Shown one piece after another: positions 1 through 64,000 of a DNA stretch of 64,000 nt. The DNA comes from Thermoanaerobaculia bacterium (GTDB taxonomy: Bacteria; Acidobacteriota; Thermoanaerobaculia; Multivoradales; JAGPDF01), in assembly GCA_963788175.1 (NCBI GenBank), contig CAWBFZ010000001.1, positions 724,804-788,803 of the forward strand, written 5' to 3'. The position numbers were made by a program, and so were the translations under genes. Within the stretch, counting starts at the first letter, position 1. Each line of letters opens with the position of its first letter. The notes beneath the pieces are model-generated. The model worked only from the letters and a program-made list of their open reading frames with translations. It was not told the DNA's origin and did not search any database.

Positions 1-660
1 CGCCGCCGAGCGACTCGGCCAGCCGGCCGGTGATCTCGGCCTGGATCTTGTTGCGCTCGCGGAAGATCGGGCGCAGCCGGCGGAAGGCGTAGGCGAGCAT
101 GCCCGCGAAGAGCACCAGAACGCCGAGGATCGCCGCGGTGAGCCGCCAGTTCAGCCAGAAGAGGACGCCGAGCGCGAGCGCCGCGGTGACCAGCCCGCCG
201 ACCAATTGCACGAGCCCGGTGCCGACGAGATTGCGGATCCCTTCGGCGTCGCTCATGACGCGCGAGATGAGCTCGCCGCTCTTGGTGCCGTCGAAGTAGC
301 TGGTCGGCAGGCGCAGCACGTGCGCGTGCAGCTTCTTGCGCATCTCGGCGATCTGCTTCTGGGCGGCGATGCCGAGGAGCTGCGCCAGCCCCCAGCCGGT
401 CGCCGCCTGCACCAGGGTCGCCGCGCCCGGCCGCGAGCGCCAGCGGCAGCAGCAGCCCGCGATCGCCCTTGCCCAGGACGTCGTCGATCAGGAACTTCGA
501 CGATGCCGGCAGGACGAGGCCGGCGAGCCGGCCGATCAGCATCAGCAGCAGGGCCCAGCCGAGCCGCCGACGCTGCTGCCCAGACCAGCGTCCGGGCCTC
601 GCGCCAGACCGACTCGAGCTTCAGCTTGGGCTTCGTCTTCTCCGGCGGCTTCTCGCTCAT
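1..660 (-). CDS. ABC transporter permease/ATP-binding protein (MsbA-like exporter), N-terminal part; runs off the window; frameshifted
   Basis: ATG at 660 (MSEKPPEK...). Downstream frames give TM helices and 'LHAHVLRLPTSYFDGTKSGELISRVMSDAEGIRNLVGTGLVQ', typical of an ABC exporter membrane domain. Confidence 0.8.
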
Positions 661-1543
661 GAACCCTCGATGGCGCGCAGGATCTGCGCGCCGGTCACGA
701 TGGACAGGACGATCGACAGCCGCCGTCAGACACGAGACAGACCAGCGCCCAGAGCATGTGCCGCGAACGCTCCGGCTTCAACGGATCGAGGGCGCGCGCG
801 GCGCCGAAGCCGCCCAGGAAGCCGCCGGCGTGCGCCCAGTTGTCGACCCCGGGCATGATGACGCCGAAGAGGAACATCACCACCGCCCAGGTCCAGACCT
901 GCTGGTGCATGGCGCGCTGGCCGGTGCGCCGGCCGTAGCAGACGAGCGCGCCCAGCAGACCGAAGATCGACGCCGAGGCGCCGACGGTGAACGGGGCGTG
1001 CGAGCCGAGGATCGGAATCGCCGGCAGGAAGGCGCTGGCGGTGGAGCTCAGCCCGAAGCCGACGATCGACGCCGCCGTCCAGATGAGGATCATCCGGCCG
1101 GCGCCGTAGAGCTCGGCCACCGGACCGGCGAGCTGCCGCACCCACATCATGTTGAAGAGGATGTGCAGGATGACCGCCGTGCAGCCAGGAGGCGCTGAGG
1201 ACCGTCCAGACGTGCCCGAGGCCGAAGACCGGCAGCGCCCCGCTCGCCCCGAGCAGGAAGAGGGTGCGGGTGTCGGGCGCGAAGAGCTGCATCAGCCCGC
1301 CCTTCGGCTGCAGGGCACCCGGAGAGAGCAGGACGCTCACGATGTAGAGGATCGAGCAGCCGCCGATGAGCAGGCGGACGAATCCGAGGTCGGCGCCGAG
1401 GCGGCGCAGCAGCGGCGCGAACCCCCAGAGCGAGGGGTTGCGCTTGCCGCAGTGGTAAGCAGCGCTCGTCCTTGACGCCGACCAGTCGCCCGCAGGAGGC
1501 GCAGACGACCGAGCCGCTGGTCTGCCGTGCGAAGAGGCTCAGG
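657..1543 (-). CDS. Rhomboid family intramembrane serine protease with N-terminal Cys zinc ribbon; frameshifted; start approximate
   Basis: N-terminal 'CASC...CYHC', 'ASWLHG..HILFNMMW', catalytic 'VGASASIFG' and 'AHAGG'. Confidence 0.85.
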
Positions 1544-1552
1544 GCTCGCGGC

Positions 1553-2325
1553 TCAGGGCTTCTCGTTGTACGACACGAGGGCCTGGGTTTCGCCGTCCTG
1601 GGCGGCGGCGGTGATCGAGAGCTGGCGCTTGCCGGCCGTGGCGTTGAGCGTGCCGCTCGGCGCGCCGTTGAAGCTCAGGCTCGCCGTCTCGCACCGTCGA
1701 AGCCCGACTCCTCGAGCTTCGACTCGAAGAACGCCGATCACGACGTCCGGCGCGTCGGCCGTGCGCAGGGTGAAGGTGCCGGTCTTCTCACCCTTGGCTT
1801 CGATGTTCGCCATGCCCTCGGAGCGGCCGCCGGGATAGGTCGGGATCCAGTCGGCGCTCCTGGCCGCCGGCGCCGAAGACCGCCGTGCCCTGGTCGGTCA
1901 CGACCTTCATCTGTCCGCCGTTCTCTCCGCGTGGCGTCGATGTCGATGTTCGTCGTCTCGCCGTCGGTCGGTGATCGAGAACTTGCCGGCCTTGATGTCC
2001 TCGAGGTCGAAGGTGACCTCCTTGCCGGTCTTCTTCTCCCGCACCGTGATCGTGCCGGCGGCGGGATCGGAAGAGAGGACGTCGACATCCGGGTTCAGCC
2101 GCAGCACGAGCTCTGCCGCCCTCACCGCGGCGGCATCCGGATTCGACTCCATCTCCTTGGCGAAGTCGGAGAGCTTGCCGACGCCCTTCTTCGGGAAGTA
2201 GCCGCGTGACCACGAAGCAGCTGCCGACACCGAGCAGCAGCAGCGACGCCGCATCCGAGCAGGACCTTGACGAACGTCGACATGCCCTTCTTCGGGGCCG
2301 CTTCCGGAGTGAGAGGCTGGTTCAT
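1553..2325 (-). CDS. Hypothetical membrane-anchored protein; frameshifted
   Basis: ORF pieces 2122-2325, 1907-2254 and 1553-1813 join into one protein with an N-terminal TM/signal segment. GGAG upstream of the ATG. Confidence 0.6.
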
Positions 2326-2413
2326 GATTTCGGCTCCTTGGCCTGGGAATCGTGGCGAACGAAATCAGATTAACACGCGGCGCGAACTCGCGACCGGGAC
2401 GCTCGGCGCAACG

Positions 2414-3088
2414 CTACTGGAACTCCCCCCGCACGTTGTCCGGGAGCTCGTTGTGGTCGTCGGTCCGCCGGATGAGGCCGTGATGCCTGAGCAGCCCGCC
2501 GGCCTTGCGCACCGCCTGGAGCAGACCGGCGCCCGGGCCGGACGTCCGCACCGTGGCGGCGGTCTCGCGCGCCAGCTCCTCCCAGGTGCCCGCCGGCACG
2601 ACCGAGTGGATCCCTTCGTCGGCGAGCACGACGACCCGGCGCTCGAAGGCCGAAACCGCGATCAGGATCCCGGTTCGGTCGCGCGTCGTGAAGACCGAGT
2701 GCACGAGAAAGGCCTCCCGCGCCCGCTGCTGCAGCCGGCGATCGAGCAGGGCCGGACCGCACAGCCAGCGGCGGAACGGCAGCGACGGATCGCGCCAGCA
2801 TCGCGCCGGCGAGCAGTCCACAGGCTACGAAGAGCAGCATCCAGGCCGGGCGAGTGATCCACAGCGGGCGCAGCGGTCGAGCGACCGCGGCGCCCGCCGC
2901 GGCGGCGAATCCGACGAGCGCAGCGCCCTTCCAGATAGGCGACCTGATAGTCGTCCGCGCTGGCCAGCGCGAGCGCCACGATCTCGCCGCCGGTATGGCC
3001 TTCGGCCTCCGCCACGGCGTCGCGGATGGCGGCGGCCTCGGCGGCGGTGATGCCGGGCGGGAGTCCGGCGGAGCCTGTGATCGGTCAC
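2414..3088 (-). CDS. TPM domain-containing membrane protein; frameshifted
   Basis: 'AVAEAEGHTGGEIV', 'RAREAFL..VFTTRDRTGILIAVSAFERRVVVLADEGI', C-terminal 'NELPD'. Confidence 0.8.
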
Positions 3089-3195
3089 TGAGTGGAGATT
3101 CTAGCGCGGGCCGCCGGCACTCGCGGGCAGAGCTCGTTGACAGGGATCGGCGCACGTCCCTAGACTTATGCGCCCGGAATCCGGCCTCCCCACCC

Positions 3196-4854
3196 ATGTC
3201 CTCGTCGACTCCTCCCCGCCTTGCTGCTCGCCCTCGGCGTCGGTGCCGCCCTCGGCAGCGCGGCTCCGCGGCGAACGCCCAGGAGCTCGTCTTCCTGGCG
3301 TTCGGCGACAGCATCACCGACGGCTACGGCGACACCTCGAACCCGGGGGGCGGCTACCCACCGCGCCTCCAGCGCTGGCTCCGGCAGCAGGGCTACGACG
3401 CCGTCGTCGAGTCCCACGGCGTCGGCGGCGAAACGACCTCGGCCGGGCTCTCGCGCATCGACTCGGTGCTCGCCGGGGGCGGCGATTACCTTCTCCTGAT
3501 GGAAGGGACGAACGACATCTCCCGGCGCGTCGGCGTCGAGTCCATTCGCTTCAACCTCGACGAGATGGCCAGCCGCGCCGAGGCGCTCGGCATGATCGCC
3601 GTCCACGCCTCGGTGATTCCGCGCATTCCGACTGCGCCGGTCGACTCCGACAATTCGGCTACGTCGGCGCTGGCGCACGCGATCCGGGACATGGGCGCGG
3701 ATACCCACCGAGCCGTCGTCGACCAGTTCACCCTCTTCGAGAGCCTGCCGGACCTCTTCGACAACTATTACTACTACGACCCGGACAGTCGTCGATCTCG
3801 TCGGGTCACCCGAACACCGACGGCTACATCGAGATCGCGGGTCTCTTCCTCGAGACCCTCCTGCCGCTGCTCGAGACTCCGACGATCGAGATCGTGCCCG
3901 CCCCCAGCCCGTTTCCGGCTGGCACCCTCGCCGCCTTCGCGTCGATGGCAACGCCGTCGAGCAGTTCGTGCAGGTCGAGTGGGACTTCGGCGACGGCGGC
4001 TACGCGAGCGACTCCCCCGCCCGGCGACCTCACCACCTTCTACATGTACCTTCACCCCGGAACGTACACCGTTACCGTGCGCGGCCTCGACCGCCGGCGG
4101 TGCGGTCTCGGAGGACTCCGTACAGGTGGTCGTGTCGGGCACCGAACCGGCGTGGGAGACGGCGTCGACGCTGATCCCGCTGATCGTCGAGTCCGCCGAC
4201 GGCCAGGTCGTCTCCGACCTCGACGCTGGCGAACTCCGGCAGCGACTTCGGGGTCATCGAAGCGGCCTTCGTGCCCGAGATCGTCTACGACGAGCCGGCT
4301 CCGGTCCGACGCTTCGTCGTGCCTCCCCAGAGCCCGACGAAGATCGCCGAGGTTCTCGGCACCGCCTTCGGAATCGGTGCCGGAAGAGGGCGCGCTGCGG
4401 ATCACCCTCTACGCCTTCCCCGGCGCCTCGCCGGCGCAACTCTCCGCGCGCGCCATCGTGCACGCTGCGAGCGATCCCGACGGCAGCGACGGCGCCATCG
4501 TCTCCGGAATTCCCTCGGCCGCCTGGACCTCTGCCGGCAAGCAGATCTCCGGCATTCCGCACGACGCGACGACCCAGCCGACGCTCGTGGTCGCGAATCT
4601 CGACGGCGTCGCGCGGCACGGTGAGCTTCGACCTCGACGACGCGCCTCGGCGGCGAAATCGGTTCCGGCGTCCTCGAGCTCGGAGCCGAACGCCACCCGC
4701 CTGCGGTCGATCGACGATCTCTTTCGCGGTCTCGCCTCGCGCCCGACGCCATTCCGGGCGGTCTTCGCCGCGCGCCGCTATCCGCTTCTCCGCCGCCGCT
4801 CTCGTCCACCATCCGGCGAGCGGCGAAGTCCGCGTGCTGACCGCTACTCCCTGA
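3196..4854 (+). CDS. Secreted SGNH/GDSL hydrolase with PKD domain; frameshifted
   Basis: SGNH blocks 'FGDSIT', 'GVGGETT', 'EGTND', 'GHPN'; PKD motif 'EWDFGDG...YLHPGTYTVTV'. Confidence 0.75.
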   Translation: MSSSTPPRLAARPRRRCRPRQRGSAANAQELVFLAFGDSITDGYGDTSNPGGGYPPRLQRWLRQQGYDAVVESHGVGGETTSAGLSRIDSVLAGGGDYLLLMEGTNDISRRVGVESIRFNLDEMASRAEALGMIAVHASVIPRIPTAPVDSDNSATSALAHAIRDMGADTHRAVVDQFTLFESLPDLFDNYYYYDPDSRRSRRVTRTPTATSRSRVSSSRPSCRCSRLRRSRSCPPPARFRLAPSPPSRRWQRRRAVRAGRVGLRRRRLRERLPRPATSPPSTCTFTPERTPLPCAASTAGGAVSEDSVQVVVSGTEPAWETASTLIPLIVESADGQVVSDLDAGELRQRLRGHRSGLRARDRLRRAGSGPTLRRASPEPDEDRRGSRHRLRNRCRKRARCGSPSTPSPAPRRRNSPRAPSCTLRAIPTAATAPSSPEFPRPPGPLPASRSPAFRTTRRPSRRSWSRISTASRGTVSFDLDDAPRRRNRFRRPRARSRTPPACGRSTISFAVSPRARRHSGRSSPRAAIRFSAAALVHHPASGEVRVLTATP

Positions 4855-4969
4855 CCCTTCCGCGCTCGCGCGCGCGGAAATTCGCTCGCCGCCCGGCGAA
4901 AAGAAGATGCTAAAGTTTCCTCGGCCATTCGGCCGGACTTCCGCTCCAGGAGCGCGAGGGAGAAGGGGA

Positions 4970-6879
<1,910 letters not shown>

Positions 6880-6883
<4 letters not shown>

Positions 6884-8466
6884 GCAGGAAGGGACAGGCC
6901 GGAGTTGCCGCCCGCCGGGCGCGCGCCGCCGGCCTGCTCCTGCATCCGACGAGTCTTCCCGGCCGGTTCCCGATCGGTGACCTCGGCCCGTCCGCCGTCG
7001 CGATGCTCGACTGGATGGTCGGCGCCGGCTTCACTGTCTGGCAGGTCCTGCCGCTGGGGCCCGACCGGGATGGGCGATTCGCCCTACAACTCGCTCTCGG
7101 CCTTCGCCGGCAACCCTCTGCTCATCTCGCCCGAGGCGCTGGTCGCCGACGGGCTCGCTGCCGGCCGACGCCCTGACGCCCTGGGAGGCCGAGCCGGGCG
7201 GCGAGCGTCGACGTACCCGGCGGCGGCGAGCTGCAAGGAGAGCCTCCTTCGACAGGCCTTCCTGCGCTTCGAGTCCGGGGAGCTCCCGGATCTCGCTGCC
7301 GGCCTCGAGCGTTTCGCCGACCAGGAGCGCCGCGCCGTCTGGCTCGACGACTGGGCGCTCTACGCCAGCCTGAAGCGCGACCACGCCGGCGCCTCGTGGC
7401 TCGATTGGGAGCCCGGCCTGCCGCGACCGGGAGCCGCAGGCGCTGGCTCGTGCGCTCGGCCGATGCTCGCCGGCGAAATCCGTTTCGCGGTCTTCTGCCA
7501 GTTCCTCTTCTTCCGGCAGTGGTCCGCAGTGCGCCGCGCCGCCGAGAGCCGCGGCATCCGCATTCTCGGCGACGTACCGATCTACGTCGCACCCGACAGC
7601 GCCGACACCTGGGCGAACAGCGCACCTCTTCGATCTCGCCCCGGACGGCAGCCTGCGCGCCGTCGCCGGCGTACCGCCCGACTACTTCAGCGCCGACGGC
7701 CAGCGCTGGGGCAATCCGCTCTATCGCTGGGACGTGCTGCGGGCCGACGGCTTCCGCTGGTGGATCGACGCGCCTCCGGGCGCAGCTCGAGTTCGCCCAC
7801 GTCCTGCGGCTCGATCACTTCCGCGGCTTCGTCGCCTACTGGCAGATCCCCCAGCGCCAGCACGACGGCGCGCCGCGGCAAGTGGGTGAAGGGCCCGGGC
7901 GAGGACCTTCTTCCGCGCCCTCCGGCAAGGGCCTGGGCGGCCTCCCCCTGCTGGCCGAGGATCTGGGCGAGATCGACGCGCGCGTGCACAACCTGCGGCG
8001 CCGGCTCGACCTGCCCGGGATGCGCGTCCTGCAGTTCGGCTTCGGCGCCGCTCGACAGCGACCACAGTCCACACCGCCACGAACCCCGCGCGGCGGTCTA
8101 CACCGGAACGCACGACAACGACACCACGCGCGGCTGGTTCGCCGAGCGCCGGCGAAGACGAGCGCCGGCGCGTCCTGACCTACCTCGGGGCGACGCCGGA
8201 GACCATCACCGCCGGCGATGATCCGCGCCGCCTACGGTTCGGTGGCCGAGCTCGCGATCCTGCCGCTGCAGGACGTGCTGAACCTGGGAAGCGAGCGCGC
8301 ATGAACACGCCCGGCAGCGAGGGCGGCAACTGGAGCTGGCGCGTCCGCCATACCGGACGTGCCCGAAGACCTGCCGGGCCGGATGCGCGAGCTCGCGGTC
8401 GCCACGGCGCGGCTGCCCGAGGTTCCGCCGGAGCAGCGGCAGTCGTCGAACCTCCCGGCCGGGTAA
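6880..8466 (+). CDS. malQ: 4-alpha-glucanotransferase (GH77); frameshifted
   Basis: 'AGLLLHPTSLPG', 'WQVLPLGP', 'SPYNSLSAFAGNP', 'LRLDHFRGF', 'AEDLG', 'YTGTHDNDT', 'MNTPG..GNWSWR'. Confidence 0.9.
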
Positions 8467-8499
8467 TCGCCGGGACCGGCAAAGCGTAGAATCGGCGCC

Positions 8500-9563
8500 G
8501 TGTCCCGCCTGCCGCCCCTGCGCCCCGCCGACCCCGCACGATTACGGGTCCGCCCGTCGCGGACTCACTCGGGCGTTCGCTGGGCGATCTGCGCATTTCG
8601 GTCACCGATCGCTGCAACTTCCGCTGCGTCTATTGCATGCCGCGCTCGATCTACGGCGTGGAACACGCCTTCCTGGACCGCGCCGAGCTCCTGACCTTCG
8701 AAGAGATCGAGCGCCTGGCGCGAATCTTCGTCGGACTCGGCGTGCGCAAGCTTCGCCTCACCGGCGGTGAACCGCTCCTGCGGCGCAACCTCTCCGAGCT
8801 CATCCGGCGGCTCGTCCCGCTCGGCGTCCCCATCGCGCTCACCACCAACGGTTCCCTGCTCCGGCTCCAGGCCGCGGCCCTGCGAGCGGCGGGGCTGACG
8901 CGACTCACGGTCAGCCTCGACACCCTCGATCCGGTCGTCTTCCGCACCATGAACGACGCCGACTTCGGCCCGAACGACGTGCTCGAGGGCATCGCGACGG
9001 CGCAGGCGGCGGGCTTCGACTCGATCAAGATCAATGCGGTGGTGCGCCGCGGCGTCAACGACGACGGCCTCCTCGACCTGGTGCGGAAGTTCCGTGGCAG
9101 CGCCCACATCGTGCGCTTCATCGAGTACATGGACGTCGGCGCCTCGAACGGCTGGCAGCTGGAGGACGTCGTGCCGGCGACCGAGATCCTGCGGCGCGTC
9201 GCCGCCGGAACCTCCGACACCGTCCTCGATCCGGTCGCGCCACAGAGTCGCGGCGAGGTCGCGAAGCGCTATCGCTATCGCGACGGCTCGGGCGAGATCG
9301 GCATCATCTCGTCTGTTTCGCAGCCGTTCTGCGGCGACTGCGTGCGCGCGCGCCTGTCTGCCGACGGCCGGATCTACACCTGCCTGTTCGCGACGAGCGG
9401 CAGCGACATCAAGACCCCGCTGCGCACCGGAGCGTCGGACGAGCAGCTCGCCGGGGAGATCGCCGCGATCTGGCGGCGGCGGGACGATCGCTACTCGGAG
9501 GTGCGTTCGCGGGCGACGCCGTCCCTTCCGGGGCGGGTCGAGATGTCGTACATCGGGGGTTGA
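8500..9563 (+). CDS. moaA: GTP 3',8-cyclase (radical SAM, molybdenum cofactor biosynthesis); 5' end probably frameshifted
   Basis: 'LRISVTDRCNFRCVYCMP' radical SAM motif, 'LTGGEPLL', 'FCGDCVRARL', C-terminal 'MSYIGG'. Confidence 0.95.
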
Positions 9564-9589
9564 GGGCGGTGCTGCGACCTCTCTCCTGC

Positions 9590-10050
9590 CTACTTGAAGA
9601 GGGCGTCGAAGGCGGCCCGCGGATCCTTCGCGGCGGGCGCCGGCTTCTCGGCGGCGAACTCCTGGCGTTCGCGGGGCTCGAAGTGGACGCACTCGTTCGC
9701 CTTCGACTTCTTCATGACGAGCGTCACCTGCGGCTGCCGGCACTGCGCCGGGGCGCCGGGATCGAAATGCGTGCAGTTGGTGCAGGTGTGCAGGTCGGCT
9801 CCGCATGCCGTGCAACGGGCTGCGAGGCCCGCGGCGGCGCCGATGCTCTGCTGCTCGCCGCAGCTCGCGCAGCGAAAGGCGCTCGCGGTCGGCGCGCCGA
9901 GGCCGCGTCCGCGCGGTGCGTCACGCGCATCGCGAGCCCCCCCGGTGCCCGCGGCGCTCCGGAGGGCCGGTCGCCTTCGCGGCGCGAAGAGTCTCGCGAC
10001 GGTGAGCCGGAGTCCTGGTATCCGCTCTGCTTGTACTTGCGGTCACTCAT
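9590..10050 (-). CDS. Small Cys-rich (zinc-binding) hypothetical protein; one frameshift
   Basis: MSDRKYKQSGYQD...; Cys pairs 'CASC', 'CTAC', 'CTNC'; ends 'RAAFDALFK*'. TATACT 6 nt upstream of the ATG. Confidence 0.7.
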
Positions 10051-11602
10051 GAGCGCAGTATACCGGCACGCCCGGCGCAGCCCGGTGCTCTGGTTCACGG
10101 CCGCCCTCCTCGCCCTCGCCGGTTGCGGCAAGGCAGGCAGCACGCGGAGCACGACCCCCGGCCCGGCGCTGCAGCCCCGCAGCTTCGAGCTCGGCGAGTT
10201 TCTCGCCAGCCGTGCGACTGCGGTCGATTCGCCCGCCGCCGCGCGCCTTCTGGCAGCAGCGGGGCTCACCTCGAGCGTCGAGCTGCCGCCCGCCCCGCCC
10301 GCGGTCCTTTTCGTCCCGCCGGACGGCTTTCGCGTCGCGGCGGTAGCGCCGCACGGCGACCGCATCGCCCTGGTCCGCGAGCTCGACCCGGACACGACCG
10401 AGGTTCTCCTGCACGACCGCGCCCGCGGCGAGACGCGGCTCCTCCTGCCGCTCGACCGCGATGCCCGATTCCTGCCCCAGAGGTTCTCCGCCGACGGCAG
10501 CCGGCTCCATCTCTTTGCGGACGAAGTCGACGACACGCTGCAGCTCGAGATCCTCGATCTCGACACCGGCGAACGGTCGCGCCGGGCGCGCCCCGGCTGC
10601 GAGGCGCTGCGCCTCGACACCAGTCCGGACGGCGCCATCTACGCCCTGCAGTGGAGCTGCCGCGGCGCCGTCGAGTCCGCCCTGTTCGATGCCGCGACCG
10701 GGGAGGCGCTCCGCCCACTTCCCCTGCCGGACGGCACGCGGCTGGCGCGCGCCCTGCCCGCGGGACGGTCGGGCGGCGTGCTCTACGAGATCGCCAGCGC
10801 CCGCTATCCGCGCGACCTGATGTTCGCCGACAACCCCGGCCCGGACGCCAACGCGCGGCCGCTCTCGTTCGGACTGGCGCCGGGGATCGCCGCCGCCGAT
10901 CTCGTCGACCCGGTTCCGCTCGAATTGAAGATCTCGGGCTCGCCGTCCGTGCCGCCGATACCCGCTGAGCTCTGGTGGCCGCGCCGCCCAGGTGCCGCGC
11001 CGCCGGCGCTGATCTGGATGGAGAAGGACGGTCTGCCGCCAACCTGGCAGGAGTTCCATCCCTTCCTGCAATTCCTCGCCAATCATGGCGTCGTCGTGCT
11101 GCGCCTCCGCCTGCGCGGTTCCCAGGGCCTCGGAAAGCGCTTTCGTCACGCCGCCGACGGGCGGCTCGTCGACGCGGGACTCGAAGATCTCGACGCCGCC
11201 CGTGCCGAGCTCGCGAAACGTGGCGTCGATTCCCTGCGCATCGCTCTCCTGGGCGAGGGCTCGTGGTGCGGGGCCCTCGCCGCGACGGCGCTCGTCGAAC
11301 GGCCCGGACGCTTCGTCGCCGCCGTCGATCTCGGCGGCGAGCCCGATCCCCTGGGTCAGCACGACGCCGTTCCGGCGCTCGCCGAGCCGGCGCGCGCCTG
11401 GTGGCTCACGCGCTTCGGCGACCCAGCGACCGAGGCGGTCCGGCGCGACCGCGCGCGCATGCGCCTGCCCACGAACCTGCCCAGCCAGCTGCTTTTTCTC
11501 GCCAGCGATCCCGCAGCGGCCAGCGACAGCGCCGCAGCGTTCGCCGCATTGTGGGAGTTCCTGAGTACCCGGCTCGGCGCCAACCTCGGCGGGCAGCCCT
11601 GA
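10049..11602 (+). CDS. S9 prolyl-oligopeptidase-like lipoprotein (propeller plus alpha/beta-hydrolase), catalytic motifs degenerate; true start may be GTG 10085
   Basis: Lipobox 'LALAGC'; 'QFLANHGVVVLRLRLRGSQGLGKRF' and 'VDSLRIALLGEG' resemble the S9 hydrolase core. Confidence 0.65.
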   Translation: MSAVYRHARRSPVLWFTAALLALAGCGKAGSTRSTTPGPALQPRSFELGEFLASRATAVDSPAAARLLAAAGLTSSVELPPAPPAVLFVPPDGFRVAAVAPHGDRIALVRELDPDTTEVLLHDRARGETRLLLPLDRDARFLPQRFSADGSRLHLFADEVDDTLQLEILDLDTGERSRRARPGCEALRLDTSPDGAIYALQWSCRGAVESALFDAATGEALRPLPLPDGTRLARALPAGRSGGVLYEIASARYPRDLMFADNPGPDANARPLSFGLAPGIAAADLVDPVPLELKISGSPSVPPIPAELWWPRRPGAAPPALIWMEKDGLPPTWQEFHPFLQFLANHGVVVLRLRLRGSQGLGKRFRHAADGRLVDAGLEDLDAARAELAKRGVDSLRIALLGEGSWCGALAATALVERPGRFVAAVDLGGEPDPLGQHDAVPALAEPARAWWLTRFGDPATEAVRRDRARMRLPTNLPSQLLFLASDPAAASDSAAAFAALWEFLSTRLGANLGGQP

Positions 11603-11637
11603 ACCGGCATCCGCCGTGCTAGCATTTCGCATCGCTC

Positions 11638-13575
11638 ATGGAGACTCTGGACAAGTACCAAGTCCTTGAAAAGATAGGCGTTGGCGGATTCGGCGTCGTC
11701 TACAAGGCCTACGATCCGTTCATCAAGCGCCACGTCGCCATCAAGACCTGCACCTCGGAGGAGACCGAGACGCGGGAGCGCTTCATGCGCGAGGCCGAGA
11801 TCGCCGGGAACCTCCATCACCGCAATATCGTCACGGTCTACGACTTCGGCTTCAAGGACGGCGTTCCCTACCTCGTCCAGGAGTACCTCTCCGGCGAGGA
11901 CCTCGATCGCAAGATCAAGCGTCGCGAGTTCCTGAGCCTGCCGGAGAAGCTCCTCTACCTGGTGCAGATCGCCCGCGGACTGCAGTATGCGCACTCCCGC
12001 GGCGTCGTGCATCGCGACATCAAGCCGGCGAACATCCGCATTCTCGAAGACGACACCGCCAAGATCATGGACTTCGGGATCGCCAAGCTCGCCCAGCACC
12101 AGGAGGCGCTGACCCAGGCCGGCATCACCCTCGGAACCGCCGCCTACCTCGCCCCGGAGCAGATCCGCGGCGGCGCCTTCGACGCCCGCACCGACCTGTT
12201 CTCTTTCGGCGTCCTGGCGTACGAGCTGTTCGCCCTCGAGCGCCCGTTCCAGGGCGCGGAGATCTCGGCGGTCTTCTACAAGATCCTCAACGAGGACGCC
12301 GCCGCCGCTGCGCGGGAAGGCCCCCGACTGCCCTGAAGAGCTCGAGCGGATCGTGCGCCGCTGCCTGGAGAAGGAACCCGCAACGGCGCTACCCCAACTG
12401 CACGGAACTGCTGCACGACATCGAAGATCTCGCTCATCGACGGCCACGCGAGACCACTGACGAGCTCGCCGCGGCGCAACTGACCGCACGCACCGCGGCC
12501 GCAGCGAGTCTCGCTCCGAAGGCCCCGGGCACCCCATCGGCTGCGAATGGCGCCGGAAATGCGCGGCCATTCCGGGAACGGCGGCACACCGGCACCCCGC
12601 CCCCTGAGCCTCGGCGACATCGAGCTCGATTCGCGGCAGGCCGCGACTGCGCTCCACCGACGACGGCCACACCACGGTCGCCTTCGAGCGCCATCCCGGC
12701 GCCGGCAAACGGATCTCAGGCGGGCTCGCGCTGCTCGTTCTCGCCGCCGCCGCCGCCTGGGGAGGATGGCGTTACTGGCAGGAGTCCCAGTCGATCCCGC
12801 CGTCCTCGACTGCTCTGCCGATTTCGACCCGCACCCCCCCGGGGTCTGCGCCTGGCAGCACCTCCGGCAACGTCGGCGATGCCGCCGTCGACGAAGGCGG
12901 TCGAACCGTCGCCGCAGGCGACGCAGGCGACGCCGGCGGCGACGGCGCCGGACAAGGCTCCCCCGCCGACACTCCGCGCCGGAGTCCGCATCAGCGGCGC
13001 GAGCTCCCACGGAAGCGCCGGCAGCGGCAGGGGATCCGGCAGCGGCGAGCCCGCCGCCGGCCGAGGCAGCCGCGCCGGCGCCGCCCGCAGTCCTCACCGT
13101 CGAAGCCGGCCTGGGATTCGGCGATGACCCTGCGCCTCGGCGGCAAGGTCTGGACGCTCGACCGCGAACGCCGGCTCGAGCTCGCCGCGGGAAGCTACAA
13201 GCTCAAGTTCGCGATCGAGAGCCCCGTCTACTCGCACGCCCAGGAGACTGACCGTGCGCCTCGCGGAGGGCGAGAGCCGGCGGATCGTCTCGCCGATCGA
13301 GCGCCCGGGCAAGCTCACCGTGCAGCCGCACATCAACGCGCGTCAGGCCTTCGTCCGCCTCGACGGCGCGCTCGCCGTCGCCGACGCCGCTGCGCGGGCG
13401 CTGGCTCGCGCCCGGACCCCACGTCGTCGAGATCGTCGCCACCCCGGATCCGGCCTCGCCGGTCCTGCTGCAGGAGAGCATCGAGATCCGCAGCGAGAGC
13501 GAGTCGATCCTGACTTTCGACCTCGACGGCCGGAGCCCGCAGCGGCTCGCCGAGAAGCCGATCCTGCCGAACTGA
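11638..13575 (+). CDS. Hanks-type Ser/Thr protein kinase with TM segment and extracytoplasmic C-terminus; frameshifted
   Basis: 'IGVGGFGVVY', 'VAIK', 'HRDIKPAN', 'DFGIAK', 'GTAAYLAPE'; later Pro/Ala linker and beta-rich tail. Confidence 0.88.
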
Positions 13576-13618
13576 GCCGGAGTCGGCCGACGGATTCCCC
13601 TCTGCTAGAGTCGCGCAG

Positions 13619-15536
13619 GTGCCCTCCCCGATGCGCACGCCGTCGATTCTCCTGCTCCCCGCTCCTCGCGCTCCTGCTCTTCGTCCTCCGCCGCCGTCGG
13701 ACGCGCAGTCTCCGGAGACTCGCAGAGCGCTCCGCCCGCGTCCGGCGAGCTGGTCAGCGAGGATCTCCTCGACACACCGCGCCGGAGACCACGCGCCGCT
13801 CGGAGCCCTGCCGGCGACTGCCACGCCGGCGGCGACCGGCGACCGATCCGCTGGCGGTGCGCGAGCGCGAGGCGGAGCAGGCCTTCACCGACGGCGATCT
13901 GGCGCGCGCTCTCGGGCTCTACCGCGAGCTCGCCGCGCAGCACCCCGAGGCGGCCGAGCGCTCGCGCCTGCGGGTGACCGCGGCCTGGCTCGTCTTCCAG
14001 CTCGGCAACCCGGAGGCGGCGCGCCTCGAGCTCACCGCGACGCTGATGCGGGATCCCGCCTTCCAGCCGCGCGCCGAGATCTACAGCCCGGAGTTCATGG
14101 CCCTCTTCCTGAACGCCCAGCGCGATGCGGCTGAGGAGCGGACGCGCAGCGCGGCGCGTCTGCTCAAGCAGGGGATCGACGCCCTGACCGCCGGCGACAG
14201 CGCCGACGGCGCGGCTGCCGGATCGAGGAGAGCCTGGCGCTCGCGCCGGGCGCGCTGCGCGCCATCTTCGCCCTGGCGCAGGTCGACCTCGCGGAGCGCC
14301 GGACTGACGCCGCTCTGGCGGGCTTCGAGCGCGTCCTGGCGCTCGAGCGCGGCGCGCCGGAGAAGCTGCCGCGCGAGCTCAAGGCGCAGGTGCTGAACAA
14401 CGTCGGCGTCATCTACTTCGGACGCGGGCAGTACGAAGACGCCGATGCACGCGCTCGAGGAGGCCGCCGGACTGAACACCCGCGATCCCCGCGTCTGGTT
14501 CAATCTCGGGCTCGCCCGGCAGAAGCACGGTCTCGCCGGACCGGGCCTCGAAGCCCTGCGCACCGCGCACGAGCTCGACCGCAGCGACGCCGAGATCGCC
14601 CTCGAGCTCGGCCGCGCCTTCATCGCCGCCCAGCGCTGGATGGACGCCGTCGCGGTCCTGCTCGAGGCCACCCAGATGCACCCGGAGTCGGCGACGCTCT
14701 GGCTCGAATTCGCCGCCGCCCAGCGCGGCCTCGGCAATCTCTACGGCATGACGACGAGTCTCGCCAAGGCGATCGAGCTCGACCCGGCGAACGACCAGGG
14801 GGCGGGATTCCAGGCCGCGATGGAGCTCGCCCAGTCCGCGCTCACCGCGAAGAACTTCGGGCAAGCGCCGCGCCGCCGCCGAGGTCGCGGTCCGCATGCG
14901 GTCCGAGGACGGCAGCGCCTGGGCTCTGCTCGGTCTGTCGCAGCAGGCGGACGGGCAAGCTCCCGGAGGCGGCGCAGAGTCTCGAGAAGGCGGCCGCGGT
15001 CGCGCCCGATCGCGCCGACATCGCGCACAATCTCGGCACCGTCTACCTCGCGCAACGACGCTATCCGGAGGCCGAAGCCGCGCTTCCGCCGGGCGATCGC
15101 CCTCGATCCCGGCGGCGACCGAAGTCGGCGGCCGCGCTGACCCGACTCGAAGCGCAGCGCCAGGCAGGCCGCCCAAGCGCGAGACGGGCTCGAAGCGCAG
15201 GGCCGGCGCCGGCGTGCCAGAGCCGCCGTCCACGCCGCGGAACACGCCCGGCATCGCCGCGGCCGCGAAGCGGCCGGAGCTCGGGGCGCAGCTCGTCGCG
15301 GTCGACTATCCGCCGCTCGGCATCCGCGGCCTGCTGGTCGAATCGGTCGTCGCCGGGCGGTCTCGCCGAGCTCTCCGGCCTGCTGGCGCGACGATCTCGT
15401 TCTGCGCGCCGGCGGCCGCCCGCTGACCCAGCCGGCCGCGCTGCTGTCGCTGATCGACAGCTCCCGGAGTATTCCGATCCAGCTCTCGGTGCTGCGCGCC
15501 GGCAAGCCGGTCGAGGTCGTGCTGCGGATGCGTTGA
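13619..15536 (+). CDS. Secreted TPR-repeat protein with C-terminal PDZ-like domain; frameshifted
   Basis: TPR motifs 'LNNVGVIY', 'WFNLGLA', 'AHNLGTVYLA'; C-terminal 'GLLVESV...DDLVLRAGG...LSVLRAGKPVEVVL'. Confidence 0.7.
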
Positions 15537-15559
15537 GCGGGATTCCCGACGAGCTTCGG

Positions 15560-16850
15560 CGGCCGGCTCTGCGGGAACGGTCGGTGCGGCGCCGGCTGGC
15601 CGACGTAAGCGGCCCGGTAGCGCGCCGCAACGCTGTCCCAGGAGAACTCGTCGCGCGCGCGCCCGCGCGACGCGACGCCGAAGCGCTCGCGGCGGGGCCG
15701 GTCGGCGAGCGCCTCGCGCAGGATCCGGGCGAGGTCGGCGACGCTGCCCTCCTCCACCAGCCAGCCGTTCGACCCCCTCGCCGATCGCCGTCGGCAGCCC
15801 GGAGACGCGCGAACCGACCACGGCAGCCCGCTCGCCATCGCTTCCAGGATGACGTTCGGCAGGCCGTCCACGTTGCCCTTCGCATCGTGCACGGCGGGCA
15901 GAACGAAGAGGTCGGCGGCGCGATAGAGGTCGGGCAGCGTGTCGTGCAGGACGGCGCCCGGGAAAGTGCACCCGGTCGCGCGAAGGCGCCGCGCGCCAGC
16001 CGGAACTCCTCCAGGCGATCGCCGCCGCCGGCGAGCACGAGGTGGGCCTCGGGCGCCGTCGCGAAGAGCGCCGGCAGGGCCTCGATCAGGAGGTGAAAGC
16101 CCTTCTTCGTCGCCATCCGGCCGACCCCGAGGAGCATCGGCGCGTCGGGCGGAATGCCCGAGTCGTTGGCGCCACAGGGCCCGGCGCTCCGGGTCGGGCG
16201 CGAAGAGCACGCTGTCGACGCCGTAGGGGATGACGTGCGAGCGTTCGGCGGGAAAGCCGATCTTCTGCACCCGCGCGGCGAGCTCCGGAGAGCAGCTCGT
16301 CAGACCGTCCACGCGGCGCAGGGCGCGCCGCACGAACGGGCGCACGGGACCCTTCTCGGCCATGAAGACGTCGCTGCCATGGAGTCCGACGAGCAGCGGC
16401 GCTGCCGGGCCGCAGAACGCCGGCGGCGAAGAGATTGGGCACCACCCAGTGCGCCTGCACGAGGTCCCAGCCGCCCCCGGCGAGCGCGCCGCGCACCGCC
16501 CGCAAGGCGCCCAGGAGATAGAGCGGCGCGACCGCCGCCGCCGCACCGGCCATACGCTCGTCGGCGTGCAGCGAGCGGCCGTAGCCGAGGAGCTCCCAGC
16601 GTTCGGGGGCGTAACGGAAGGTGTGCACCTCGACGCCCGCCTCGCTCCACGACGCGGCAACCCCGTCGGCGTGCGGCGCCAGCACGCGCACGCGGTCGCC
16701 GCCGCGCACCAGGGCGCGCGCCAGGTCGCGGATGAACGGGCCCGGCGCTGTCGTGCGCCCGCCGCGGATAGGTCTGGGTGAGGAAGAGGATGCCGAGGCG
16801 CGGCGATCTGCGGCGGCGGAGGATCAGCGCCGGCCACGATGCCGGCGTGC
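15560..16850 (-). CDS. Glycosyltransferase family 4; frameshifted; ends approximate
   Basis: 'QAHW', 'LHGSDV', 'VIPYGVD', 'GRMATKKG', 'ADLFVLP...DGLPNVILEAMASG'. Confidence 0.85.
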
Positions 16851-16854
16851 AGCG

Positions 16855-17789
16855 CTAATCGAGCAGCTCCTTGACCGAATAGCTGTCGGTGCGGCGGAAG
16901 GTCTTGTGGGTCATCATCTCCGCCAGCAGGCCGGTCATCAGCACCTGCAGGCCGATCAGCATGAGCAGCGACCCGAGCAGCAGCAGCGGCCGGTTCGACA
17001 GCGACTCGCCCATGAACCAGCGCACCGCGAGGTAGAGGTTGATCAGCAGGCCCGAGCCGAGGCCGGCCAGCCCCATCGCCCCGAACAGGTGCAGCGGCCG
17101 GCGCGTGTACTTGGTGATGAACAGCACGGTGAGCAGGTCCAGCAGGCCCTTGTAGAAGCGGTCCCAGCCGTACTTGCTGACGCCGTGGCGGCGCGGGTGG
17201 TGCTGCACCGCGAGCTCGCCGACGGCGAAGCCGCGGCGGCTGGCGAGCACCGGGATGTAGCGGTGCAGCTCGCCGTAGATCGGCACCTCCTCGAGGACCT
17301 CGCGCCGGTAGACCTTGAAGCCGCAGTTGAAGTCGTGCAGGTCGACCTGCGCGACCTTGCGCGTCGCCCAGTTGAAGAGCAGCGACGGGAGGGTCTTCGT
17401 CAACGGATCCTTGCGCTCGTGCTTCCAGCCCGAGACGAGGTCGAAGCCGCCCTTCTCCAGGGTCTCGATCATGCGCGGGATCTCGTCCGGGTCGTCCTGC
17501 AGGTCGCCGTCGAGGGTGACGATGAGCCGGCCCGAAGCGATGTCGAAGCCGGCCGTCAGCGCCGCCGCCTTGCCGAAGTTGCGCCGCAGGCGCACCAGCT
17601 TGACGTTCGGGATCGATCGCCCGCGCCTCGCGCACCCGCGCGCAGGTCGCGTCGCGCGAGCCGTCGTCGACGAAGATGATCTCGTAGGAGAGGCCGAGCG
17701 GCAGCGATCGCCTCCCGCACGCGGCGGGCGAGGTCGAGTACCGTCCCGGCCTCGTCGAGGACCGGCACCAGCACGGAGCAGTCGAGCAC
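16855..17789 (-). CDS. Glycosyltransferase family 2 (polyprenol-phosphate glycosyltransferase, ArnC-like); frameshifted
   Basis: 'SVLVPVLDE', 'FVDDGSRD', 'RNFGKAAAL', 'LDGDLQDDP', 'DFNCGFK', two C-terminal TM helices. Confidence 0.9.
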
Positions 17790-17916
17790 GGCGACGGCAG
17801 CCCGCGACGGCGGGCTGGCCGTGGCAAGCCCGCGGCGGCGGGCCCGGCAGGGAGGAGGTCGAAGGGGTCATGGGCGAGCCGCCCAGGGGGCAGCCGCGAT
17901 ATTGTAGCAATCAAAC

Positions 17917-19927
17917 GATGCTCCCTGCTCCGCAACAGCTGGCCGGCCCGTTCAACTTCCTCGGCAGGAGCCCGGACGAGCTGCGCCGCCTCGTTCCGGA
18001 CGCCGATCAGATCCTGCCGGCGCAGCTGCGGATCTACCAGGAGGACGAGAGCGGCCACGCCGCTGCTTCGGCTACCCGGTGCTCCTGACCCCCGAGCTCG
18101 CGGCTCTCGACCGGGCCTTCGAGGGCTATCTCGCGCAGGAGGAGGAGGTCGAGTACGCGACGCTGCAGCGCATCTCCTTCGACTCGTCGGCCTTCGCCGG
18201 CGCCTGGGAGCGCTACCGCCTGCTGCTCACCCGCGCCACCGAGAACTCGATCACGGCGAGCTACGGCCGGAGCTTCCCGGGGATCTTCTGGCTCTACCAC
18301 TCGGGCGCCATCGCGCGCGGCTTCAAGGACACCACGAAGCGCCTGTTGCGCCGCGATCTGGTCTGGGCGAAGCAGAACGGCGACGAGTTCCGCTACCGCG
18401 TCTACAATCGCGTGCTCGACCGGCTCTCGAACCTCACCTACGACCTGGTCAACCGGCTCTCCACCGACACCGAGGAGGTCGAGCAGCAGATCTTCCCGAC
18501 CCTCCTCACCCGGATGAAGGACAACGTCCTGATCTTCACCGAGGACCACATCAGCCCGAACCTCGCCGAGCTCGCCGGCTACTTCTCCGGCTGCCTGAAG
18601 CTCGACGGGCGCGACTTCCGGCTGCGCCTGATGCAGGTCCACGAGTGGTACTCGGAGCTCCTGCGCCGCGACGTCGAGCTCCAGCAACCTCACGCGCCTG
18701 CTCGGCGAGGAGCCGGGCAAGGACCCGCGCCTGCACCTCAATCGTCCCGGCTACCTGACCTTCCTCGCCGGCCGTCCGACCTACGACCCGGTCGCGCCTG
18801 CTGCCACCGGCCTGGATCCAGGTCTGGGAGAGCCTGCTGGTGAAGCTCAAGGAGTTCGAGCTCTTCAACGCGCTGCGCCGGAGCATCGTCGGCGTCGAGC
18901 GCGACGGCGATCACGTGCTCGGCCGCGAGCGCTTCTCGACCCGGGTCGGCGTCGGCGCCGCGACGACTGCCGCTGCGCCTCTCGTCCAGCACCCGCCCGC
19001 TCGACTTCATGGCGCCCTGGGTCGTCGACCCGCTGGTCGCCCGATTCGGCCTGATCTACGACATCTCGGACTTCACGGAGACGGTCTCGCTGCTGCGCCG
19101 CTCTGGCGCCCTCGAGCAGGACCGCTCTTTCCGGATGATGTTCCGCTTCCAGCGCAAGGTGAACCGGCTCGCCTCCCAGCACAAGGCCAAGCTCGAGAAG
19201 TACCTCGGCGACGGCGCCTTCTACTCGAGCCGCGAGTCGCATCACCTGCTCATCCTGGCGATGCAGATCCAGCGCGCCTACCGCGAGGCGCTCGCCAAGG
19301 GTTTCCCGTTCTCGAACGGCCTGCGCATCGCGCTCAACCACGGCCAGTACCGGCTGCTGCCGATCCAGATCGGCGGCAAGGAGGAGGGCGGCGACCGCTA
19401 CGAGTTCTTCGGCCACGGCGTGGTCGAGCTCACCCGTCTGACCTCGGGCAAGGCGTCGCGCGAGATCGACGAGATCAAGACTCTGCTGATCACGCTGGGC
19501 TATCCGGAGGCGGTGGTCAACCGCTTCTTCGCTCCGATGACCCGCCAGAATCTGGACGTGGTGAACAAGATCGAGGAGTCGCGCGGCTTCTACTCGTACA
19601 TCAACCCCAACGGCTCGCTGGTGAACGAGGGCATCGTCGCGACGCTCGACTTCATCCAGCGCCTGGAGAAGGAATCGGTCGGCAGCCGGCATCTTCCGCC
19701 TGCTCGACGGCGAACGGACCTACGTCGCGGTCAAGGTCGACACGCCGAGCGGGAGCCTCCTGGTCGGCGTCCGCAAGCTCGGCGTCGCTCACCTCAAGGG
19801 TCTCGACCGGCTGCCGGTCTTCGAGATCGTCGACGCCTCGCTCTGGGGCGACAACACCCTGGTCGAGCTGCGCGGCGGCCTGATGGAAATGATCGAGCGC
19901 GAGTTCAACTCGGCCCTGAGCAACTGA
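17917..19927 (+). CDS. Large protein with atypical class III adenylate/guanylate cyclase domain; frameshifted
   Basis: 'LIYDISDFT', 'EKYLGDGAFY', 'LRIALNHG', 'YEFFGHGVVELTRL', 'LGVAHLKG' occur in the order of class III cyclase motifs. Confidence 0.65.
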
Positions 19928-19966
19928 CAGATTCACCGCCAACCTGGAGCAAGGAGAGTACCGACA

Positions 19967-20876
19967 GTGAGCACCGGCGACAACGGATCCGTCTGGCAGA
20001 CCGACCTTCCCGGCCTGTCCGCGCCCCGGCGCGGCAAGGTTCGCGACATCTACGATCTCGGCGACAGGATCCTGCTGGTCGCGACCGACCGGCTGTCGGC
20101 CTACGACCACATCCTGCGGCCGGCGATCCCCGGCAAGGGCCGGATCCTCACGCAGCTCACCAATTTCTGGATGGAGCGCCTCGCCTGCCATCGTCCCGAA
20201 TCACCTCCTCGCGACCGAGGTCGCCGACTTTCCGGCCGAGCTTCGCCCCTATGCGCGACAGCTCGAAGGCCGCGCAGTCCTGGTGAAGAAGGCCGCGGTG
20301 GTGCCCTTCGAATGCGTTGCACGCGGCTTCCTCGCCGGCAGCGCCTTCAAGGAGTACAGCGCAGCAGGCACCGCCTGCGGCATCGCGCTGCCACCCGGCC
20401 TCGATCGGGCGAGCCGGCTCGCCGAGCCGATCTTCACGCCGGCGACGAAAGCCGAGTCGGGTCACGACGAGAACGTCGACTATCGCGACGCTCGCGGCCG
20501 GCGTCGGCGCCGCGACCGCGAGCCGCCTGCGCGAGCTGACCCTGGCGCTCTACCGGGCGGGGGCCGCGCACGCCGAGTCGGTCGGCCTGCTGCTCGCCGA
20601 CACCAAATTCGAGTTCGGTATCGATCGCCGGCGAGATCGTGCTCATCGACGAAGCCCTGACCCCGGACTCCTCGCGCTACTGGGAGGCGGCGGCCTGGAG
20701 ACCGGGCACCGAGCCGGCCTCGTTCGACAAGCAGTTCGTCCGCAACTGGCTCGACGCCTCGGGCTGGGACCACGAGTCGACTCCGCCCGAGCTCCCGGCG
20801 GAGGTCGTCGCCGGGACCCGCGAGCGCTACGTCGAGGCCTTCCGCCGGCTGACCGGGCGCAGCTCCCGCACTCTGA
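19967..20876 (+). CDS. purC: SAICAR synthase; frameshifted
   Basis: 'RGKVRDIY', 'ATDRLSAYD', '[11 protein letters not shown]', 'FTPATKA..GHDEN', 'ADTKFEFG', '[12 protein letters not shown]', 'DKQFVR'. Confidence 0.93.
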
Positions 20877-20935
20877 GGCGCTGCCGCGGCGAATACGTGA
20901 CACGCTCATGCTCCAGGAGAACCAATACACCGGGA

Positions 20936-21667
20936 ATGCTGACCGCCGAGAAGATCCGCGCGATTCACGAGCTGGTCGATGCCGCCCATGTCGGCATCGT
21001 CTTTCAGCCGATCGCCGACATTCACAAGCGGCGCATCCTCGCCTACGAGGCGCTGGCACGCAACTCGAATTCGCTCTTCAAGAGCACGCCGGAGATGTTC
21101 GCCGCAGCGGTGCAGGCCGGCCGGGTCGCGGAGCTCGGACGGCTGCATCGCGACCAGGCGGTGCGGCTCTGCCCGCACTATCCGCTCTTCCTCAACATCG
21201 ACCCGCACGAGTTCGACTACGGCTGGTTGGTGCGGCCGGACGACCCGATCTTCCGCCACCGCCACCCGATCACGGTCGAGATCACCGAGTCGGTGCCGAT
21301 CAAGTACTTCACGCAGTGCCACAGCGTGCTGGCGGAGATCCGCCAGAAGGGGATGTCGCTCGCCATCGACGACCTCGGCGCCGGCTTCTCGAACCTGAAG
21401 TACATCGCCGACCTGCAGCCGGAGATCGTCAAGCTCGACCGCGAGCTGATCCTCGGGTGCGCACCCGGCAACCGCCCGTTCAAGCTGCTGTGCTCGATCG
21501 TCTCGCTGTGCAAGGAGATGAACGCCAAGACGGTCGCCGAAGGAATCGAGACCCTGGGCGAGTTCGAGGCCGCGGTCGAAGCCGGCGTCGACTACGCCCA
21601 GGGCTACCTCCTCGGCCGCCCCGCCTGCCCCGCCCCCGACCTCATCTGGCCGGGCACCTCGCGCTAG
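20936..21667 (+). CDS. Stand-alone EAL-domain c-di-GMP phosphodiesterase (start may be 20908 across a frameshift)
   Basis: 'FQPI', 'EALAR', 'LNI', 'EITES', 'DDLGAGFS', 'VKLD', 'AEGIET', 'QGY' all present. Confidence 0.9.
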
Positions 21668-21686
21668 CGAAGCACCCGGAGGGCGA

Positions 21687-23055
21687 TCAGCCGGGCAGCT
21701 GCTCGGCGAGCTCTTCGAGGGTGGAGATCTGGGTGAGCTGCAGGTCGATGCGTTTGGCGAGGCCTTCGACTCGCGGCAGATAGGCCTGCTTGAAGCCGTG
21801 CGCCGCGGCCTCGCGCAGGCGGGCCTCGGCCTGACTCACGGGGCGGACTTCGCCGAGCAGGCCGATCTCGCCGAAGAAGACGGCGTCGGGGGGAAGTGCC
21901 ACACCGCGGTAGGCGGAGATCAGCGCCGCGGCGACCGCGAGGTCGGCGGCGGGTTCCTTCAAGGCGAGGCCGCCGACGACGTTGAGGAAGACGTCGCGGT
22001 CGGCGAGGCCGAGCTTGGCGAAGCGCTCGAGCACGGCGACCAGCAGGATGACGCGGTTGCCGTCGAGGCCGACGCTCATCCTTCTCGGCGACGGGAAGTT
22101 GGTCGGGTTCACCAGCGCCTGGGTTTCGACGAGCAGCGGCCGGGCACCAGACAGGGTCGGCAGCACGGCCGAGCCGGGCGCGCCGCGGCGCCGCCGCGCC
22201 AGCAGCACCTGCGACGGATCGAGCACCGGTTCGAGCCCCGACTCGCGCATCTCGAACATCGCGATCTCGCCGGTCGGGCCGAAGCGGTTCTTCGTGGCGC
22301 GCAGGATCCGGTAGTCCGACTCGCGCTCGCCCTCGAAGTTGAGCACCGTGTCGACGAGATGCTCGAGCGACTTCGGGCCGGCGATCGTGCCCTCCTTGGT
22401 CACGTGCCCGACCAGGAAGAGCGTCGACTCCGAGCGCTTGGCGAAGTCGACCAGACGGTTGGCGCAGTGCCGTACCTGCCCGATCGAGCCCGGCGGACTC
22501 TCGAGCTCGTCGCTGGCGATCGCCTGGATCGAGTCGACCAGCAGGGCCGCGGGCGCCGCTCCAGTCACGGCGCGCGCCGCGTCGAGCACCGTCTCGAGGC
22601 GCGTCTCCCCCACCACCAGCACGGCGCTCGAGGCGCAGCCCGAGCCGCTCGGCGCGCAGCCGGAGCTGGCGCGGCGACTCCTCGGCGCTGGCGTAGAGGA
22701 CCTTGCGCCCGAGGCCGGCGAGGCGCGTCGGCGAGCTGCAGCAGCAGCGTCGACTTGCCGATTCCGGGCTCGCCGGCGAGGAGCACCGTGCCGCCCGCGA
22801 CCACGCCGCCGCCCAGCACCCGGTCGAGCGCCGGAATGCCGGAGGGCGTGCGCAGCACCTGCTCCTGATCGATCTCGGACAGCGCGACCGGCAGCGCTCG
22901 CGGCGCGCTCTCCGACCTTGCCGGCGCGCTTCGGCGCCTCGCGCAGTCTCCTCGACGAACGACGACCAGGTGCCGCACTCGGGGCAGCGCCCCAGCCACT
23001 TCGTCGACTGGTAGCCGCAGCTCTGGCAGGCGTAGAGAGTGCGCGGAGCCGCCAT
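21687..23055 (-). CDS. radA: DNA repair protein RadA/Sms; frameshifted
   Basis: 'CQSCG...WLGRCPEC' zinc finger, Walker A 'GEPGIGKST', 'KNRFG' motif, Lon-like C-terminus. Confidence 0.95.
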
Positions 23056-23057
23056 CT

Positions 23058-24570
23058 TCAGAGCTTCGGGACCGAGCCCATGAGGTACTTGAGGTCGTCG
23101 TCGCTCCAGCGGATGCCGACGCCCACGAAGGGCGACCGGTACTGTTCGACCAGCGGATCGTCGTAGCCCGCCTTGACGTAGAGATTGCGGTAGAAGTTCC
23201 ACTGTCCGGTCAGCCGCAGGTGAGGATCGAGGTCGAGCTCGCGGCCGAAGTCGAACGCCTCGAACGAGAGCATCGCCCGCTGCCGGAAGAACTTGTAGTC
23301 GACCTGCACCCCGGCCGTGTTCTCGAGGATGCCGGCCCAGAGGGAGCCGCGGCGGTCGGCGAAGGGGAAGCCGAAGAGCGCCGACCAGTTGTTGCGCCGC
23401 GTCTCGCTGGTCAGCCGGTCGGTCGTGGTCGTCGCCGTCGAGCCGTCCGGCAGCGTGACGGTGACGATCTCGCGCTTCTCGGAGATCCGCCCGCGCGGGT
23501 CCGAGACCAGCTCGACGCGGTAGTAGCGCGGGCTCTCCTCGCCGTGCGGCAGCAGGTCGAGGCGGAAGGCCGAACGCGTGTCCTCGAGCTCCGAGAGGTA
23601 GGCACCGTCGAGCCCGAGCTCGAGCTTGAGCTCGTTCACCCGATTGAGCGTCGAGCCCAGCGCGTCGACCCCCTTCTCGACGCTGCCGAGAGCGCTCATC
23701 AGCTGGTCGTGCGCCTCCGGGCTGTTGACCAGCTTGCCGATCGTGCCCTCGCCGCTGGCGATCCTGGTGGTGATCTCGTTCAGGTTGTCGACCGAAGTCT
23801 GCACGTCGGCCGTGAGCTCCTTGATGTTCGCCATCGAGTCCTTGAGGTTGCCGCGGTTCTCCGCCAGCACGGCGTCGACCTGGTCGAGGACACGCGCGAT
23901 CTGCTCGGTGATGCGCGGCAGCTCGCGGGCGAGCGTCTCGCTGAAGCGCTCGAAGTTCGCCACCGTGCCGGAGAGGTTCGAGCGGTTCTCGACGATCAGG
24001 GCGCGCAGCTCGTCCGAGGTCGCCTGGATCGCTGTCGATCAGCGTCGAGAAGCCGCCGGGCGATCTCGAGCCGCCCGAGCCACCCAGACCCCCCTCGCCC
24101 CCCTTCCCGCCGCCCAGGAAGTCCTGCACCGACGTGCCGATCTCTTCGATCTTCGCCATCGCGTCGTCGAACGAGACCGGCGTCGTGCCGGCGAGCACGG
24201 TGCCGGGTGGCAGGAGCGCCGCCCCTTCCGGCCCGAGCCGGAGCTCGACGAACTTGTCGCCGAGCAGTCCCTGGTTGGCGATCGCCGCCGAGCTCCCTTC
24301 GACGAAAGCGATCGGCTGGTCGAGGAGCAGCGAGACCCGGGCCTTCCGCCCTTCGAGCGCGATCCCGTCGACCCGGCCCACCCGCACACCCGCCAGCCGC
24401 ACCGCCGCCTTGTCGTCGAGGCCGACGACCGAGTCGAAGACCGCGTCGACCCGCACGCCCTTGGGACCCCAGAGCCGCCAATCCTCGACCCGCAGGATGA
24501 GCCAGCCCAGAATGACGAGACAGATCGTCATGAAGATCCCGACCTTGACGACTTGGGAGGTGTTCGACAT
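23058..24570 (-). CDS. mlaD: Long MCE/MlaD-family protein with coiled coil and beta-rich C-terminal domain; one frameshift near 24030
   Basis: N-terminal TM, MCE motif '[18 protein letters not shown]...[10 protein letters not shown]', helical repeats, 'GEGTIGKLV'. Confidence 0.85.
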
Positions 24571-24602
24571 CGGCTACTCCTTCGCTGCTTCCGCTGGCGA
24601 CC

Positions 24603-25374
24603 TCATTCGGTCAACGGTCCGGTGGCCAGTCCCTGAATGAACTGCTGCACCCGCGGATCGGGCGAAGCGCGAAACTCCGCGGGCGGCGCATAGGCGATGA
24701 TCTTCCCCTGATGAAGCATCGCGATCCGCTCGGCGATGCGGAAGGCGCTGTCCATGTCGTGGGTGATCGAAACCGCGGTCGATCCGAGCTTCGCCTGCAG
24801 CTCCAGGATCAGCTGGTCGATGACCGCCTTCATCACCGGATCGAGACCGGTCGTCGGCTCGTCGAAGAGCAGGATCTTGGGTTCGAGGGCGATGGCGCGC
24901 GCGAAGCCGACCCGCCGCCTCATGCCGCCGGAGAGCTCGGCCGGCATCTTCTGGTCGGCACCCTCGAGGTGCACCATCTCCAGGCACTCGGCGACGCGCG
25001 CGGCGATCTCCGCCAGCGGACGGCCGGCGCGGCGCAGGGCGAAGCCGACGTTCTCGGCCACCGTCATCGAGTCGAACAGCGCCCCTTCTTGAAAGGCCAT
25101 GCCGAAGCGGCGGCGGAAGCCGGTGATGGCGCGCCCGTCGAGCGCAGCGATATCGACACCGTCGACGACCACCGTTCCGGAGTCCGGGGCGAGCAGCCCG
25201 ATCATGTGCTTGAGCAGGACGCTCTTGCCGCTCCCCGAGCCGCCGAGGATGACGACCGACTCGCCCTTCGTAGATCGCGAGGTCGAGCTCGTCGAGGACG
25301 ATCTTCCCGCCGAACGACTTCGAGACCTTCTGCAGGTCGATCTTGGTCGGCGGCAGTGCGCTCGGCGTCGCCAT
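24603..25374 (-). CDS. mlaF: MlaF-type ABC ATPase; one frameshift
   Basis: Walker A 'GGSGSGKS', 'FQEGALFDS', 'LSGGMRRRVG', 'DEPTTGLDP'. Confidence 0.9.
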
Positions 25375-25424
25375 GCTCAGAAGAAGATCCTGGTTGCGGA
25401 GGACAAGGCTCGCATTCACCGTCC

Positions 25425-26183
25425 TCAGAACAGAATCTTGGTCAGGAAGAAGTCGGAGATCAGGATCGCGATCGAGGCGAGGACGACCGCGCGCGTCGTC
25501 GCCCGGCCCACCCCCTCCGCCCCGCCGCGGGTGAAGTAGCCCTTCTGGCAGCCGACCACGGCGATGATCAGACCGAAGACCGCGGCCTTGATGAGGCCGG
25601 AGGTGATGTCCTCGAGGTCCATGTAGCGGAAGGTGTTTTCGGTGTAGGTCACCGGATTGGCGCCGAAGTAGACCACCGAGATGAGATAGCCGCCGACGAT
25701 GCCGATCGCGTCCGCGACGACGATCAGCAGCGGCAGCATGAAGACCGTCGCCCAGACCCGCGGCACGACGAGGAAGTGCACCGGATCGGTGGCCAGGACC
25801 TCGAGCGCGTCGATCTGCTCGGTCACCCGCATCGTGCCGAGCTCCGCCCCCATCGCCGAGCCGCAGCGGCCGGCGATGAGCAGCGACGAGATCACCGGCG
25901 CGAGCTCGCGCACCATCGAGAGCGCCACCAGCGAGCCGACGAAGCCCTCGGCGTTGAAGCGCTTCAAGGTCGAAAAAGTCTGCAGCGCCATCACCATGCC
26001 GGTGAACAGCGCCGTGAGGAGCACCACCGGCAGCGAGTCGACGCCGATGCGGACCATCTGGCGAACCAGCTCCCTGAAGTCGTACGGGGGGCGCGGCGTC
26101 CAGGCGATCGTCCGGCCGAGGATCTGGAAGAACCGCCCCATCTCGGTGAAATAGCCCTCGAGCGGCATCGCCCGCGTCGTCAT
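25425..26183 (-). CDS. mlaE: MlaE-type ABC permease
   Basis: 'RELAPV...AGRCGSAMGAELGTMRVTEQIDALE', 'GGAEGVGRATT'. Confidence 0.93.
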   Translation of the reverse strand: MTTRAMPLEGYFTEMGRFFQILGRTIAWTPRPPYDFRELVRQMVRIGVDSLPVVLLTALFTGMVMALQTFSTLKRFNAEGFVGSLVALSMVRELAPVISSLLIAGRCGSAMGAELGTMRVTEQIDALEVLATDPVHFLVVPRVWATVFMLPLLIVVADAIGIVGGYLISVVYFGANPVTYTENTFRYMDLEDITSGLIKAAVFGLIIAVVGCQKGYFTRGGAEGVGRATTRAVVLASIAILISDFFLTKILF

Positions 26184-27397
26184 GGAGTCGACTCGACCGG
26201 CAGGGCGCGCGCTTTCGGGCTTGCGCCGGAATTCCTCGGCACCCTCTCGACCAGACGCCGCGGCAGGCGCAGGCCGAAAAGGCAAAGCAGCTGGTAAGGG
26301 ATGGTTCCGACTTCCGCGGCGAGCTCCACTGCCGAGATCGCTTCGGCGCCCTGGCGACCGAGGAGCGTGGCGCGCGTCCCGACTTCGGCGGCAATACCCG
26401 TGACGTCGAGTGCGAGCAGATCCATGCTCACCGAGCCGACCACCGGCACACGCTGGCCCGCGACCAGCACCTCGGCGCGATTGCCCAACCGCCAGGAGTA
26501 TCCGTCGGCGTAACCGACCGGCACGATGCCGATGCGGCTGGGCCGCTCGGCGACCCAGCGGCCGCCGTAGCCGACCCGGGTGCCCACGGGGATCTCTTTC
26601 ACCTGAACGATCTCGGCCTCGACCGACAGCACCGGCTCGAGCTCCGCCGACAGCCGCCCCGCCGAGTCGTAGCCGAAGAGCGCGATCCCCAGCCGCACCC
26701 AGTCGAAGCGCGCCGCCGGCAGATGCAGAGCTCCGGCGCTGTTCGCCAGGTGAACCGTGATCGCCGCCCGTTCCTTCCCGGTGAGGAAAGAAAGGACCTG
26801 TTGAAAGCACTCCTGCTGCCGCGCGTTCGAGTCCGAATCGGGGGTCTCGGCCTCGGCGAGGTGCGACATCACCCCTTCCAGCCGCAGTTCCGGCGAAGAA
26901 CGAAAAAGCTCGAACAGGGAAAAAGCTCCCTTCGAGTCGATGCCGAGTCGCGTCATGCCGGTATCGAACTTGAGGTGCAGCGGCGCAGTCCAACCACACC
27001 CTTTACTGAAGCCTTTTAGAGCCTGCAGGCTCTCCAGGCTGGATATGACCGGAGTGAGCCGGTACCGCTGGAGAACCGGAGCTGCTTCTGGCGGAAGAGG
27101 AGAGAGGACGACAATCTGTGATTCCACACCCGATTCCCGCAGCTCGATCGCCTCTTCGGCGGTGGCGACGGCAAAGCCGGCCAGGCCGCTGTCGCGCTCG
27201 TGGCCTTCGGCCTCGAGCGCCTGGGCGACCGCCACCGCGCCGTGGCCGTAGGCGTCGGCCTTGACGACCGCCAGGATCTTGGCCGGCGCTACGCGCGCGG
27301 CGAGGAGCCGGAAGTTGCGCCGCAGCGCCGCGAGATCGACTTCGACCCAGGCCCGGCGGAGTGTCGGCGCGCCGTGCTGCCTCTCAACCAACGTCAC
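26180..27397 (-). CDS. alr: Alanine racemase
   Basis: 'AVVKADAYGHG', 'DTGMTRLG', 'HLANSAG', 'VGYGG', 'GYADGY', 'VSMD'. Confidence 0.95.
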   Translation of the reverse strand: MTLVERQHGAPTLRRAWVEVDLAALRRNFRLLAARVAPAKILAVVKADAYGHGAVAVAQALEAEGHERDSGLAGFAVATAEEAIELRESGVESQIVVLSPLPPEAAPVLQRYRLTPVISSLESLQALKGFSKGCGWTAPLHLKFDTGMTRLGIDSKGAFSLFELFRSSPELRLEGVMSHLAEAETPDSDSNARQQECFQQVLSFLTGKERAAITVHLANSAGALHLPAARFDWVRLGIALFGYDSAGRLSAELEPVLSVEAEIVQVKEIPVGTRVGYGGRWVAERPSRIGIVPVGYADGYSWRLGNRAEVLVAGQRVPVVGSVSMDLLALDVTGIAAEVGTRATLLGRQGAEAISAVELAAEVGTIPYQLLCLFGLRLPRRLVERVPRNSGASPKARALPVESTP

Positions 27398-28739
27398 TCC
27401 CGGCGTGGCTCGGATCGTAGCTGTGAAAACGCGTCGTCTCGCCCTTGAAGACGAGGTTGACGGTGGCGGTCTCGCCGTTGCGGTGCTTGGCGATGATCAG
27501 CTCGGCGAGACCGCGCAGCGAGGGGTCCTCCTTGTTGTAGATCTCGTCGCGGTAGATGAACGCCACCAGGTCCGCGTCCTGCTCGATCGAGCCCGATTCC
27601 CTGAGGTCCGAGAGCACCGGCCGGTGGTCGCCGCCGCGCTTCTCCGAGGCGCGCGAGAGCTGCGACAACAGGATGATCGGGATGTCGAGCTCCTTGGCGA
27701 GCTGCTTGAACGACCGGGTGATCGCCGAGATCTCGAGGTTGCGGTTCTCGAACCGTCCCCCCGCCTGCATGAGCTGCAGGTAGTCGACGACCAGCACCTC
27801 CAGACCCTTCTCGGCCTTCAGCCGCCGCGCCTTGGAGGCGACCTCGAGGAGGGTGGGCGCGGCCGAATCGTCGATGAACATCGGCGCCTTGCCGATCTCG
27901 GCCATCTTCTGCACGACCTTCACCCACTGCTGCTGCGACAGGTGCCCCGAACGGATGCGCGAGAAGTGGATGTCGGCTTCGGCACAGAGGATGCGCAGCG
28001 CGAGCTCCTGCTGCCCCATCTCGAGGGAGAAGATCCCCACCGTCTTCTTCTCGCGGATCGCGACGTGTGAGGCGACGTTGAGCGCGAAGCTGGTCTTTCC
28101 CATGCCCGGGCGGCCGCCGATGATGATCAACGTCCCCTTGCCCAGGCCGTGGGTCAACTTGTCGTAGTCGACGAAACCGGACGGCACGCCAGTGAGGGCG
28201 GAGCCCGGGTTCTCCTCGAGCATCTCGAGGGTCTCTTCGATGATGCGGTCGAACGGCACGAAGCCCCGCCGGACCGCCTCTTCGCCGAGCGCCATGACCG
28301 CCGACTCGGCGCGGTCGAGCGCCTTCTGCGCGTCGACGCCGCCGTCGAGGCAGTCACGAGTGATGTCGCGACAGACATCGATCAGCCGCCGCCGGACCGA
28401 GCGCTCCTTGACGATCTCGACGTAGTGCTCGAAGCGCCCGAGGTCCGGGAGGTCGACGTCGAGGCCGGCGAGGTAGGCGAGGCCGCCGGCACTCTCGAGC
28501 GCCGCTTTCTGCTCGAGCTTTGCCTGCACGGTGCGCAGATCGATCGAGACCTGGCTCTCCTGCAGGTCGAGCATCGTGGCGTAGATCAGGCGGTGGCGCT
28601 CGGCGTGGAAATCCTCCGCCTTGAGCCGCCCGGAGACCGACGGCAGCAGACGCGGGTCGAGCAGCACCGCCGCCAGCACGGCGCGCTCGGACTCCTCGCT
28701 CTGCGGCATCGACTTCGGGTGTTTGAGGACTTCGAGCAT
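27384..28739 (-). CDS. dnaB: Replicative DNA helicase
   Basis: 'GRPGMGKT', 'FSLEM', 'DYLQLM', 'LSQLSR', 'LSDLRESGSIEQDAD', 'KHRNG'. No intein. Confidence 0.97.
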   Translation of the reverse strand: MLEVLKHPKSMPQSEESERAVLAAVLLDPRLLPSVSGRLKAEDFHAERHRLIYATMLDLQESQVSIDLRTVQAKLEQKAALESAGGLAYLAGLDVDLPDLGRFEHYVEIVKERSVRRRLIDVCRDITRDCLDGGVDAQKALDRAESAVMALGEEAVRRGFVPFDRIIEETLEMLEENPGSALTGVPSGFVDYDKLTHGLGKGTLIIIGGRPGMGKTSFALNVASHVAIREKKTVGIFSLEMGQQELALRILCAEADIHFSRIRSGHLSQQQWVKVVQKMAEIGKAPMFIDDSAAPTLLEVASKARRLKAEKGLEVLVVDYLQLMQAGGRFENRNLEISAITRSFKQLAKELDIPIILLSQLSRASEKRGGDHRPVLSDLRESGSIEQDADLVAFIYRDEIYNKEDPSLRGLAELIIAKHRNGETATVNLVFKGETTRFHSYDPSHAGSDVG

Positions 28740-28820
28740 GGACAGGGCTATCCTAGCCGAAGAGGAGCCCCGGCGAAGCCGGCCGTCACCGGCTCGCCAG
28801 GGGCGCGGGCGGCGAGCCGC

Positions 28821-29303
28821 CTAAGGCAGCGGCACGCTGGTGTTGTAAGCGTCCGCCAGGCACTTCCACTTGCCGTCCACCTTCTTCCAGACCTCCAGGT
28901 ACTTGCCCTTGTCGGTCACCGTCTTGCCGTCGGGACCGGTGAAGGTCAGGGTGTAGAAGCCGCTGGTGTAACCCAGCTCGCCGCTCGCCGCCACCTGGGC
29001 GCGCTCGGCCTCCCAGAAGATCCTGGCGTCGGGCAGCTGCATGAGACCGTTCCACGAGGCGCGGATCGCTTCCTTGGTCCGCGCCACCGGCTCGTTGGGC
29101 GCCAGCGTCTCGCCGTCGTCGGCCATGAAGGCCACCGTGGCATCGAGATCCTTGCGGCCGGCCGCCTCCGCCCAGGCCTTGTCCAGAGCCTTTAGCGCCG
29201 CCTCCTCGGCCGCCCGGTCGACCTTGGCCCCCTCCGCCACCGCCAGTCCCGTTCCGGCCACCAGGCAGACCCCCGCCAGCGCCAACATCCGTCGCATGTT
29301 CAT
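28821..29303 (-). CDS. Secreted NTF2-like (DUF4440/YybH) protein
   Basis: Signal peptide; 'ASGELGYTSG', 'GKYLEVWKK..GKWK'. Confidence 0.85.
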   Translation of the reverse strand: MNMRRMLALAGVCLVAGTGLAVAEGAKVDRAAEEAALKALDKAWAEAAGRKDLDATVAFMADDGETLAPNEPVARTKEAIRASWNGLMQLPDARIFWEAERAQVAASGELGYTSGFYTLTFTGPDGKTVTDKGKYLEVWKKVDGKWKCLADAYNTSVPLP

Positions 29304-29395
29304 CGCATCTCCCCCATGGTTGAAGCGCGCAACCTACCACGCCTGTGACCCCGCCCCCCGTCGTCCGAGCCTGCCGCTCTGTGACCCCTTTCCCG

Positions 29396-30151
29396 TCAGG
29401 GATTGACGGGCGTGCGCTCGAGAAAGGCGCGCAGGCGGGCCTCGCTGCCGGAGCGGAATTCGACGTAGCGCAGGCCGATGCCTTCGAGCTTGCCTTGCCC
29501 GCCCGCGGCATGGCGCACGACCACAGCGGACCCGAACACGGCTTCGCGCTCTTCCGGCAGCATGAGTTGAAAGCTCATCGTCGAGCCGAGGGGATAGCGC
29601 GCATCGCTGCGCACGAACATTCCCGTGGCCGAAAGGTCGACGGTCTGACAGAACTCCTGGCGGTCGCCGTCGCTGATCCGGGCCTGGAGACGGACCATGA
29701 CCCGCGAAGCGACCCGGGGCGCCACCTGCAGCAGCCGGGCGGCGAACTCGCTCAGAAACTCGCCGGTCCGTTCCGTGGCGAGCGCGGCGTCGGCGCCCTC
29801 GCCGACCAGCCTCTGGGCCTGGAACAGCCGCGCCTCGTCCGCCAGAAGCAGGACCTGGCAGCCGGCGCTCGGTGACCCGGGGACTCTCACCGCCGCGAGC
29901 AGGTCGGTGACGTCGATATCGGGCAGCGGATAGCGCACCAGAACCAGATCGAAGGCGATGGCTCCGCAGAGGACGCGGCCGCTGTCGCCGCGCGGCACCT
30001 TGTCGACCTCGAAGTAGGAGCGATTGAGCAGCGCCTCGATCCGGCCGTAGACCTCCGGCTCCATGCCCACCGCCAGGATGCGGCGCAGGACCCGGGCCGG
30101 CGGCTCCGCGCCGGCCCCCCGCGTTGCGCCGACCTCTTCGCTCTCGTCCAT
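29396..30151 (-). CDS. Receiver-like domain plus PilZ domain protein
   Basis: PilZ motifs RxxxR ('RVASR') and 'DLSATGM'; N-terminal 'FDLVLVRYPLPD' resembles a receiver lacking the phospho-Asp. Confidence 0.8.
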   Translation of the reverse strand: MDESEEVGATRGAGAEPPARVLRRILAVGMEPEVYGRIEALLNRSYFEVDKVPRGDSGRVLCGAIAFDLVLVRYPLPDIDVTDLLAAVRVPGSPSAGCQVLLLADEARLFQAQRLVGEGADAALATERTGEFLSEFAARLLQVAPRVASRVMVRLQARISDGDRQEFCQTVDLSATGMFVRSDARYPLGSTMSFQLMLPEEREAVFGSAVVVRHAAGGQGKLEGIGLRYVEFRSGSEARLRAFLERTPVNP

Positions 30152-30277
30152 CGATCGGCCTTCCCCTCCCTCTCCCTGCCCGGCAACGCTACAGGAATGG
30201 GGTCTCGCGCGGAGATCGCGATCCTCGAGGTCGAAGGCGGGCACTCCCCTTGGGGCAAGCCGGGCTGAGAAGGCGCC

Positions 30278-31774
30278 TCAGGGCGCGGTCGCGCTCCAGA
30301 GCAGCGTATCCGCCGACTCGAAACCGTCGGCGAAGAGTGCCGAGGAGCCCGCGAGCCGCAGGAGCGCGCCGCCGCCCATGCGCAGAATCTGCTCCGCCAG
30401 CAGCGGGTCGAGGTAACCCGGCAGGTCGTTCACCGTGTGGTAGTTCGGATTGGACGGATAGTCCGCCTCGATCGCCAGCACGGCCGGGCGACGTTGATTC
30501 ACCGGCAGTTGCAGAAACGGCGCATGGTCCGAGCAACAGACGCCGTACTCCATGACGATGCCCAGGGTCGTGAAGTCGGCGGCGGCGTCCGCGAAGTGGT
30601 CGAGCCAGGTCTGCGCGAACGACTCGGTCTCCAGGATGCAGTCGAGCGGGAGGCCCGCCGTGAAGGCGATCATGTCGAGCACGTAGACGCCCTGGACCCG
30701 CGCGAGGTCGCCCGCGGCGATGAGGTCCGCGACGTAGTCCTCGCTGCCGTAGAGCCCCTGCTCCTCACCCGAGAAGCAGACGAAGATCATGGTCGCGTCC
30801 GGCGGGTGCGCCGCGAACAGGCGCGCCAGCTCGAGCGTCCCGGCGCAGCCCGAGGCGTTGTCGTCGGCGCCCGGGGCCGCGGTCGCGGGGTTGGCCGACG
30901 TCGAATCGTAGTGTCCGCCGACGACGTACCACTCATCCGGCCGGAGCGTGCCGGGCAGGGTCGCGATCACGTTGTAGGCAAAAGCTCCCGGATAGCTGTT
31001 CGGCGGCACCCAGAACTCCGCGGTGGTCACCGAGAAGCCCTCGAGTGCCGCAAACTGCGCCACCAGCCAGTCGCGCGCCGAAAGGACCTGCGCGCCACGG
31101 GTCCAGCGATTCCACGCCGCGAGAGTGGAGACGTCGGCGAACCAGCGGTCACGGTCGATCTCCGCGAGCATCGCGACGATCTGCGGGTCGGTCAACGCCT
31201 CGCCCGCGCCGTTCTTCCGTGGCGACCAGCGCCTGGCGAGCACCCGGTCGGGCTCGAAGGGGAAGAGCGCCGGCCCGGCCCGGCCCGCGCGCGGCCCATC
31301 CGGCGGACTCGCGGCGCTCCGGAGCTCTTCGAGGAGGGCGGGAGAGAGAGCTGACGCGAGCTCCAGGACGACCCAGCGCCCGCCGCGAGCGAGCACGCGA
31401 CCGAGCGCCGCGGCAGAAAGGTCGGGCGTCGCCTTCAGGAAGGCGAGGCGAGCGGGATCGACCCCGGGGAAGCTCTCGCCACCGGGGGCGCCGGCGGCGA
31501 TCGCAGCGGCGCCTAGTTCGACGGCGGAGAGCCCGCCGCCGCGCGAGCAGAGCAGGAGATCGCGGTCGGCCTCGACCCAGTAGTCGACGCCGGCCAGGGT
31601 GCGCAGGCGCTCGGCCGGGGCCGCTTCCCCCGAATGGATGGGTACGACCACGCACTCGTCGAGGGCAGAGGTGGCCGCTTGCCCGGGAACGGCGCAGGCG
31701 ACGCCGAGCAGCGAAAAGGCGAGCACCCGAGCGGGGAACAGCCGGAGCGACTGGCGGGACGGTTCATCGCGCAT
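30278..31774 (-). CDS. Secreted M28 family metallopeptidase
   Basis: 'GGHYDS', 'GADDNASG', 'GEEQGL', 'LDMI', 'SDH', 'YHT..D'; C-terminal 'LFADGFES' tail. Confidence 0.9.
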   Translation of the reverse strand: MRDEPSRQSLRLFPARVLAFSLLGVACAVPGQAATSALDECVVVPIHSGEAAPAERLRTLAGVDYWVEADRDLLLCSRGGGLSAVELGAAAIAAGAPGGESFPGVDPARLAFLKATPDLSAAALGRVLARGGRWVVLELASALSPALLEELRSAASPPDGPRAGRAGPALFPFEPDRVLARRWSPRKNGAGEALTDPQIVAMLAEIDRDRWFADVSTLAAWNRWTRGAQVLSARDWLVAQFAALEGFSVTTAEFWVPPNSYPGAFAYNVIATLPGTLRPDEWYVVGGHYDSTSANPATAAPGADDNASGCAGTLELARLFAAHPPDATMIFVCFSGEEQGLYGSEDYVADLIAAGDLARVQGVYVLDMIAFTAGLPLDCILETESFAQTWLDHFADAAADFTTLGIVMEYGVCCSDHAPFLQLPVNQRRPAVLAIEADYPSNPNYHTVNDLPGYLDPLLAEQILRMGGGALLRLAGSSALFADGFESADTLLWSATAP

Positions 31775-31839
31775 GGGCGCACCGTAACTCCCCCACCCCC
31801 TCCTCCGCCCCGTCCCGCCGGGCGGGCTCGACCAAGGGG

Positions 31840-32535
31840 CTACTTCAGGGTGAGGAGAATCTCGGGAAAGAGGCCGTCGTCCTCCGCCTTGTAGCCGCAC
31901 GACTCCTTGACCAGGATGCGGATCGTCTGTCCGGGCTTCACCTTGAGGTCGGCATAGTCGATCGTCCCCTGCGCGACCGTGCCGGCGATCGGCATCTGCG
32001 CCGAAGCCTTGCTGCCCGGGAAGCCCATGGAATCGACGACGGTCTCCCTGTCGTAGGCGTCAGAACCCTTGTAGCGCTCGAGGTTGACGGCGGCCCAGTG
32101 CCTCTTCACCTTGGCCTTCGACGAGCCGCCGACGCAGGCGGAGGCGCCGTCGGTATAGTCCGCGCAAGCCTGCAGCTCCGCCGTGAACTCGAAGCCCCGC
32201 GCCTTGACGGTACCGACCTCGGCGCCGGTCTGCACGTTGTTATCGGTATCGAAGTACAGCTCCACCGCCGAGCTCGCGAAGACGCCGGGGGCATCCTTGA
32301 GCGTCGCAGTCATCGTGAGCGTCTTGCCGTCGCTCACCAGCGCGAGCTTGACCACGTCGAATCCGGGGTATTCGGCGTCGGTGCTCGTGATCGGCGTCGC
32401 ATCGCCGACCGCGTCGGCGAGCTCGATGCTCCCGGCCGCCTTCCGGACCTCCGCACCGGCGGGCAACGCCGTCACTGCCGTCGCCACGGCCACGCAGAAC
32501 AGTGTTGCGCGCAATCTTGGACCGCGATCGAACAT
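31840..32535 (-). CDS. Secreted hypothetical protein
   Basis: Intact ORF with strong RBS (GAGGGAGG), signal peptide, beta-rich sequence with a 'YFDTDNN..TG' loop. Confidence 0.7.
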   Translation of the reverse strand: MFDRGPRLRATLFCVAVATAVTALPAGAEVRKAAGSIELADAVGDATPITSTDAEYPGFDVVKLALVSDGKTLTMTATLKDAPGVFASSAVELYFDTDNNVQTGAEVGTVKARGFEFTAELQACADYTDGASACVGGSSKAKVKRHWAAVNLERYKGSDAYDRETVVDSMGFPGSKASAQMPIAGTVAQGTIDYADLKVKPGQTIRILVKESCGYKAEDDGLFPEILLTLK

Positions 32536-32615
32536 GGCTCTCCTCCCTCGAACTCGATGGTAGCCTCTTCGCGTTGCGGGTGGAACACCCCCGACCCGAC
32601 CGCAGTGGAGCCCCG

Positions 32616-33659
32616 ATGAGCCTGCCCCGCGAATTCGCCAGCGACAACACCGCGCCCGTTCATCCCGCGGTGCTCGAAGCCCTCGCCGCCGCCAACCAGG
32701 GTCCGAGTCACGCCTACGGCAGGGATCCCTGGACCGCGCGCGCGATCGAATGGTTCCGGCAGCAGTTCGGTCCCGAAACCGAGGTCTTCCCGGTCTGGAA
32801 CGGCACCGGCGCCAACGTGGTGTCGCTGCGCGCGCTCACCCGGCCCTGGCAGGCGGTCGTCTGCACAGCGCAGGCCCACATCCAGGTGGACGAATGCGGC
32901 GCCCCCGAGCTGCTCACCGGGTGCAAACTCATCGACGTCCCGACGCCCGACGGCAAGCTCACCCCGGCGATGCTCCGCGAGTCGATGAAGGGCATCGGCG
33001 ACTTTCATCACGTGCAGCCGGCAGTGGTGTCGCTCACCCAGGTGACCGAGTACGGCACGGTCTACACGCGCGACGAGCTCCTCGCCCTCTGCGCCACGGC
33101 GCACGAGCTGGGTCTTCGGGTGCACATGGACGGCGCCAGGATCGCCAACGCGGCCGCCTCTCTCGGGCTGCCGCTGCGGGCGATCACCCGGGACGTCGGC
33201 GTCGACATGCTCTCTTTCGGCGCCACCAAGAACGGCGCCATGGGAGCGGAGGCCGTCGTCGTCTTCGATCCGGCCCTCGCCGGTCCGATGCTCTTCCTGC
33301 GCAAGCAGTCGATGCAGCTCTCCTCCAAGATGCGCTACGTCGCGGCGCAGTTCCTCGCCCTCGCCGAGGGCGACCTCTGGCTCGCCAATGCCCGCCACTC
33401 GAACGCGATGGCCCGGCGCCTCGCGGCGGGAGTGCGCGGCATTCCCGGCATCTCGATCACCCAGGAGGTTCAGGGGAGCGCCGTCTTCGCCATCCTGCCG
33501 CGCGCCGTGACCGAGCGGCTGCAGCAGGAGTTCCACTTCTACTTCTGGAACGAGGCGCTCCTCGAGGTCCGCTGGATGACCAGCTGGGCGACGAGCGCAG
33601 CCGACGTCGACGAGTTTCTCGCGGCGATCCGCGCGGCGATGGCCGGGGTGGCGGGATGA
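32616..33659 (+). CDS. ltaE: Low-specificity L-threonine aldolase
   Basis: 'FASDN', 'NGTGAN', 'HMDGARIANA', 'SFGATKNG' (PLP lysine). Confidence 0.88.
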   Translation: MSLPREFASDNTAPVHPAVLEALAAANQGPSHAYGRDPWTARAIEWFRQQFGPETEVFPVWNGTGANVVSLRALTRPWQAVVCTAQAHIQVDECGAPELLTGCKLIDVPTPDGKLTPAMLRESMKGIGDFHHVQPAVVSLTQVTEYGTVYTRDELLALCATAHELGLRVHMDGARIANAAASLGLPLRAITRDVGVDMLSFGATKNGAMGAEAVVVFDPALAGPMLFLRKQSMQLSSKMRYVAAQFLALAEGDLWLANARHSNAMARRLAAGVRGIPGISITQEVQGSAVFAILPRAVTERLQQEFHFYFWNEALLEVRWMTSWATSAADVDEFLAAIRAAMAGVAG

Positions 33660-33702
33660 CCTCCCCCCACCGCCGACAACGGCCCGGGAGGCCACTTCCG
33701 AT

Positions 33703-35922
33703 GTGCTAGCGTTTTCGATCTTGCGGATCGCACTCTTTTTCTTCTTCATCTCCTCCGGCTTCTGCAGCCTCGTCTACCAGGTGGTCTGGCTGCGGCTGGG
33801 CATGGCGAGCTTCGGTGTCAACACCGCGATCGTCTCGATCCTCCTCTCGGTCTTCATGGCGGGCCTGGCCGCCGGCAGTTGGGGCGCCGGGGCGTGGCTG
33901 CGGCGCTCAGGCAAGAGCCCAGCCGCGGCGCTGCGCGCGTACGCCGGCGCTGAGCTCTGGATCGGCCTGTCGGCCTGGATCGTGCCATCGGGGCTCGAAG
34001 CAGGCGGACGCTGGCTCGGGCTTCTCGGCGCCGGCTGGGCGTCGGCAGCTCATTTCACTCTCGCCGGCGCCTGGCTGACCGTCGTCCTGCTGCCGTTCTG
34101 TGTCGCGATGGGCGCCACGATCCCGCTGGCGATGCGGGCGGTCGAGCAGAGCCCGGCCGCCGGCCTCCCCCGCGCGCCCCGCAGATCCTTCAGCTATCTC
34201 TACGCCGCCAATGTCGCCGGCGCGGCGATCGGGACGCTGGTCTCGGCTTTCGTTCTGATCGAGCTCCTCGGATTCAGGGGCACGCTCGCCTTCGCGGCGG
34301 GCCTCAATCTTCTCGTCGCGGCGTGCGCAGCCGCCCTCAGCCGGCGTCCCGCCTTGTCGACTGCCGTCGCAGCCGAAGGCGATCGACCCGGCAGCGGCGA
34401 CGGCTCGCGCCCGCTTCTGGGCGCCCTGTTCTCCACCGGCCTGGTCAGCATGGCCGCCGAAGTCGTCTGGGTGCGGCAGTTCACGCCGTTTCTGAGCACC
34501 ATGGTCTACGCCTTCGCCGCCCTGCTCGCGGTCTATCTCGTCGCCACCTTCTGCGGCAGTCTCTTCTACCGCGCCCTCGACGCGCAGCGGTTGCCGAGGT
34601 GGGAACGCTGGATCTGGATCGCCCTGCCGGTGTTGGCGGTACTCCCGCTGGCAGCCGCCGACCCGCGCGTGACCTTTGGAGCCGGCGGAGCGACTTCCAG
34701 CCTCTTCAGCTTCGACGCCATCGCCCGCCTCCTCCTCGGCATCGCGCCGTTCAGCGCCGCTACCGGTTTCGTCACCCCGCTGCTCGTGGATCGCTACTCC
34801 GGAGGCCGCCCGCGCGCGGCCGGTTTCGCTTACGCCGTCAACGTCCTCGGCTGCATTCTCGGCCCGCTGCTCGCCGGCTTCGTGCTCCTGCCGCTCCTCG
34901 GCGAGCGCTGGGCGCTCGCCCTGCTGGCGCTGCCACTGCTGGCGAGCGCCACGGTGCTCTATCGCCAGTGGCTGCCCGCGACAGCGACGGTGGCGACATC
35001 GGCGCTCATCCTCCTGACTGCCTTGGCGACGCGCGGCTTCGAGTCGACCCTGCCCGGGGCGACGGTGCTGCACGACTCGACCGCCACCGTGGCCGCGGCC
35101 GGTTCGGGGATGCAGAAGCGGCTGCTCGTCAACGGTGTCGGCATGACGCACCTCACGCCGATCACCAAGATGATGGCGCACCTGCCGCTCGCCTTTCGCG
35201 CCGCGCCGCCGACCCACGGCACGCTGGTCATCTGCCTGGGCATGGGCACGACGCTGCGCTCCGCGCTGTCGTGGCAGGCGCCCGCGACGGCGGTCGAGCT
35301 GATTCCCAGCGTCGTCGCGCTGGCGCCCTACTTTCACGCCGATGCGCGCCAGCTGTTCTCCTCGCCGCGGGCGCGGATCGTCGTCGACGACGGCCGGCGC
35401 TTCCTGGCACGCTCGGCCGACCTCTATGACGTGATCGTCATCGATCCGCCGCCGCCGGTCTACGCGGCGGGATCGAGTCTGCTCTATTCAGTGGAGTTCT
35501 ACGCCACGGCACGACAGCGTCTGGCGGAGCGCGGCATCCTGCAGCAGTGGATCCCGGCCGGCGACCGCCGGCTCATGTCCGCCGTCGTCGCTGCGGTGGC
35601 CGGGAATTTCCGCCATGTCCGGTTGTTCGGATCGATCGAGGGCTGGGGGCTCCACATTCTCGCCAGCCAGGAGCCCATCGAGCCGCTGACGGCCGAAGAG
35701 CTCGCGGCCCGGCTGCCGCCGGCGGCCGTGGCCGACCTCCTGGAGTGGGGCCCGGCAGCGACGGCTGCCGAGCAGTTCCGGCCCGTTCTCGCCCGGGAGA
35801 TCGCGCTCGAGAGCCTCGCCGGAGCCGAGGCCGTCCCGCTGCGCGACGACCGGCCGGTGAACGAATACTTCTTCCTGCGCATGCGCAGCAGCCGCGCCGC
35901 TGCCGGCGCCGGCGAGCACTGA
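33703..35922 (+). CDS. Fused multi-TM/spermidine synthase-like protein
   Basis: About 12 TM helices ('SGFCSLVYQVVW', 'LYAANVAGA'), then SAM-fold 'LVICLGMGTT', 'VELIPSV', 'DDGRRFL', 'YDVIVIDPPPP'. Confidence 0.85.
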   Translation: MLAFSILRIALFFFFISSGFCSLVYQVVWLRLGMASFGVNTAIVSILLSVFMAGLAAGSWGAGAWLRRSGKSPAAALRAYAGAELWIGLSAWIVPSGLEAGGRWLGLLGAGWASAAHFTLAGAWLTVVLLPFCVAMGATIPLAMRAVEQSPAAGLPRAPRRSFSYLYAANVAGAAIGTLVSAFVLIELLGFRGTLAFAAGLNLLVAACAAALSRRPALSTAVAAEGDRPGSGDGSRPLLGALFSTGLVSMAAEVVWVRQFTPFLSTMVYAFAALLAVYLVATFCGSLFYRALDAQRLPRWERWIWIALPVLAVLPLAAADPRVTFGAGGATSSLFSFDAIARLLLGIAPFSAATGFVTPLLVDRYSGGRPRAAGFAYAVNVLGCILGPLLAGFVLLPLLGERWALALLALPLLASATVLYRQWLPATATVATSALILLTALATRGFESTLPGATVLHDSTATVAAAGSGMQKRLLVNGVGMTHLTPITKMMAHLPLAFRAAPPTHGTLVICLGMGTTLRSALSWQAPATAVELIPSVVALAPYFHADARQLFSSPRARIVVDDGRRFLARSADLYDVIVIDPPPPVYAAGSSLLYSVEFYATARQRLAERGILQQWIPAGDRRLMSAVVAAVAGNFRHVRLFGSIEGWGLHILASQEPIEPLTAEELAARLPPAAVADLLEWGPAATAAEQFRPVLAREIALESLAGAEAVPLRDDRPVNEYFFLRMRSSRAAAGAGEH

Positions 35923-35990
35923 ACCTCTTCGCGCCCTACCTCCGAATCCTCCGCCGCAGATATCGCGCCGGACTTCCGCGGCGCTGGCCT

Positions 35991-38315
35991 TCAGCGCGCG
36001 TCGGGGCGTTCGCGGAAGAGGAGCCAGAGGGCGGCGGGCAGGATCGTGAAGTCGGCCAGCATGGCGAGGACGAAGGCCGCCGAGGTGACGATGCCGAACT
36101 GCCGCATCGGGGGCAGGTTCGACAGCACCAGGGCGAGGAAGCCGCCGGCGTTGATCAGGGTGGCGAAGAGGATCGGATGGCCGGCGACCCGGATCGAGTG
36201 CGCAAGCGCCTGCTCCGTGGTCGCACCGCTGCGGTGTTCCTGGAAGTGATAGAAGAAGTGGATCTGGTCGTTCTCCGTGGCGCCGAGCACCGTCGTGGCG
36301 ATGAGGATCGTCGCGACGTTCAGCGGGATGCCCGTGATCCGCATGAACAGGAACATGACGAGGATGGCGAACAGCGACGGCAGCATCGCGGTCAGGCGGG
36401 CCGGGCCACTGCGGAACACCAGCAGGAAGGTGAAGAAGATGATCGCGAAGGTGATCGTGAAACTGTGCACCAGGGTCGGCACCAGTTGCGCAGCGATCGT
36501 CGCCTGCAGGACGCCGCTGCCGACCAGCCGGTAGGAGAAGTCCTGCAAGGCCGGTGACGACGACGATGCCCGCCGCCAGGCCGCGTCCACCCCTGCGCGC
36601 AGGGCGCCGAGTCCGCCGGGATCGCCGGCGCGAGCGGTCACGGTGAGATAGGTCGCCTGCAGGTTCGTCGTGTCCACCCACTGCCGCAGCGTCGGCTCGA
36701 CCAGCAGCAGTTGCTCGAGGTCGGCCGCCACCGCCGCCAGTCCGCTCTCGTCGCGCGGCAACGCTTCCCCGAGTCCCGCGGCGTAGCGCCGCAGGCGGAG
36801 CACCGCCGGGAGTCCCACCACCGAGCCCACTGCCGGTTCGGCCGCGAGCTCGTCGCTCAGGACGGCGAGGGCGGCGAGAGTCCGGGGCTCCAGCACCGCG
36901 CCGGCCGGCGTCGTCACCAGCAGCGCGACGGAGGTGAGTCCGACGACCTGGTCGGTGAAGGCGCGGGTGTCGCGGGCGGCGGGGAGATCGGGATCGACGT
37001 AGTCCAGGGCATTGACCTGCAACCGCATCGGCGACACCAGTCCAGGGAGGCCGACGAGGGCGACCAGACCGGCGACGGAGAGCACCGCGGCACCGGCGAG
37101 AATCCCCCACCGCCGCGCATAGGACCAGCGCGGCAGGAGATCGGCGACGCGGGCCACCCAGCCGCCCGAAACCGCGCGCTCACGGCGGGTCGGGGTGCGG
37201 AAGAGGAGCTGCAGGGCCGGGTAGAGGGTGAAGCAGACGACCCAGCCGAGGAGCAGGCCGGTTGCGGTCCAGATGCCGAGTTGCCGGATCGGCAGGATCT
37301 CCGAGACCGCCAGCGCCGCGAAGCCGACCGCCGCTGCGAAGACGGAGGCCGAGACGGCGAGGAACTTGTTCTGCAGCGCGAACACCCGATGCGCGTCGAG
37401 ATTCGCACCGGCGCTCTGGTCGACGAAGCGCGAGTGCAGGTAAACCAGGCTCGCCGTGGCCGTCACCATCAGCGTCAGCGGCACGAGGGACGACACGATC
37501 GTGAAGCCGAACCCGAGCAGGCCGCCGACCGCCACACCGAGCAGCACGGCCATGCCGAGACTCACCAGAATCGCGGCGAGGGCCCGCCATGAGCGATAGA
37601 GCCCCAGCACCAGCAGCACGACGAAGACCCCGAACAGGGGGAAGAAACGCACCGTGGCCGCCGCCGTCTCCCTCTCCAGCCAGGAGTCCAGCCACGGCGC
37701 GCCGACCCGGCCGACGCCGGTGATGCGGCCTGGCCCCTGGCGGCCGGCCCCTCCTCCATCCAGGCTCGTGGCGATGGCAGCGTCGATGCCGGCGAGGGCC
37801 GCGTCCCGCTCGGCGGACCCCGCCACATCGAGGGCCGCGACGACACCCCAGAAATCGTTGCCGACGAGACCCTGGGCGCGAAAGAAACCGGTCCCCTCGA
37901 CGAAGCGTCGAAACGCCGCCGAATCGTGAGCCTCTTCCGGCTTCCCGGCGGCACCGGGATGCAGGCGCTCCCAGACGGTGAGCACCGAATACGGCACCAC
38001 CTTCGGCACGCTGCCGAGTTCCTTGTGCAGCGCTGCGAGCCCGGCGATCGCCGCGGCAGAAAACGGCTCCGGCGTCCGGGCGATGAGGATCACCATGGGC
38101 TGCTCGGGGAAGAGGCGCTGGAACTCCCGGGTGGCCAGGACATCGGGGTTGCCGGCGACCACCATGCGCTCGAGAGCGTTGTCGCGCGGAATGCGCAGCG
38201 CGAGCACCAGCGCTCCCGGGAGGAGCAGGGCGTAGAGGGCGACGACGATCCACCGTGCGCGGAGGAGGCGCGCGAAGAGCGACTCGAGGCGCGAGCCGGG
38301 GGTTGATGTCATCAT
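35991..38315 (-). CDS. MMPL/RND family lipid transporter (BstA-like)
   Basis: Two repeats of 1 TM + periplasmic loop + 5 TM; 'GATENDQIHF', 'GFLALVLSNLPPMRQFG'. Confidence 0.85.
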   Translation of the reverse strand: MMTSTPGSRLESLFARLLRARWIVVALYALLLPGALVLALRIPRDNALERMVVAGNPDVLATREFQRLFPEQPMVILIARTPEPFSAAAIAGLAALHKELGSVPKVVPYSVLTVWERLHPGAAGKPEEAHDSAAFRRFVEGTGFFRAQGLVGNDFWGVVAALDVAGSAERDAALAGIDAAIATSLDGGGAGRQGPGRITGVGRVGAPWLDSWLERETAAATVRFFPLFGVFVVLLVLGLYRSWRALAAILVSLGMAVLLGVAVGGLLGFGFTIVSSLVPLTLMVTATASLVYLHSRFVDQSAGANLDAHRVFALQNKFLAVSASVFAAAVGFAALAVSEILPIRQLGIWTATGLLLGWVVCFTLYPALQLLFRTPTRRERAVSGGWVARVADLLPRWSYARRWGILAGAAVLSVAGLVALVGLPGLVSPMRLQVNALDYVDPDLPAARDTRAFTDQVVGLTSVALLVTTPAGAVLEPRTLAALAVLSDELAAEPAVGSVVGLPAVLRLRRYAAGLGEALPRDESGLAAVAADLEQLLLVEPTLRQWVDTTNLQATYLTVTARAGDPGGLGALRAGVDAAWRRASSSSPALQDFSYRLVGSGVLQATIAAQLVPTLVHSFTITFAIIFFTFLLVFRSGPARLTAMLPSLFAILVMFLFMRITGIPLNVATILIATTVLGATENDQIHFFYHFQEHRSGATTEQALAHSIRVAGHPILFATLINAGGFLALVLSNLPPMRQFGIVTSAAFVLAMLADFTILPAALWLLFRERPDAR

Positions 38316-38346
38316 CCAGCGGCATCTTACCGGGCAGGAGAGCGCC

Positions 38347-39252
38347 ATGCGGGAGCCGCACGCGGAATCGTCGACGGGAAGACCGCTCGTCCACCATCGG
38401 ATCGCACTGGCTGCAATGGTGCTGCTGGCGATCGGGTCGTTTTCCGGCTCCGCCCAGACCACGTCCGCCGCAGGGCCACGACTCCTCGTCGTCTGCGCAC
38501 CGGGCTATCCGGGTTCGACGCTCGAAGCGCAGCCGGCGATGGACGCGCTGGCCGGCGCCATCACGATGGCAGCGGGCTGGAAGGAAGGCGAGCTCACTGC
38601 GGCCTACTTCGAAAGCGAAAAGGCCGGCCTCGCCCGGCTCGCCGAGCCGGCAGCGACTCTCGCCCTCGTGCCGCTGAACTTTTTTCTCGCCCACCGCGAA
38701 GGCCTGAAGCTCGTCCCCCTGGTGCAGGCGATCCAACAGGGCGGCGAAGCCGCGGAGGCTTGGAGCCTGGTGGCGGCCAGGGGCGCGGTGACCGGACCTG
38801 CGAGCCTCGCTGGCTACGAGTTGGTGAGTCTGGCGGGCAACACGCCGCGCTTCGTGCGCGGGCCGGCGCTCGGAGCCTGGGGGAAGCTCCCGGAGGATCT
38901 GAAGATCGTCTTCTCGGGCGCGCTGCTCTCGGGACTGCGCCGCGCGGCCGCCGGCGAGAAGGTCGCGCTGCTGCTCGATCGGGCCCAGGCGGGAGCGCTC
39001 GCGACCCTGCCCTCGGCGCCGCAGCTCGAGGTGGTGACGCGCTCCCCTCCCCTGCCGGTGTCCGTGCTGTGCGCCATCGGCAACCGCCTGCCCGCTCCCC
39101 GGCTCGATGGCCTCGTCCAGGTACTCACTCAGCTGGCTGCTTCTCCGGCGGGTGCCGAAGCTCTCGCTGGCGTACGCCTTGCCCGCTTCGTTCCGGCCGA
39201 GGCGAAGTCCCTGGCCAGCGCCAGCGACGCCTACGCACGCGTCAAGGAGTGA
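38347..39252 (+). CDS. PhnD-like periplasmic substrate-binding protein (BstB-like)
   Basis: Signal peptide; 'VVCAPGYPGS..EAQPAMD', 'LVPLVQA', 'VTRSPPLP'; type II binding-protein character. BstB assignment rests partly on gene context. Confidence 0.65.
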   Translation: MREPHAESSTGRPLVHHRIALAAMVLLAIGSFSGSAQTTSAAGPRLLVVCAPGYPGSTLEAQPAMDALAGAITMAAGWKEGELTAAYFESEKAGLARLAEPAATLALVPLNFFLAHREGLKLVPLVQAIQQGGEAAEAWSLVAARGAVTGPASLAGYELVSLAGNTPRFVRGPALGAWGKLPEDLKIVFSGALLSGLRRAAAGEKVALLLDRAQAGALATLPSAPQLEVVTRSPPLPVSVLCAIGNRLPAPRLDGLVQVLTQLAASPAGAEALAGVRLARFVPAEAKSLASASDAYARVKE

Positions 39253-39253
39253 T

Positions 39254-40096
39254 GTGCGGCCGCTTCCCGAACTTGCGCTCGCCCTGACCGCTCTCCTCCT
39301 CGCGGGGTGCGCCTCGGCTCTGCGAACTCCACCGCCAGTGGAAGCGATTGGCGCCCGCGGCAAGATCTCCCGGGCCAGCGCAACCCCCTCGACGGACACC
39401 CCGCAGCCCGCCGAGGTGCCCGGTCTGCTCGAGCGGGCTTCGGCGGCCTTCGCGCAACGCCCCGACGCTGTCGCGGTGACTCAGGCAAGAGAGCTCTATC
39501 TCACTGCCGCTCGCGCCGACGAGACTGGAATGGAAGGCCTGCTGGGCGCGGCCGTCGCCGGCGCCTGGTTGATCGAGCATGAGTCCGACCGCGCCCGCCG
39601 CAGCGAGCTCGCCACCGAGGGTGTGCAGGTCAGCCAGTGGTGCCGCGAGCGCGCTCCGGATCGCATCGACTGCGACTATCGGTTGGCCCTGGCCCTCGGC
39701 CAGCAGGCGCGGGAGCGCCCGGCCACCGCGGTGGACGCGCTGCCCAGAATCGTCGAACTGCTGACCGCGGTCGTCGCTGCGGCGCCGAACCTCGACGAGG
39801 CCGGGGGTCACCGCGTCCTCGCCCTCGTGCTGCTGCGCGCGCCCGGCTGGCCGGCCGGACCCGGAGATCCGGAGCAGGGGCTCGCGCACGCCCGTGAGGC
39901 AGTGCGACTCTCCCCCGCCTTCCCACCGAACCTCCTGGCGCTGGCCGAAGCGCTCGCCACCAGCGGGGACACGGCAGGAGCGCGCCAGACGTTCGCCCGG
40001 GCCGCAGAGCTGGCGCGGCAGCGGCTCGCCGCCGGCGACCCCGACGCGGGCGAATGGATCGACCAGGCGGCGCGCGCCGCGGCCGCCCTGCGGTGA
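39254..40096 (+). CDS. TatT/TPR-like helical lipoprotein (BstC-like)
   Basis: GTG start right after the upstream stop; lipobox 'LLAGC'; 'CDYRLALALGQQARER', 'AGGHRVLALVLLRAPGWP.GPGD', 'FPPNLLALAEAL'. Confidence 0.7.
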   Translation: MRPLPELALALTALLLAGCASALRTPPPVEAIGARGKISRASATPSTDTPQPAEVPGLLERASAAFAQRPDAVAVTQARELYLTAARADETGMEGLLGAAVAGAWLIEHESDRARRSELATEGVQVSQWCRERAPDRIDCDYRLALALGQQARERPATAVDALPRIVELLTAVVAAAPNLDEAGGHRVLALVLLRAPGWPAGPGDPEQGLAHAREAVRLSPAFPPNLLALAEALATSGDTAGARQTFARAAELARQRLAAGDPDAGEWIDQAARAAAALR

Positions 40097-40100
40097 TGCG

Positions 40101-40867
40101 CTAGAAGAGGAACGGCACCAGCGCCCGCCGCGCGCGCGGGTAGTCGGTGAAGGTGGCGCGATACCAACGATGATGCTCCACCGCGCGCGGCACCAGGTTC
40201 GCCAGGGTCCAGGCGAGGAAAGCGAAGCCCGGGAGCGCTCCCATCACGATTGCGAACCCGGTCCACTCGACGATCTCACCGAAGTAGTTGGGGCAGGAGA
40301 CGAAGCGGAAGAGCCCGCCCTGCGGCACCCGGTAGCCGCTCCGACTTCCCGCCGCAGGCGGCGCAGGATCGCATCGGAGTGCAGGTTGATCGCCGCGCCG
40401 ACGACGAAGAGCACCAGCCCGATCGCGACGCGCGGCTCGGCAAGCCGAAGCGGCATCGGCGACGGCGCCAGCTCCCCGAGCCAGAGTCCCTGCAGCGAGC
40501 CGTTGACCAGGTTGAAGAAGACCGCCGACAGGACGATCGACAGCGGCATTGGGTGCGAGGCGCGCGGCAGCCGCAGCGGAAAGACCAACGTGCGATTCAC
40601 GTAGTGCGCGACGAACATCGCCCCGAGCAGCCCCGAGTAAACGTCGAGCGGCCGCGAGCCGAGCGCCAGGCCGAGCCCGACGAGCAGCAGCGCCGGCGCT
40701 TCCATGACCATCCAGCCGAGCCGCGCCGGGACCTGCGGCCCCCACCCGGCGCGCAGGTGACGGCCGTACGGCGCGGTGACGAAGAAGAGCGCCACGAACA
40801 CCACAGCGGCAAGGCCGATCCAGGTCCAGTTGAAAGCAGCGAAGAATCCGGGATCGATCGTCGGCAT
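40101..40867 (-). CDS. 3-oxo-5-alpha-steroid 4-dehydrogenase (steroid 5-alpha-reductase, SRD5A family); one frameshift near 40345
   Basis: 'APYGRH', 'GWMVMEAP', 'HYVNRT', 'NLHSDAILRRLR', 'YRVPQGGLFRFVSCPNYFGEIVEW', 'NLVPRA..HHRWY', 'YPRARRALVPF'. Confidence 0.9.
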
Positions 40868-40888
40868 CCTCTCGCGTCTCTCAGCCGG

Positions 40889-41875
40889 TCAGTTCGCAGT
40901 CAGGCATCCGTGCTCGCCCAGCCAGACGACGCTGTCACGGATCGTCTCGGCGAACGGCCGCGGCGCGTGGCCCACCTCCAGGCGGGCCTTCGTGCCGTCG
41001 ACCTGACGGCTCAGCCGGATCGCCCTTAGCGACTCCGCAGTGTAGAGCGCCGCGCGGCCGAGGACTTTGCCGAAGATGGTGACGAACGGCACGCCGAGCC
41101 GCGCGGCCCAGAGCGGCGCGACGAACCGCGGCGCAGGCACGCCCGTGGCGCGCGCCACCTCGCCGGCGAACCCGGCGATGGGCAGCCAGTGGCCGGAGAC
41201 GAGATAGCGCTCCCCCGGTCGGCCCCGGTCGCCGGCGGCCAGCGCGGCCCTCGCGACGTCGCGCACGTCCACCCAGTCGAAGCCGCCGGCGACCAGCGCC
41301 GGCATCTGCCGGCGCGCCAGCGCGACGATCAGCCGGCCGGTAGGCGATGGCTTGAAGTCGAACGGACCGACGATCGCCGTCGGATTGAGAATGACGACCT
41401 CGAGCCCGCGCGCCGCCGCCGCCAGGACTTCGCGCTCGCCCGCCGCCTTGGATCGGTCATAGGCCGGCGCTCCGCGCTCGACGACGAGAGGCTGCGTTTC
41501 GTCCATCGGATGGTCGGCGCGCGAGCTCTCGAGCGCATGGATCGAGCTGAAATGCACCAGCCGCCGCACGCCGGCCGCGAGGCAGGCCGCCGCGACGTGC
41601 CGCGTGCCAAGCACATTCACCCGCTCGACAATGCCATCCGGGTCGCCGGCGATCGACACCTCCGCCGCCGCATGGAAGACGACCTCCGTCCCAGCCACCA
41701 GCGGCGCGAGCGCAGCCGGATCGAGCAGGTCGCCGGAAACCCTGTCGACCGCAAGCCCGCGCACCGCGCGGTCGTCGGCGCGCAGCAGCACCCGCACCTC
41801 GTCGCCGCGGGCGAGGAGCGCCCGCACGAGGTTCGCCCCCACGTGGCCCGACGCCCCGGTCACCGCAACGCGCAC
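40889..41875 (-). CDS. Extended SDR / NAD-dependent epimerase-dehydratase (3-beta-HSD/HpnA-like)
   Basis: 'TGASGHVG', 'FHAAA', 'NVLGT', 'HFSS', catalytic 'YDRSK', 'DVRDVA'. Confidence 0.85.
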   Translation of the reverse strand: MRVAVTGASGHVGANLVRALLARGDEVRVLLRADDRAVRGLAVDRVSGDLLDPAALAPLVAGTEVVFHAAAEVSIAGDPDGIVERVNVLGTRHVAAACLAAGVRRLVHFSSIHALESSRADHPMDETQPLVVERGAPAYDRSKAAGEREVLAAAARGLEVVILNPTAIVGPFDFKPSPTGRLIVALARRQMPALVAGGFDWVDVRDVARAALAAGDRGRPGERYLVSGHWLPIAGFAGEVARATGVPAPRFVAPLWAARLGVPFVTIFGKVLGRAALYTAESLRAIRLSRQVDGTKARLEVGHAPRPFAETIRDSVVWLGEHGCLTAN

Positions 41876-42035
41876 GATCGCTCCTTCGGTCCCACAGGCT
41901 CCATGTTCGGCCGAGCATGAAGCCTCCTTGAAGGCGGAGCAAATGCTCAATTCTCGGCCGCCTTTTCGCCGGATTGCGACAGACGCCAGTTGGGCGTATG
42001 GTACTGCTCCATTTCCAATGGGGGGGGTTGAAGTC

Positions 42036-42794
42036 ATGCGAAAAGCGATGTGTGTCGTGGTGGGCGCAGCTCTGCTGAGTGTGGCGCCGGTTCTGGCGCA
42101 GAAGAGTCCGGAGGTCTGCCAGATTACAGTCTGGAAGGCGAAGCCGGGCGCCGGCGCGGCCTGGGCCGAGGGGCGCAAGAAGCACATGGAGTTCCACAAG
42201 CAGCAGAAGGACGCCTTCGGCTGGTACACCTGGGAGGTCATCAACGGCGATCGGGCCGGCAACTTCATCACCGGCACGTTCGACCACTACTGGAAGGACT
42301 ACGACGGCCGCGAGGCCTTCGACGCGCTCGACGCTGCAGACATTGCGAAGACCTCCGGTCCCGCGACCGAGTCGAGCTCCGACGGCTACTGGATCCACAT
42401 GGGCGCCGCCAGCCGCAACGAGCCGGGGGCGACCGGGCCGTCGAAGTACTCGCAGCTCGTGCACTACTACGTCCGGATCGCCGACGTGCCGCGCTTCGAG
42501 GACGCTCTCGAAACGATCACAGCTGAGCTCAACAAGACCACCTGGAAGACGTACTCCAGCTGGTATCGCCTGGCGAGCGGCGGCGACGGACCGCATTACG
42601 TCCTCTCGACCCGGCGCAACAGCTTCGCCGACTTCGCTCCGCCGGAAAAGGGTCTGCTCTCGGTCCTGACCGATTCGATGGGCGCGATCAAGGCGACCGC
42701 CCTCCTCGACGTCGTCCGCGGCAGCACCGAACGGCTCTACAGCGAGCTCATCCAGTACCGTCCCGATCTGAGCTACACCCCGACCGCAAAGTAG
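42036..42794 (+). CDS. Secreted hypothetical protein
   Basis: Intact ORF with signal peptide and typical codon usage; followed by a terminator. Confidence 0.75.
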   Translation: MRKAMCVVVGAALLSVAPVLAQKSPEVCQITVWKAKPGAGAAWAEGRKKHMEFHKQQKDAFGWYTWEVINGDRAGNFITGTFDHYWKDYDGREAFDALDAADIAKTSGPATESSSDGYWIHMGAASRNEPGATGPSKYSQLVHYYVRIADVPRFEDALETITAELNKTTWKTYSSWYRLASGGDGPHYVLSTRRNSFADFAPPEKGLLSVLTDSMGAIKATALLDVVRGSTERLYSELIQYRPDLSYTPTAK

Positions 42795-42844
42795 AAGCTG
42801 ACTTTCGGAGTCGCCGCTGACGATTGTCGGGCGACGTGAACTGC

Positions 42845-42877
42845 AAAGGGGCCGCTCGCGAGAGCGGCCCCTTTTTT
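42845..42877 (+). terminator. Rho-independent terminator (possibly bidirectional)
   Basis: AAAGGGGCCGCTC-GCGA-GAGCGGCCCCTTTTTT between convergent genes. Confidence 0.9.
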
Positions 42878-42967
42878 CGTTCGGGCCCTGGTGCCGGCGA
42901 CAACTGGTTGGCAGCCGGATCGGGCTTGCCTCTGCCTCACTGCCGGGTCGACCAGCGCTAGTCCTCT

Positions 42968-43060
42968 CTACTTCTTCTTGTCCTTCTTCTTGCTGTCCTG
43001 GCCGCTCTTCTTCTGCTTGTCGTTCTTCGCTTTGTCCTTCTTGCCGCCCTTGTCACCCAT
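42968..43060 (-). CDS. 30-aa Lys-rich small protein MGDKGGKKDKAKNDKQKKSGQDSKKKDKKK
   Basis: AAGGAGA RBS upstream of the ATG; mostly AAG/GAC codons; below the ORF-track size cut-off. Confidence 0.65.
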   Translation of the reverse strand: MGDKGGKKDKAKNDKQKKSGQDSKKKDKKK

Positions 43061-43281
43061 GTCGGTCTCCTTGGTGTCGTCACGCCAAACGTTCCGATTC
43101 CCGGGGCACCGCGACGCTCCGGCCTTCGAGGCGGTCTATCCTAGTGACTCTCGATCCGAAACGAAACAGGTGCGAGCCGACTTGCGGGCGTCCGAACTCG
43201 AGCAGCTTGCGATTCGGCCGGCACTTCGATCGCTCACCGCGACTCGCACGATCGCTCCCGAACCGCCCTGGCGGGCCGATC

Positions 43282-43400
43282 CTACGGGCAGCCGCCGCCC
43301 ACCGTCGCGGTCCAGTTGCAAGCGCTGCCGACTTCAAAGTCGTCGCGGAAGATCTCCTCGCCCAACAGGTACGAACGGATCTCCCCGCCAGACGATCTTC
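43282..43400 (-). pseudogene. 3' remnant of a secreted-protein gene ending 'EIFRDDFEVGSACNWTATVGGGCP*'
   Basis: Tail resembles the 'LFADGFES....W' end of the M28 peptidase; in-frame TGA just upstream and no start codon. Confidence 0.5.
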
Positions 43401-43607
43401 GTCATCGGCGCCCCCCCAAGTCGCATCGTAGGACTGCGCTCCAGACCGGTCAACAGGGCCGATTCCCCGCCGCGGGAGCGCGAGACCTGACCGGCGGAGT
43501 TGTGGCGATCCTCGCCCTCAGGCGCAGCGGAGTTTCCGCTCTCGTGCTGTCGCTGGCAAGCATCGCTTTCCAATAGGTTCGGCGCAGCGCCTGACCGCTC
43601 GCCTCGA

Positions 43608-43656
43608 GACTGGTGCCGGAGCCCGGGCTCGAACCTGGACGTCCCTTTCGGAACGG
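43608..43656 (-). repeat. Degenerate copy of the tRNA-Leu 3' half (att-like direct repeat)
   Basis: 45/49 nt identical to 47523-47571, same orientation, includes the CCA end. Confidence 0.9.
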
Positions 43657-43793
43657 GCGACGCCAAGTCGGAACAAGGGATTTTTGGAGCTGCCCCGATT
43701 CGGTGGACATGGCCCTGGAGTAGGGTCGGCCGGTAGGGTCTCTCCCGGCTCCTTTTCCTGCCGGGGAGCGAGCCGGATGCGGAGAGTGCTGTC

Positions 43794-45890
43794 ATGGCGA
43801 GGCGTGCTCGGGACTGGAGCTCCATTGCGGTCGCCTTGCTCCTGTTCGGAGCGTGCGGCGTCATGGTCGTCCGCGGGTTGGCGGCGGCGGCAGATCCTGC
43901 GCTGCCGGTCGACGACGCCTACATCTCCTTCAGCTACGCCCGGACGTTGGCTGCCGGCGGCGGCCTCCGGCTCACGCCCGCAGCTGATCCCGTGGAGGGT
44001 TTCTCCAACCCGCTCTGGGTCGCCATCCTGAGCCTTGCCGGTGGGCTGGGCTCGAGCATCCCGCCGACCGCGGTCCTCCTGGCGCTCCTGGCCGCGGTGG
44101 CGACGGTGATCGCGGTGTTCGGGACGGCTCGCCTGCTCATGAAGGAACGCTGGCTGCCGCTGCTGGCGGCATGGGCCTTCGCGCTCGCTCCAGGCGTCGG
44201 CTTTCACATCGCAGCGGGACTCGAGACTCTCGTCGCCGGCCTGGCGCTGCTGCTCGCCTTCCGCTTCCTCGTCTCCGCCCCGCCAGGCGCGATGGACCGG
44301 AGAACGGCCGTCGCGCTGCTCGCTCTCGCGCTGCTCCGACCGGAGGGGGTGCTCGTCTTCCTCGCCTGGGTGGTCCTGCTGCGCCGGTCGGGCCGCCTCT
44401 CGGCGTCCGGCGTGCTCGTGTTCGCGATTCCCTTTGGCGCCTTCCTGCTCTTCCGCTGGGCCTACTTCGGCCAGCTGCTGCCCAACAGCGTCGCGGCGAA
44501 AATGGGTCTCGATGTCCTGACGGCTCTGCGTCTCGGACTGGCCTACCTGCTCGAGTTCGCAGGCAGGAACGCCCCGGTCATCGCGCTCGGCGCAGCGGGG
44601 ATGTGGTGGGCAAGGCGGCGAGACGCGCTCGCGGCCCTGGTTGCGTGCGCGACCTTGACCCTGCTGGCGCTCGGCGGGGCGCACGCCGATGGCTACCCTT
44701 TTCAGCGCTACCTGTTTCCCCTGCTGCCCATCCTCCTGGTGTTCGCGGCTCGCGGAGCCCGGGCGCTCTTCGAATTTGGCGAGCGGCGCGGACGCTCGGG
44801 TATCGCCGTCGCCGCCGCTGGCCTGGTGCTCGCAGTCGGCTTCCAGGCGATTCTCTGGGGAATCGCGGACCTGGAAGTGAGTCGACCGCGTTTCGCGCTC
44901 CTCGACGGTGGGCATGCCCGCCTCGAGGCGTCAGCGCAGGCAACGCGCCGGTTCATCGCTGGCGACCGCGTTCGCCCCGAGGTGTCGGAGCCGCCGTATC
45001 ACCAGCTGGCCGCGTGGCTGCGGGAGCGCGCCCAACCGGGCCAGCTCGTCGCCATGCAGGAGATCGGGATCACCTCCTACTATTCCGGACTCGAAGTCCT
45101 CGATACCTTCGGACTCGCCGACTCGCAGATCGCGACAGCCCAGGGTCCGCCGAGCGGCAAGGCGGCACCCGACTACGTGTTCGGGCGAGCACCGGAGTTC
45201 TTCGTCATCCGCCTCGCCCCAAACGGACTCCGGCCGGGGCTGCTCGCGGACCGTGTGTACGCGACCCAGCCCAGAATGGCGCTCGAGTATTCGCTGGCGC
45301 GGTGGTTCCCCGCCGCCGGACCCAGACTCATCGCCGTGTTCGTCCGTCGCGCCGGGTTGGCCACCGCCGTCTCTCTGGTCGACCGGGTGCCGGAGCCGGC
45401 CCGCTTCGCCAGCCCCGCACCTGCGTACCTCGGAGAAGCCTTGCAGCAAGAGCCTGCCGAGACGCCCGCGCTGGCGGCGGCCGGTCGCCTGCACTTCAAA
45501 CGCTGGCTCCGGGGTGTGCAGTGGAACCGGAACGATGTCGAGGGTGCCGCCACGCTGGCGGTGGACATCCCCGACGGGGGCACCCCGCTGTTCGAAGTGA
45601 CGATCGCCCCCGGCCGACAGGAAGCCGCCGGTCGCTACGAGATTTCGCTGGCACCGCTGCCCGGTGCGCCGCTGCCCGGTTCCCGGGAAGACGCCGTGTG
45701 GGCGAGCGCGGAGGCCGGCGACGGCGTCGCGGCTCGTGACCTGTCGGTGGACCTGTCGCGCTGGCGAGGCCAACGCGTCGGCGTGAAGCTCCGATTCGAG
45801 GCCACCGACCGCTCACGCGCGAGCTCGCCAGGGTGGTTGATCTGGATGGAACCGCGCCTCGTCGTCCTGCGAGGGGCGTCTGCCGGCTAG
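43794..45890 (+). CDS. Polytopic membrane protein, GT-C-type glycosyltransferase-like
   Basis: 'DDAYISFSYARTL..G.GL', 'VEGFSNPLW', 'GLET', 'RPEG', 'YFGQLLPNS', 'RYLFP', 'DTFGLAD'. Confidence 0.7.
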   Translation: MARRARDWSSIAVALLLFGACGVMVVRGLAAAADPALPVDDAYISFSYARTLAAGGGLRLTPAADPVEGFSNPLWVAILSLAGGLGSSIPPTAVLLALLAAVATVIAVFGTARLLMKERWLPLLAAWAFALAPGVGFHIAAGLETLVAGLALLLAFRFLVSAPPGAMDRRTAVALLALALLRPEGVLVFLAWVVLLRRSGRLSASGVLVFAIPFGAFLLFRWAYFGQLLPNSVAAKMGLDVLTALRLGLAYLLEFAGRNAPVIALGAAGMWWARRRDALAALVACATLTLLALGGAHADGYPFQRYLFPLLPILLVFAARGARALFEFGERRGRSGIAVAAAGLVLAVGFQAILWGIADLEVSRPRFALLDGGHARLEASAQATRRFIAGDRVRPEVSEPPYHQLAAWLRERAQPGQLVAMQEIGITSYYSGLEVLDTFGLADSQIATAQGPPSGKAAPDYVFGRAPEFFVIRLAPNGLRPGLLADRVYATQPRMALEYSLARWFPAAGPRLIAVFVRRAGLATAVSLVDRVPEPARFASPAPAYLGEALQQEPAETPALAAAGRLHFKRWLRGVQWNRNDVEGAATLAVDIPDGGTPLFEVTIAPGRQEAAGRYEISLAPLPGAPLPGSREDAVWASAEAGDGVAARDLSVDLSRWRGQRVGVKLRFEATDRSRASSPGWLIWMEPRLVVLRGASAG

Positions 45891-45974
45891 CTCACGCCCG
45901 CTGACGGGATCGCGCCGCGGCTCGAAGAAGTAGAGGCGACGCCGGATTGAGCTGCGTCGTCACCTCGAACCGCG

Positions 45975-46256
45975 CTAGCGGGCAGCCTGTTTGCGGGGCG
46001 AACCGGCAGTGCGCCGAGCCGGAGGCGGCGCATAAGCGTCCACATAGGCATCGAGGAGTTGCCGGATCATTCGCTGGTACTGCGTCCGGTTCTTGGCCGC
46101 GTGCAACTTGAAGAAGTCGACACTGCGCTTGCTGAGCGCGATCGTGACTTTGACCCCCTCGTCGCGAAACGCCAGCTGTTCCGGCGGCGGCAGGAAGTCC
46201 GGAACCACCCGATACTCTCCGATCGGTTCATCCGTGTACCTGATTCTCGAGCTCAT
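45975..46256 (-). CDS. BrnA/CopG-like antitoxin
   Basis: 'VKVTIALSKRSVDFFK...YQRMIRQLLD' ribbon-helix-helix signature; overlaps the toxin 3' end. Confidence 0.8.
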   Translation of the reverse strand: MSSRIRYTDEPIGEYRVVPDFLPPPEQLAFRDEGVKVTIALSKRSVDFFKLHAAKNRTQYQRMIRQLLDAYVDAYAPPPARRTAGSPRKQAAR

Positions 46257-46512
46257 AGATCGCCTTTCCTTTGCGCCAGAAACCGGCACCGATGATCCGA
46301 ATCGTTCCCCTGCGGTAGGTGAAGCGCACCGTCACCACTCCCCGCGCGACCCGTCCGAAGCAGAAGAAGCGCTTCTCGCCCGTGCTGTGCTCGAGGTCCT
46401 CGGCAACGACACGCCGCGCATCGGCAAATGCATACTGCGCCTCCACGAATGAGACACCATGCTTCTTTCGGTTTTCGATGTCCTTGTCCGCATCCCACTC
46501 GAAGGAGGCCAT
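46228..46512 (-). CDS. brnT: BrnT family toxin
   Basis: 'FEWDADKDIENRKKHGVSF.EA', 'EHSTGEKRF', 'FTYR..IRIIGA'. Confidence 0.9.
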   Translation of the reverse strand: MASFEWDADKDIENRKKHGVSFVEAQYAFADARRVVAEDLEHSTGEKRFFCFGRVARGVVTVRFTYRRGTIRIIGAGFWRKGKAIYELENQVHG

Positions 46513-46714
46513 GGCCGCCCGCTCAACGTAGCATGGTTCTGGGTATTTCACCATACATTGGTATGGCGAGTCAGACTGAATCGAGAAGGACCGGTGTCGG
46601 ACTCCACGCCTGGAGCGACCCGCAGGAGAAGTTTCGGCGCTGCTTCTGGCCGGCAGTTGGCCAAGAGCTCCCCGCACCGCACCCTGGTTCGCTGAGTTCA
46701 GTTACACTTTGCCC

Positions 46715-47029
46715 ATGGCCGTGCAAGCTTCCGACCGCCCGCTGGTTGCAGACCCCGCCCAACTCGCTGGGCTTTGCCAGCGCTGGGGAATCCGTGAGTT
46801 GGCACTCTTCGGCTCGGCGCTGCGCCCGGACTTCGGCCCGGCGAGCGATGTCGATCTGCTCGTCGAGTTCGAGCCCGGTGTCACCCTCGGGTTCCGGTAC
46901 TTCCAGCTCGAACAGGAGCTCTCGGCGCTCTTCGGCGGCCGACGGATCGATCTCGTACCGCGCAAGTACCTGCATCCAAGACTCCGCGACCGCGTCCTCG
47001 CCGAGGCTCAGGTTCAGTATGCAGCATGA
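46715..47029 (+). CDS. MNT family nucleotidyltransferase (antitoxin)
   Basis: GSx10DxD motif 'LFGSALRPDFGPASDVDLLV'; 'RIDLV'. Confidence 0.88.
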   Translation: MAVQASDRPLVADPAQLAGLCQRWGIRELALFGSALRPDFGPASDVDLLVEFEPGVTLGFRYFQLEQELSALFGGRRIDLVPRKYLHPRLRDRVLAEAQVQYAA

Positions 47030-47378
47030 CGATCTCATCTATGTCGGCCAGATGGTCGATGTGGCTGCGAGGATCGACGAGCGATCCAGTCGACTGGATC
47101 GCTCCGCCTACGACTTCGACGAGGATGTGCGGCTCGCTCTCACGCACCTGGTGCAAACTCTGGGCGAGGCTGCCAGGCGAGTCTCTCCGGCCTTCCGTAC
47201 CGCGCACCCCGAGATTCCATGGTCCGAGATCGTCGGCATGCGCCACAAGATCGTGCACGACTACCTGACTGTCGACTTTGATCTCGTCTGGGACGTGACG
47301 TCCTTCGAAATCCCCGCTCTGATGCCGAAGCTGCGCGCGCTCCTGCCGGCCGCTGCACCTGGCGATGCCACTGAGTAA
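47019..47378 (+). CDS. HEPN/HepT-like (DUF86) ribonuclease toxin
   Basis: 'LGEAARRVS', 'IPWSEIVGMRHKIVHDY' (Rx4HxY); overlaps the MNT stop. Confidence 0.88.
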   Translation: MQHDDLIYVGQMVDVAARIDERSSRLDRSAYDFDEDVRLALTHLVQTLGEAARRVSPAFRTAHPEIPWSEIVGMRHKIVHDYLTVDFDLVWDVTSFEIPALMPKLRALLPAAAPGDATE

Positions 47379-47525
47379 CTAGCCAAGCCAGAGAAGAGCG
47401 GGCTGTCCGAGGTTCGCGGGCTCAACGGGGGACACACAGCGGGGATGCGAGGGCTTGGCGAGGACGGGCGATCCTGGCCCCCCGCAGTATGTCCCCAAGT
47501 GGTGGCGACGCAGGTCTGTCTGGAC

Positions 47526-47613
47526 TGGTGCCGGAGCCCGGGGTCGAACCGGGACGCCCCTTTCGGGACGGAGGATTTTAAGTCCCCTGCGTCTGCCATT
47601 TCGCCACTCCGGC
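47526..47613 (-). tRNA. tRNA-Leu (TAA)
   Basis: GCCGGAG...CTTAAAA anticodon loop, long variable arm, TTCGA, encoded CCA; 88 nt. Confidence 0.95.
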
Positions 47614-47733
47614 TGGGGTGGATTGTAGGCCAAGCGGGGGCTGGGTGCGGGTCCGCACACGGCCGTCCTCGATCGAGGACGGCTAGAGCCTAAGCGTTGC
47701 CGGGTGTTGAAGTTGGGCGGAGAGGGGAGATTG

Positions 47734-47808
47734 TGGAGGCGACGGCCGGAGTCGAACCGGCGAATGAGGGTTTTGCAGACCCTTGCCTTACCACTTGGCT
47801 ACGTCGCC
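47734..47808 (-). tRNA. tRNA-Cys (GCA)
   Basis: GGCGACG...CTGCAAA...GGTTCGACTCC...TCCA; 75 nt. Confidence 0.95.
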
Positions 47809-47815
47809 CTTAGAG

Positions 47816-47841
47816 AGAAGGCCGCCCGGAGGCGGCCTTCT
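47816..47841. other. Perfect 11-bp hairpin between tRNA-Gly and tRNA-Cys
   Basis: AGAAGGCCGCC-CGGA-GGCGGCCTTCT; processing hairpin or weak terminator. Confidence 0.6.
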
Positions 47842-47867
47842 GTGAGGCAAAAACGAAGGCTAAAAAT

Positions 47868-47942
47868 TGGAGCGGGAAACGGGACTTGAACCCGCGACCC
47901 CAACCTTGGCAAGGTTGTGCTCTACCACTGAGCTATTCCCGC
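47868..47942 (-). tRNA. tRNA-Gly (GCC)
   Basis: GCGGGAA...TTGCCAA...GGTTCAAGTCCC...TCCA; the Gly-Cys-Leu order matches glyW-cysT-leuZ. Confidence 0.95.
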
Positions 47943-47954
47943 CCGGGCCTGCGG

Positions 47955-47984
47955 ACGATAGCGAACGGCCACGCGGGCTGTCAA
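47955..47984 (-). promoter_or_regulatory. Sigma70-type promoter of the tRNA cluster
   Basis: TTGACA, 18 nt spacer, TATCGT just upstream of tRNA-Gly. Confidence 0.6.
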
Positions 47985-48385
47985 GGATGCAGCACCGGCG
48001 CGTCGAAGGCGTTCTTCACCAGGGTGAAGCTCCAGGCGCCGTCGCGGCCGCGGTCGAGGCCGAGGACGTCGAAGCGGCAGGGGCGCTGGGAGCGGTTTTT
48101 CGCCAGGAAGAGCAGGGCGGCTTTGGCCAGCCGGCGCTGCTTCTGCGGGCCCACCGCTTCGATCGCCCGGCCGAACTCGGCGGTCGCCCGGGCCTTGATC
48201 TCGATGAAACAGAGCGTCTCGCCGTCGAGCGCCACGAAGTCGAGCTCGCCGACCTTGGTGCGGACGTTCCGGGCGACGATCCGGTAGCCCGACAGCCGCA
48301 GGAAACCCTCCGCGGCGTCCTCCCCTGCCGCCCCCCGCGCATGCGTGTGCGGCAGGTCACCGAAGCCCTTGAGGCCGGAGCTCAT
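47981..48385 (-). CDS. YraN family protein
   Basis: 'GAAGEDAA..FL..GYRIVARN..GELDFVA..LCFIEIKAR', 'CRFDV'. Confidence 0.9.
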   Translation of the reverse strand: MSSGLKGFGDLPHTHARGAAGEDAAEGFLRLSGYRIVARNVRTKVGELDFVALDGETLCFIEIKARATAEFGRAIEAVGPQKQRRLAKAALLFLAKNRSQRPCRFDVLGLDRGRDGAWSFTLVKNAFDAPVLHP

Positions 48386-49817
48386 CGTCTCCGCCGCCCT
48401 ACCGCCGCTTCCACCGCGTCCCCTGCGGCGAGTCCTCGAGCACCACCCCGCGCGCCGCGAGGTCGTCGCGGATACGGTCCGACTCGGCGAAGTTGCGCGC
48501 CGCGCGCGCCGCCACGCGCGAAGCAATCGCGGCTTCGATCTCGGCCTCGGAGGCGAGATGTGTCGGCTCCGGAAGCGGCCACCGTGCCCCACGGCATGAA
48601 GATCACGCCCAATGCCTGGTCCACTAGCCGCAACGCCGCGATCACCCGCTCCGGATCGCCAGCACCCAGCTCCCGCCGATCGATCATCCCGTTCACCTCG
48701 CGCACGAAATCGAACAGCGAAGCCAACGCTGCGGACACATTCAGGTCGTCGGCGAGACCAGCCGAGAACCCAGAAACCAAGGTCTCTACCTTTACTGAAA
48801 GCTTTTCTTCTTCCTGCTGAACGACCACGGCATGCGCCGACCCGATCGATGAAGTCGTCGAGCCGGATCAACGCTGCGCGCGCTCCGTCCAGCCCGGCGA
48901 AAGTGAAGTTGAGCTTCTGCCGGTAGTGCACCGAGATCAGCAGGTAGCGCAGGGCGCGCGGCGAGATGCCACGCGCCAGAAGGTCGGAGAGAGTGTAGAA
49001 GTTGCCCAGCGACTTCGACATCTTCTGGCCGTCGACGATCAGGTGCTCCGAGTGCAGCCAGGTGCGCACGAAGGGCACGCCGTTCGCCGACTCGCTCTGG
49101 GCGATCTCGTTCTCGTGGTGCGGGAAGAGGTTGTCGACGCCGCCGCAGTGGATGTCGAAAGTCTCGCCGAGGAAGGCGGCGCTCATCGCCGAGCACTCGA
49201 TGTGCCAACCCGGGCGTCCGGGGCCCCAGGGCGAGGGCCAGCTGGGCTCGCCGGGCTTGGCGCCCTTCCACAGCACGAAGTCGCGCACGTCCTCGGTCTC
49301 GTACTCGTCGCTCGCGACCCGCTCCCCCACCCGGGCCTCGTCCTTCTTGAATCCGGAGAGCTTGCCGTAGTCGTCGTCGGCGGCGATGCGGAACCAGACC
49401 GAGCCGTCGCTCTCGTAGGCGAAGCCCGGCGGCGAGCAGGCGAGCGATGATCGCCTGCATGCCGTCGATGTAGTGCGTGGCGCGCGGATAGGCCGCCGCC
49501 GGCACGACGTTCAGTGTCGCGAGATCGGCCGCGAACGAGGCGATGAACGGCGCGGTGTAGACGTCGAGCGCCAGGCCCTTCTCGAAGGCGCCGCGGATCG
49601 TCTTGTCGTCGACGTCGGTGAGATTCATGATCTGCGTGACCTCGAAGCCGAGGAAGCGCAGACTCCGGCAGAGCAGATCCTCGAACAGGAAGGTCCGGAG
49701 ATTGCCGATGTGGACCGTGTTGTAGACCGTCGGTCCGCAGGTGTAGATGCCGACCTTCCCGGGCTCGAGCGGCTCGAACGGCTCGAGCCTGCGCCCGAGC
49801 GTATTGAAGAACTTCAC
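48382..49817 (-). CDS. cysS: Cysteine--tRNA ligase; frameshifted
   Basis: '[12 protein letters not shown]', 'DFVLWK', '[13 protein letters not shown]', '[11 protein letters not shown]', 'KMSKS'. Confidence 0.95.
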
Positions 49818-49890
49818 ACTCTCTGCGATCCACACGACTCCTTTCGAGCACCCGGTCCGTCCGCCCGGCACGAGTCCGGTGGGGTCGAGC

Positions 49891-50409
49891 TTACGCCAGC
49901 ATCTCTTTCGCATAGCCGAGCTTCCCCAGCCTTCGCATCGCGAGCTGGCGCCGGAGGCCGCGCAGGTGATCGATGAAGAGGATTCCCTCCAGGTGATCGA
50001 TCTCGTGGCAGAGCACCCGGGCGAAGAAACCCTCGGTCTCGATCTCGAACGCCTCGCCCGAGAGCCGCTGCGCCGCCACGCGAACGACGAGCGGGCGCTC
50101 GATCCGCTCGGTGAAGCCGGGAATCGACAGGCAGCCCTCGATGTCGGTCTCGACGCCGGCGCGTTCGACGACGCGGGGATTCACCAGCACATGGAGCTCG
50201 GAGCGCGGTCCGGTGGGATCGATGTCCACCACCGCGACCCGGCGCAGGTCGCCGATCTGAGGGGCGGCCAGACCGACGCCCGGGGCGGCGTACATCGTCG
50301 CCGCCATCTCCGCGACCAGGCGCGAGAGTGAGCTGTCGAACGCGGAGACCTCTTCGGTCTTCTGGCGCAGGATCGGGTCTGGGAAGAGGAGGATCGGCCG
50401 CAGCGTCAT
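49891..50409 (-). CDS. def: Peptide deformylase
   Basis: 'GVGLAAPQIG', 'EGCLSIPG', 'HEIDHLEG'. Confidence 0.95.
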   Translation of the reverse strand: MTLRPILLFPDPILRQKTEEVSAFDSSLSRLVAEMAATMYAAPGVGLAAPQIGDLRRVAVVDIDPTGPRSELHVLVNPRVVERAGVETDIEGCLSIPGFTERIERPLVVRVAAQRLSGEAFEIETEGFFARVLCHEIDHLEGILFIDHLRGLRRQLAMRRLGKLGYAKEMLA

Positions 50410-51293
50410 GCGATCGACGAGGCCTCGAGCTTCTCGACCGCGGCCGCGACCGCCCGGTCGCTGTGCTGCGAGCGCAGCGCATCGATCAGGGCGCGCGGGT
50501 CGGGATTGCCGGTCAGCGCTCGTTCCATGCCGGAGACACCGACCTTGACGAACTTCGCACGCTCCGTCACGCGGTAGGTGGCGGGCCACGGCTTGTGCTC
50601 CAGCAGAGAGCGCTCGCCGAGGATGTCCCCAGGCACGAATCCCCTGACCTGGAACCGCTGGCCGTCGGAGGTCGTGACGACGGCCTCCGCGGCGCCGGTG
50701 ATCAGGATGAGCAGAAACTCCTCGCGACTGCCGCGCGCCGCGATCTCCGAGCCCTCCTCGGCGCTCCACAGCTCGCAGCCGGAGAACAGCCGCTTCAGCT
50801 GGTCGCCGGAGAGACGCTCGACGATCGCCGTGCTCGCCAGACCCTGCCAGAGCCGCTCGACCTCCACCGGCGAGGTCCGGGCGAGCGGATCCTGCTCCTG
50901 CTGTGCCTGCACCAGGCCTTCGATCGCCAGCACTCGACTGTGCTCCAGGGCCTTGAGGCGCTGGATGCGCTGCATCTTGGCGCCCACCGTGGCATCGCCC
51001 GGGGCGAGCCGGGCGACTTTGGCGAGCTGTGCCAGCGCCTTGTCGTAGAAGCCGTCGTCGGTGTACATGTCGGCGACGTAGAGGAACTCGTCGAGCGCCT
51101 TGGCGCCCTTGCCGACCTGGGAATAGACCTCCGCCAGGCGCAGATGCGAGTGCAGGTCGTTGGGGTTCTCCTGCGTCTTCTTTTCGAGACGTTCGAGCGC
51201 CTCGTCGTAGCGCTCGAGGACGATCAGATCCTCGATCGTCAACTCGTGCGTGGGCGGCACGGCCGCGCTCTTGCCGAACAGTTTCCTCAACAT
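50406..51293 (-). CDS. TPR plus cyclic-nucleotide-binding-like domain protein
   Basis: N-terminal helical repeats; C-terminal 'LILITGAAEA...PGDILGERSLLEHKPWPATYRV'. Confidence 0.75.
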   Translation of the reverse strand: MLRKLFGKSAAVPPTHELTIEDLIVLERYDEALERLEKKTQENPNDLHSHLRLAEVYSQVGKGAKALDEFLYVADMYTDDGFYDKALAQLAKVARLAPGDATVGAKMQRIQRLKALEHSRVLAIEGLVQAQQEQDPLARTSPVEVERLWQGLASTAIVERLSGDQLKRLFSGCELWSAEEGSEIAARGSREEFLLILITGAAEAVVTTSDGQRFQVRGFVPGDILGERSLLEHKPWPATYRVTERAKFVKVGVSGMERALTGNPDPRALIDALRSQHSDRAVAAAVEKLEASSIA

Positions 51294-51488
51294 GGGTCTG
51301 CGGCGAAGTCTAGCAGCGACCGGCCGGACCTGTCGCTTGCGGAGCGGGCGGGAGCCGACGACTCCCGCCGACCGCCGCCGGCCACCGCCAGCTGCGTCCG
51401 CGTGCCGGCGACCCACCCGGGCCATGGTCCATGGAGGTTGGTCCGCACTTTGCTATAGCTCTCCGTGCAGGGCACCACGGAGGAAGAA

Positions 51489-53987
51489 ATGAACCAGAAG
51501 AACCCGCTCCAGCCGATTTCGAGCCGCCTCGCCAGGACGCTGGGAACCGCGTTCCTGCTTGCAGTTCCGGGCCTGGCCTCCGGACCGCTCGCCGGTCCAG
51601 CAGGCCCCGCGCCCGGCGCACCCATGGCCGCCGGAGAGAACGCAGAGGCCACCGCCCCGATCGCCGACGAGCGCGCCAGCTACTCCTTCCTCCGCACCCT
51701 GGAAGGGGACGCGACCGTCGCCGCGGCCGGCCAAGGGGTCGGCGAAGCGCTGGAAGTGAACCAGCCGCTGCTGACCGGTGACCAGGTGCGCGTCGGTCCC
51801 GACTCGCGCCTCGAGCTGGCGCTTTCCGATCGCAATCGCCTGCGCCTCGGCGCCGAAACGGGCCTCGTGCTCGAACGCCTCGCCTTCTCGGGCGACCGGG
51901 AGGAGCGCATCACCGTTCTGCGTCTGGAAGGGGGCGAGCTGCTCCTCGAAGTTTCCGACGAGGCGCTGGGCGACGAGCTGCCGCGCATCATCACCGCCAA
52001 CGCCACGGTGTACATCCAGCAGCCCGGCGAATACCGGGTCGAGAGCGGAGTGGAGAACGACGGACAGGCCTGGACTCGGGTCGTCACCCGTCGCGGGTAC
52101 GCCGAGATCGTGACCGACCGCGGCTCTTCGGTGGTGCGCGAAGCCGAGGCGATCCTGGCGCTCGGCGATCGCTCGCCGCGCCTCGAGCTCGCCGCCGCCG
52201 ACGCGCCCGACGAGCTCGAGCGCTGGGGCGCCGAGCTCAGCGGCCGGGTGCTCGCCGGGTCGCGCAGCGCGGCCTACGTCGAACCCCACCTTGCCTACGA
52301 CGCAGCGCCGCTGGACGAAGCCGGCGACTGGGTCGAGTACGAGAGCGTCCGCTACTGGCGGCCGTACGTCTCCGCCGGCTGGCGTCCCTATTGGCAGGGC
52401 CGGTGGTCGTGGACCCCCTCCGGCTACACCTGGGTCTCCAATGAGCCCTGGGGCTGGGTGCCGTACCACTATGGCCGTTGGTGCAGCCTGCCGGGATACG
52501 GCTGGGCCTGGCGGCCCGGCGCGGTCTACTCTCCGGCCTGGGTCTACTGGAACTGGACGAGCGGCTGGGCCAGCTGGGTGCCGATGGGCTACTACAGCCA
52601 GTTCTACGACCCCTGGTACGGCGGCGGTTACCGCTACGGCGTCTACGGCTGGGCCGGCGGCGGCTGGGGGATCTATTCGGACTGGAACTACGCGCCGGTG
52701 CACTGCTTCCGCGACCGGCACTTCCGCGGCCACATGCGGACCGGACGAGATCGCGAGCACGAGTCCCGCCTGCCCGAGCCCCCGCGGGGCCTGCTGACCA
52801 CGGACACGCGTGACTTCAGTCCCGATCGCATCGACCGCACCGACCGCACCGAGAACCTGCTGCACGAGATCGGCAAGCGGAGTCGTGAGCGCTCGGGCCG
52901 GGATCTGGCCGACGTCACCGACTTCGTCGGCCGCAAGGGAAGGCTCCCTTCCGACGTCGCACGGGTCGTCGTGAATCAGGATCCCAAGGGAGGTCGGGAC
53001 AAGGGTGTGATCCGGGATATCGGAAGCGTGCCGAAGCTCGCCGCAACCCCCTCCTGGAAGCGACGGGAAGAGCCGAAGTCGGGCGGCGCTGCGGGAACTC
53101 CGGGCGTCAAGGAGACCCCGGTGCAGAGCACGGGCAAGGGCGGCAGAGACGGCAAGGAGGGGGGCAGCGCCACGGGAGGCCTCGTATCCGCCAAGCCGCG
53201 CCCGGCGACACCCAAGGGCGTGCCGCCGATCGACTCGCGCTCCTCCGGCGGCAAGAGTGCAACCCCGCAGGCCGTGCCCCGTGCGCCCCAAGCGACGAGC
53301 TACGAGCCCAAGGGGACGTCCGATACCGGAGCCGATCGCCAGCTGTGGAAAGAGAAGGGCGGCGAGAGCGCGCCGGTGCAGCGGGTCGTCGGCAGCGTCC
53401 GGCGTCCGGCGCCGGGGGCCGACAGCAAGGGGTCCGGCACGCAGGAGTCGCCGAGCTACGACAAGGGCTCTTCCGGGTCGCAGGGGACCCAGAGCTACTA
53501 CGGTAAGGGCTCCTCGGGTTCGCAGGGGTCGCAGAGCTACGGCAAGAGTCCTTCGGGTTCGCAGGGGACCCAGACCTACGGCAAGAGCCCCTCCGGTTCA
53601 CAGGGCTCGCAGAGCTACGGCAAGAGCCCCTCCGGTTCACAGGGGTCGCAGAGCTACGGCAAGAGCCCTTCGGGTTCGCAGGGGACCCAGACCTACGGCA
53701 AGAGCCCCTCCGGTTCACAGGGCTCGCAGAGCTACGGCAAGAGCCCCTCGGGCTCTCAGGGGTCCCAGAACTCTGGCAGGAGCCCCTCGGGCTCACAGGG
53801 CTCGCAGAGCTACGGCAAGAGCCCCTCCGGCTCGCAGGGGTCGCAGGGGGCGCAGAGCTCCGGCAGGAGCCCTGCCGCCTCGTCGGGCTCGTCGGGCAAC
53901 AAGGGAGCGAAGAGCGGCCAGCCCTCGGGAAAGAGCTCTCCGCCCCCGCCCCCGCCGCCGAAGAAGGACGACGGCGGCCACAACTAG
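51489..53987 (+). CDS. Secreted FecR-like / DUF6600 protein with low-complexity repeat tail
   Basis: Signal peptide; 'NQPLLTGDQV..SRLEL..LRLG' FecR-like; 'WRPY..GRW...WVSNEPWGWVPYHYGRW' DUF6600-like. Confidence 0.8.
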   Translation: MNQKNPLQPISSRLARTLGTAFLLAVPGLASGPLAGPAGPAPGAPMAAGENAEATAPIADERASYSFLRTLEGDATVAAAGQGVGEALEVNQPLLTGDQVRVGPDSRLELALSDRNRLRLGAETGLVLERLAFSGDREERITVLRLEGGELLLEVSDEALGDELPRIITANATVYIQQPGEYRVESGVENDGQAWTRVVTRRGYAEIVTDRGSSVVREAEAILALGDRSPRLELAAADAPDELERWGAELSGRVLAGSRSAAYVEPHLAYDAAPLDEAGDWVEYESVRYWRPYVSAGWRPYWQGRWSWTPSGYTWVSNEPWGWVPYHYGRWCSLPGYGWAWRPGAVYSPAWVYWNWTSGWASWVPMGYYSQFYDPWYGGGYRYGVYGWAGGGWGIYSDWNYAPVHCFRDRHFRGHMRTGRDREHESRLPEPPRGLLTTDTRDFSPDRIDRTDRTENLLHEIGKRSRERSGRDLADVTDFVGRKGRLPSDVARVVVNQDPKGGRDKGVIRDIGSVPKLAATPSWKRREEPKSGGAAGTPGVKETPVQSTGKGGRDGKEGGSATGGLVSAKPRPATPKGVPPIDSRSSGGKSATPQAVPRAPQATSYEPKGTSDTGADRQLWKEKGGESAPVQRVVGSVRRPAPGADSKGSGTQESPSYDKGSSGSQGTQSYYGKGSSGSQGSQSYGKSPSGSQGTQTYGKSPSGSQGSQSYGKSPSGSQGSQSYGKSPSGSQGTQTYGKSPSGSQGSQSYGKSPSGSQGSQNSGRSPSGSQGSQSYGKSPSGSQGSQGAQSSGRSPAASSGSSGNKGAKSGQPSGKSSPPPPPPPKKDDGGHN
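53529..53840 (+). repeat. Coding tandem repeat, 8 x 39 bp (13 aa SQSYGKSPSGSQG), with degenerate flanking units
   Basis: Read directly; 117-bp higher-order duplication (53529-53645 vs 53646-53762). Confidence 0.95.
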
Positions 53988-54035
53988 GCCGGAAACTGTC
54001 ACGGCGTGGGCGGGTGGACTACAATCCAACCGCCC

Positions 54036-54332
54036 ATGCGCGCCGACTCGATCTTTCGTGGAGTCTTCCTCGTCTACTGCGTAGAGGCGGGCCTCTTCCT
54101 GCTGATGTCGCCCTGGCTCAGCGCCTGGAGCCATGCGGTGCTGCTGCTTCCCTTCGGCCCGGTGCGCGAGCTCCTCCTCACCTCGTGGGCGCGCGCCCTG
54201 ATCTCCGCCTTCGGCCTTCTTCATCTAGTCTGGGGCGTGCACGACCTCGATCTCTTCCTGCGCCGCCATCCTCCGGATCCTCCAACTGCCGGCTACCCGA
54301 TTGAAGATTCCGCGCCTGCTCGCCATCAGTAG
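54036..54332 (+). CDS. Small membrane hypothetical protein
   Basis: Two hydrophobic segments; 'YCVEAGLFLLMSPW'. Confidence 0.65.
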   Translation: MRADSIFRGVFLVYCVEAGLFLLMSPWLSAWSHAVLLLPFGPVRELLLTSWARALISAFGLLHLVWGVHDLDLFLRRHPPDPPTAGYPIEDSAPARHQ

Positions 54333-54932
54333 CCCGGCGGCCACGCCCGGCCCGCAGTGGCGGCGCTGGTGCAGCGAGCTCGGCGCCGCCGGCGTCGACG
54401 GACTCCAGGTGCGGCGCAAGGGCCTCGCCGACCGCGAGCTGCTCGAGCTGGCCCGCGAAGCGCGGGCCGCCGCGGGAGGGCCCCGCGTCCTGCTCGTCAA
54501 TGCCCGTCTGGACATCGCCCTGGCGGCGGGAGCGGACGGCGTCCACCTCCCCGCCTCGGGTCTCCCGCTCGCGCGCCTCCGCGAGGCGCTGGGCGCTCCC
54601 GCCCCCGCGCTACATTCCTCCTCGGCCGATCGACGCACACTCCCGACGAAATCCGCCTCGCCCGCGACCAGGGGGCCGACTTCGCTCTCTTCGGCCCGGT
54701 CTTCGAGACGCCGTCGAAGGCGGGCCTGATCCCGCCCCGCGGCCTCGACGGGCTCGCGCAGGCGGTGGCCTCGGGTCTTCCGGTCCTCGCCCTCGGCGGC
54801 ATCGACGCCGGGAACGCCCGCCAGGTCGCCGACCGCGGCGCCTGGGGCATCGCGGCGATCCGCTGGTTCGAGAATCCGGCTGCGGAACGCCTCCACTTCG
54901 CGTCCCTGCTGCAGAGCTGGGAGGGGTCGTGA
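54301..54932 (+). CDS. Thiamine phosphate synthase-like (ThiE/TenI family); one frameshift
   Basis: 'LQVRRK', 'LLVNARLDIAL..ADGVHLP', 'GRSTH', 'FGPVFETPSK', 'LALGGID'. Confidence 0.85.
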
Positions 54933-55349
54933 CGCGCATCCTTGGCCTGGGCGTCGACATCGTCGATCGCACGCCGGATCGAGCGCCTGCTGGAGCGTCA
55001 CGGCGACGCCTTCCTGCGCCGCGTCTTCCGCGACGGCGAGGTCCGCGTGGCTCGAGCCCACAAAGACGGCGTTGCCGCGGCCAGTGGTCCCGTTCGCGCC
55101 GCCCACGTCGCCGGCCTCTTCGCGGCCAAGGAGGCGACGATGAAGGCGCTCGGTACAGGCTGGGCCGAGGGGGTGGGATTCCTCCAGATCGAGGTTCGCC
55201 GTCAGGCCTCCGGCGCCCCGGCGCTCGAGCTCCACGGCGAGGCGCGTCGCCGCGCGGCGGCGCTCGGCGTCGGGCAGCTCTGGCTCTCCATCAGCCACGA
55301 CGGTGCGAACGCCGTGGCCGTCGTCGTTCTGGAAGGTGTCGAAAGATGA
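54929..55349 (+). CDS. acpS: Holo-ACP synthase; one frameshift
   Basis: 'ILGLGVDIV', 'FAAKEATMKALGTG', 'LSISHD'. Confidence 0.9.
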
Positions 55350-55900
55350 CCGCATCCGCCGTCCTGCCGCCAGTGAGCCCCGGGAGCCCCGGAAGTCCCG
55401 GGAGCGAGCCCTCGCCCGCCCGGCCCCGGACCCGCAAGTCGCTCTACCTGCTCATTGCGGCGGCTGTCCTCGCCCTCGATCAGTGGACCAAGTGGCTGAT
55501 CGAGTCCCACCTGCCCGAGATGAGCTCGCACGAGGTCATCCCTGGCCTCCTCCACATCTCCCATGTGCGCAACACGGGCGTGGCGTTCGGCATGTTCGCC
55601 AACGGCGGCCGCGACGGCAGCCCGTGGGTGCTGTCGCTCTTCGGGCTGGTGGCGCTCGGACTGATCGCCGTGCTCTTCTACCGCACCCCGGAGGGTGACC
55701 GCGGCCTGCTCGCGGCGCTCGCGCTCGTGCTCGGCGGCGCCGTCGGCAACCTCTTCGACCGGATGGCGAGCGGGGCGGTCACCGACTTCATCGCGGTCTT
55801 CATCGGCAGCTATCGCTGGCCCGACTTCAACGTCGCCGACAGCGCCATTTCGGTCGGGTTGGTGCTGATCCTCCTCGACTCCTTCCGCCGCCGGCCGTGA
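55346..55900 (+). CDS. lspA: Signal peptidase II
   Basis: 'DQWTK', 'NTGVAFG', 'GAVGNLFDR', 'VTDFI', 'FNVADSAI'. Confidence 0.95.
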   Translation: MTASAVLPPVSPGSPGSPGSEPSPARPRTRKSLYLLIAAAVLALDQWTKWLIESHLPEMSSHEVIPGLLHISHVRNTGVAFGMFANGGRDGSPWVLSLFGLVALGLIAVLFYRTPEGDRGLLAALALVLGGAVGNLFDRMASGAVTDFIAVFIGSYRWPDFNVADSAISVGLVLILLDSFRRRP

Positions 55901-56895
55901 GCCCGGGGAACTGGCACGTCGGCGAAGGCGAAGCGGGTGTCCGCCTCGACCGCGCCGTTGCCGCCCGTCTCGACCTGCCGCGCAACCAGATCCAGGAGTG
56001 GATTCGCGCCGGCCACCTGACGGTCGACGGCGTCGCGCAGCCGAAGCCCGGTCATCTGCTGCGGGCGGGAGAGCACATCGCCTGGAATCCGCCGGCGCGT
56101 GGCGAGTCGCGGGTGGTGGCGGAAGAGGGCGAGTTGCGGCTGCTCTACGAGGACGACGACCTCGTCGTGCTCGACAAGCCCGCCGGCCTGACGGTTCATC
56201 CCGGCGCGGGCCAGGCCACCGGAACGCTCGCGCACCGCCTGCTGGCCCGCTTCCCCGAGATGGCCGGCGTGGGCGGGCCGGGCCGTCCCGGGATCGTCCA
56301 TCGCCTGGACAAGGGCACGAGCGGCGTCATCGTCGTGGCGCGCACGGCGGAGAGCTATCGCGCGCTGACCGCGGCCTTCGCCGCGCGGCGGATCGGCAAG
56401 CGCTACCTCGCCATCGTTCACGGCACGCCGAAGCTGGCGCAAGGGACGATCGAAGCGCCGATCGGACGTCACGCCTCGGAACGCAAGAAGATGACCGTGC
56501 GGACCGACGGGCGCCCCGCCACCACCCGTTATCGCACGATCGCCTCGGCGGCCGGCCTGGCGCTCGTCGAGCTCGAGCTCCTCACCGGGCGGACGCATCA
56601 GATTCGCGTCCACCTCAAGCACCTGCGCCATCCGATCGTCGGCGACACGACTTACGGGGAGGCCCGGCACCGCGAGCTCGCGGCCGCTCCCGGGCGCACG
56701 GTGAGGGTCTTTCCACGACCGGCTCTGCACGCCTGGAGACTGGCCTTCGAGCACCCCCGAACCGGTGCGGCGATGCGCTTCGAGGCCCCGCTCGCCGAGG
56801 ACATGCATCTCCTCTGGCTCGCCCTCGCCGGCGTCGAACCGCATCTTCCCAGCGACCCCGGCGACTTCAGCGAACCCGAGCGCGAGCCGCGCTGA
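55897..56895 (+). CDS. rluD: RluA family pseudouridine synthase with S4 domain (RluD-like)
   Basis: 'RLD' S4 start, 'DKPAGLTVHP', 'GIVHRLDKGTSG', 'TGRTHQIRVH', 'LHA'. Confidence 0.88.
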   Translation: MSPGNWHVGEGEAGVRLDRAVAARLDLPRNQIQEWIRAGHLTVDGVAQPKPGHLLRAGEHIAWNPPARGESRVVAEEGELRLLYEDDDLVVLDKPAGLTVHPGAGQATGTLAHRLLARFPEMAGVGGPGRPGIVHRLDKGTSGVIVVARTAESYRALTAAFAARRIGKRYLAIVHGTPKLAQGTIEAPIGRHASERKKMTVRTDGRPATTRYRTIASAAGLALVELELLTGRTHQIRVHLKHLRHPIVGDTTYGEARHRELAAAPGRTVRVFPRPALHAWRLAFEHPRTGAAMRFEAPLAEDMHLLWLALAGVEPHLPSDPGDFSEPEREPR

Positions 56896-56900
56896 CAGCC

Positions 56901-56943
56901 AAGAAAACGGGCCCGCCTCTCCAGCGCTGGAGAGACGAGCCCG
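56901..56943 (-). terminator. Terminator-like hairpin plus U tract, near-duplicate of 58393-58438
   Basis: CGGGCTCGTCTCTCC...GGAGAGGCGGGCCCG followed by TTTTCTT on the minus strand. Confidence 0.75.
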
Positions 56944-56994
56944 GGCTCGCTGCGTCGTCGACCAGGGATCGGATCGACGCCTGCCCCGGAACGC

Positions 56995-58303
56995 TCACGG
57001 CTCCAGGCAGGGAAGAACCGGCCCGCCATCATCGAGGGTGTGGATGCAGTCGTCCGGCGCCCCGGCAGGGTCGCGTTACGTTGCCCAGCTGGATGGCATC
57101 GAAACCGACGCTCAACCGGCCCTTGGCGTCCATCACCACCGAGACCCAGTTCTGCATCAGCTGCGCAAAGGGAACCGGACTCGCGCTGACTTCGAGATTC
57201 AGGTTGAGGTAGATCCAGCCGAAGTTCGGGGTCGCCGGCAGAGCGGGGCCGCGAACCTTGGTGCGCTGCGTCTCCCAGGGAAAGGGAGTGAGGGTCTCTC
57301 CCGGATCGCAGGGTGAGATCGTGCAGCCTTCCGGCACTTCGAAGTTCTCCTCTTCGTCGAACACGACGACCTGGTTCTGGCCCAGCGGGAAAGGCGCCGG
57401 GGCCTCGAGGGCGCAGCTGAACGGCTGGACGATGCGCTTCGCATCGCGCCAGACGAGGAGGCTCGTTCCGCCGTCGAACTGACCGCCGTCGATGAAGCGC
57501 GCGGCGAAGATGTTGCCGAGGCCCTCGCGATTGTCCGCCCCGATCGCGTAACGGTAGTAGAAGGTGTAGTCCGCCGCGCCCAGCCTCGCGTCCGCCTCGA
57601 TGTGAACCAGCGTCTCGCCCTGGGCGAAATCCTGGTCGCTATCCACGTAGTAGTAATCTCCCCAGAGGACGTTCTGGTTCGTCGCGGTGCCCAGCCCGCC
57701 AGTGAGGAAGTAGCCGGGATCCTGGGGGAAGTCGGTCGAACACTCGCTGACCGCATCGACCGTGACGTAGCCGCGGGCGATGCGATCGCCATGATCGACG
57801 CCCGAGCACAGGCCATCGAAGAAGACCACGGACGCCTGGCCGGTCAGGGCGCTCTGAACATGGTCGAGGTAGGTGGCGTCGAGCGCCGGGTTGCTGTACG
57901 GCAGGATGCCGGGACAGTTGGGGAAACTCGCCTCCAGCGACGCCGGGCCCTGCGGGCTGATGCTGCCCGCCGGGTCGTTGGCCTCGTCCGCCGTCAACGG
58001 CAGGTTGCCATGCACGAGGATGTCGCGCAGGTTGAGCGTCTGCACGTCGTAGCCCGTCAGGTAGATGTTGAAGTCGAGGACATGCACCGAGAGGTCCGTC
58101 CACAGCACGACATGCGCGAGAACCGCGGCCGCCGAAGCGTTGTTGATCGACATCAAGGTGGTGACGCCGTCGGGGTTGTCGAGATCGACCTCGAAATAGG
58201 GCAACAGCAGCGTCGCCGCAGGCACGTCGTCCACCGTGCCCACAATGGCCAGGGACGGCGCAGCCAGCATCACCAAGACACATGAAATCCAGACCCTCTT
58301 CAT
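56995..58303 (-). CDS. Secreted hypothetical protein, paralog 2; frameshift near the 3' end
   Basis: Signal peptide then 'GTVDDVPAATLLLPYFEVDL'; corrected end 'DDCIHTLDDGGPVLPCLEP*' matches paralog 1. Confidence 0.85.
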
Positions 58304-58392
58304 CGCTTCATCTCCTGTTGCACGATTGGTTGGCTGGAGACTACACCAGCAGAGGCTGCCGAATCTCGTCTCCGGCGCGCCGATCCGGCCAC

Positions 58393-58438
58393 AAAAAGAA
58401 AACGGGCCCGCCTCTCCATCGAAGGAGAGACGAGCCCG
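58393..58438 (-). terminator. Terminator-like hairpin plus U tract
   Basis: CGGGCTCGTCTCTCC...GGAGAGGCGGGCCCG followed by TTTTCTTTTT. Confidence 0.8.
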
Positions 58439-58488
58439 AGTTCATTACTGGTGGATCGAAGCGTCAGCCGCCCGATCCGCCGTCAGAC

Positions 58489-59790
58489 TCAGTCGACCGG
58501 GCAGGGAAGAACCGGGCCGCCCTCGTCGAGGGTGTAGATGCAGTCGTCCGTCGCGAACTCAGGATACGTCACGTTGCCAAGCTGAATGGCATCGAAGCCG
58601 ACGCTGAAGCGACCATCCGCATCCATCACGGCCGTCACCCAGTTCTGCATGAACGGATCCCAGATGGTGCCGGTCGGGAAGTTCAGGTTGAGGTAGAGCC
58701 AGCCGAAGTTGTAGCTCGACGGAAGCGCCGAGCTGCCAACCGCAGTGCGCTGGGCCTCCCAGGGGAACGGATTGGTGGTCTGACCGGGATCGCAAGGCGA
58801 AATCGTGCAGCCTTCCGGCACTTCGAAGTTCTCGTCTTCGTCGAACACGACGATCTGACTCTGACCGAGCGGGAACGGCGAGGGCCACGAACCGCAGTAA
58901 CCGCCATGCGTGACAGATTCCTTCGCATCACGCCACACAATCATGTCCGTGCCACCGGTGAAGCCGCCGCCGTTCACATAGCGGACAGCGAACACGTTGC
59001 CGAGGCCTTCACGGTTGTCCTGGCCAGGAACCAGATCCTCGTTGCTGTAGCGATAGTAGAAGGTGTAGTTCGCGATGCCGAGGGCATCGCTGGCCTCGAT
59101 GTGCACCAGCGTCTCGCCCTGAGCGAAGTTCTGGGCCGGGTTGACGTAGAAGTAGTCGCCCCAGAGCACGTTCTCGTTCGTGACGTAGCCGGTCAGGTCG
59201 TTGAAATAACCGGTGGAATCCGGGAAGTCGATGTGGCATTCGTCGACCGTATCGACCGTGACGTAGCCGCGGGCGATGTTGTCGCCATGATCGATGGCGC
59301 CGCAGTCATCGTCCCAACCGAAGTAGGGGACGCTCTGGCCGGTCAGCGCGAGCTGAACGTAGTCGAGGTAGGTCGCATCGAGCGCCGGATTGCTGTACGG
59401 CAGCAGGACGTCGCAGAACGGATAGGACTCCGCCGGATTCGGGATCGACGCCGGGCCGACATTGCTGACGCCTTCGCCGGTGATCGGGAGGTTGCCACCG
59501 ACGAGGATGTCGCGCAGGCTGATCGTCTGCACGTCATAGCCGGTCAGGTAGACGTTGAAGTCGAGGACGTGGACCGACAGGTCCGACCAGATCACCACGT
59601 GTGCGAGAACCGAGGTGGCCGAGGCGTTGTTGATCGACATCAGCGTATTGATACCGTTTGCATCGTCGAGGTCGACCTCGAAGTACGGCAACAGCAGGGT
59701 CGCCGCCGGGACATCGTCCACCGTCCCGATGACTGCGAATGCCGGCGCCGCCAACACTGCCAACAAGCACGCTACCAACAGTCTCTTCAT
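58489..59790 (-). CDS. Secreted hypothetical protein, paralog 1
   Basis: Intact 433-aa ORF, AAAGGAG RBS, signal peptide, collinear with 56995-58303. Confidence 0.9.
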   Translation of the reverse strand: MKRLLVACLLAVLAAPAFAVIGTVDDVPAATLLLPYFEVDLDDANGINTLMSINNASATSVLAHVVIWSDLSVHVLDFNVYLTGYDVQTISLRDILVGGNLPITGEGVSNVGPASIPNPAESYPFCDVLLPYSNPALDATYLDYVQLALTGQSVPYFGWDDDCGAIDHGDNIARGYVTVDTVDECHIDFPDSTGYFNDLTGYVTNENVLWGDYFYVNPAQNFAQGETLVHIEASDALGIANYTFYYRYSNEDLVPGQDNREGLGNVFAVRYVNGGGFTGGTDMIVWRDAKESVTHGGYCGSWPSPFPLGQSQIVVFDEDENFEVPEGCTISPCDPGQTTNPFPWEAQRTAVGSSALPSSYNFGWLYLNLNFPTGTIWDPFMQNWVTAVMDADGRFSVGFDAIQLGNVTYPEFATDDCIYTLDEGGPVLPCPVD

Positions 59791-59939
59791 CTCTTCTTCT
59801 CCTTTAGAACTGCGTTAGTCAGACAACTCGAATTCTACCGTGAATCGATCCTATGAATTCAGACCTGTCGGCCCATTCATCCAGGTCGCTCCCACAGGTT
59901 TGACGGCAATCTAGGACAACTTTGATGCTTTGTCAACAT

Positions 59940-61715
59940 TTATTTTGGGGATTGCAGAGTCCATGCGGCGACCCCGCCCTTCCCCGGACAACGCAGCGGA
60001 TCATACAACGCATTGCCTTCGCCGGCGAACGACGCCACGATCTCCGGCCGGCCGTCCCGGTCGAGGTCGGCGACCCGCAGGCCGTAGCCGCGACAGTTGC
60101 CGCGCGGCTGCTGCGCCTCCGGACTCTCCTCGAGCACGAAACCGCCCCGGCCATCGCCGAGGAGGATATGCAGGAACCCGTCGTAGTCGGTGGCGACCAG
60201 ATCGGACCGCTTGTCGCCATCCAGATCCCCGGACTCGAGGGCGGAGAACGCCACCCGCCCCTCGCGGACGAATGCCGGGCGGCGCTCCCAGGCGCCGTCG
60301 CGGCGGCCGAGGTAGAGATCGATGCCGACGCGGTTCACCCCGAGCTCGAAACTGGTATACGACAGGGCGAGGTCCTGCCGCCGGTCGCCGTCGAAATCGC
60401 TGACCGCCACGGCGTTCACGTAGGCGCGCGGCCGCAGCGGCAGATCGACCGACGTCCATGGCCCGCCGACCTTCTTGCCCTGCAGGTGGAGCAGGCCCAT
60501 TCGCCCCATCGCGTTCGAAGAGGTCAGGAAGTCCGGGCTGCCATTGCCGTCGAAGTCCGCGACGGCCAGATCGTCGCCGAAGATCTCCGGCCGCTCACCG
60601 ATCTCCGCCACCGCCACCCAGGTGCCGTTTCCCTGGTTGAGATAGACCTTCGGCCCGAACACCTCCGGCGCGCCGGTGCCGCTCACCTTCCGGGAGTTGG
60701 CGGTTTCCAGGATCAGAATCCGCGGCCCCTCGCTGAAGGCGAGCAGGTCGGGCCTGCCGTCCCGGTTCCAGTCGAGGATCTCGATTCGCCGGGACGAGAA
60801 GCCCGAGGCATCGTGGCCCGGACTCGGTTTGTCGAAGTCCAGCCCGGCCGACCAGGACGAAAAGTTGCCGGCGCCATCGCCGACGAAGACCTGGACGCCG
60901 CGCAGATGACTGGCGGTGGCCAGATCGGGCTTGCCGTCACCGTTGAAGTCGGCGACCTTGACGTCGCCGTAGTCGAGCAGGCCCGACGGCACGGTCATCC
61001 GGAACGGCCGCCAGGTGCCCTTGCCGTCGCCGAGGAAGGCCTTGGGCTGATCGCCTCCGCGCCGCGTCGGACCGTGGACGAAGTCGATCTCGCCGTCGCC
61101 GTTGATGTCGGCGAGATCGAATCCGTTGCGCCACAGCCCGCTCGGCGGCAAGCCGGCATCGAAAGCCCGCAGATGCAGGCGGTCCACCGTCGTGATCGGC
61201 GCCACGAAGGTCGCGGCCGAAGCCGCGAGCTCCTCGGGAGTCGTCGCCGCGATCGTCGGACGCCGGGCAGGCTGCTCTTCGCCGACGCGATAGATCTTGA
61301 GCCAGAGGTTGACGTCATCCTCCCCGGCGAGCTCGTATTCGCCGCCGTAGGAGATCCGCACGCGGCCGCCGTCGAGGCGCTTGAAGCCTTGGCTCTTGGG
61401 CCGTTCGCGGATGAAGTACTGCCGTCCCTCGGCGTCGATCAGCCACTCGCCATCCGGGGGCTGCATCTCGGCCAGCGCCGCGGCCCGCCGGACTTGCTCC
61501 GGGGTCGTGGCACCTTCGCCTGGAGGTTCGGCAACCGGCGTCTGCGGCGCACCGGTGGAGGTCGCCCCAGACCGGCGCCGGAGCCGGAGCCGGTCTGCCG
61601 GCGTCTGGACTGCCGGCCGATCGGCGGCGATCGCGGCCGCAGTCTGCTCCAGACAGAGAACCAGACCCGGCGTCAACAGAAAGCAGAGCAGAGCTGCAAG
61701 AGTCGTTCGGATCAT
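59940..61715 (-). CDS. Secreted FG-GAP/VCBS-repeat beta-propeller protein
   Basis: Seven DxxxDGxxD-like motifs (DINGDG, DFNGDG, DWNRDG, DFDGNG, DFDGDR, DLDGDK, DLDRDG). Confidence 0.85.
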   Translation of the reverse strand: MIRTTLAALLCFLLTPGLVLCLEQTAAAIAADRPAVQTPADRLRLRRRSGATSTGAPQTPVAEPPGEGATTPEQVRRAAALAEMQPPDGEWLIDAEGRQYFIRERPKSQGFKRLDGGRVRISYGGEYELAGEDDVNLWLKIYRVGEEQPARRPTIAATTPEELAASAATFVAPITTVDRLHLRAFDAGLPPSGLWRNGFDLADINGDGEIDFVHGPTRRGGDQPKAFLGDGKGTWRPFRMTVPSGLLDYGDVKVADFNGDGKPDLATASHLRGVQVFVGDGAGNFSSWSAGLDFDKPSPGHDASGFSSRRIEILDWNRDGRPDLLAFSEGPRILILETANSRKVSGTGAPEVFGPKVYLNQGNGTWVAVAEIGERPEIFGDDLAVADFDGNGSPDFLTSSNAMGRMGLLHLQGKKVGGPWTSVDLPLRPRAYVNAVAVSDFDGDRRQDLALSYTSFELGVNRVGIDLYLGRRDGAWERRPAFVREGRVAFSALESGDLDGDKRSDLVATDYDGFLHILLGDGRGGFVLEESPEAQQPRGNCRGYGLRVADLDRDGRPEIVASFAGEGNALYDPLRCPGKGGVAAWTLQSPK

Positions 61716-61854
61716 GGCATGTGGGGTGCAAGGAGAGGCGCCGACGCCTCGCTGCACAGCTGATTCTGTCACAGTCGGGCGCGGCAGAGGACAATTTGGC
61801 ATCGATCGCGAGTGCTTCGCAAGATCTACACCAGCTCTCAAGGAGAGACTTTCC

Positions 61855-62937
61855 ATGCCCCGAGTCCAGACCCGTCGATCCACACCGCGCCTGCCAGCGA
61901 CTTCGCGCCCGATCGCTCTCCTGCTGCGCGACGCGACGCTGCTCCTCCTGGCCGGTATCCTGGTCACTTCAGGGTCACCGGCACGCGCCCAGGGCGAAGA
62001 GGTGAAGCGGCCCAAGCTGGTCGTCGCCGAGCGCGTGCACGAGACCGGCGAGATCGCGCGCGATCAGGTGGTCGATCACACCTTCAAGATCAGCAACGCC
62101 GGGAACGCCGAGCTCAAGATCGACAAGCTCATGCTGCCACCCAACCTCGAGGTCGTCAGCCGGCCGACGGTCCTGGCGCCCGGTGAGGCCGGCGAGATTC
62201 ATGTCCGGGTGCCGCTGCTCTATGACAAACCGGCGGCGCTGCTCAAGCAGATCGCTCTCAAGAGCAACGACCCCGAGGCGCCGACCACGATGCTCGAGCT
62301 GAAGATTCTCTCGACGGAATACGTGACCGCCAAGCCCGGCTATGCGCGCTGGAACTCCGTGCAGTACGAGCAGCGTGGCACGATCTCGCAACGCCTCACC
62401 GCGAAGGACGGCCAGGACTTCGCGGTGCTGCGCACCAGTTCCCCGCCGGCCGGCATCACGCTGACCGCCCCGGTCGTCAAGAAAGAGCCCGGGAGCCCGC
62501 AGGAATGGAAGATGGACCTGACTCTCGCCGAGGACGCGCCGGTCGGCGCGATCACCGGTACGGTCCTCGTCTACGTCAACCATCCCAAGCAGAGCATCGT
62601 TCCCATCCCGCTCTCCGGCTTCATGCGACCGGTCATGGCGGTCACGCCGGAGAAGCTGAGCGTCGGCGAGGTCAAGCCGACGCAGAAGTGGCTGCCGGCG
62701 ATCGTCGTGCAGAGCTTCGCGACCGCGCCGATCCACGTGACCAAGGTCGAGCACGACCTCAAGGGTTTCCCGCAAGCCACGATCGAGACCCGTACCCTCG
62801 GGCGCGAGTACAAGATCGGGATCGCCCTCGACATGGCGACCTTGCCGAAAGGCGCCTTCCGCGGGACGATGAAGATCCACACCGACAGCGCCAGAACGCC
62901 GCTTCTGATCGTCCCCATCGACGGCACGATCCCCTGA
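61855..62937 (+). CDS. DUF1573/Ig-like domain secreted protein
   Basis: 'HTFKISNAGNAELKI', 'LAPGEAGEI', 'KSNDP'; three Ig-like units. Confidence 0.75.
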   Translation: MPRVQTRRSTPRLPATSRPIALLLRDATLLLLAGILVTSGSPARAQGEEVKRPKLVVAERVHETGEIARDQVVDHTFKISNAGNAELKIDKLMLPPNLEVVSRPTVLAPGEAGEIHVRVPLLYDKPAALLKQIALKSNDPEAPTTMLELKILSTEYVTAKPGYARWNSVQYEQRGTISQRLTAKDGQDFAVLRTSSPPAGITLTAPVVKKEPGSPQEWKMDLTLAEDAPVGAITGTVLVYVNHPKQSIVPIPLSGFMRPVMAVTPEKLSVGEVKPTQKWLPAIVVQSFATAPIHVTKVEHDLKGFPQATIETRTLGREYKIGIALDMATLPKGAFRGTMKIHTDSARTPLLIVPIDGTIP

Positions 62938-63255
62938 TCAGTCGGAGATGTCGATCTGCCCATCGTGCTCGGAGCCCGCTGCGAGCACGACGCAGGCGGC
63001 GGAAAGGTCGCCGGCGACCGAACCGCCGCACAGGATCTCCACGCGCTCTTCGCCGCGCACCGGACCGCGCACTTTGCCGCCGATGGTGACGGTGCGCGCC
63101 CGGAGCGGCCCTTCCACCACGGCAACCCTGCCGACGGCGAGGTCGCCCCGGATGGCGATCTCGCCGCGGATGCACCCTTCGAATCGCAGGTCGGAATCGC
63201 AGGTCAGTTGCCCGCGGAGCTCGGTTCCGGCGGCGATGAAAGAGGCGTGGCCCAT
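62938..63255 (-). CDS. Bactofilin (polymer-forming cytoskeletal protein)
   Basis: 'GTELRGQL..DLRFEG.IRGEI', 'VEGPLRARTVTIGGKVRG' beta-helix pattern. Confidence 0.8.
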   Translation of the reverse strand: MGHASFIAAGTELRGQLTCDSDLRFEGCIRGEIAIRGDLAVGRVAVVEGPLRARTVTIGGKVRGPVRGEERVEILCGGSVAGDLSAACVVLAAGSEHDGQIDISD

Positions 63256-63377
63256 GGATCAGCCTTTCTCGACGTTCGGCGCGGCGCCTGCGCTCTGCGG
63301 CCGAAAGCGCCCGGGAAGGCTCTAAGCGAGGAGCGCCGAAGCACGGCACGCCGCCGGTCCGGCGGCGACGGAAATCA

Positions 63378-63453
63378 TGGAGCGGGCAACGGGATTCGAA
63401 CCCGCGACATCAAGCTTGGGAAGCTTGCACTCTACCAACTGAGTTATGCCCGC
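63378..63453 (-). tRNA. tRNA-Gly (CCC)
   Basis: GCGGGCA...TTCCCAA...GGTTCGAATCCC...TCCA; 76 nt. Confidence 0.95.
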
Positions 63454-63473
63454 TTGAACGACGAACCGACGAC

Positions 63474-63533
63474 AATTTACAGAAGCGACCCCGGCCCGTC
63501 AAGCGTTGCGTCGCCAAGCGTTGCCGCTATACT
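63474..63533. promoter_or_regulatory. Divergent sigma70-type promoters
   Basis: Minus: TTGACG-17-TAAATT before the tRNA. Plus: TTGCGT-16-TATACT before ATG 63543. Direct repeat CAAGCGTTGC twice. Confidence 0.55.
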
Positions 63534-63542
63534 CATTTCGCC

Positions 63543-63842
63543 ATGGCCACCTACGGCACCGACTCATCAGAGACTGCGCGCGGCGCCAGTCTCTATTTCT
63601 TCCCTGACCAGCCGGTCAGCGCGGAAGAACTGCGCCGCTTGCTGAGCGAGGGCTCGCCCGAGCGGCAAGCCTGGGCCATCTCCCACCTCCTGCGCTACGC
63701 CGACTGGGAGGACATCTGGACCTTCACCAGCCGCGACCAGGTCCGGAACCGCTTCGCCACCCTCGACCTCCCGGCGAGCCTGCGCGCGGCCTGGGCCAGG
63801 ATATTGAAGGTCGAGACGGTCGAAGTTCCCGGAACCGAGTAG
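63543..63842 (+). CDS. Small hypothetical protein
   Basis: Intact 99-aa ORF downstream of a TATACT box. Confidence 0.65.
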   Translation: MATYGTDSSETARGASLYFFPDQPVSAEELRRLLSEGSPERQAWAISHLLRYADWEDIWTFTSRDQVRNRFATLDLPASLRAAWARILKVETVEVPGTE

Positions 63843-64000
63843 GCACCTCTCCCCCGAATCCCCGTCAGGAGTCTCTTCACATGCCGACGAGCCCGGCCCC
63901 CGATTCCGGAGTCGCCGCGATGCAAAAGTCTCATGCGCTGCTGGCGCTTCTGGTCGTGGTGGCGGCGGCGCTCACCGTCTACCTGCCGACTCCTGGGGAC

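Follow-up and report, generated by a model that had tools for sequence, protein, structure and literature searches.

The 64,000-nucleotide stretch of DNA analysed here (the window) carries alr and cysS on its minus strand, and motif-like sites lie within both genes. The features to which we refer are the following, with positions given in the window.

26180..27397, minus strand: alr, alanine racemase, an intact 405-aa ORF and host of the low-GC3 patch
26858..27217, no strand: low-GC3 patch in alr, GC3 0.60-0.70 in 60-codon windows
26996..27022, plus strand: motif copy in alr, core 27000-27017 CCTTTACTGAAGCCTTTT; coding strand L-K-G-F-S-K-G
26901..26921, minus strand: degenerate partner in alr; coding strand ...CCCTGTTCGAGCTTTTTCG (S-L-F-E-L-F-R), a weaker call made by eye
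26284..26300, minus strand: third site with weak similarity to the motif, in the 3' portion of alr, CCCTTACCAGCTGCTTT, with two core mismatches
48399..49820, minus strand: cysS, sole genomic copy, present as ORF fragments that carry the Pfam domains tRNA-synt_1e and DALR_2
48785..48811, plus strand: motif copy in cysS, core 48789-48806 CCTTTACTGAAAGCTTTT; coding strand E-K-L-S-V-K

The product of alr matches the Pfam domains Ala_racemase_N (7e-66) and Ala_racemase_C (1e-41), and the gene is present in 31/31 relatives. The cysS frame is broken in the assembly by extra single bases at 49429, 48836 and 48555, and a fourth extra base at 49818 lies at or before the start; the cysS genes of five relatives are open frames of 480-495 aa without these bases.

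A preliminary description had placed a patch of anomalous codons at 26760-27140 in alr. Scans of GC and GC3 show that the patch is real and slightly shifted, to 26858-27217. GC falls to 0.58 at 26900-27099 compared to 0.70-0.74 on either side, and in 20-codon windows GC3 is 0.45-0.60 at 27038-27142, 26948-27052 and 26873-26947 against 0.85-1.0 in the flanks. Genome-wide, the patch lies in the 1.0-2.6 percentile of GC3 (43,670 windows of 60 codons, taken from the 'genes' of our own crude caller; mean 0.89, sd 0.07). The possibility that reads do not support the patch is contradicted by Logan metagenome contigs from three other studies that span it: X2 matches 26859-27268 with 0 differences and 26248-26825 with 1, X1 covers 25937-26960 with 4 differences and X3 covers 26825-27046 with 3.

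The patch is a composite of the motif (27000-27017), its degenerate partner (26901-26921) and a few lineage-specific synonymous changes at 27085-27140. The GC3 dip at the motif is common to the alr genes of the 8 closest relatives (0.39-0.78, alignment columns 130-150), whereas 27085-27140 is low in this genome only (GC3 0.40 vs 0.65-0.90 in the same relatives) and is set apart from the nearest relative solely by a few synonymous substitutions. About 12/16 letters of the partner fit the motif, which is below the thresholds of our patterns. The partner and the copy at 27000, ~80 bp apart, face outward as a (-,+) pair.

The two 18-mers CCTTTACTGAAGCCTTTT and CCTTTACTGAAAGCTTTT lie where they had been reported, both on the plus strand and 16/18 identical, and they are indeed read in different codon frames: AAA GGC TTC AGT AAA GG in alr (KGFSKG) and AA AAG CTT TCA GTA AAG G in cysS (EKLSVK). 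Two substitutions in contigs X1 and X3, 27011 G>A and 27012 C>G, turn the alr motif into the cysS-type variant. Outside the 18-mer, local alignment reveals no likeness between the alr and cysS patches (score 32 vs 22.65 +/- 3.27, maximum 36, in 200 shuffles).

A lineage-specific family of motif copies

The 18-mers belong to an asymmetric motif of ~26 bp, YYCCTTTACYGG-N(1-4)-CTTTT followed by a pyrimidine-rich tail. Its logo shows a pyrimidine-rich strand with one conserved A and is not palindromic, and the gap between the two conserved blocks varies by ~5 bp. With the strict pattern CCTTTACYG-N2-6-CTTT we find 76 copies in the genome (40 forward, 36 reverse), compared to 0, 0 and 0 in three third-order Markov genomes. 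Loose copies number 152, and reversed-pattern controls yield 0 strict and 17 loose copies. A chance match of the 18-mers finds no support, given the 76 copies against 0 in the Markov and reversed controls, and the background-level count that the preliminary description had considered does not apply. The density amounts to 76-152 copies per 4.46 Mb, or one per 30-60 kb.

The motif is restricted to one lineage. Strict copies number 20-90 in each of 13 genomes from a single sub-clade of the genus and 0-2 in the 18 other relatives searched, of which 4 belong to the same genus and 14 to other genera. The bearers are uncultured wastewater Thermoanaerobaculia (Acidobacteriota). Low-GC3 windows contain the motif ~12 times more often than other windows (34/934 vs 123/42,736); part of this association is circular, since a motif copy brings down the GC3 of its own window. 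The AT-rich flank or mutational footprint proposed in the preliminary description is not a general property of the sites: the DNA between and beside paired copies has a GC of 0.60-0.76.

All-against-all BLAST of 151 flanks (+/-250 bp) found no longer common element around the copies; matches were limited to self-overlaps, paralogs and stretches of 23-82 bp, mostly centred on the motif. Rfam identifies four tRNAs in the window and no family at five motif loci. Among the papers listed for 10-mers of the motif, none deals with a genomic repeat, and the literature listed on Thermoanaerobaculia, activated sludge and inverted repeats holds nothing relevant.

Placement, pairing and conservation of the copies

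According to our crude gene caller, 52/82 copies (~63%) lie inside ORFs and 30 are intergenic; the motif is enriched roughly twofold in intergenic DNA. Within genes, 29 copies run along the gene and 23 against it, and every phase is used. As coding sequence, the copies specify unremarkable residues of Alr, AlaRS, GlyS, RsmB and kinases, written in rare codons; in alr and alaS, comparison with relatives shows no added residues and no length change or gap at the arms. The motif occurs in all frames, on both strands, in unrelated genes and in intergenic DNA, and the earlier view that it is a nucleotide-level rather than a protein motif therefore holds.

Neighbouring copies follow a pairing rule. 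Among 35 neighbours less than 600 bp apart, 26 are outward-facing inverted (-,+) pairs (binomial p = 1e-9), and the same arrangement is found for 9/11 neighbouring copies in the related genomes G004 and G008. The spacers of the 26 pairs measure 15-495 bp and are mutually unrelated in sequence; those of alaS and alr are essential coding sequence with no insertion. In at least six kinase paralogs, two copies spaced 83-84 bp apart lie within the region for the catalytic domain, and tandem arrays of 2-3 copies lie downstream of genes (C11:135256-135290, C1:594251-594280). Beyond 600 bp, the alternation of orientation along contigs is roughly random.

On a larger scale, the 111 loci that result from collapsing pairs and leaving out 6 kinase paralog loci are spread unevenly over the contigs, which are unordered (chi-square 52.8, p = 8e-8), with density varying several-fold from one contig to another. 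Contig C1 has 56 loci vs 32 expected, C7 has 2 vs 7.3, and C9, which carries dnaA, has 0. In G004, 29/50 copies lie on the contig that bears alr. The strand polarity that the preliminary description had suggested looking for is absent with respect to replication on C1: the GC-skew switch, located near 600-650 kb, is preceded by 15 plus and 16 minus copies and followed by 24 plus and 21 minus copies. A Chi- or KOPS-like polarity is rejected on the same contig, as orientation is not skewed with replication direction.

An excess of copies is further seen close to gene boundaries, where they take a fixed orientation: same-strand gene starts lie 0-250 bp downstream, and opposite-strand ORFs often end at the TAA inside the motif (14 vs 3.3 expected in the first 50-bp bin; both results depend on the crude ORF caller). 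This enrichment could reflect a transcription-linked role. A promoter with sigma-70, sigma-54 or sigma-32 spacing was rejected, since the logo has no conserved second element downstream to +44 (compared by eye with known consensus sequences), and a Shine-Dalgarno sequence on the reverse strand was rejected for lack of an excess of gene starts directly downstream.

Orthologous sites are kept in alr, cysS and alaS of related species, A/T-ending codons included; for alr and cysS this was a check that the preliminary description had proposed. In the 8 closest related species the alr site reads AAA/AAG GCT/ACT/GCC TTC AGT/GGT AAA/AAG GGG. The 7-codon window of highest synonymous identity in alr begins within the motif (0.90 vs a baseline of 0.61, rank 1/366), and motif codons are A/T-ending in 51% of cases compared to 19% overall. 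The cysS site is kept in 4/5 relatives and degenerate in the fifth, and both arms of the alaS pair are kept in 3/3 relatives. The alaS gene of the motif-free congener G002 keeps the protein context but spells it with G/C-rich codons and differs at two residues. These sites resemble conserved rare-codon clusters in that runs of rare codons are maintained at fixed positions of a gene. Unlike in such clusters, one nucleotide word recurs here irrespective of frame and strand, and also outside coding sequence, and hence translation speed is not the common denominator.

Conservation of intergenic copies is more varied. At the pair C5:720694/720860 the right arm is identical in 6 species save for its single variable position; the left arm persists in 4 of them and has changed in 2, while the surrounding DNA diverges. 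Of three intergenic pairs examined, one is kept, and at the other two arms were gained or lost independently between species, indicating that not every copy is constrained.

Possible function of the motif

We tentatively regard the motif as a selected binding site on DNA for a putative DNA-binding protein, a reading that we hold at somewhat below even probability. The enrichment, lineage restriction, independence of frame and strand, conservation, pairing rule and regional bias are observed; that a protein binds, and what its role might be, we infer. The alr and cysS 18-mers would then be two copies of a lineage-specific asymmetric site kept by selection and recognized on double-stranded DNA by a putative sequence-specific protein. 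The working unit would usually consist of two inverted sites that face outward, 15-500 bp apart. Sites might be placed wherever the sequence tolerates them, essential genes included, even though this requires rare codons and some changes of amino acid. A nucleoid-associated or chromosome-organising protein would explain the copy number, the indifference to the direction of transcription and replication, and the uneven density better than a gene-specific regulator would. Such a protein might act by bridging, looping or boundary formation. The variable gap of ~5 bp between the conserved blocks, together with the asymmetry, is awkward for a rigid protein contact.

Chromosome-organising systems offer a partial precedent. 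The sites of matS/MatP, NBS/Noc, SBS/SlmA and parS/ParB are short palindromes bound by dimers. The motif shares with them a copy number of tens to about a hundred, a frequent intragenic location, indifference to transcription, conservation and an uneven spread, but differs in its asymmetry, its variable inner spacer and its head-to-head pairs. A ParB_N search of the genome gave four matches in three places, the two on C1 being one split gene. To our knowledge, gene-independent genome-wide DNA words (uptake signals, Chi, KOPS, matS, NBS, REP) are few and come nearly all from cultured model bacteria. The motif is a new DNA word with an unusual mix of properties: it is asymmetric, arranged in head-to-head pairs, located in essential genes, conserved between species and unevenly spread. 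It is also a concrete, testable case in which synonymous sites are selected for a function at the DNA level. Should a protein recognize it, that protein would open a new approach to how chromosomes are organised or recombine in Acidobacteriota.

The copies might alternatively be end-like or crossover sites of a site-specific recombinase or domesticated transposase, with the pairs acting as invertons or recombination hot spots, and those within the kinase paralog array would promote the exchange of kinase heads. We consider this unlikely. The inverted-pair rule (26/35) and spacers of 15-495 bp match the geometry of invertons flanked by inverted repeats and of terminal inverted repeats, and the 83-84 bp pairs in at least six kinase paralogs point in the same direction. 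However, the spacers are unrelated and include essential alaS and alr coding sequence without insertion, and the inner segment is colinear in 6/6 species at C5:720.7 kb and in 4/4 at C1:388.6 kb. Moreover, among 15 of 28 joints listed for 24000-30000, none lies at the alr pair or changes strand, contigs being blind to rare forms. Genes resembling the RAYT/IS200 Y1 transposase occur in 30/31 relatives with or without the motif and are thus not discriminating. A poxvirus-like topoisomerase IB, suggested by the YCCTT core, was rejected: it is absent here and present in 3/31 relatives, unrelated to the motif.

The mobile and invertible elements closest to this arrangement differ from it in similar respects. 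Invertons with a common inverted-repeat consensus (for example the Mpi regulon of Bacteroides fragilis) and intragenic invertons also comprise many loci with inverted repeats around 15-500 bp, some of them intragenic, whereas the motif shows no inverted form in relatives at the two loci examined and its segments hold essential coding sequence. REP sequences (REPIN, RAYT transposases) are extragenic imperfect palindromes whose doublets form hairpins. Like them, the motif is a lineage-specific short repeat that occurs as inverted doublets and singlets; unlike them, 63% of its copies are intragenic, single copies are non-palindromic and the arms do not co-vary. A REPIN-like hairpin family does exist in this genome, but it is distinct from the motif and unrelated to it. 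MITEs that enter genes (Correia and Rickettsia palindromic elements) similarly have inverted ends, here ~26 bp, in units that are often 100-200 bp long and sometimes intragenic. The motif, in contrast, has no internal sequence common to the family, adds no residues to Alr or AlaRS compared to motif-free relatives, and has arms that are gained and lost separately. Insertion of a MITE finds no support, as there is no family-wide internal sequence and no gap at the arms in alr and alaS.

An uptake-signal-like (USS/DUS) or other 'self' tag, spread by biased uptake and recombination (molecular drive), would settle where coding sequence is already few substitutions away from the motif. We rate this reading as rather improbable. 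Consistent with it, the motif is over-represented on both strands and lineage-specific, intergenic DNA has a roughly twofold excess, yet most copies are intragenic in all frames, and the alaS motif arose from a near-match already present in the motif-free congener. As in USS and DUS, there are some inverted pairs, and a core is followed by phased T/A tracts. The USS of Pasteurellaceae and the DUS of Neisseriaceae, however, occur roughly once per kb in hundreds to thousands of copies, so that the motif, at one site per 30-60 kb, is ~30 times sparser. Its pairs face outward with spacers of 15-500 bp instead of forming tight terminator hairpins, and its density differs between chromosome regions; neither such strict pairing nor a contig-level bias is expected from uptake bias.

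We assign a similarly low probability to an action of the arms in RNA. Inverted copies would pair in the transcript, with the purine arm 5' and the pyrimidine arm 3' on either strand. Such a stem would serve as a target for RNase III or a dsRNA-binding protein; alternatively, a common trans-acting RNA would contact the arms. Any two arms could form a duplex of about -22 kcal/mol, the (-,+) geometry would give the same RNA polarity on both strands, and the tandem arrays downstream of genes on C11 and C1 are compatible with such a role. Partner arms, however, pair no better than non-partners (-22.5 vs -22.7 kcal/mol, p = 0.47), and a hairpin with co-variation was rejected on this basis. Sense is not favoured over antisense in duplex stability (6/13, p = 0.99), and at C5:720694/720860 the left arm decays in two of six species without a compensating change in the right arm. 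Furthermore, loops of 50-500 nt in translated regions make poor stems, and the loci have no Rfam match.

A more specific version of the binding-site reading, which we regard as speculative and quite improbable, sees the outward-facing pairs as oriented chromosome boundary elements, each insulating two neighbouring domains. The reader of the asymmetric site would block or anchor a DNA-tracking machine from one side only, with SMC-type loop extrusion, supercoil diffusion and transcription-driven domains as candidates. The pairs would then be a bacterial counterpart of the divergent CTCF sites at domain borders, and sites would be found in essential genes because chromosomal position outweighs codon choice.

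Least probable by far is that the alr patch was imported from a lower-GC donor or is a local mutational footprint, with the cysS match incidental: the patch is indeed among the lowest 1-2.6% of GC3 windows and 27085-27140 is low in this genome only, but the latter part amounts to a few synonymous changes relative to the nearest relative, the motif is a genome-wide family, and the dip shared with the 8 closest relatives indicates an old, vertically inherited feature and speaks against the recent import that the preliminary description had allowed for. In annotating such genomes, a low-GC3 patch within a core gene should not by itself be taken as a sign of horizontal transfer.

The patch in alr and its shared word

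The preliminary description placed a patch of A/T-ending codons inside alr and a near-identical 18-mer in a second such patch, in cysS. The features concerned are as follows (window positions).

26180..27397, minus strand: alr, intact ORF of 405 aa
27000-27017, plus strand: 18-mer in alr
48399-49820, minus strand: cysS, the sole copy in the genome
48789-48806, plus strand: 18-mer in cysS

The end of dnaB (27384..28739) runs into alr, after which come mlaE and an ABC ATPase. The patch is borne out by base composition: GC is 0.58 at 26900-27099 vs 0.70-0.74 alongside, and GC3 falls to 0.45-0.60 at three spots from 26873 to 27142 (20-codon windows). In 60-codon windows, 26858-27217 has a GC3 of 0.60-0.70; measured against 43,670 windows (mean 0.89, sd 0.07) from genes predicted by a crude purpose-written caller (3,851 ORFs, 82% of the genome), this places it at the 1.0-2.6 percentile. 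The two 18-mers were likewise recovered at their positions with 16/18 identity; their coding-strand translations, in different frames, are KGFSKG in alr and EKLSVK in cysS.

The patch is also supported by independent assemblies. Of the 24 public runs listed, 20, spanning 10 studies, contain the region 25000-29000; every organism-labelled run among them is a wastewater, sludge or bioreactor metagenome. For three DNA runs, one per study (X1, X2 and X3), contigs cover the alr patch nearly letter for letter: X2 spans 26859-27268 with 0 differences from the window, X1 25937-26960 with 4 and X3 26825-27046 with 3.

Abundance, lineage and location of the motif

With up to three mismatches, the pattern of the preliminary description already matched 73 genome sites, and motif-derived words, at 9-14 occurrences each, rank near the top of 243,575 distinct A/T-rich 12-mers (median count 1). 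Anchored on its core, the logo is asymmetric and extends from about -4 to +22, comprising YY, CCTTTAC, YG, G/A, 1-4 variable bases, (C)CTTTT and a pyrimidine-rich tail. The genome-wide scan showed strong enrichment: the strict pattern CCTTTACYG-N2-6-CTTT has 76 copies in the studied genome, G000 (40 forward, 36 reverse), vs 0 for the reversed pattern and 0, 0 and 0 in three third-order Markov genomes. Allowing one core mismatch yields 152 loose copies vs 17 for the reversed control.

Among the 17 genomes of the genus, the strict pattern reaches 20-90 copies each in 13 (G000, G001, G003, G004 and G006-G014), and 0-2 copies are found in G002, G005, G015, G016 and 14 genomes from outside the genus, with reversed controls giving 0-3 throughout. 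The eight species with the motif in alr (alr 80-84% identical) all fall within the motif-bearing set. Among named public records, the closest are MAGs of uncultured Acidobacteriota and Thermoanaerobaculia.

Copies are unevenly spread over the G000 contigs (chi-square 52.8, p = 8e-8, for 111 loci with pairs collapsed and six kinase paralog loci dropped), the contigs being unordered relative to the terminus. Densities per 100 kb are 5.9 on C1 (the window contig, on which the window spans 724804-788803), 6.9 on C11 and 10.2 on C15, and 1.6 on C5, 0.7 on C7, 1.4 on C8 and 1.1 on C12; C9, which carries dnaA and parB, has 0 copies. In G004, the alr-bearing contig accounts for 29 of 50 copies. Strand polarity relative to replication, a check proposed in the preliminary description, was absent at the GC-skew switch of C1 (~600-650 kb), with 15 plus and 16 minus copies before it and 24 plus and 21 minus after. 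By crude ORF calls, gene starts on the motif's own strand are in excess within 0-250 bp downstream of it (8, 11, 6, 6 and 5 per 50-bp bin vs 3.3 expected), and opposite-strand ORFs frequently terminate at a motif-internal TAA (14 in the first bin).

For the 82 copies fitting CTTTACYG-N2-7-CTTT, 30 are intergenic, an excess over the 17.5% intergenic share of the genome (binomial p = 3e-5), and 52 lie within called ORFs, 29 along the gene direction and 23 opposite, in all three phases. They encode ordinary residues, such as PFTGAFD in RsmB, EKLPVKG in GlyS, EKLSVKG and PLLELF in AlaRS, and SFTESF and KASSEGK in kinases. The motif is thus a DNA-level rather than a protein motif, as had been proposed, occurring in every phase, on both strands, in unrelated genes and also in intergenic DNA.

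Conservation, pair geometry and possible readers

The alr site is retained in the eight closest related species as AAA/AAG GCT/ACT/GCC TTC AGT/GGT AAA/AAG GGG, but neither in G004 and G006, which bear the motif yet are less closely related, nor in seven of the more distant relatives having few copies or none. Codon identity at shared residue pairs is 0.61 for the whole gene vs 0.73 across the seven motif codons, the top 7-codon window (0.90, rank 1 of 366) begins within the motif, and A/T-ending codons make up 51% at the motif vs 19% overall. The changes 27011 G>A and 27012 C>G, found in the X1 and X3 wastewater populations (X2 has the window sequence), replace Gly by Ala in Alr and restore the canonical motif variant, making the alr copy identical to the cysS variant, the form that related species carry as well. 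The cysS copy, including its GAAGAAGAAAAG lead-in, is retained in 4/5 relatives and degenerate in one, and both alaS arms are retained in 3/3 clade relatives.

In the intergenic pair C5:720694/720860, the right arm is identical in 6/6 species except at a single variable position; four species retain the left arm and two have it altered, and flanking DNA diverges. Motif arms also undergo turnover between species. At C1:1183134/1183267, G011 has the right arm only, G007 has that arm in degenerate form, and the left arm with 150 bp is private to G000. At C1:388548/388701, the left arm is present in 4/4 species; the right arm is present in two, missing in one and displaced in one.

In alaS, the first arm reads GAA AAG CTT TCA GTA AAG GGA in the motif clade vs GAA CAG CTC TCG GCT AAG GGA in the motif-free G002, and the second CCT TTA CTG GAG CTT TTT vs CCC TTA GTC GAG CTT TTC. 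The motif thus arose in place from an already-close sequence through several substitutions, two of which changed amino acids. Codon alignments of alr (18 genomes) and alaS (5 genomes) are gapless at the motif, so the copies are not insertions.

The 152 loose copies form 35 neighbour pairs <600 bp apart, and 26 of these are (-,+), with CCTTTAC ends facing each other and T-tracts outward (binomial p = 1e-9 vs 0.25). The others are five (+,-), four being kinase paralogs, three (-,-) and one (+,+); full match lists of G004 and G008 give (-,+) in 9/11 close neighbours. The (-,+) spacers measure 15-495 bp, with 10/26 at 132-165 bp, and are of ordinary GC (0.60-0.76) and mutually unrelated sequence. 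A degenerate partner of the alr copy at 27000 (+), recognised by eye at 26901-26921 (-), suggests that the alr patch too consists of such a pair, supplemented by a handful of G000-specific synonymous A/T changes at 27085-27140. In at least six Ser/Thr kinase paralogs, the HRDLKPQN catalytic loop is bracketed by two copies 83-84 bp apart. These arms belong to the genome-wide family, in an order reversed vs the rest of the genome, and their membership weakens an RNA reading confined to the kinases.

Kinase paralog motif pairs in G000, (+,-) order
C10:7554-32295
C15:114976-115076
C1:888795-888895

Tentatively, these features are jointly best explained by selection for a putative recognition site on double-stranded DNA, because the same word occurs in each frame and on both strands in one lineage only, because purifying selection acts at synonymous sites and in non-coding DNA, because the word was created in place at some protein cost, and because neighbour geometry is strict and carries no RNA or hairpin signature. 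The putative reader would be a nucleoid-associated or chromosome-organising protein, favoured because copy number and regional bias lie within the range of matS, NBS and SBS sites, although the asymmetry, flexible inner spacer and head-to-head rule of the motif fit none of these families. An explanation outside those considered here retains a small but appreciable share.

Sites resembling recombinase or transposase ends are unlikely; inner segments are colinear in every species examined at two loci, and the pair results speak against a MITE and, weakly, against inversion. Slightly less probable is an RNA-level stem, which the pairs do not bear out in any RNA or hairpin signature. Several results speak against selection for a hairpin: partner arms pair no better than arms of different loci (-22.5 vs -22.7 kcal/mol, p = 0.47), the sense-strand duplex is more stable in 6 of 13 wholly intragenic pairs (p = 0.99), the six-species pair at C5:720694/720860 shows no compensated arm change, and the loci searched match no Rfam family. 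We give an uptake-signal-like drive of the word the same low standing as the RNA stem, and consider recombination from a donor very improbable.

Neighbouring features

cysS contains extra single bases at 49429, 48836 and 48555 and another at 49818, near the start; two of these bases flank its low-GC patch. The five relatives examined are without them, with frames open over 480-495 aa. These are either indel errors of a long-read-type assembly (G000 has 20 contigs, the largest of 1.29 Mb) or mark a real pseudogene of an essential gene. Outside the window, at C1:595193-595478, a ParB_N match lies in two pieces in different frames, adjoining a ParA-like ATPase (595586-596344) and a motif pair near the C1 GC-skew switch; intact parB and dnaA are on C9. 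The locus could be a second split gene like cysS or a second par locus.

A separate palindromic family of ~45-85 bp (GAAAAATAGGGACAGGCACACATTTC ... GAAATGTGTGCCTGTCCCCATTTTTC), with at least 11 copies in G000, has a REPIN-like appearance and shows no association with the motif, the nearest copy being 1.4-111 kb off among the elements listed.

Examples of palindromic elements
C1:34969-35019
C1:164936-165010
C1:868473-868509
C5:201746-201820
C10:160730-160803

Tandem arrays of 2-3 motif copies, repeating every 15-17 bp, occur at C11:135256-135290, C1:594251-594280 and C10:121350-121390, one directly after a gene end and one beside palindromic elements and the parAB locus. Downstream of cysS and a small gene (47981-48385), the window holds a row of four tRNA genes (47529-47942, minus strand). 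At C5:433366, a motif-like copy lies 5 bp past an apparent tRNA 3' end (...GGTTCGATCCCGTTCAGCTCCACCA).

Follow-up and report, generated by a model that had tools for sequence, protein, structure and literature searches.

To our knowledge, the BstABC system of Methylococcus capsulatus is the only known bacterial sterol transporter. It combines an MMPL-family inner-membrane protein (BstA), a periplasmic protein with the PhnD fold (BstB) and a TatT/TPR lipoprotein (BstC) (eLife 2024, PMC10942540; PDB 7T1M, 7T1S), and its operon carries the dehydrogenase gene sdmB alongside the bst genes, together with an sdmA-type oxygenase and sterol synthesis genes. In BstB, which binds 4-methylsterol, Tyr120 lies near the sterol head group (PMC10942540). 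Glu86 of BstC is described as hydrogen-bonding the sterol hydroxyl, and TatT-superfamily relatives of BstC as binding long-chain fatty acids (PMC11713862). Among reductases, the bacterial PbSRD5A is described as an enzyme with seven transmembrane segments that reduces progesterone in vitro (PMC7815742).

The locus and its transport genes

The window, that is, the whole stretch of 64,000 nucleotides that was analysed, belongs to an acidobacterial genome that is 88.7% complete (G000). Using open reading frames and a Pfam profile search, five genes were placed at 35991-41875 (Table 1). The positions and strands reported for all five in the earlier note were recovered, but the SRD5A gene is divided between two frames and the RND gene is not of the BstA type. 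The RND gene is divergent from the BstB-like gene, and the SDR gene lies 21 nt upstream of the SRD5A gene on the same strand. The genes flanking the cluster within the window are housekeeping genes; no further catabolic genes were found in or near the cluster. Sequencing runs of 13 studies, from wastewater, sludge and sediment, contain DNA nearly identical to the window.

Table 1. Positions of the five cluster genes and of the frameshift in the window
Feature	Position	Strand	Evidence
MMPL/HAE3-type RND inner-membrane transporter	35991..38315	-	Pfam MMPL 74.3 bits, two stretches
BstB-like periplasmic binding protein, PhnD fold	38347..39252	+	Pfam Phosphonate-bd 31.6 bits
BstC-like TatT/TPR lipoprotein, lipobox LLAGC	39254..40096	+	NCBIfam BstC, translation
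SRD5A-type reductase, C-terminal part (putative NADPH-binding half), frame B	40101..40343	-	Pfam Steroid_dh 71-150, 109.9 bits
SRD5A-type reductase, N-terminal part (putative substrate-binding half), frame A	40340..40867	-	Pfam Steroid_dh 2-71, 47.5 bits
Frameshift site inside SRD5A	40342..40347	.	window +2 nt vs in-frame versions
Extended SDR, 328 aa	40889..41875	-	Pfam Epimerase 111.6 bits, 3Beta_HSD 79.4 bits

The PhnD-like protein begins with a signal-peptide-like segment. Its sole NCBIfam match is BstB (NF045601), with a score of 62.7 bits that lies far below the equivalog cut-off of 350; its best PDB sequence match, found with phmmer, is 7T1M (E 1.5e-12). The same structure heads the Foldseek results for its AF2 model (pLDDT 88.5; TM 0.72/0.83, E 8e-19), whereas the oxyanion binders ArrX, PtxB and PhnD gave TM values of at most 0.64/0.74 and 12-17% identity. 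As modelled, the fold is of the bilobed PhnD type and closer to BstB than to the oxyanion binders. When published residue lists were placed on the phmmer alignment, Glu118 of BstB was found to be retained, with Trp in the position of Tyr120.

The lipoprotein gave a parallel result. It is all-helical, its sole NCBIfam match is BstC (NF045602; 82.2 bits, cut-off 350, equivalog level not reached), and 7T1S is both its best PDB sequence match (phmmer, E 4e-14) and the top Foldseek match of its AF2 model (pLDDT 90.6; TM 0.66/0.78). In the phmmer alignment a Glu stands opposite Glu86 of BstC. The protein is a BstC-like lipoprotein with a modelled TatT fold and a candidate counterpart of the Glu that contacts the sterol hydroxyl. 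It shares the fold with the fatty-acid binders Tp0956 and Es_TatT (PDB 8G52; Foldseek TM 0.63), but its sequence match to these is much weaker (E 0.005) and its partners are an MMPL protein and a PhnD-fold protein rather than a TRAP PQM. Nevertheless, TatT relatives bind fatty acids, and the substrate is not predictable at such a distance (PMC11713862): the window BstB-like and BstC-like proteins are 23-24% identical to the solved M. capsulatus proteins. The profile and structure comparison that the earlier note had proposed places 7T1M and 7T1S on top by both sequence and fold, ahead of phosphonate/oxyanion and TatT-TRAP matches.

The third member of the trio is different. The MMPL protein has 774 aa when read from the start MMTSTP, within a frame open to 38462. 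In NCBIfam it matches HAE3 (113 bits) and HpnN (70 bits, cut-off 752), in both cases below the cut-off. In the protein scan the BstA model (NF045600, cut-off 1400 bits) gave no match at E<=0.01, and in a scan of the whole genome it gave none at the position of the RND gene, although it gave 396 and 332 bits to the MMPL proteins of two other loci (L103 and L082). A sequence search of the PDB with the window MMPL also gave no match. The context is nonetheless that of a Bst-like system: the gene lies next to the BstB-like gene in divergent orientation, and MMPL genes of the window type have BstB/BstC-like genes as neighbours in 53 of 80 loci. BstA identity was rejected, and the pump is assigned to another MMPL subtype. 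The BstABC-like trio claimed earlier thus stands for its BstB-like and BstC-like members and falls for BstA, with all three proteins far below the equivalog cut-offs. The cluster further differs from the BstABC operon in its divergent transcription and in having an SRD5A reductase in place of an sdmA-type oxygenase and sterol synthesis genes; an SDR of the HpnA/SdmB family alongside the trio is a feature that the two share.

The dehydrogenase and reductase pair

The SDR has the motifs TGASGHVG and YDRSK and lacks a signal peptide. It scores 254.2 bits with the HpnA model (TIGR03466, cut-off 367.65), 235.2 bits with the SdmB model (NF052578, cut-off 600) and 103 bits with OleD in NCBIfam; its best PDB match is 3WJ7 (172 bits). 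True HpnA proteins, whose genes adjoin hopanoid genes or lie in their vicinity, reach 454-459 bits on the HpnA model. In the tree, SDRs adjacent to SRD5A, including that of the window, form one clade with 100/100 support, apart from HpnA. HpnA identity was rejected on the score and this separate clade, and SdmB identity on the score and the absence of any oxygenase gene within the five-gene cluster. Judged by sequence, the window SDR is placed in a distinct clade that is sister to HpnA and SdmB.

The Steroid_dh domain (PF02544) of the SRD5A gene is broken at about 40343, with profile positions 2-71 in one frame and 71-150 in another. At the break the window aligns with 14 nt where a congener (G001) has 12. 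Public short-read contigs that bridge 40342-40347 are all 2 nt shorter than the window and in frame, in 3 of 3 runs (X1, X3 and X20); runs were counted if they had a bridging contig, and a further run, X2, had no cover there. Since two other genes of the window, cysS and purC, are likewise split over frames, an indel error in the assembly is the most likely cause of the split. The domain gives an intact, single-frame match at the same place in five congeners, in one of which (G004) the N-terminal part aligns in two pieces. Identity of the window sequence to the intact congener proteins is 84-85% for the N-terminal part and 81-92% for the C-terminal part.

An intact ortholog from a congener (G003), 84% identical to the N-terminal half in the window, has PbSRD5A (7C83) as its best PDB match at 223 bits, compared with 140 bits for human SRD5A2 and 58 bits for a TECR-like protein. 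With PF02544 and PDB 7C83 and 7BW1 as references for SRD5A1/2, the homology assigns the gene clearly to type 1/2 and not to the enoyl-reductase type. The match to PbSRD5A, a member of the same family as SRD5A1/2 and DET2, extends over nearly the full length (257 aa in the ortholog, 258 in PbSRD5A). The catalytic Glu and Tyr, which in the window stand within MEAP and HY, and the C-terminal NADPH-binding motifs are conserved. Differences from PbSRD5A are a Met in place of the Gln of the QEY motif, the partnership with a dedicated SDR and Bst-like transport genes, and the frameshift in the window assembly. The earlier assignment to the steroid 5-alpha-reductase family therefore held, with PbSRD5A closest, but not as one open frame in the window sequence.

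Conservation, cyclases and hopanoid clusters

Of 16 congeners, five have BstC-like genes, and exactly these five have a cluster-type SRD5A gene adjacent, so within the genus the five-gene cluster is either there or missing as a unit. The gene order is the same in all five, which argues that the arrangement is not due to chance. A second lineage (G081, G065 and G046), with a different Bst subtype, has MMPL, BstB, BstC, a FadL/TodX channel, SDR and SRD5A in this order, and in every lineage examined the cluster consists of only five or six genes. In the phylum sample, an SDR gene adjoins SRD5A at 10 of 29 other loci, and all 10 of these genomes carry BstC-like genes; for the 19 loci where it does not, one genome carries them. 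Counting against co-conservation, the G004 cluster gave no SDR match, and in G017, G018 and G317 the trio and SRD5A occur with the SDR not adjacent. On balance, the synteny comparison found the pair to be co-conserved with the trio, contrary to the refuting outcome named in the earlier note. BstC-like genes also occur in MAGs labelled Steroidobacteraceae. No description of an SDR-SRD5A pair with Bst-like genes was found in a literature search, in agreement with the earlier note, whose author was not aware of one in this lineage.

The earlier note had also called for a search of the genome for cyclases. No squalene or oxidosqualene cyclase domain was found in the host genome at its 88.7% completeness, and there was no real cyclase in the eight other genomes with linked clusters, one of which gave a single 35-bit match. 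The host genome also gave no match to HpnH or to SQS_PSY (squalene synthase); its congeners gave SQS_PSY matches of only 20-40 bits. Among Acidobacteriota, a cyclase is present in 8 of 35 strong trio carriers against a background of 89 of 401, so that cyclases are not enriched among trio carriers and the trio family is not tied to cyclised triterpenoids in this phylum. Some Acidobacteriota whose genomes yielded no cyclase have the trio beside a squalene-synthase-like gene and mevalonate-pathway genes.

Among the genomic contexts of the window trio type, the nearest informative ones are hopanoid clusters of Myxococcota, not sterol clusters. In Myxococcota MAGs a window-type trio, with an MMPL protein 45-53% identical to that of the window, adjoins genes for squalene-hopene cyclase, HpnH, HpnG, squalene synthase-like proteins and an SDR of the HpnA clade. 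A Gemmatimonadales MAG has a trio of the BstA/HpnN type next to squalene-hopene cyclase, HpnA, HpnG and a squalene synthase-like gene. The resemblance of the window cluster to hopanoid clusters lies in the trio type and in an SDR that is sister to HpnA; it departs from them in the low HpnA and HpnN scores and in having no match to a cyclase, HpnH or squalene synthase. Hopanoids also lack the 3-oxygen needed for an SRD5A-type reaction.

A possible role in the uptake and saturation of sterol-like lipids

We tentatively propose, with a probability of about 0.45, that the five genes form a module that takes up sterol-like lipids from outside the cell and saturates their A ring. In this accessory module, the outer-membrane lipoprotein, the periplasmic carrier and the MMPL-type RND protein would make up a BstABC-like shuttle carrying a polycyclic sterol-like lipid between the outer and the inner membrane of the envelope. 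In the inner membrane, a cytoplasm-facing SDR and the membrane-bound reductase would then act on this lipid. Oxidation of the 3-hydroxyl by the SDR would give the conjugated 3-oxo-delta-4 form, whose double bond SRD5A would reduce with NADPH to yield the 5-alpha form; the alcohol may be restored by a ketoreduction, for which the same SDR is a possible catalyst. The resulting saturated lipid, of the stanol type, would serve the envelope of the cell itself. We infer the substrate, the order of reactions and the direction of transport from homology, fold, linkage, co-occurrence and the failure to detect cyclases. Because no cyclase was found in the host, export of self-made sterol, as proposed for BstABC, is excluded; with none in the other carriers of the linked cluster either, the lipid would most likely come from outside, as a sterol or another 3-oxygenated triterpenoid. 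The low equivalog scores, the missing BstA match, the lack of cyclase enrichment among trio carriers, the Trp opposite Tyr120 of BstB and the Met in the QEY motif weigh against the proposal.

Most MMPL/RND proteins are exporters, and BstABC has been proposed as one, which counts against uptake and better fits a lipid made by the cell itself. It is possible, if doubtful, that the module handles such a non-cyclised lipid, for instance a polyprenol-type compound or a long-chain enone or enal, in which case the SDR would produce a conjugated carbonyl, SRD5A would saturate the adjacent double bond and the trio would export the product to the outer membrane. DHRSX and SRD5A3 are described as an SDR and SRD5A working in this way in dolichol synthesis (PMC11250103), TatT relatives are described as fatty-acid binders (PMC11713862), and the SDR score with OleD, the lack of cyclase enrichment and the Acidobacteriota with mevalonate-pathway genes beside the trio are consistent with this. 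Arguing against it are the assignment of the reductase to type 1/2, the absence or weakness of SQS_PSY matches in the host and its congeners, the FadL-type uptake channel inserted in the second-lineage cluster, and the hopanoid clusters that are the closest contexts of the trio type.

The FadL-type channel would also suit a pathway of steroid catabolism or detoxification that takes in steroids from sewage or sediment and uses 5-alpha reduction early on to break them down anaerobically or inactivate them, not to build membrane lipid. The habitat, the Steroidobacteraceae-labelled MAGs and the activity of PbSRD5A on a steroid hormone (PMC7815742) point the same way, but we consider this explanation unlikely given the housekeeping flanks, the lack of further catabolic genes in or near the cluster and the small size of the cluster in each lineage examined. 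Least probable is an adjacency without functional meaning, with SRD5A a decaying pseudogene and the trio transporting something unrelated. The two frames in the window and the missing SDR match and split matches of G004 count in its favour; the intact matches at the same place in the congeners, the in-frame bridging contigs, the cysS and purC frameshifts, the presence or absence of the cluster as a unit, and the renewed linkage of the same parts with a different Bst subtype all speak against it.

If uptake and saturation of acquired lipids is the correct reading, an acidobacterium in which no cyclase was detected may take up and edit sterol-like lipids from its surroundings. The host, an acidobacterium of soil and wastewater, carries a lipid-shuttle-like gene set beside a steroid-reductase-type pair and may use them in this way.

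The five-gene locus and its products

All five genes claimed in the earlier note were located at 35991-41875 of the window (G000:C1:724804-788803, where G000 is the window's own genome, assembled as 4.46 Mb in 20 contigs with 69% G+C and 88.7% completeness). The pump gene is divergent from the gene couple for the BstB-like and BstC-like proteins, with which it forms the trio. This couple is convergent with the SDR-SRD5A pair, whose genes lie on the same strand with a gap of 21 nt. The flanks are unrelated, encoding a fused MFS/spermidine synthase, a beta-eliminating lyase, a peptidase M28, DnaB and an alanine racemase. For the fused protein, just upstream of the pump gene, no homolog was detected next to the cluster at the congener loci that were fetched; its sole match, at 30% identity, was about 1.6 kb past the pump in congener G003.

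Features of the locus in window coordinates
Feature	Position	Strand	Supporting match
Fused MFS/spermidine-synthase protein	33703-35922	+	NCBIfam NF037959, 60 bits (above cut-off)
MMPL-family RND protein (pump)	35991-38315	-	Pfam MMPL, 74 bits, two stretches
PhnD-like (BstB-like) protein	38347-39252	+	NCBIfam BstB, 62.7 bits
TPR lipoprotein (BstC-like), lipobox LLAGC	39254-40096	+	NCBIfam BstC, 82.2 bits
Steroid_dh (SRD5A) gene	40101-40867	-	Steroid_dh profile, two frames
Extended SDR	40889-41875	-	NCBIfam HpnA, 254 bits; SdmB, 235 bits

The claimed homology of the two binding proteins to BstB and BstC of Methylococcus capsulatus was upheld both by sequence searches of the PDB and by predicted fold. 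BstB and BstC were the sole NCBIfam matches of the PhnD-like protein and the lipoprotein, respectively, at scores far below the equivalog cut-off of 350 bits set for each family. The top PDB sequence matches were BstB itself (7T1M, E 1.5e-12) and BstC itself (7T1S, E 4e-14). AlphaFold models built from alignments of relatives (pLDDT 88.5 for the BstB-like and 90.6 for the BstC-like protein) gave the same first-ranked structures in Foldseek, 7T1M with TM 0.72/0.83 and E 8e-19, as against TM of at most 0.64/0.74 for oxyanion binders, and 7T1S with TM 0.66/0.78. Glu 86 of BstC, which is needed for sterol binding according to the authors' Acc Chem Res account, aligned to Glu in the BstC-like protein; Tyr 120 of BstB aligned to Trp in the BstB-like protein.

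The BstA-like identity proposed for the pump was not sustained. It scored 113 bits with HAE3 and 70 bits with HpnN in the NCBIfam scan and had no sequence match in the PDB; it was not matched by the BstA model, with which the MMPLs of two related loci scored 396 and 332 bits. Within G000 this model scored highest at G000:C15:162-896 (85 bits) and G000:C6:356-766 (61 bits); both matches are at contig starts and may be the two ends of one assembly-broken RND gene.

The intact SRD5A ortholog of G003 resembled the bacterial enzyme PbSRD5A (7C83; 223 bits) and human SRD5A2 (140 bits) more than a TECR-like protein (58 bits). Of its QEY motif, the catalytic Glu and Tyr are conserved, and Met replaces Gln. 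PbSRD5A is reported in PMC7815742 to reduce progesterone in vitro. For the SDR, the HpnA and SdmB cut-offs are 368 and 600 bits, and the top PDB match was 3WJ7. When one partial row had been dropped, the SRD5A-adjacent SDRs formed a single clade (100/100, 14 rows) separate from the HpnA-type SDRs (9 rows). The quick tree of SRD5A left the deep nodes open and intermixed paired and unpaired sequences, and thus gave no evidence of the pair moving as a unit.

In the window, the Steroid_dh profile is divided between two frames (positions 2-71 and 71-150) at a junction near 40343, where the split site has 14 nt and that of congener G001 has 12. In all three public short-read runs with a contig bridging 40342-40347 (X1, X3 and X20), the contig is 2 nt shorter than the window, and no bridging public contig carries the frameshifted version; run X2, without cover there, is outside this count. 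Also divided over frames are a cysteinyl-tRNA synthetase gene (catalytic-domain profile 2-119 in one frame and 161-296 in the other) and a SAICAR synthetase gene, listed jointly at 47981-49913 (-) and 19967-21667 (+). A decayed SRD5A gene was rejected on the grounds of the shorter bridging contigs and these other splits, and the shift is most likely an assembly indel error. Given such errors, an isolated frameshift in this assembly is no ground for calling a gene a pseudogene.

Conservation of the trio and the pair

BstC-like genes occur in 5 of 16 congeners (G001, G003, G004, G009 and G013), which are exactly those with a cluster-type SRD5A beside MMPL, BstB-like and BstC-like genes; the SDR is present in four of them, G004 giving no match. 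Six other relatives carry an SRD5A at 38-47% identity (N half) without the trio or the SDR in the fetched flanks, and two genomes of the window's family (G017 and G018) have the trio together with an unpaired SRD5A.

SRD5A genes of this type were found in 33 of the 400 other genomes of our phylum sample. Pairing counts cover 29 SRD5A loci, with four further SRD5A-positive genomes outside them. The SDR is directly adjacent in 10 loci, and every one of these genomes has BstC-like genes, at a site apart from the pair in families f20 and f38. Among the 19 loci without an adjacent SDR, the trio is present in one genome only (G317). By family, the pair is found in f1, f20, f25 and f38, always with the trio, and unpaired SRD5A without the trio in f5, f9, f50, f63, f72, f94 and f97. 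The pair and trio, placed together in the earlier note, are thus co-conserved both within the genus and in the phylum sample; because kin are not independent, no statistical test was applied to the association.

In a second lineage (G081, G065 and G046) the gene order is MMPL, BstB-like, BstC-like, a FadL/TodX-family channel, SDR and SRD5A; here the MMPL is BstA-like (396 bits), and the BstB-like and BstC-like proteins score 165 and 107 bits.

The trio itself extends well beyond the pair. In the full sample of 401 genomes, 54 had a BstC-like match, strong in 35 besides G000 (including the unpublished genome G189), and a BstB-like gene adjoins the BstC-like gene in 30 of 31 fetched loci whose match is at E<=1e-17, the exception being a 4.8-kb contig. 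A search of named species genomes with a 12-sequence BstC alignment yielded 80 loci, with an adjacent BstB-like gene in 77 and an adjacent MMPL in 60, 53 of the window type and 7 HpnN/BstA-like. Bst relatives are therefore widespread, their hosts including Acidobacteriota, Myxococcota and MAGs labelled Gemmatimonadales, Gammaproteobacteria and Verrucomicrobiia. At two acidobacterial loci (L077, 11518-16733; L101, 10365-15815) an unannotated protein (about 750 aa) is encoded next after the trio, and after it a CarboxypepD_reg/OMP_b-brl_4 barrel. The latter, an outer-membrane protein of the TonB-dependent-receptor type, might be a further partner in uptake.

Isoprenoid neighbourhoods and cyclases

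In four of six NCBIfam-annotated loci (L143, L164 and L168 of Myxococcota; L178 of Gemmatimonadales), the trio lies beside a squalene-hopene cyclase (SHC; 690-736 bits), HpnH or HpnG, and a squalene synthase-like gene. HpnA exceeds its cut-off in L178 and in L152, which lacks SHC; the Myxococcota loci have an HpnA-clade SDR, whose placement comes solely from tblastn and the SDR tree. These Myxococcota relatives share the window-type MMPL and the BstB/BstC-like genes with the window. In cyclase-less Acidobacteriota, Bst relatives co-occur with the SDR-SRD5A pair. At L143, from a Myxococcales MAG, the stretch separating the trio from the hopanoid genes (3907-6173) encodes an Omp85-family protein and a protein resembling phosphoinositol dihydroceramide synthase (171 bits, below cut-off).

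In some Acidobacteriota the trio adjoins a squalene-synthase-like gene and mevalonate-pathway genes. At L082 (genome G078, 5392-16937), and also at L150 and L155, a BstA/HpnN-like MMPL with BstB-like and BstC-like genes lies directly by the former, and the latter comprise HMG-CoA reductase, kinases, a decarboxylase and a type-2 IPP isomerase-like gene; the G078 genome yielded no cyclase. The M. capsulatus operon is described in PMC10942540 as sdmA, sdmB, bstA, bstB and bstC, adjoining sterol genes. These contexts together tie the Bst family to squalene-derived polycyclic lipids.

The absence of a cyclase, noted earlier for the window, extends to the whole of G000, in which a domain search (genome 88.7% complete) found neither the N nor the C domain of SQHop_cyclase and no SQS_PSY match, and none of the eight other linked-cluster genomes holds a genuine cyclase. 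A single cyclase match in G001 scores 35 bits and falls in a 1244-aa frame. In the window's genus SQS_PSY matches reach 20-40 bits only; the second lineage has SQS_PSY genes, of which that of G081 scores with NCBIfam as phytoene synthase or HpnD-like. Across the ten sample genomes with pair and trio, the only cyclase-like match is in G200. This (G200:C37:31760-32737) and one in G317 (G317:C22:11376-12362) are weak squalene-cyclase C domains (158-196 bits, 196 in G200) in unusually long frames of 1130 and 1155 aa, respectively; on its contig, that of G317 is separated from the SRD5A gene by about 10 kb.

Enrichment of cyclases among trio carriers in Acidobacteriota was considered and rejected: a cyclase domain occurs in only 8 of 35 strong carriers, as against 89 of 401 genomes overall (the unpublished G063 and G088 included), which opposes a strict tie of the Bst family to cyclised lipids. 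In genus g15 (family f9, same order; e.g. G032:C1), all nine sampled genomes have an unpaired SRD5A and lack the trio, and seven have 1-4 cyclase-domain matches, possibly a case of SRD5A acting on self-made triterpenoids.

Proposed function and significance

To our knowledge, no bacterial sterol transport system other than BstABC has been described, and reports portray BstABC as a small family with methanotrophs at its centre. In the eLife paper (PMC10942540), the clusters of BstB and BstC hold 16 and 13 sequences. Our literature search turned up no account of Bst relatives adjoining hopanoid genes; the homolog/SSN lists supplementing the BstABC papers may include some of the relatives. The search likewise found none on bacterial stanol formation or 5alpha-reductases in sediment that was on point and none on SRD5A pairing in Acidobacteriota, in keeping with the earlier claim that the pairing was undescribed in this lineage.

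The reading that we favor, with a probability of roughly 0.45, is transport and A-ring saturation of an acquired sterol-like lipid. The trio would move the lipid across the envelope, and the SDR and SRD5A would saturate its A ring by way of a 3-oxo-delta-4 intermediate. The substrate would be acquired rather than self-made, since cyclases are absent and the second lineage has a FadL-type channel. Runs of wastewater, activated sludge, bioreactors and sediment contained near-identical DNA; they come from 13 studies, among which may be the source itself, and such habitats agree with an acquired lipid. A self-made, non-cyclised lipid, edited and then exported, is the less likely alternative; it rests on the habitual export by RND pumps, the missing cyclase enrichment among trio carriers and the binding of fatty acids by TatT relatives. 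A module for steroid catabolism or detoxification is decidedly improbable, and we give very little credence to a meaningless adjacency of genes that recur together as these do.

Acquisition and saturation of a sterol-like lipid may be framed more specifically, in a form that we regard as speculative and on balance doubtful: cyclase-less Acidobacteriota of sludge, soil and sediment would scavenge eukaryotic sterols by a Bst-like shuttle, helped in one lineage by a FadL-type channel, and hydrogenate them to 5-alpha-stanols with a dedicated SDR-SRD5A pair.

Should the sterol reading fail, the module would still be an uncharacterised system for lipid editing and trafficking. If it is true, it provides genes with which sterol uptake and stanol formation in environmental bacteria can be tested, and it is relevant to faecal and redox sterol biomarkers and to the question of why SRD5A homologs persist in bacteria. 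If scavenging to stanols is also true, genes and organisms would be named for the microbial sterol-to-stanol conversion that geochemists see in anoxic sediments, and sterol would be a membrane lipid in free-living bacteria unable to make polycyclic triterpenoids.
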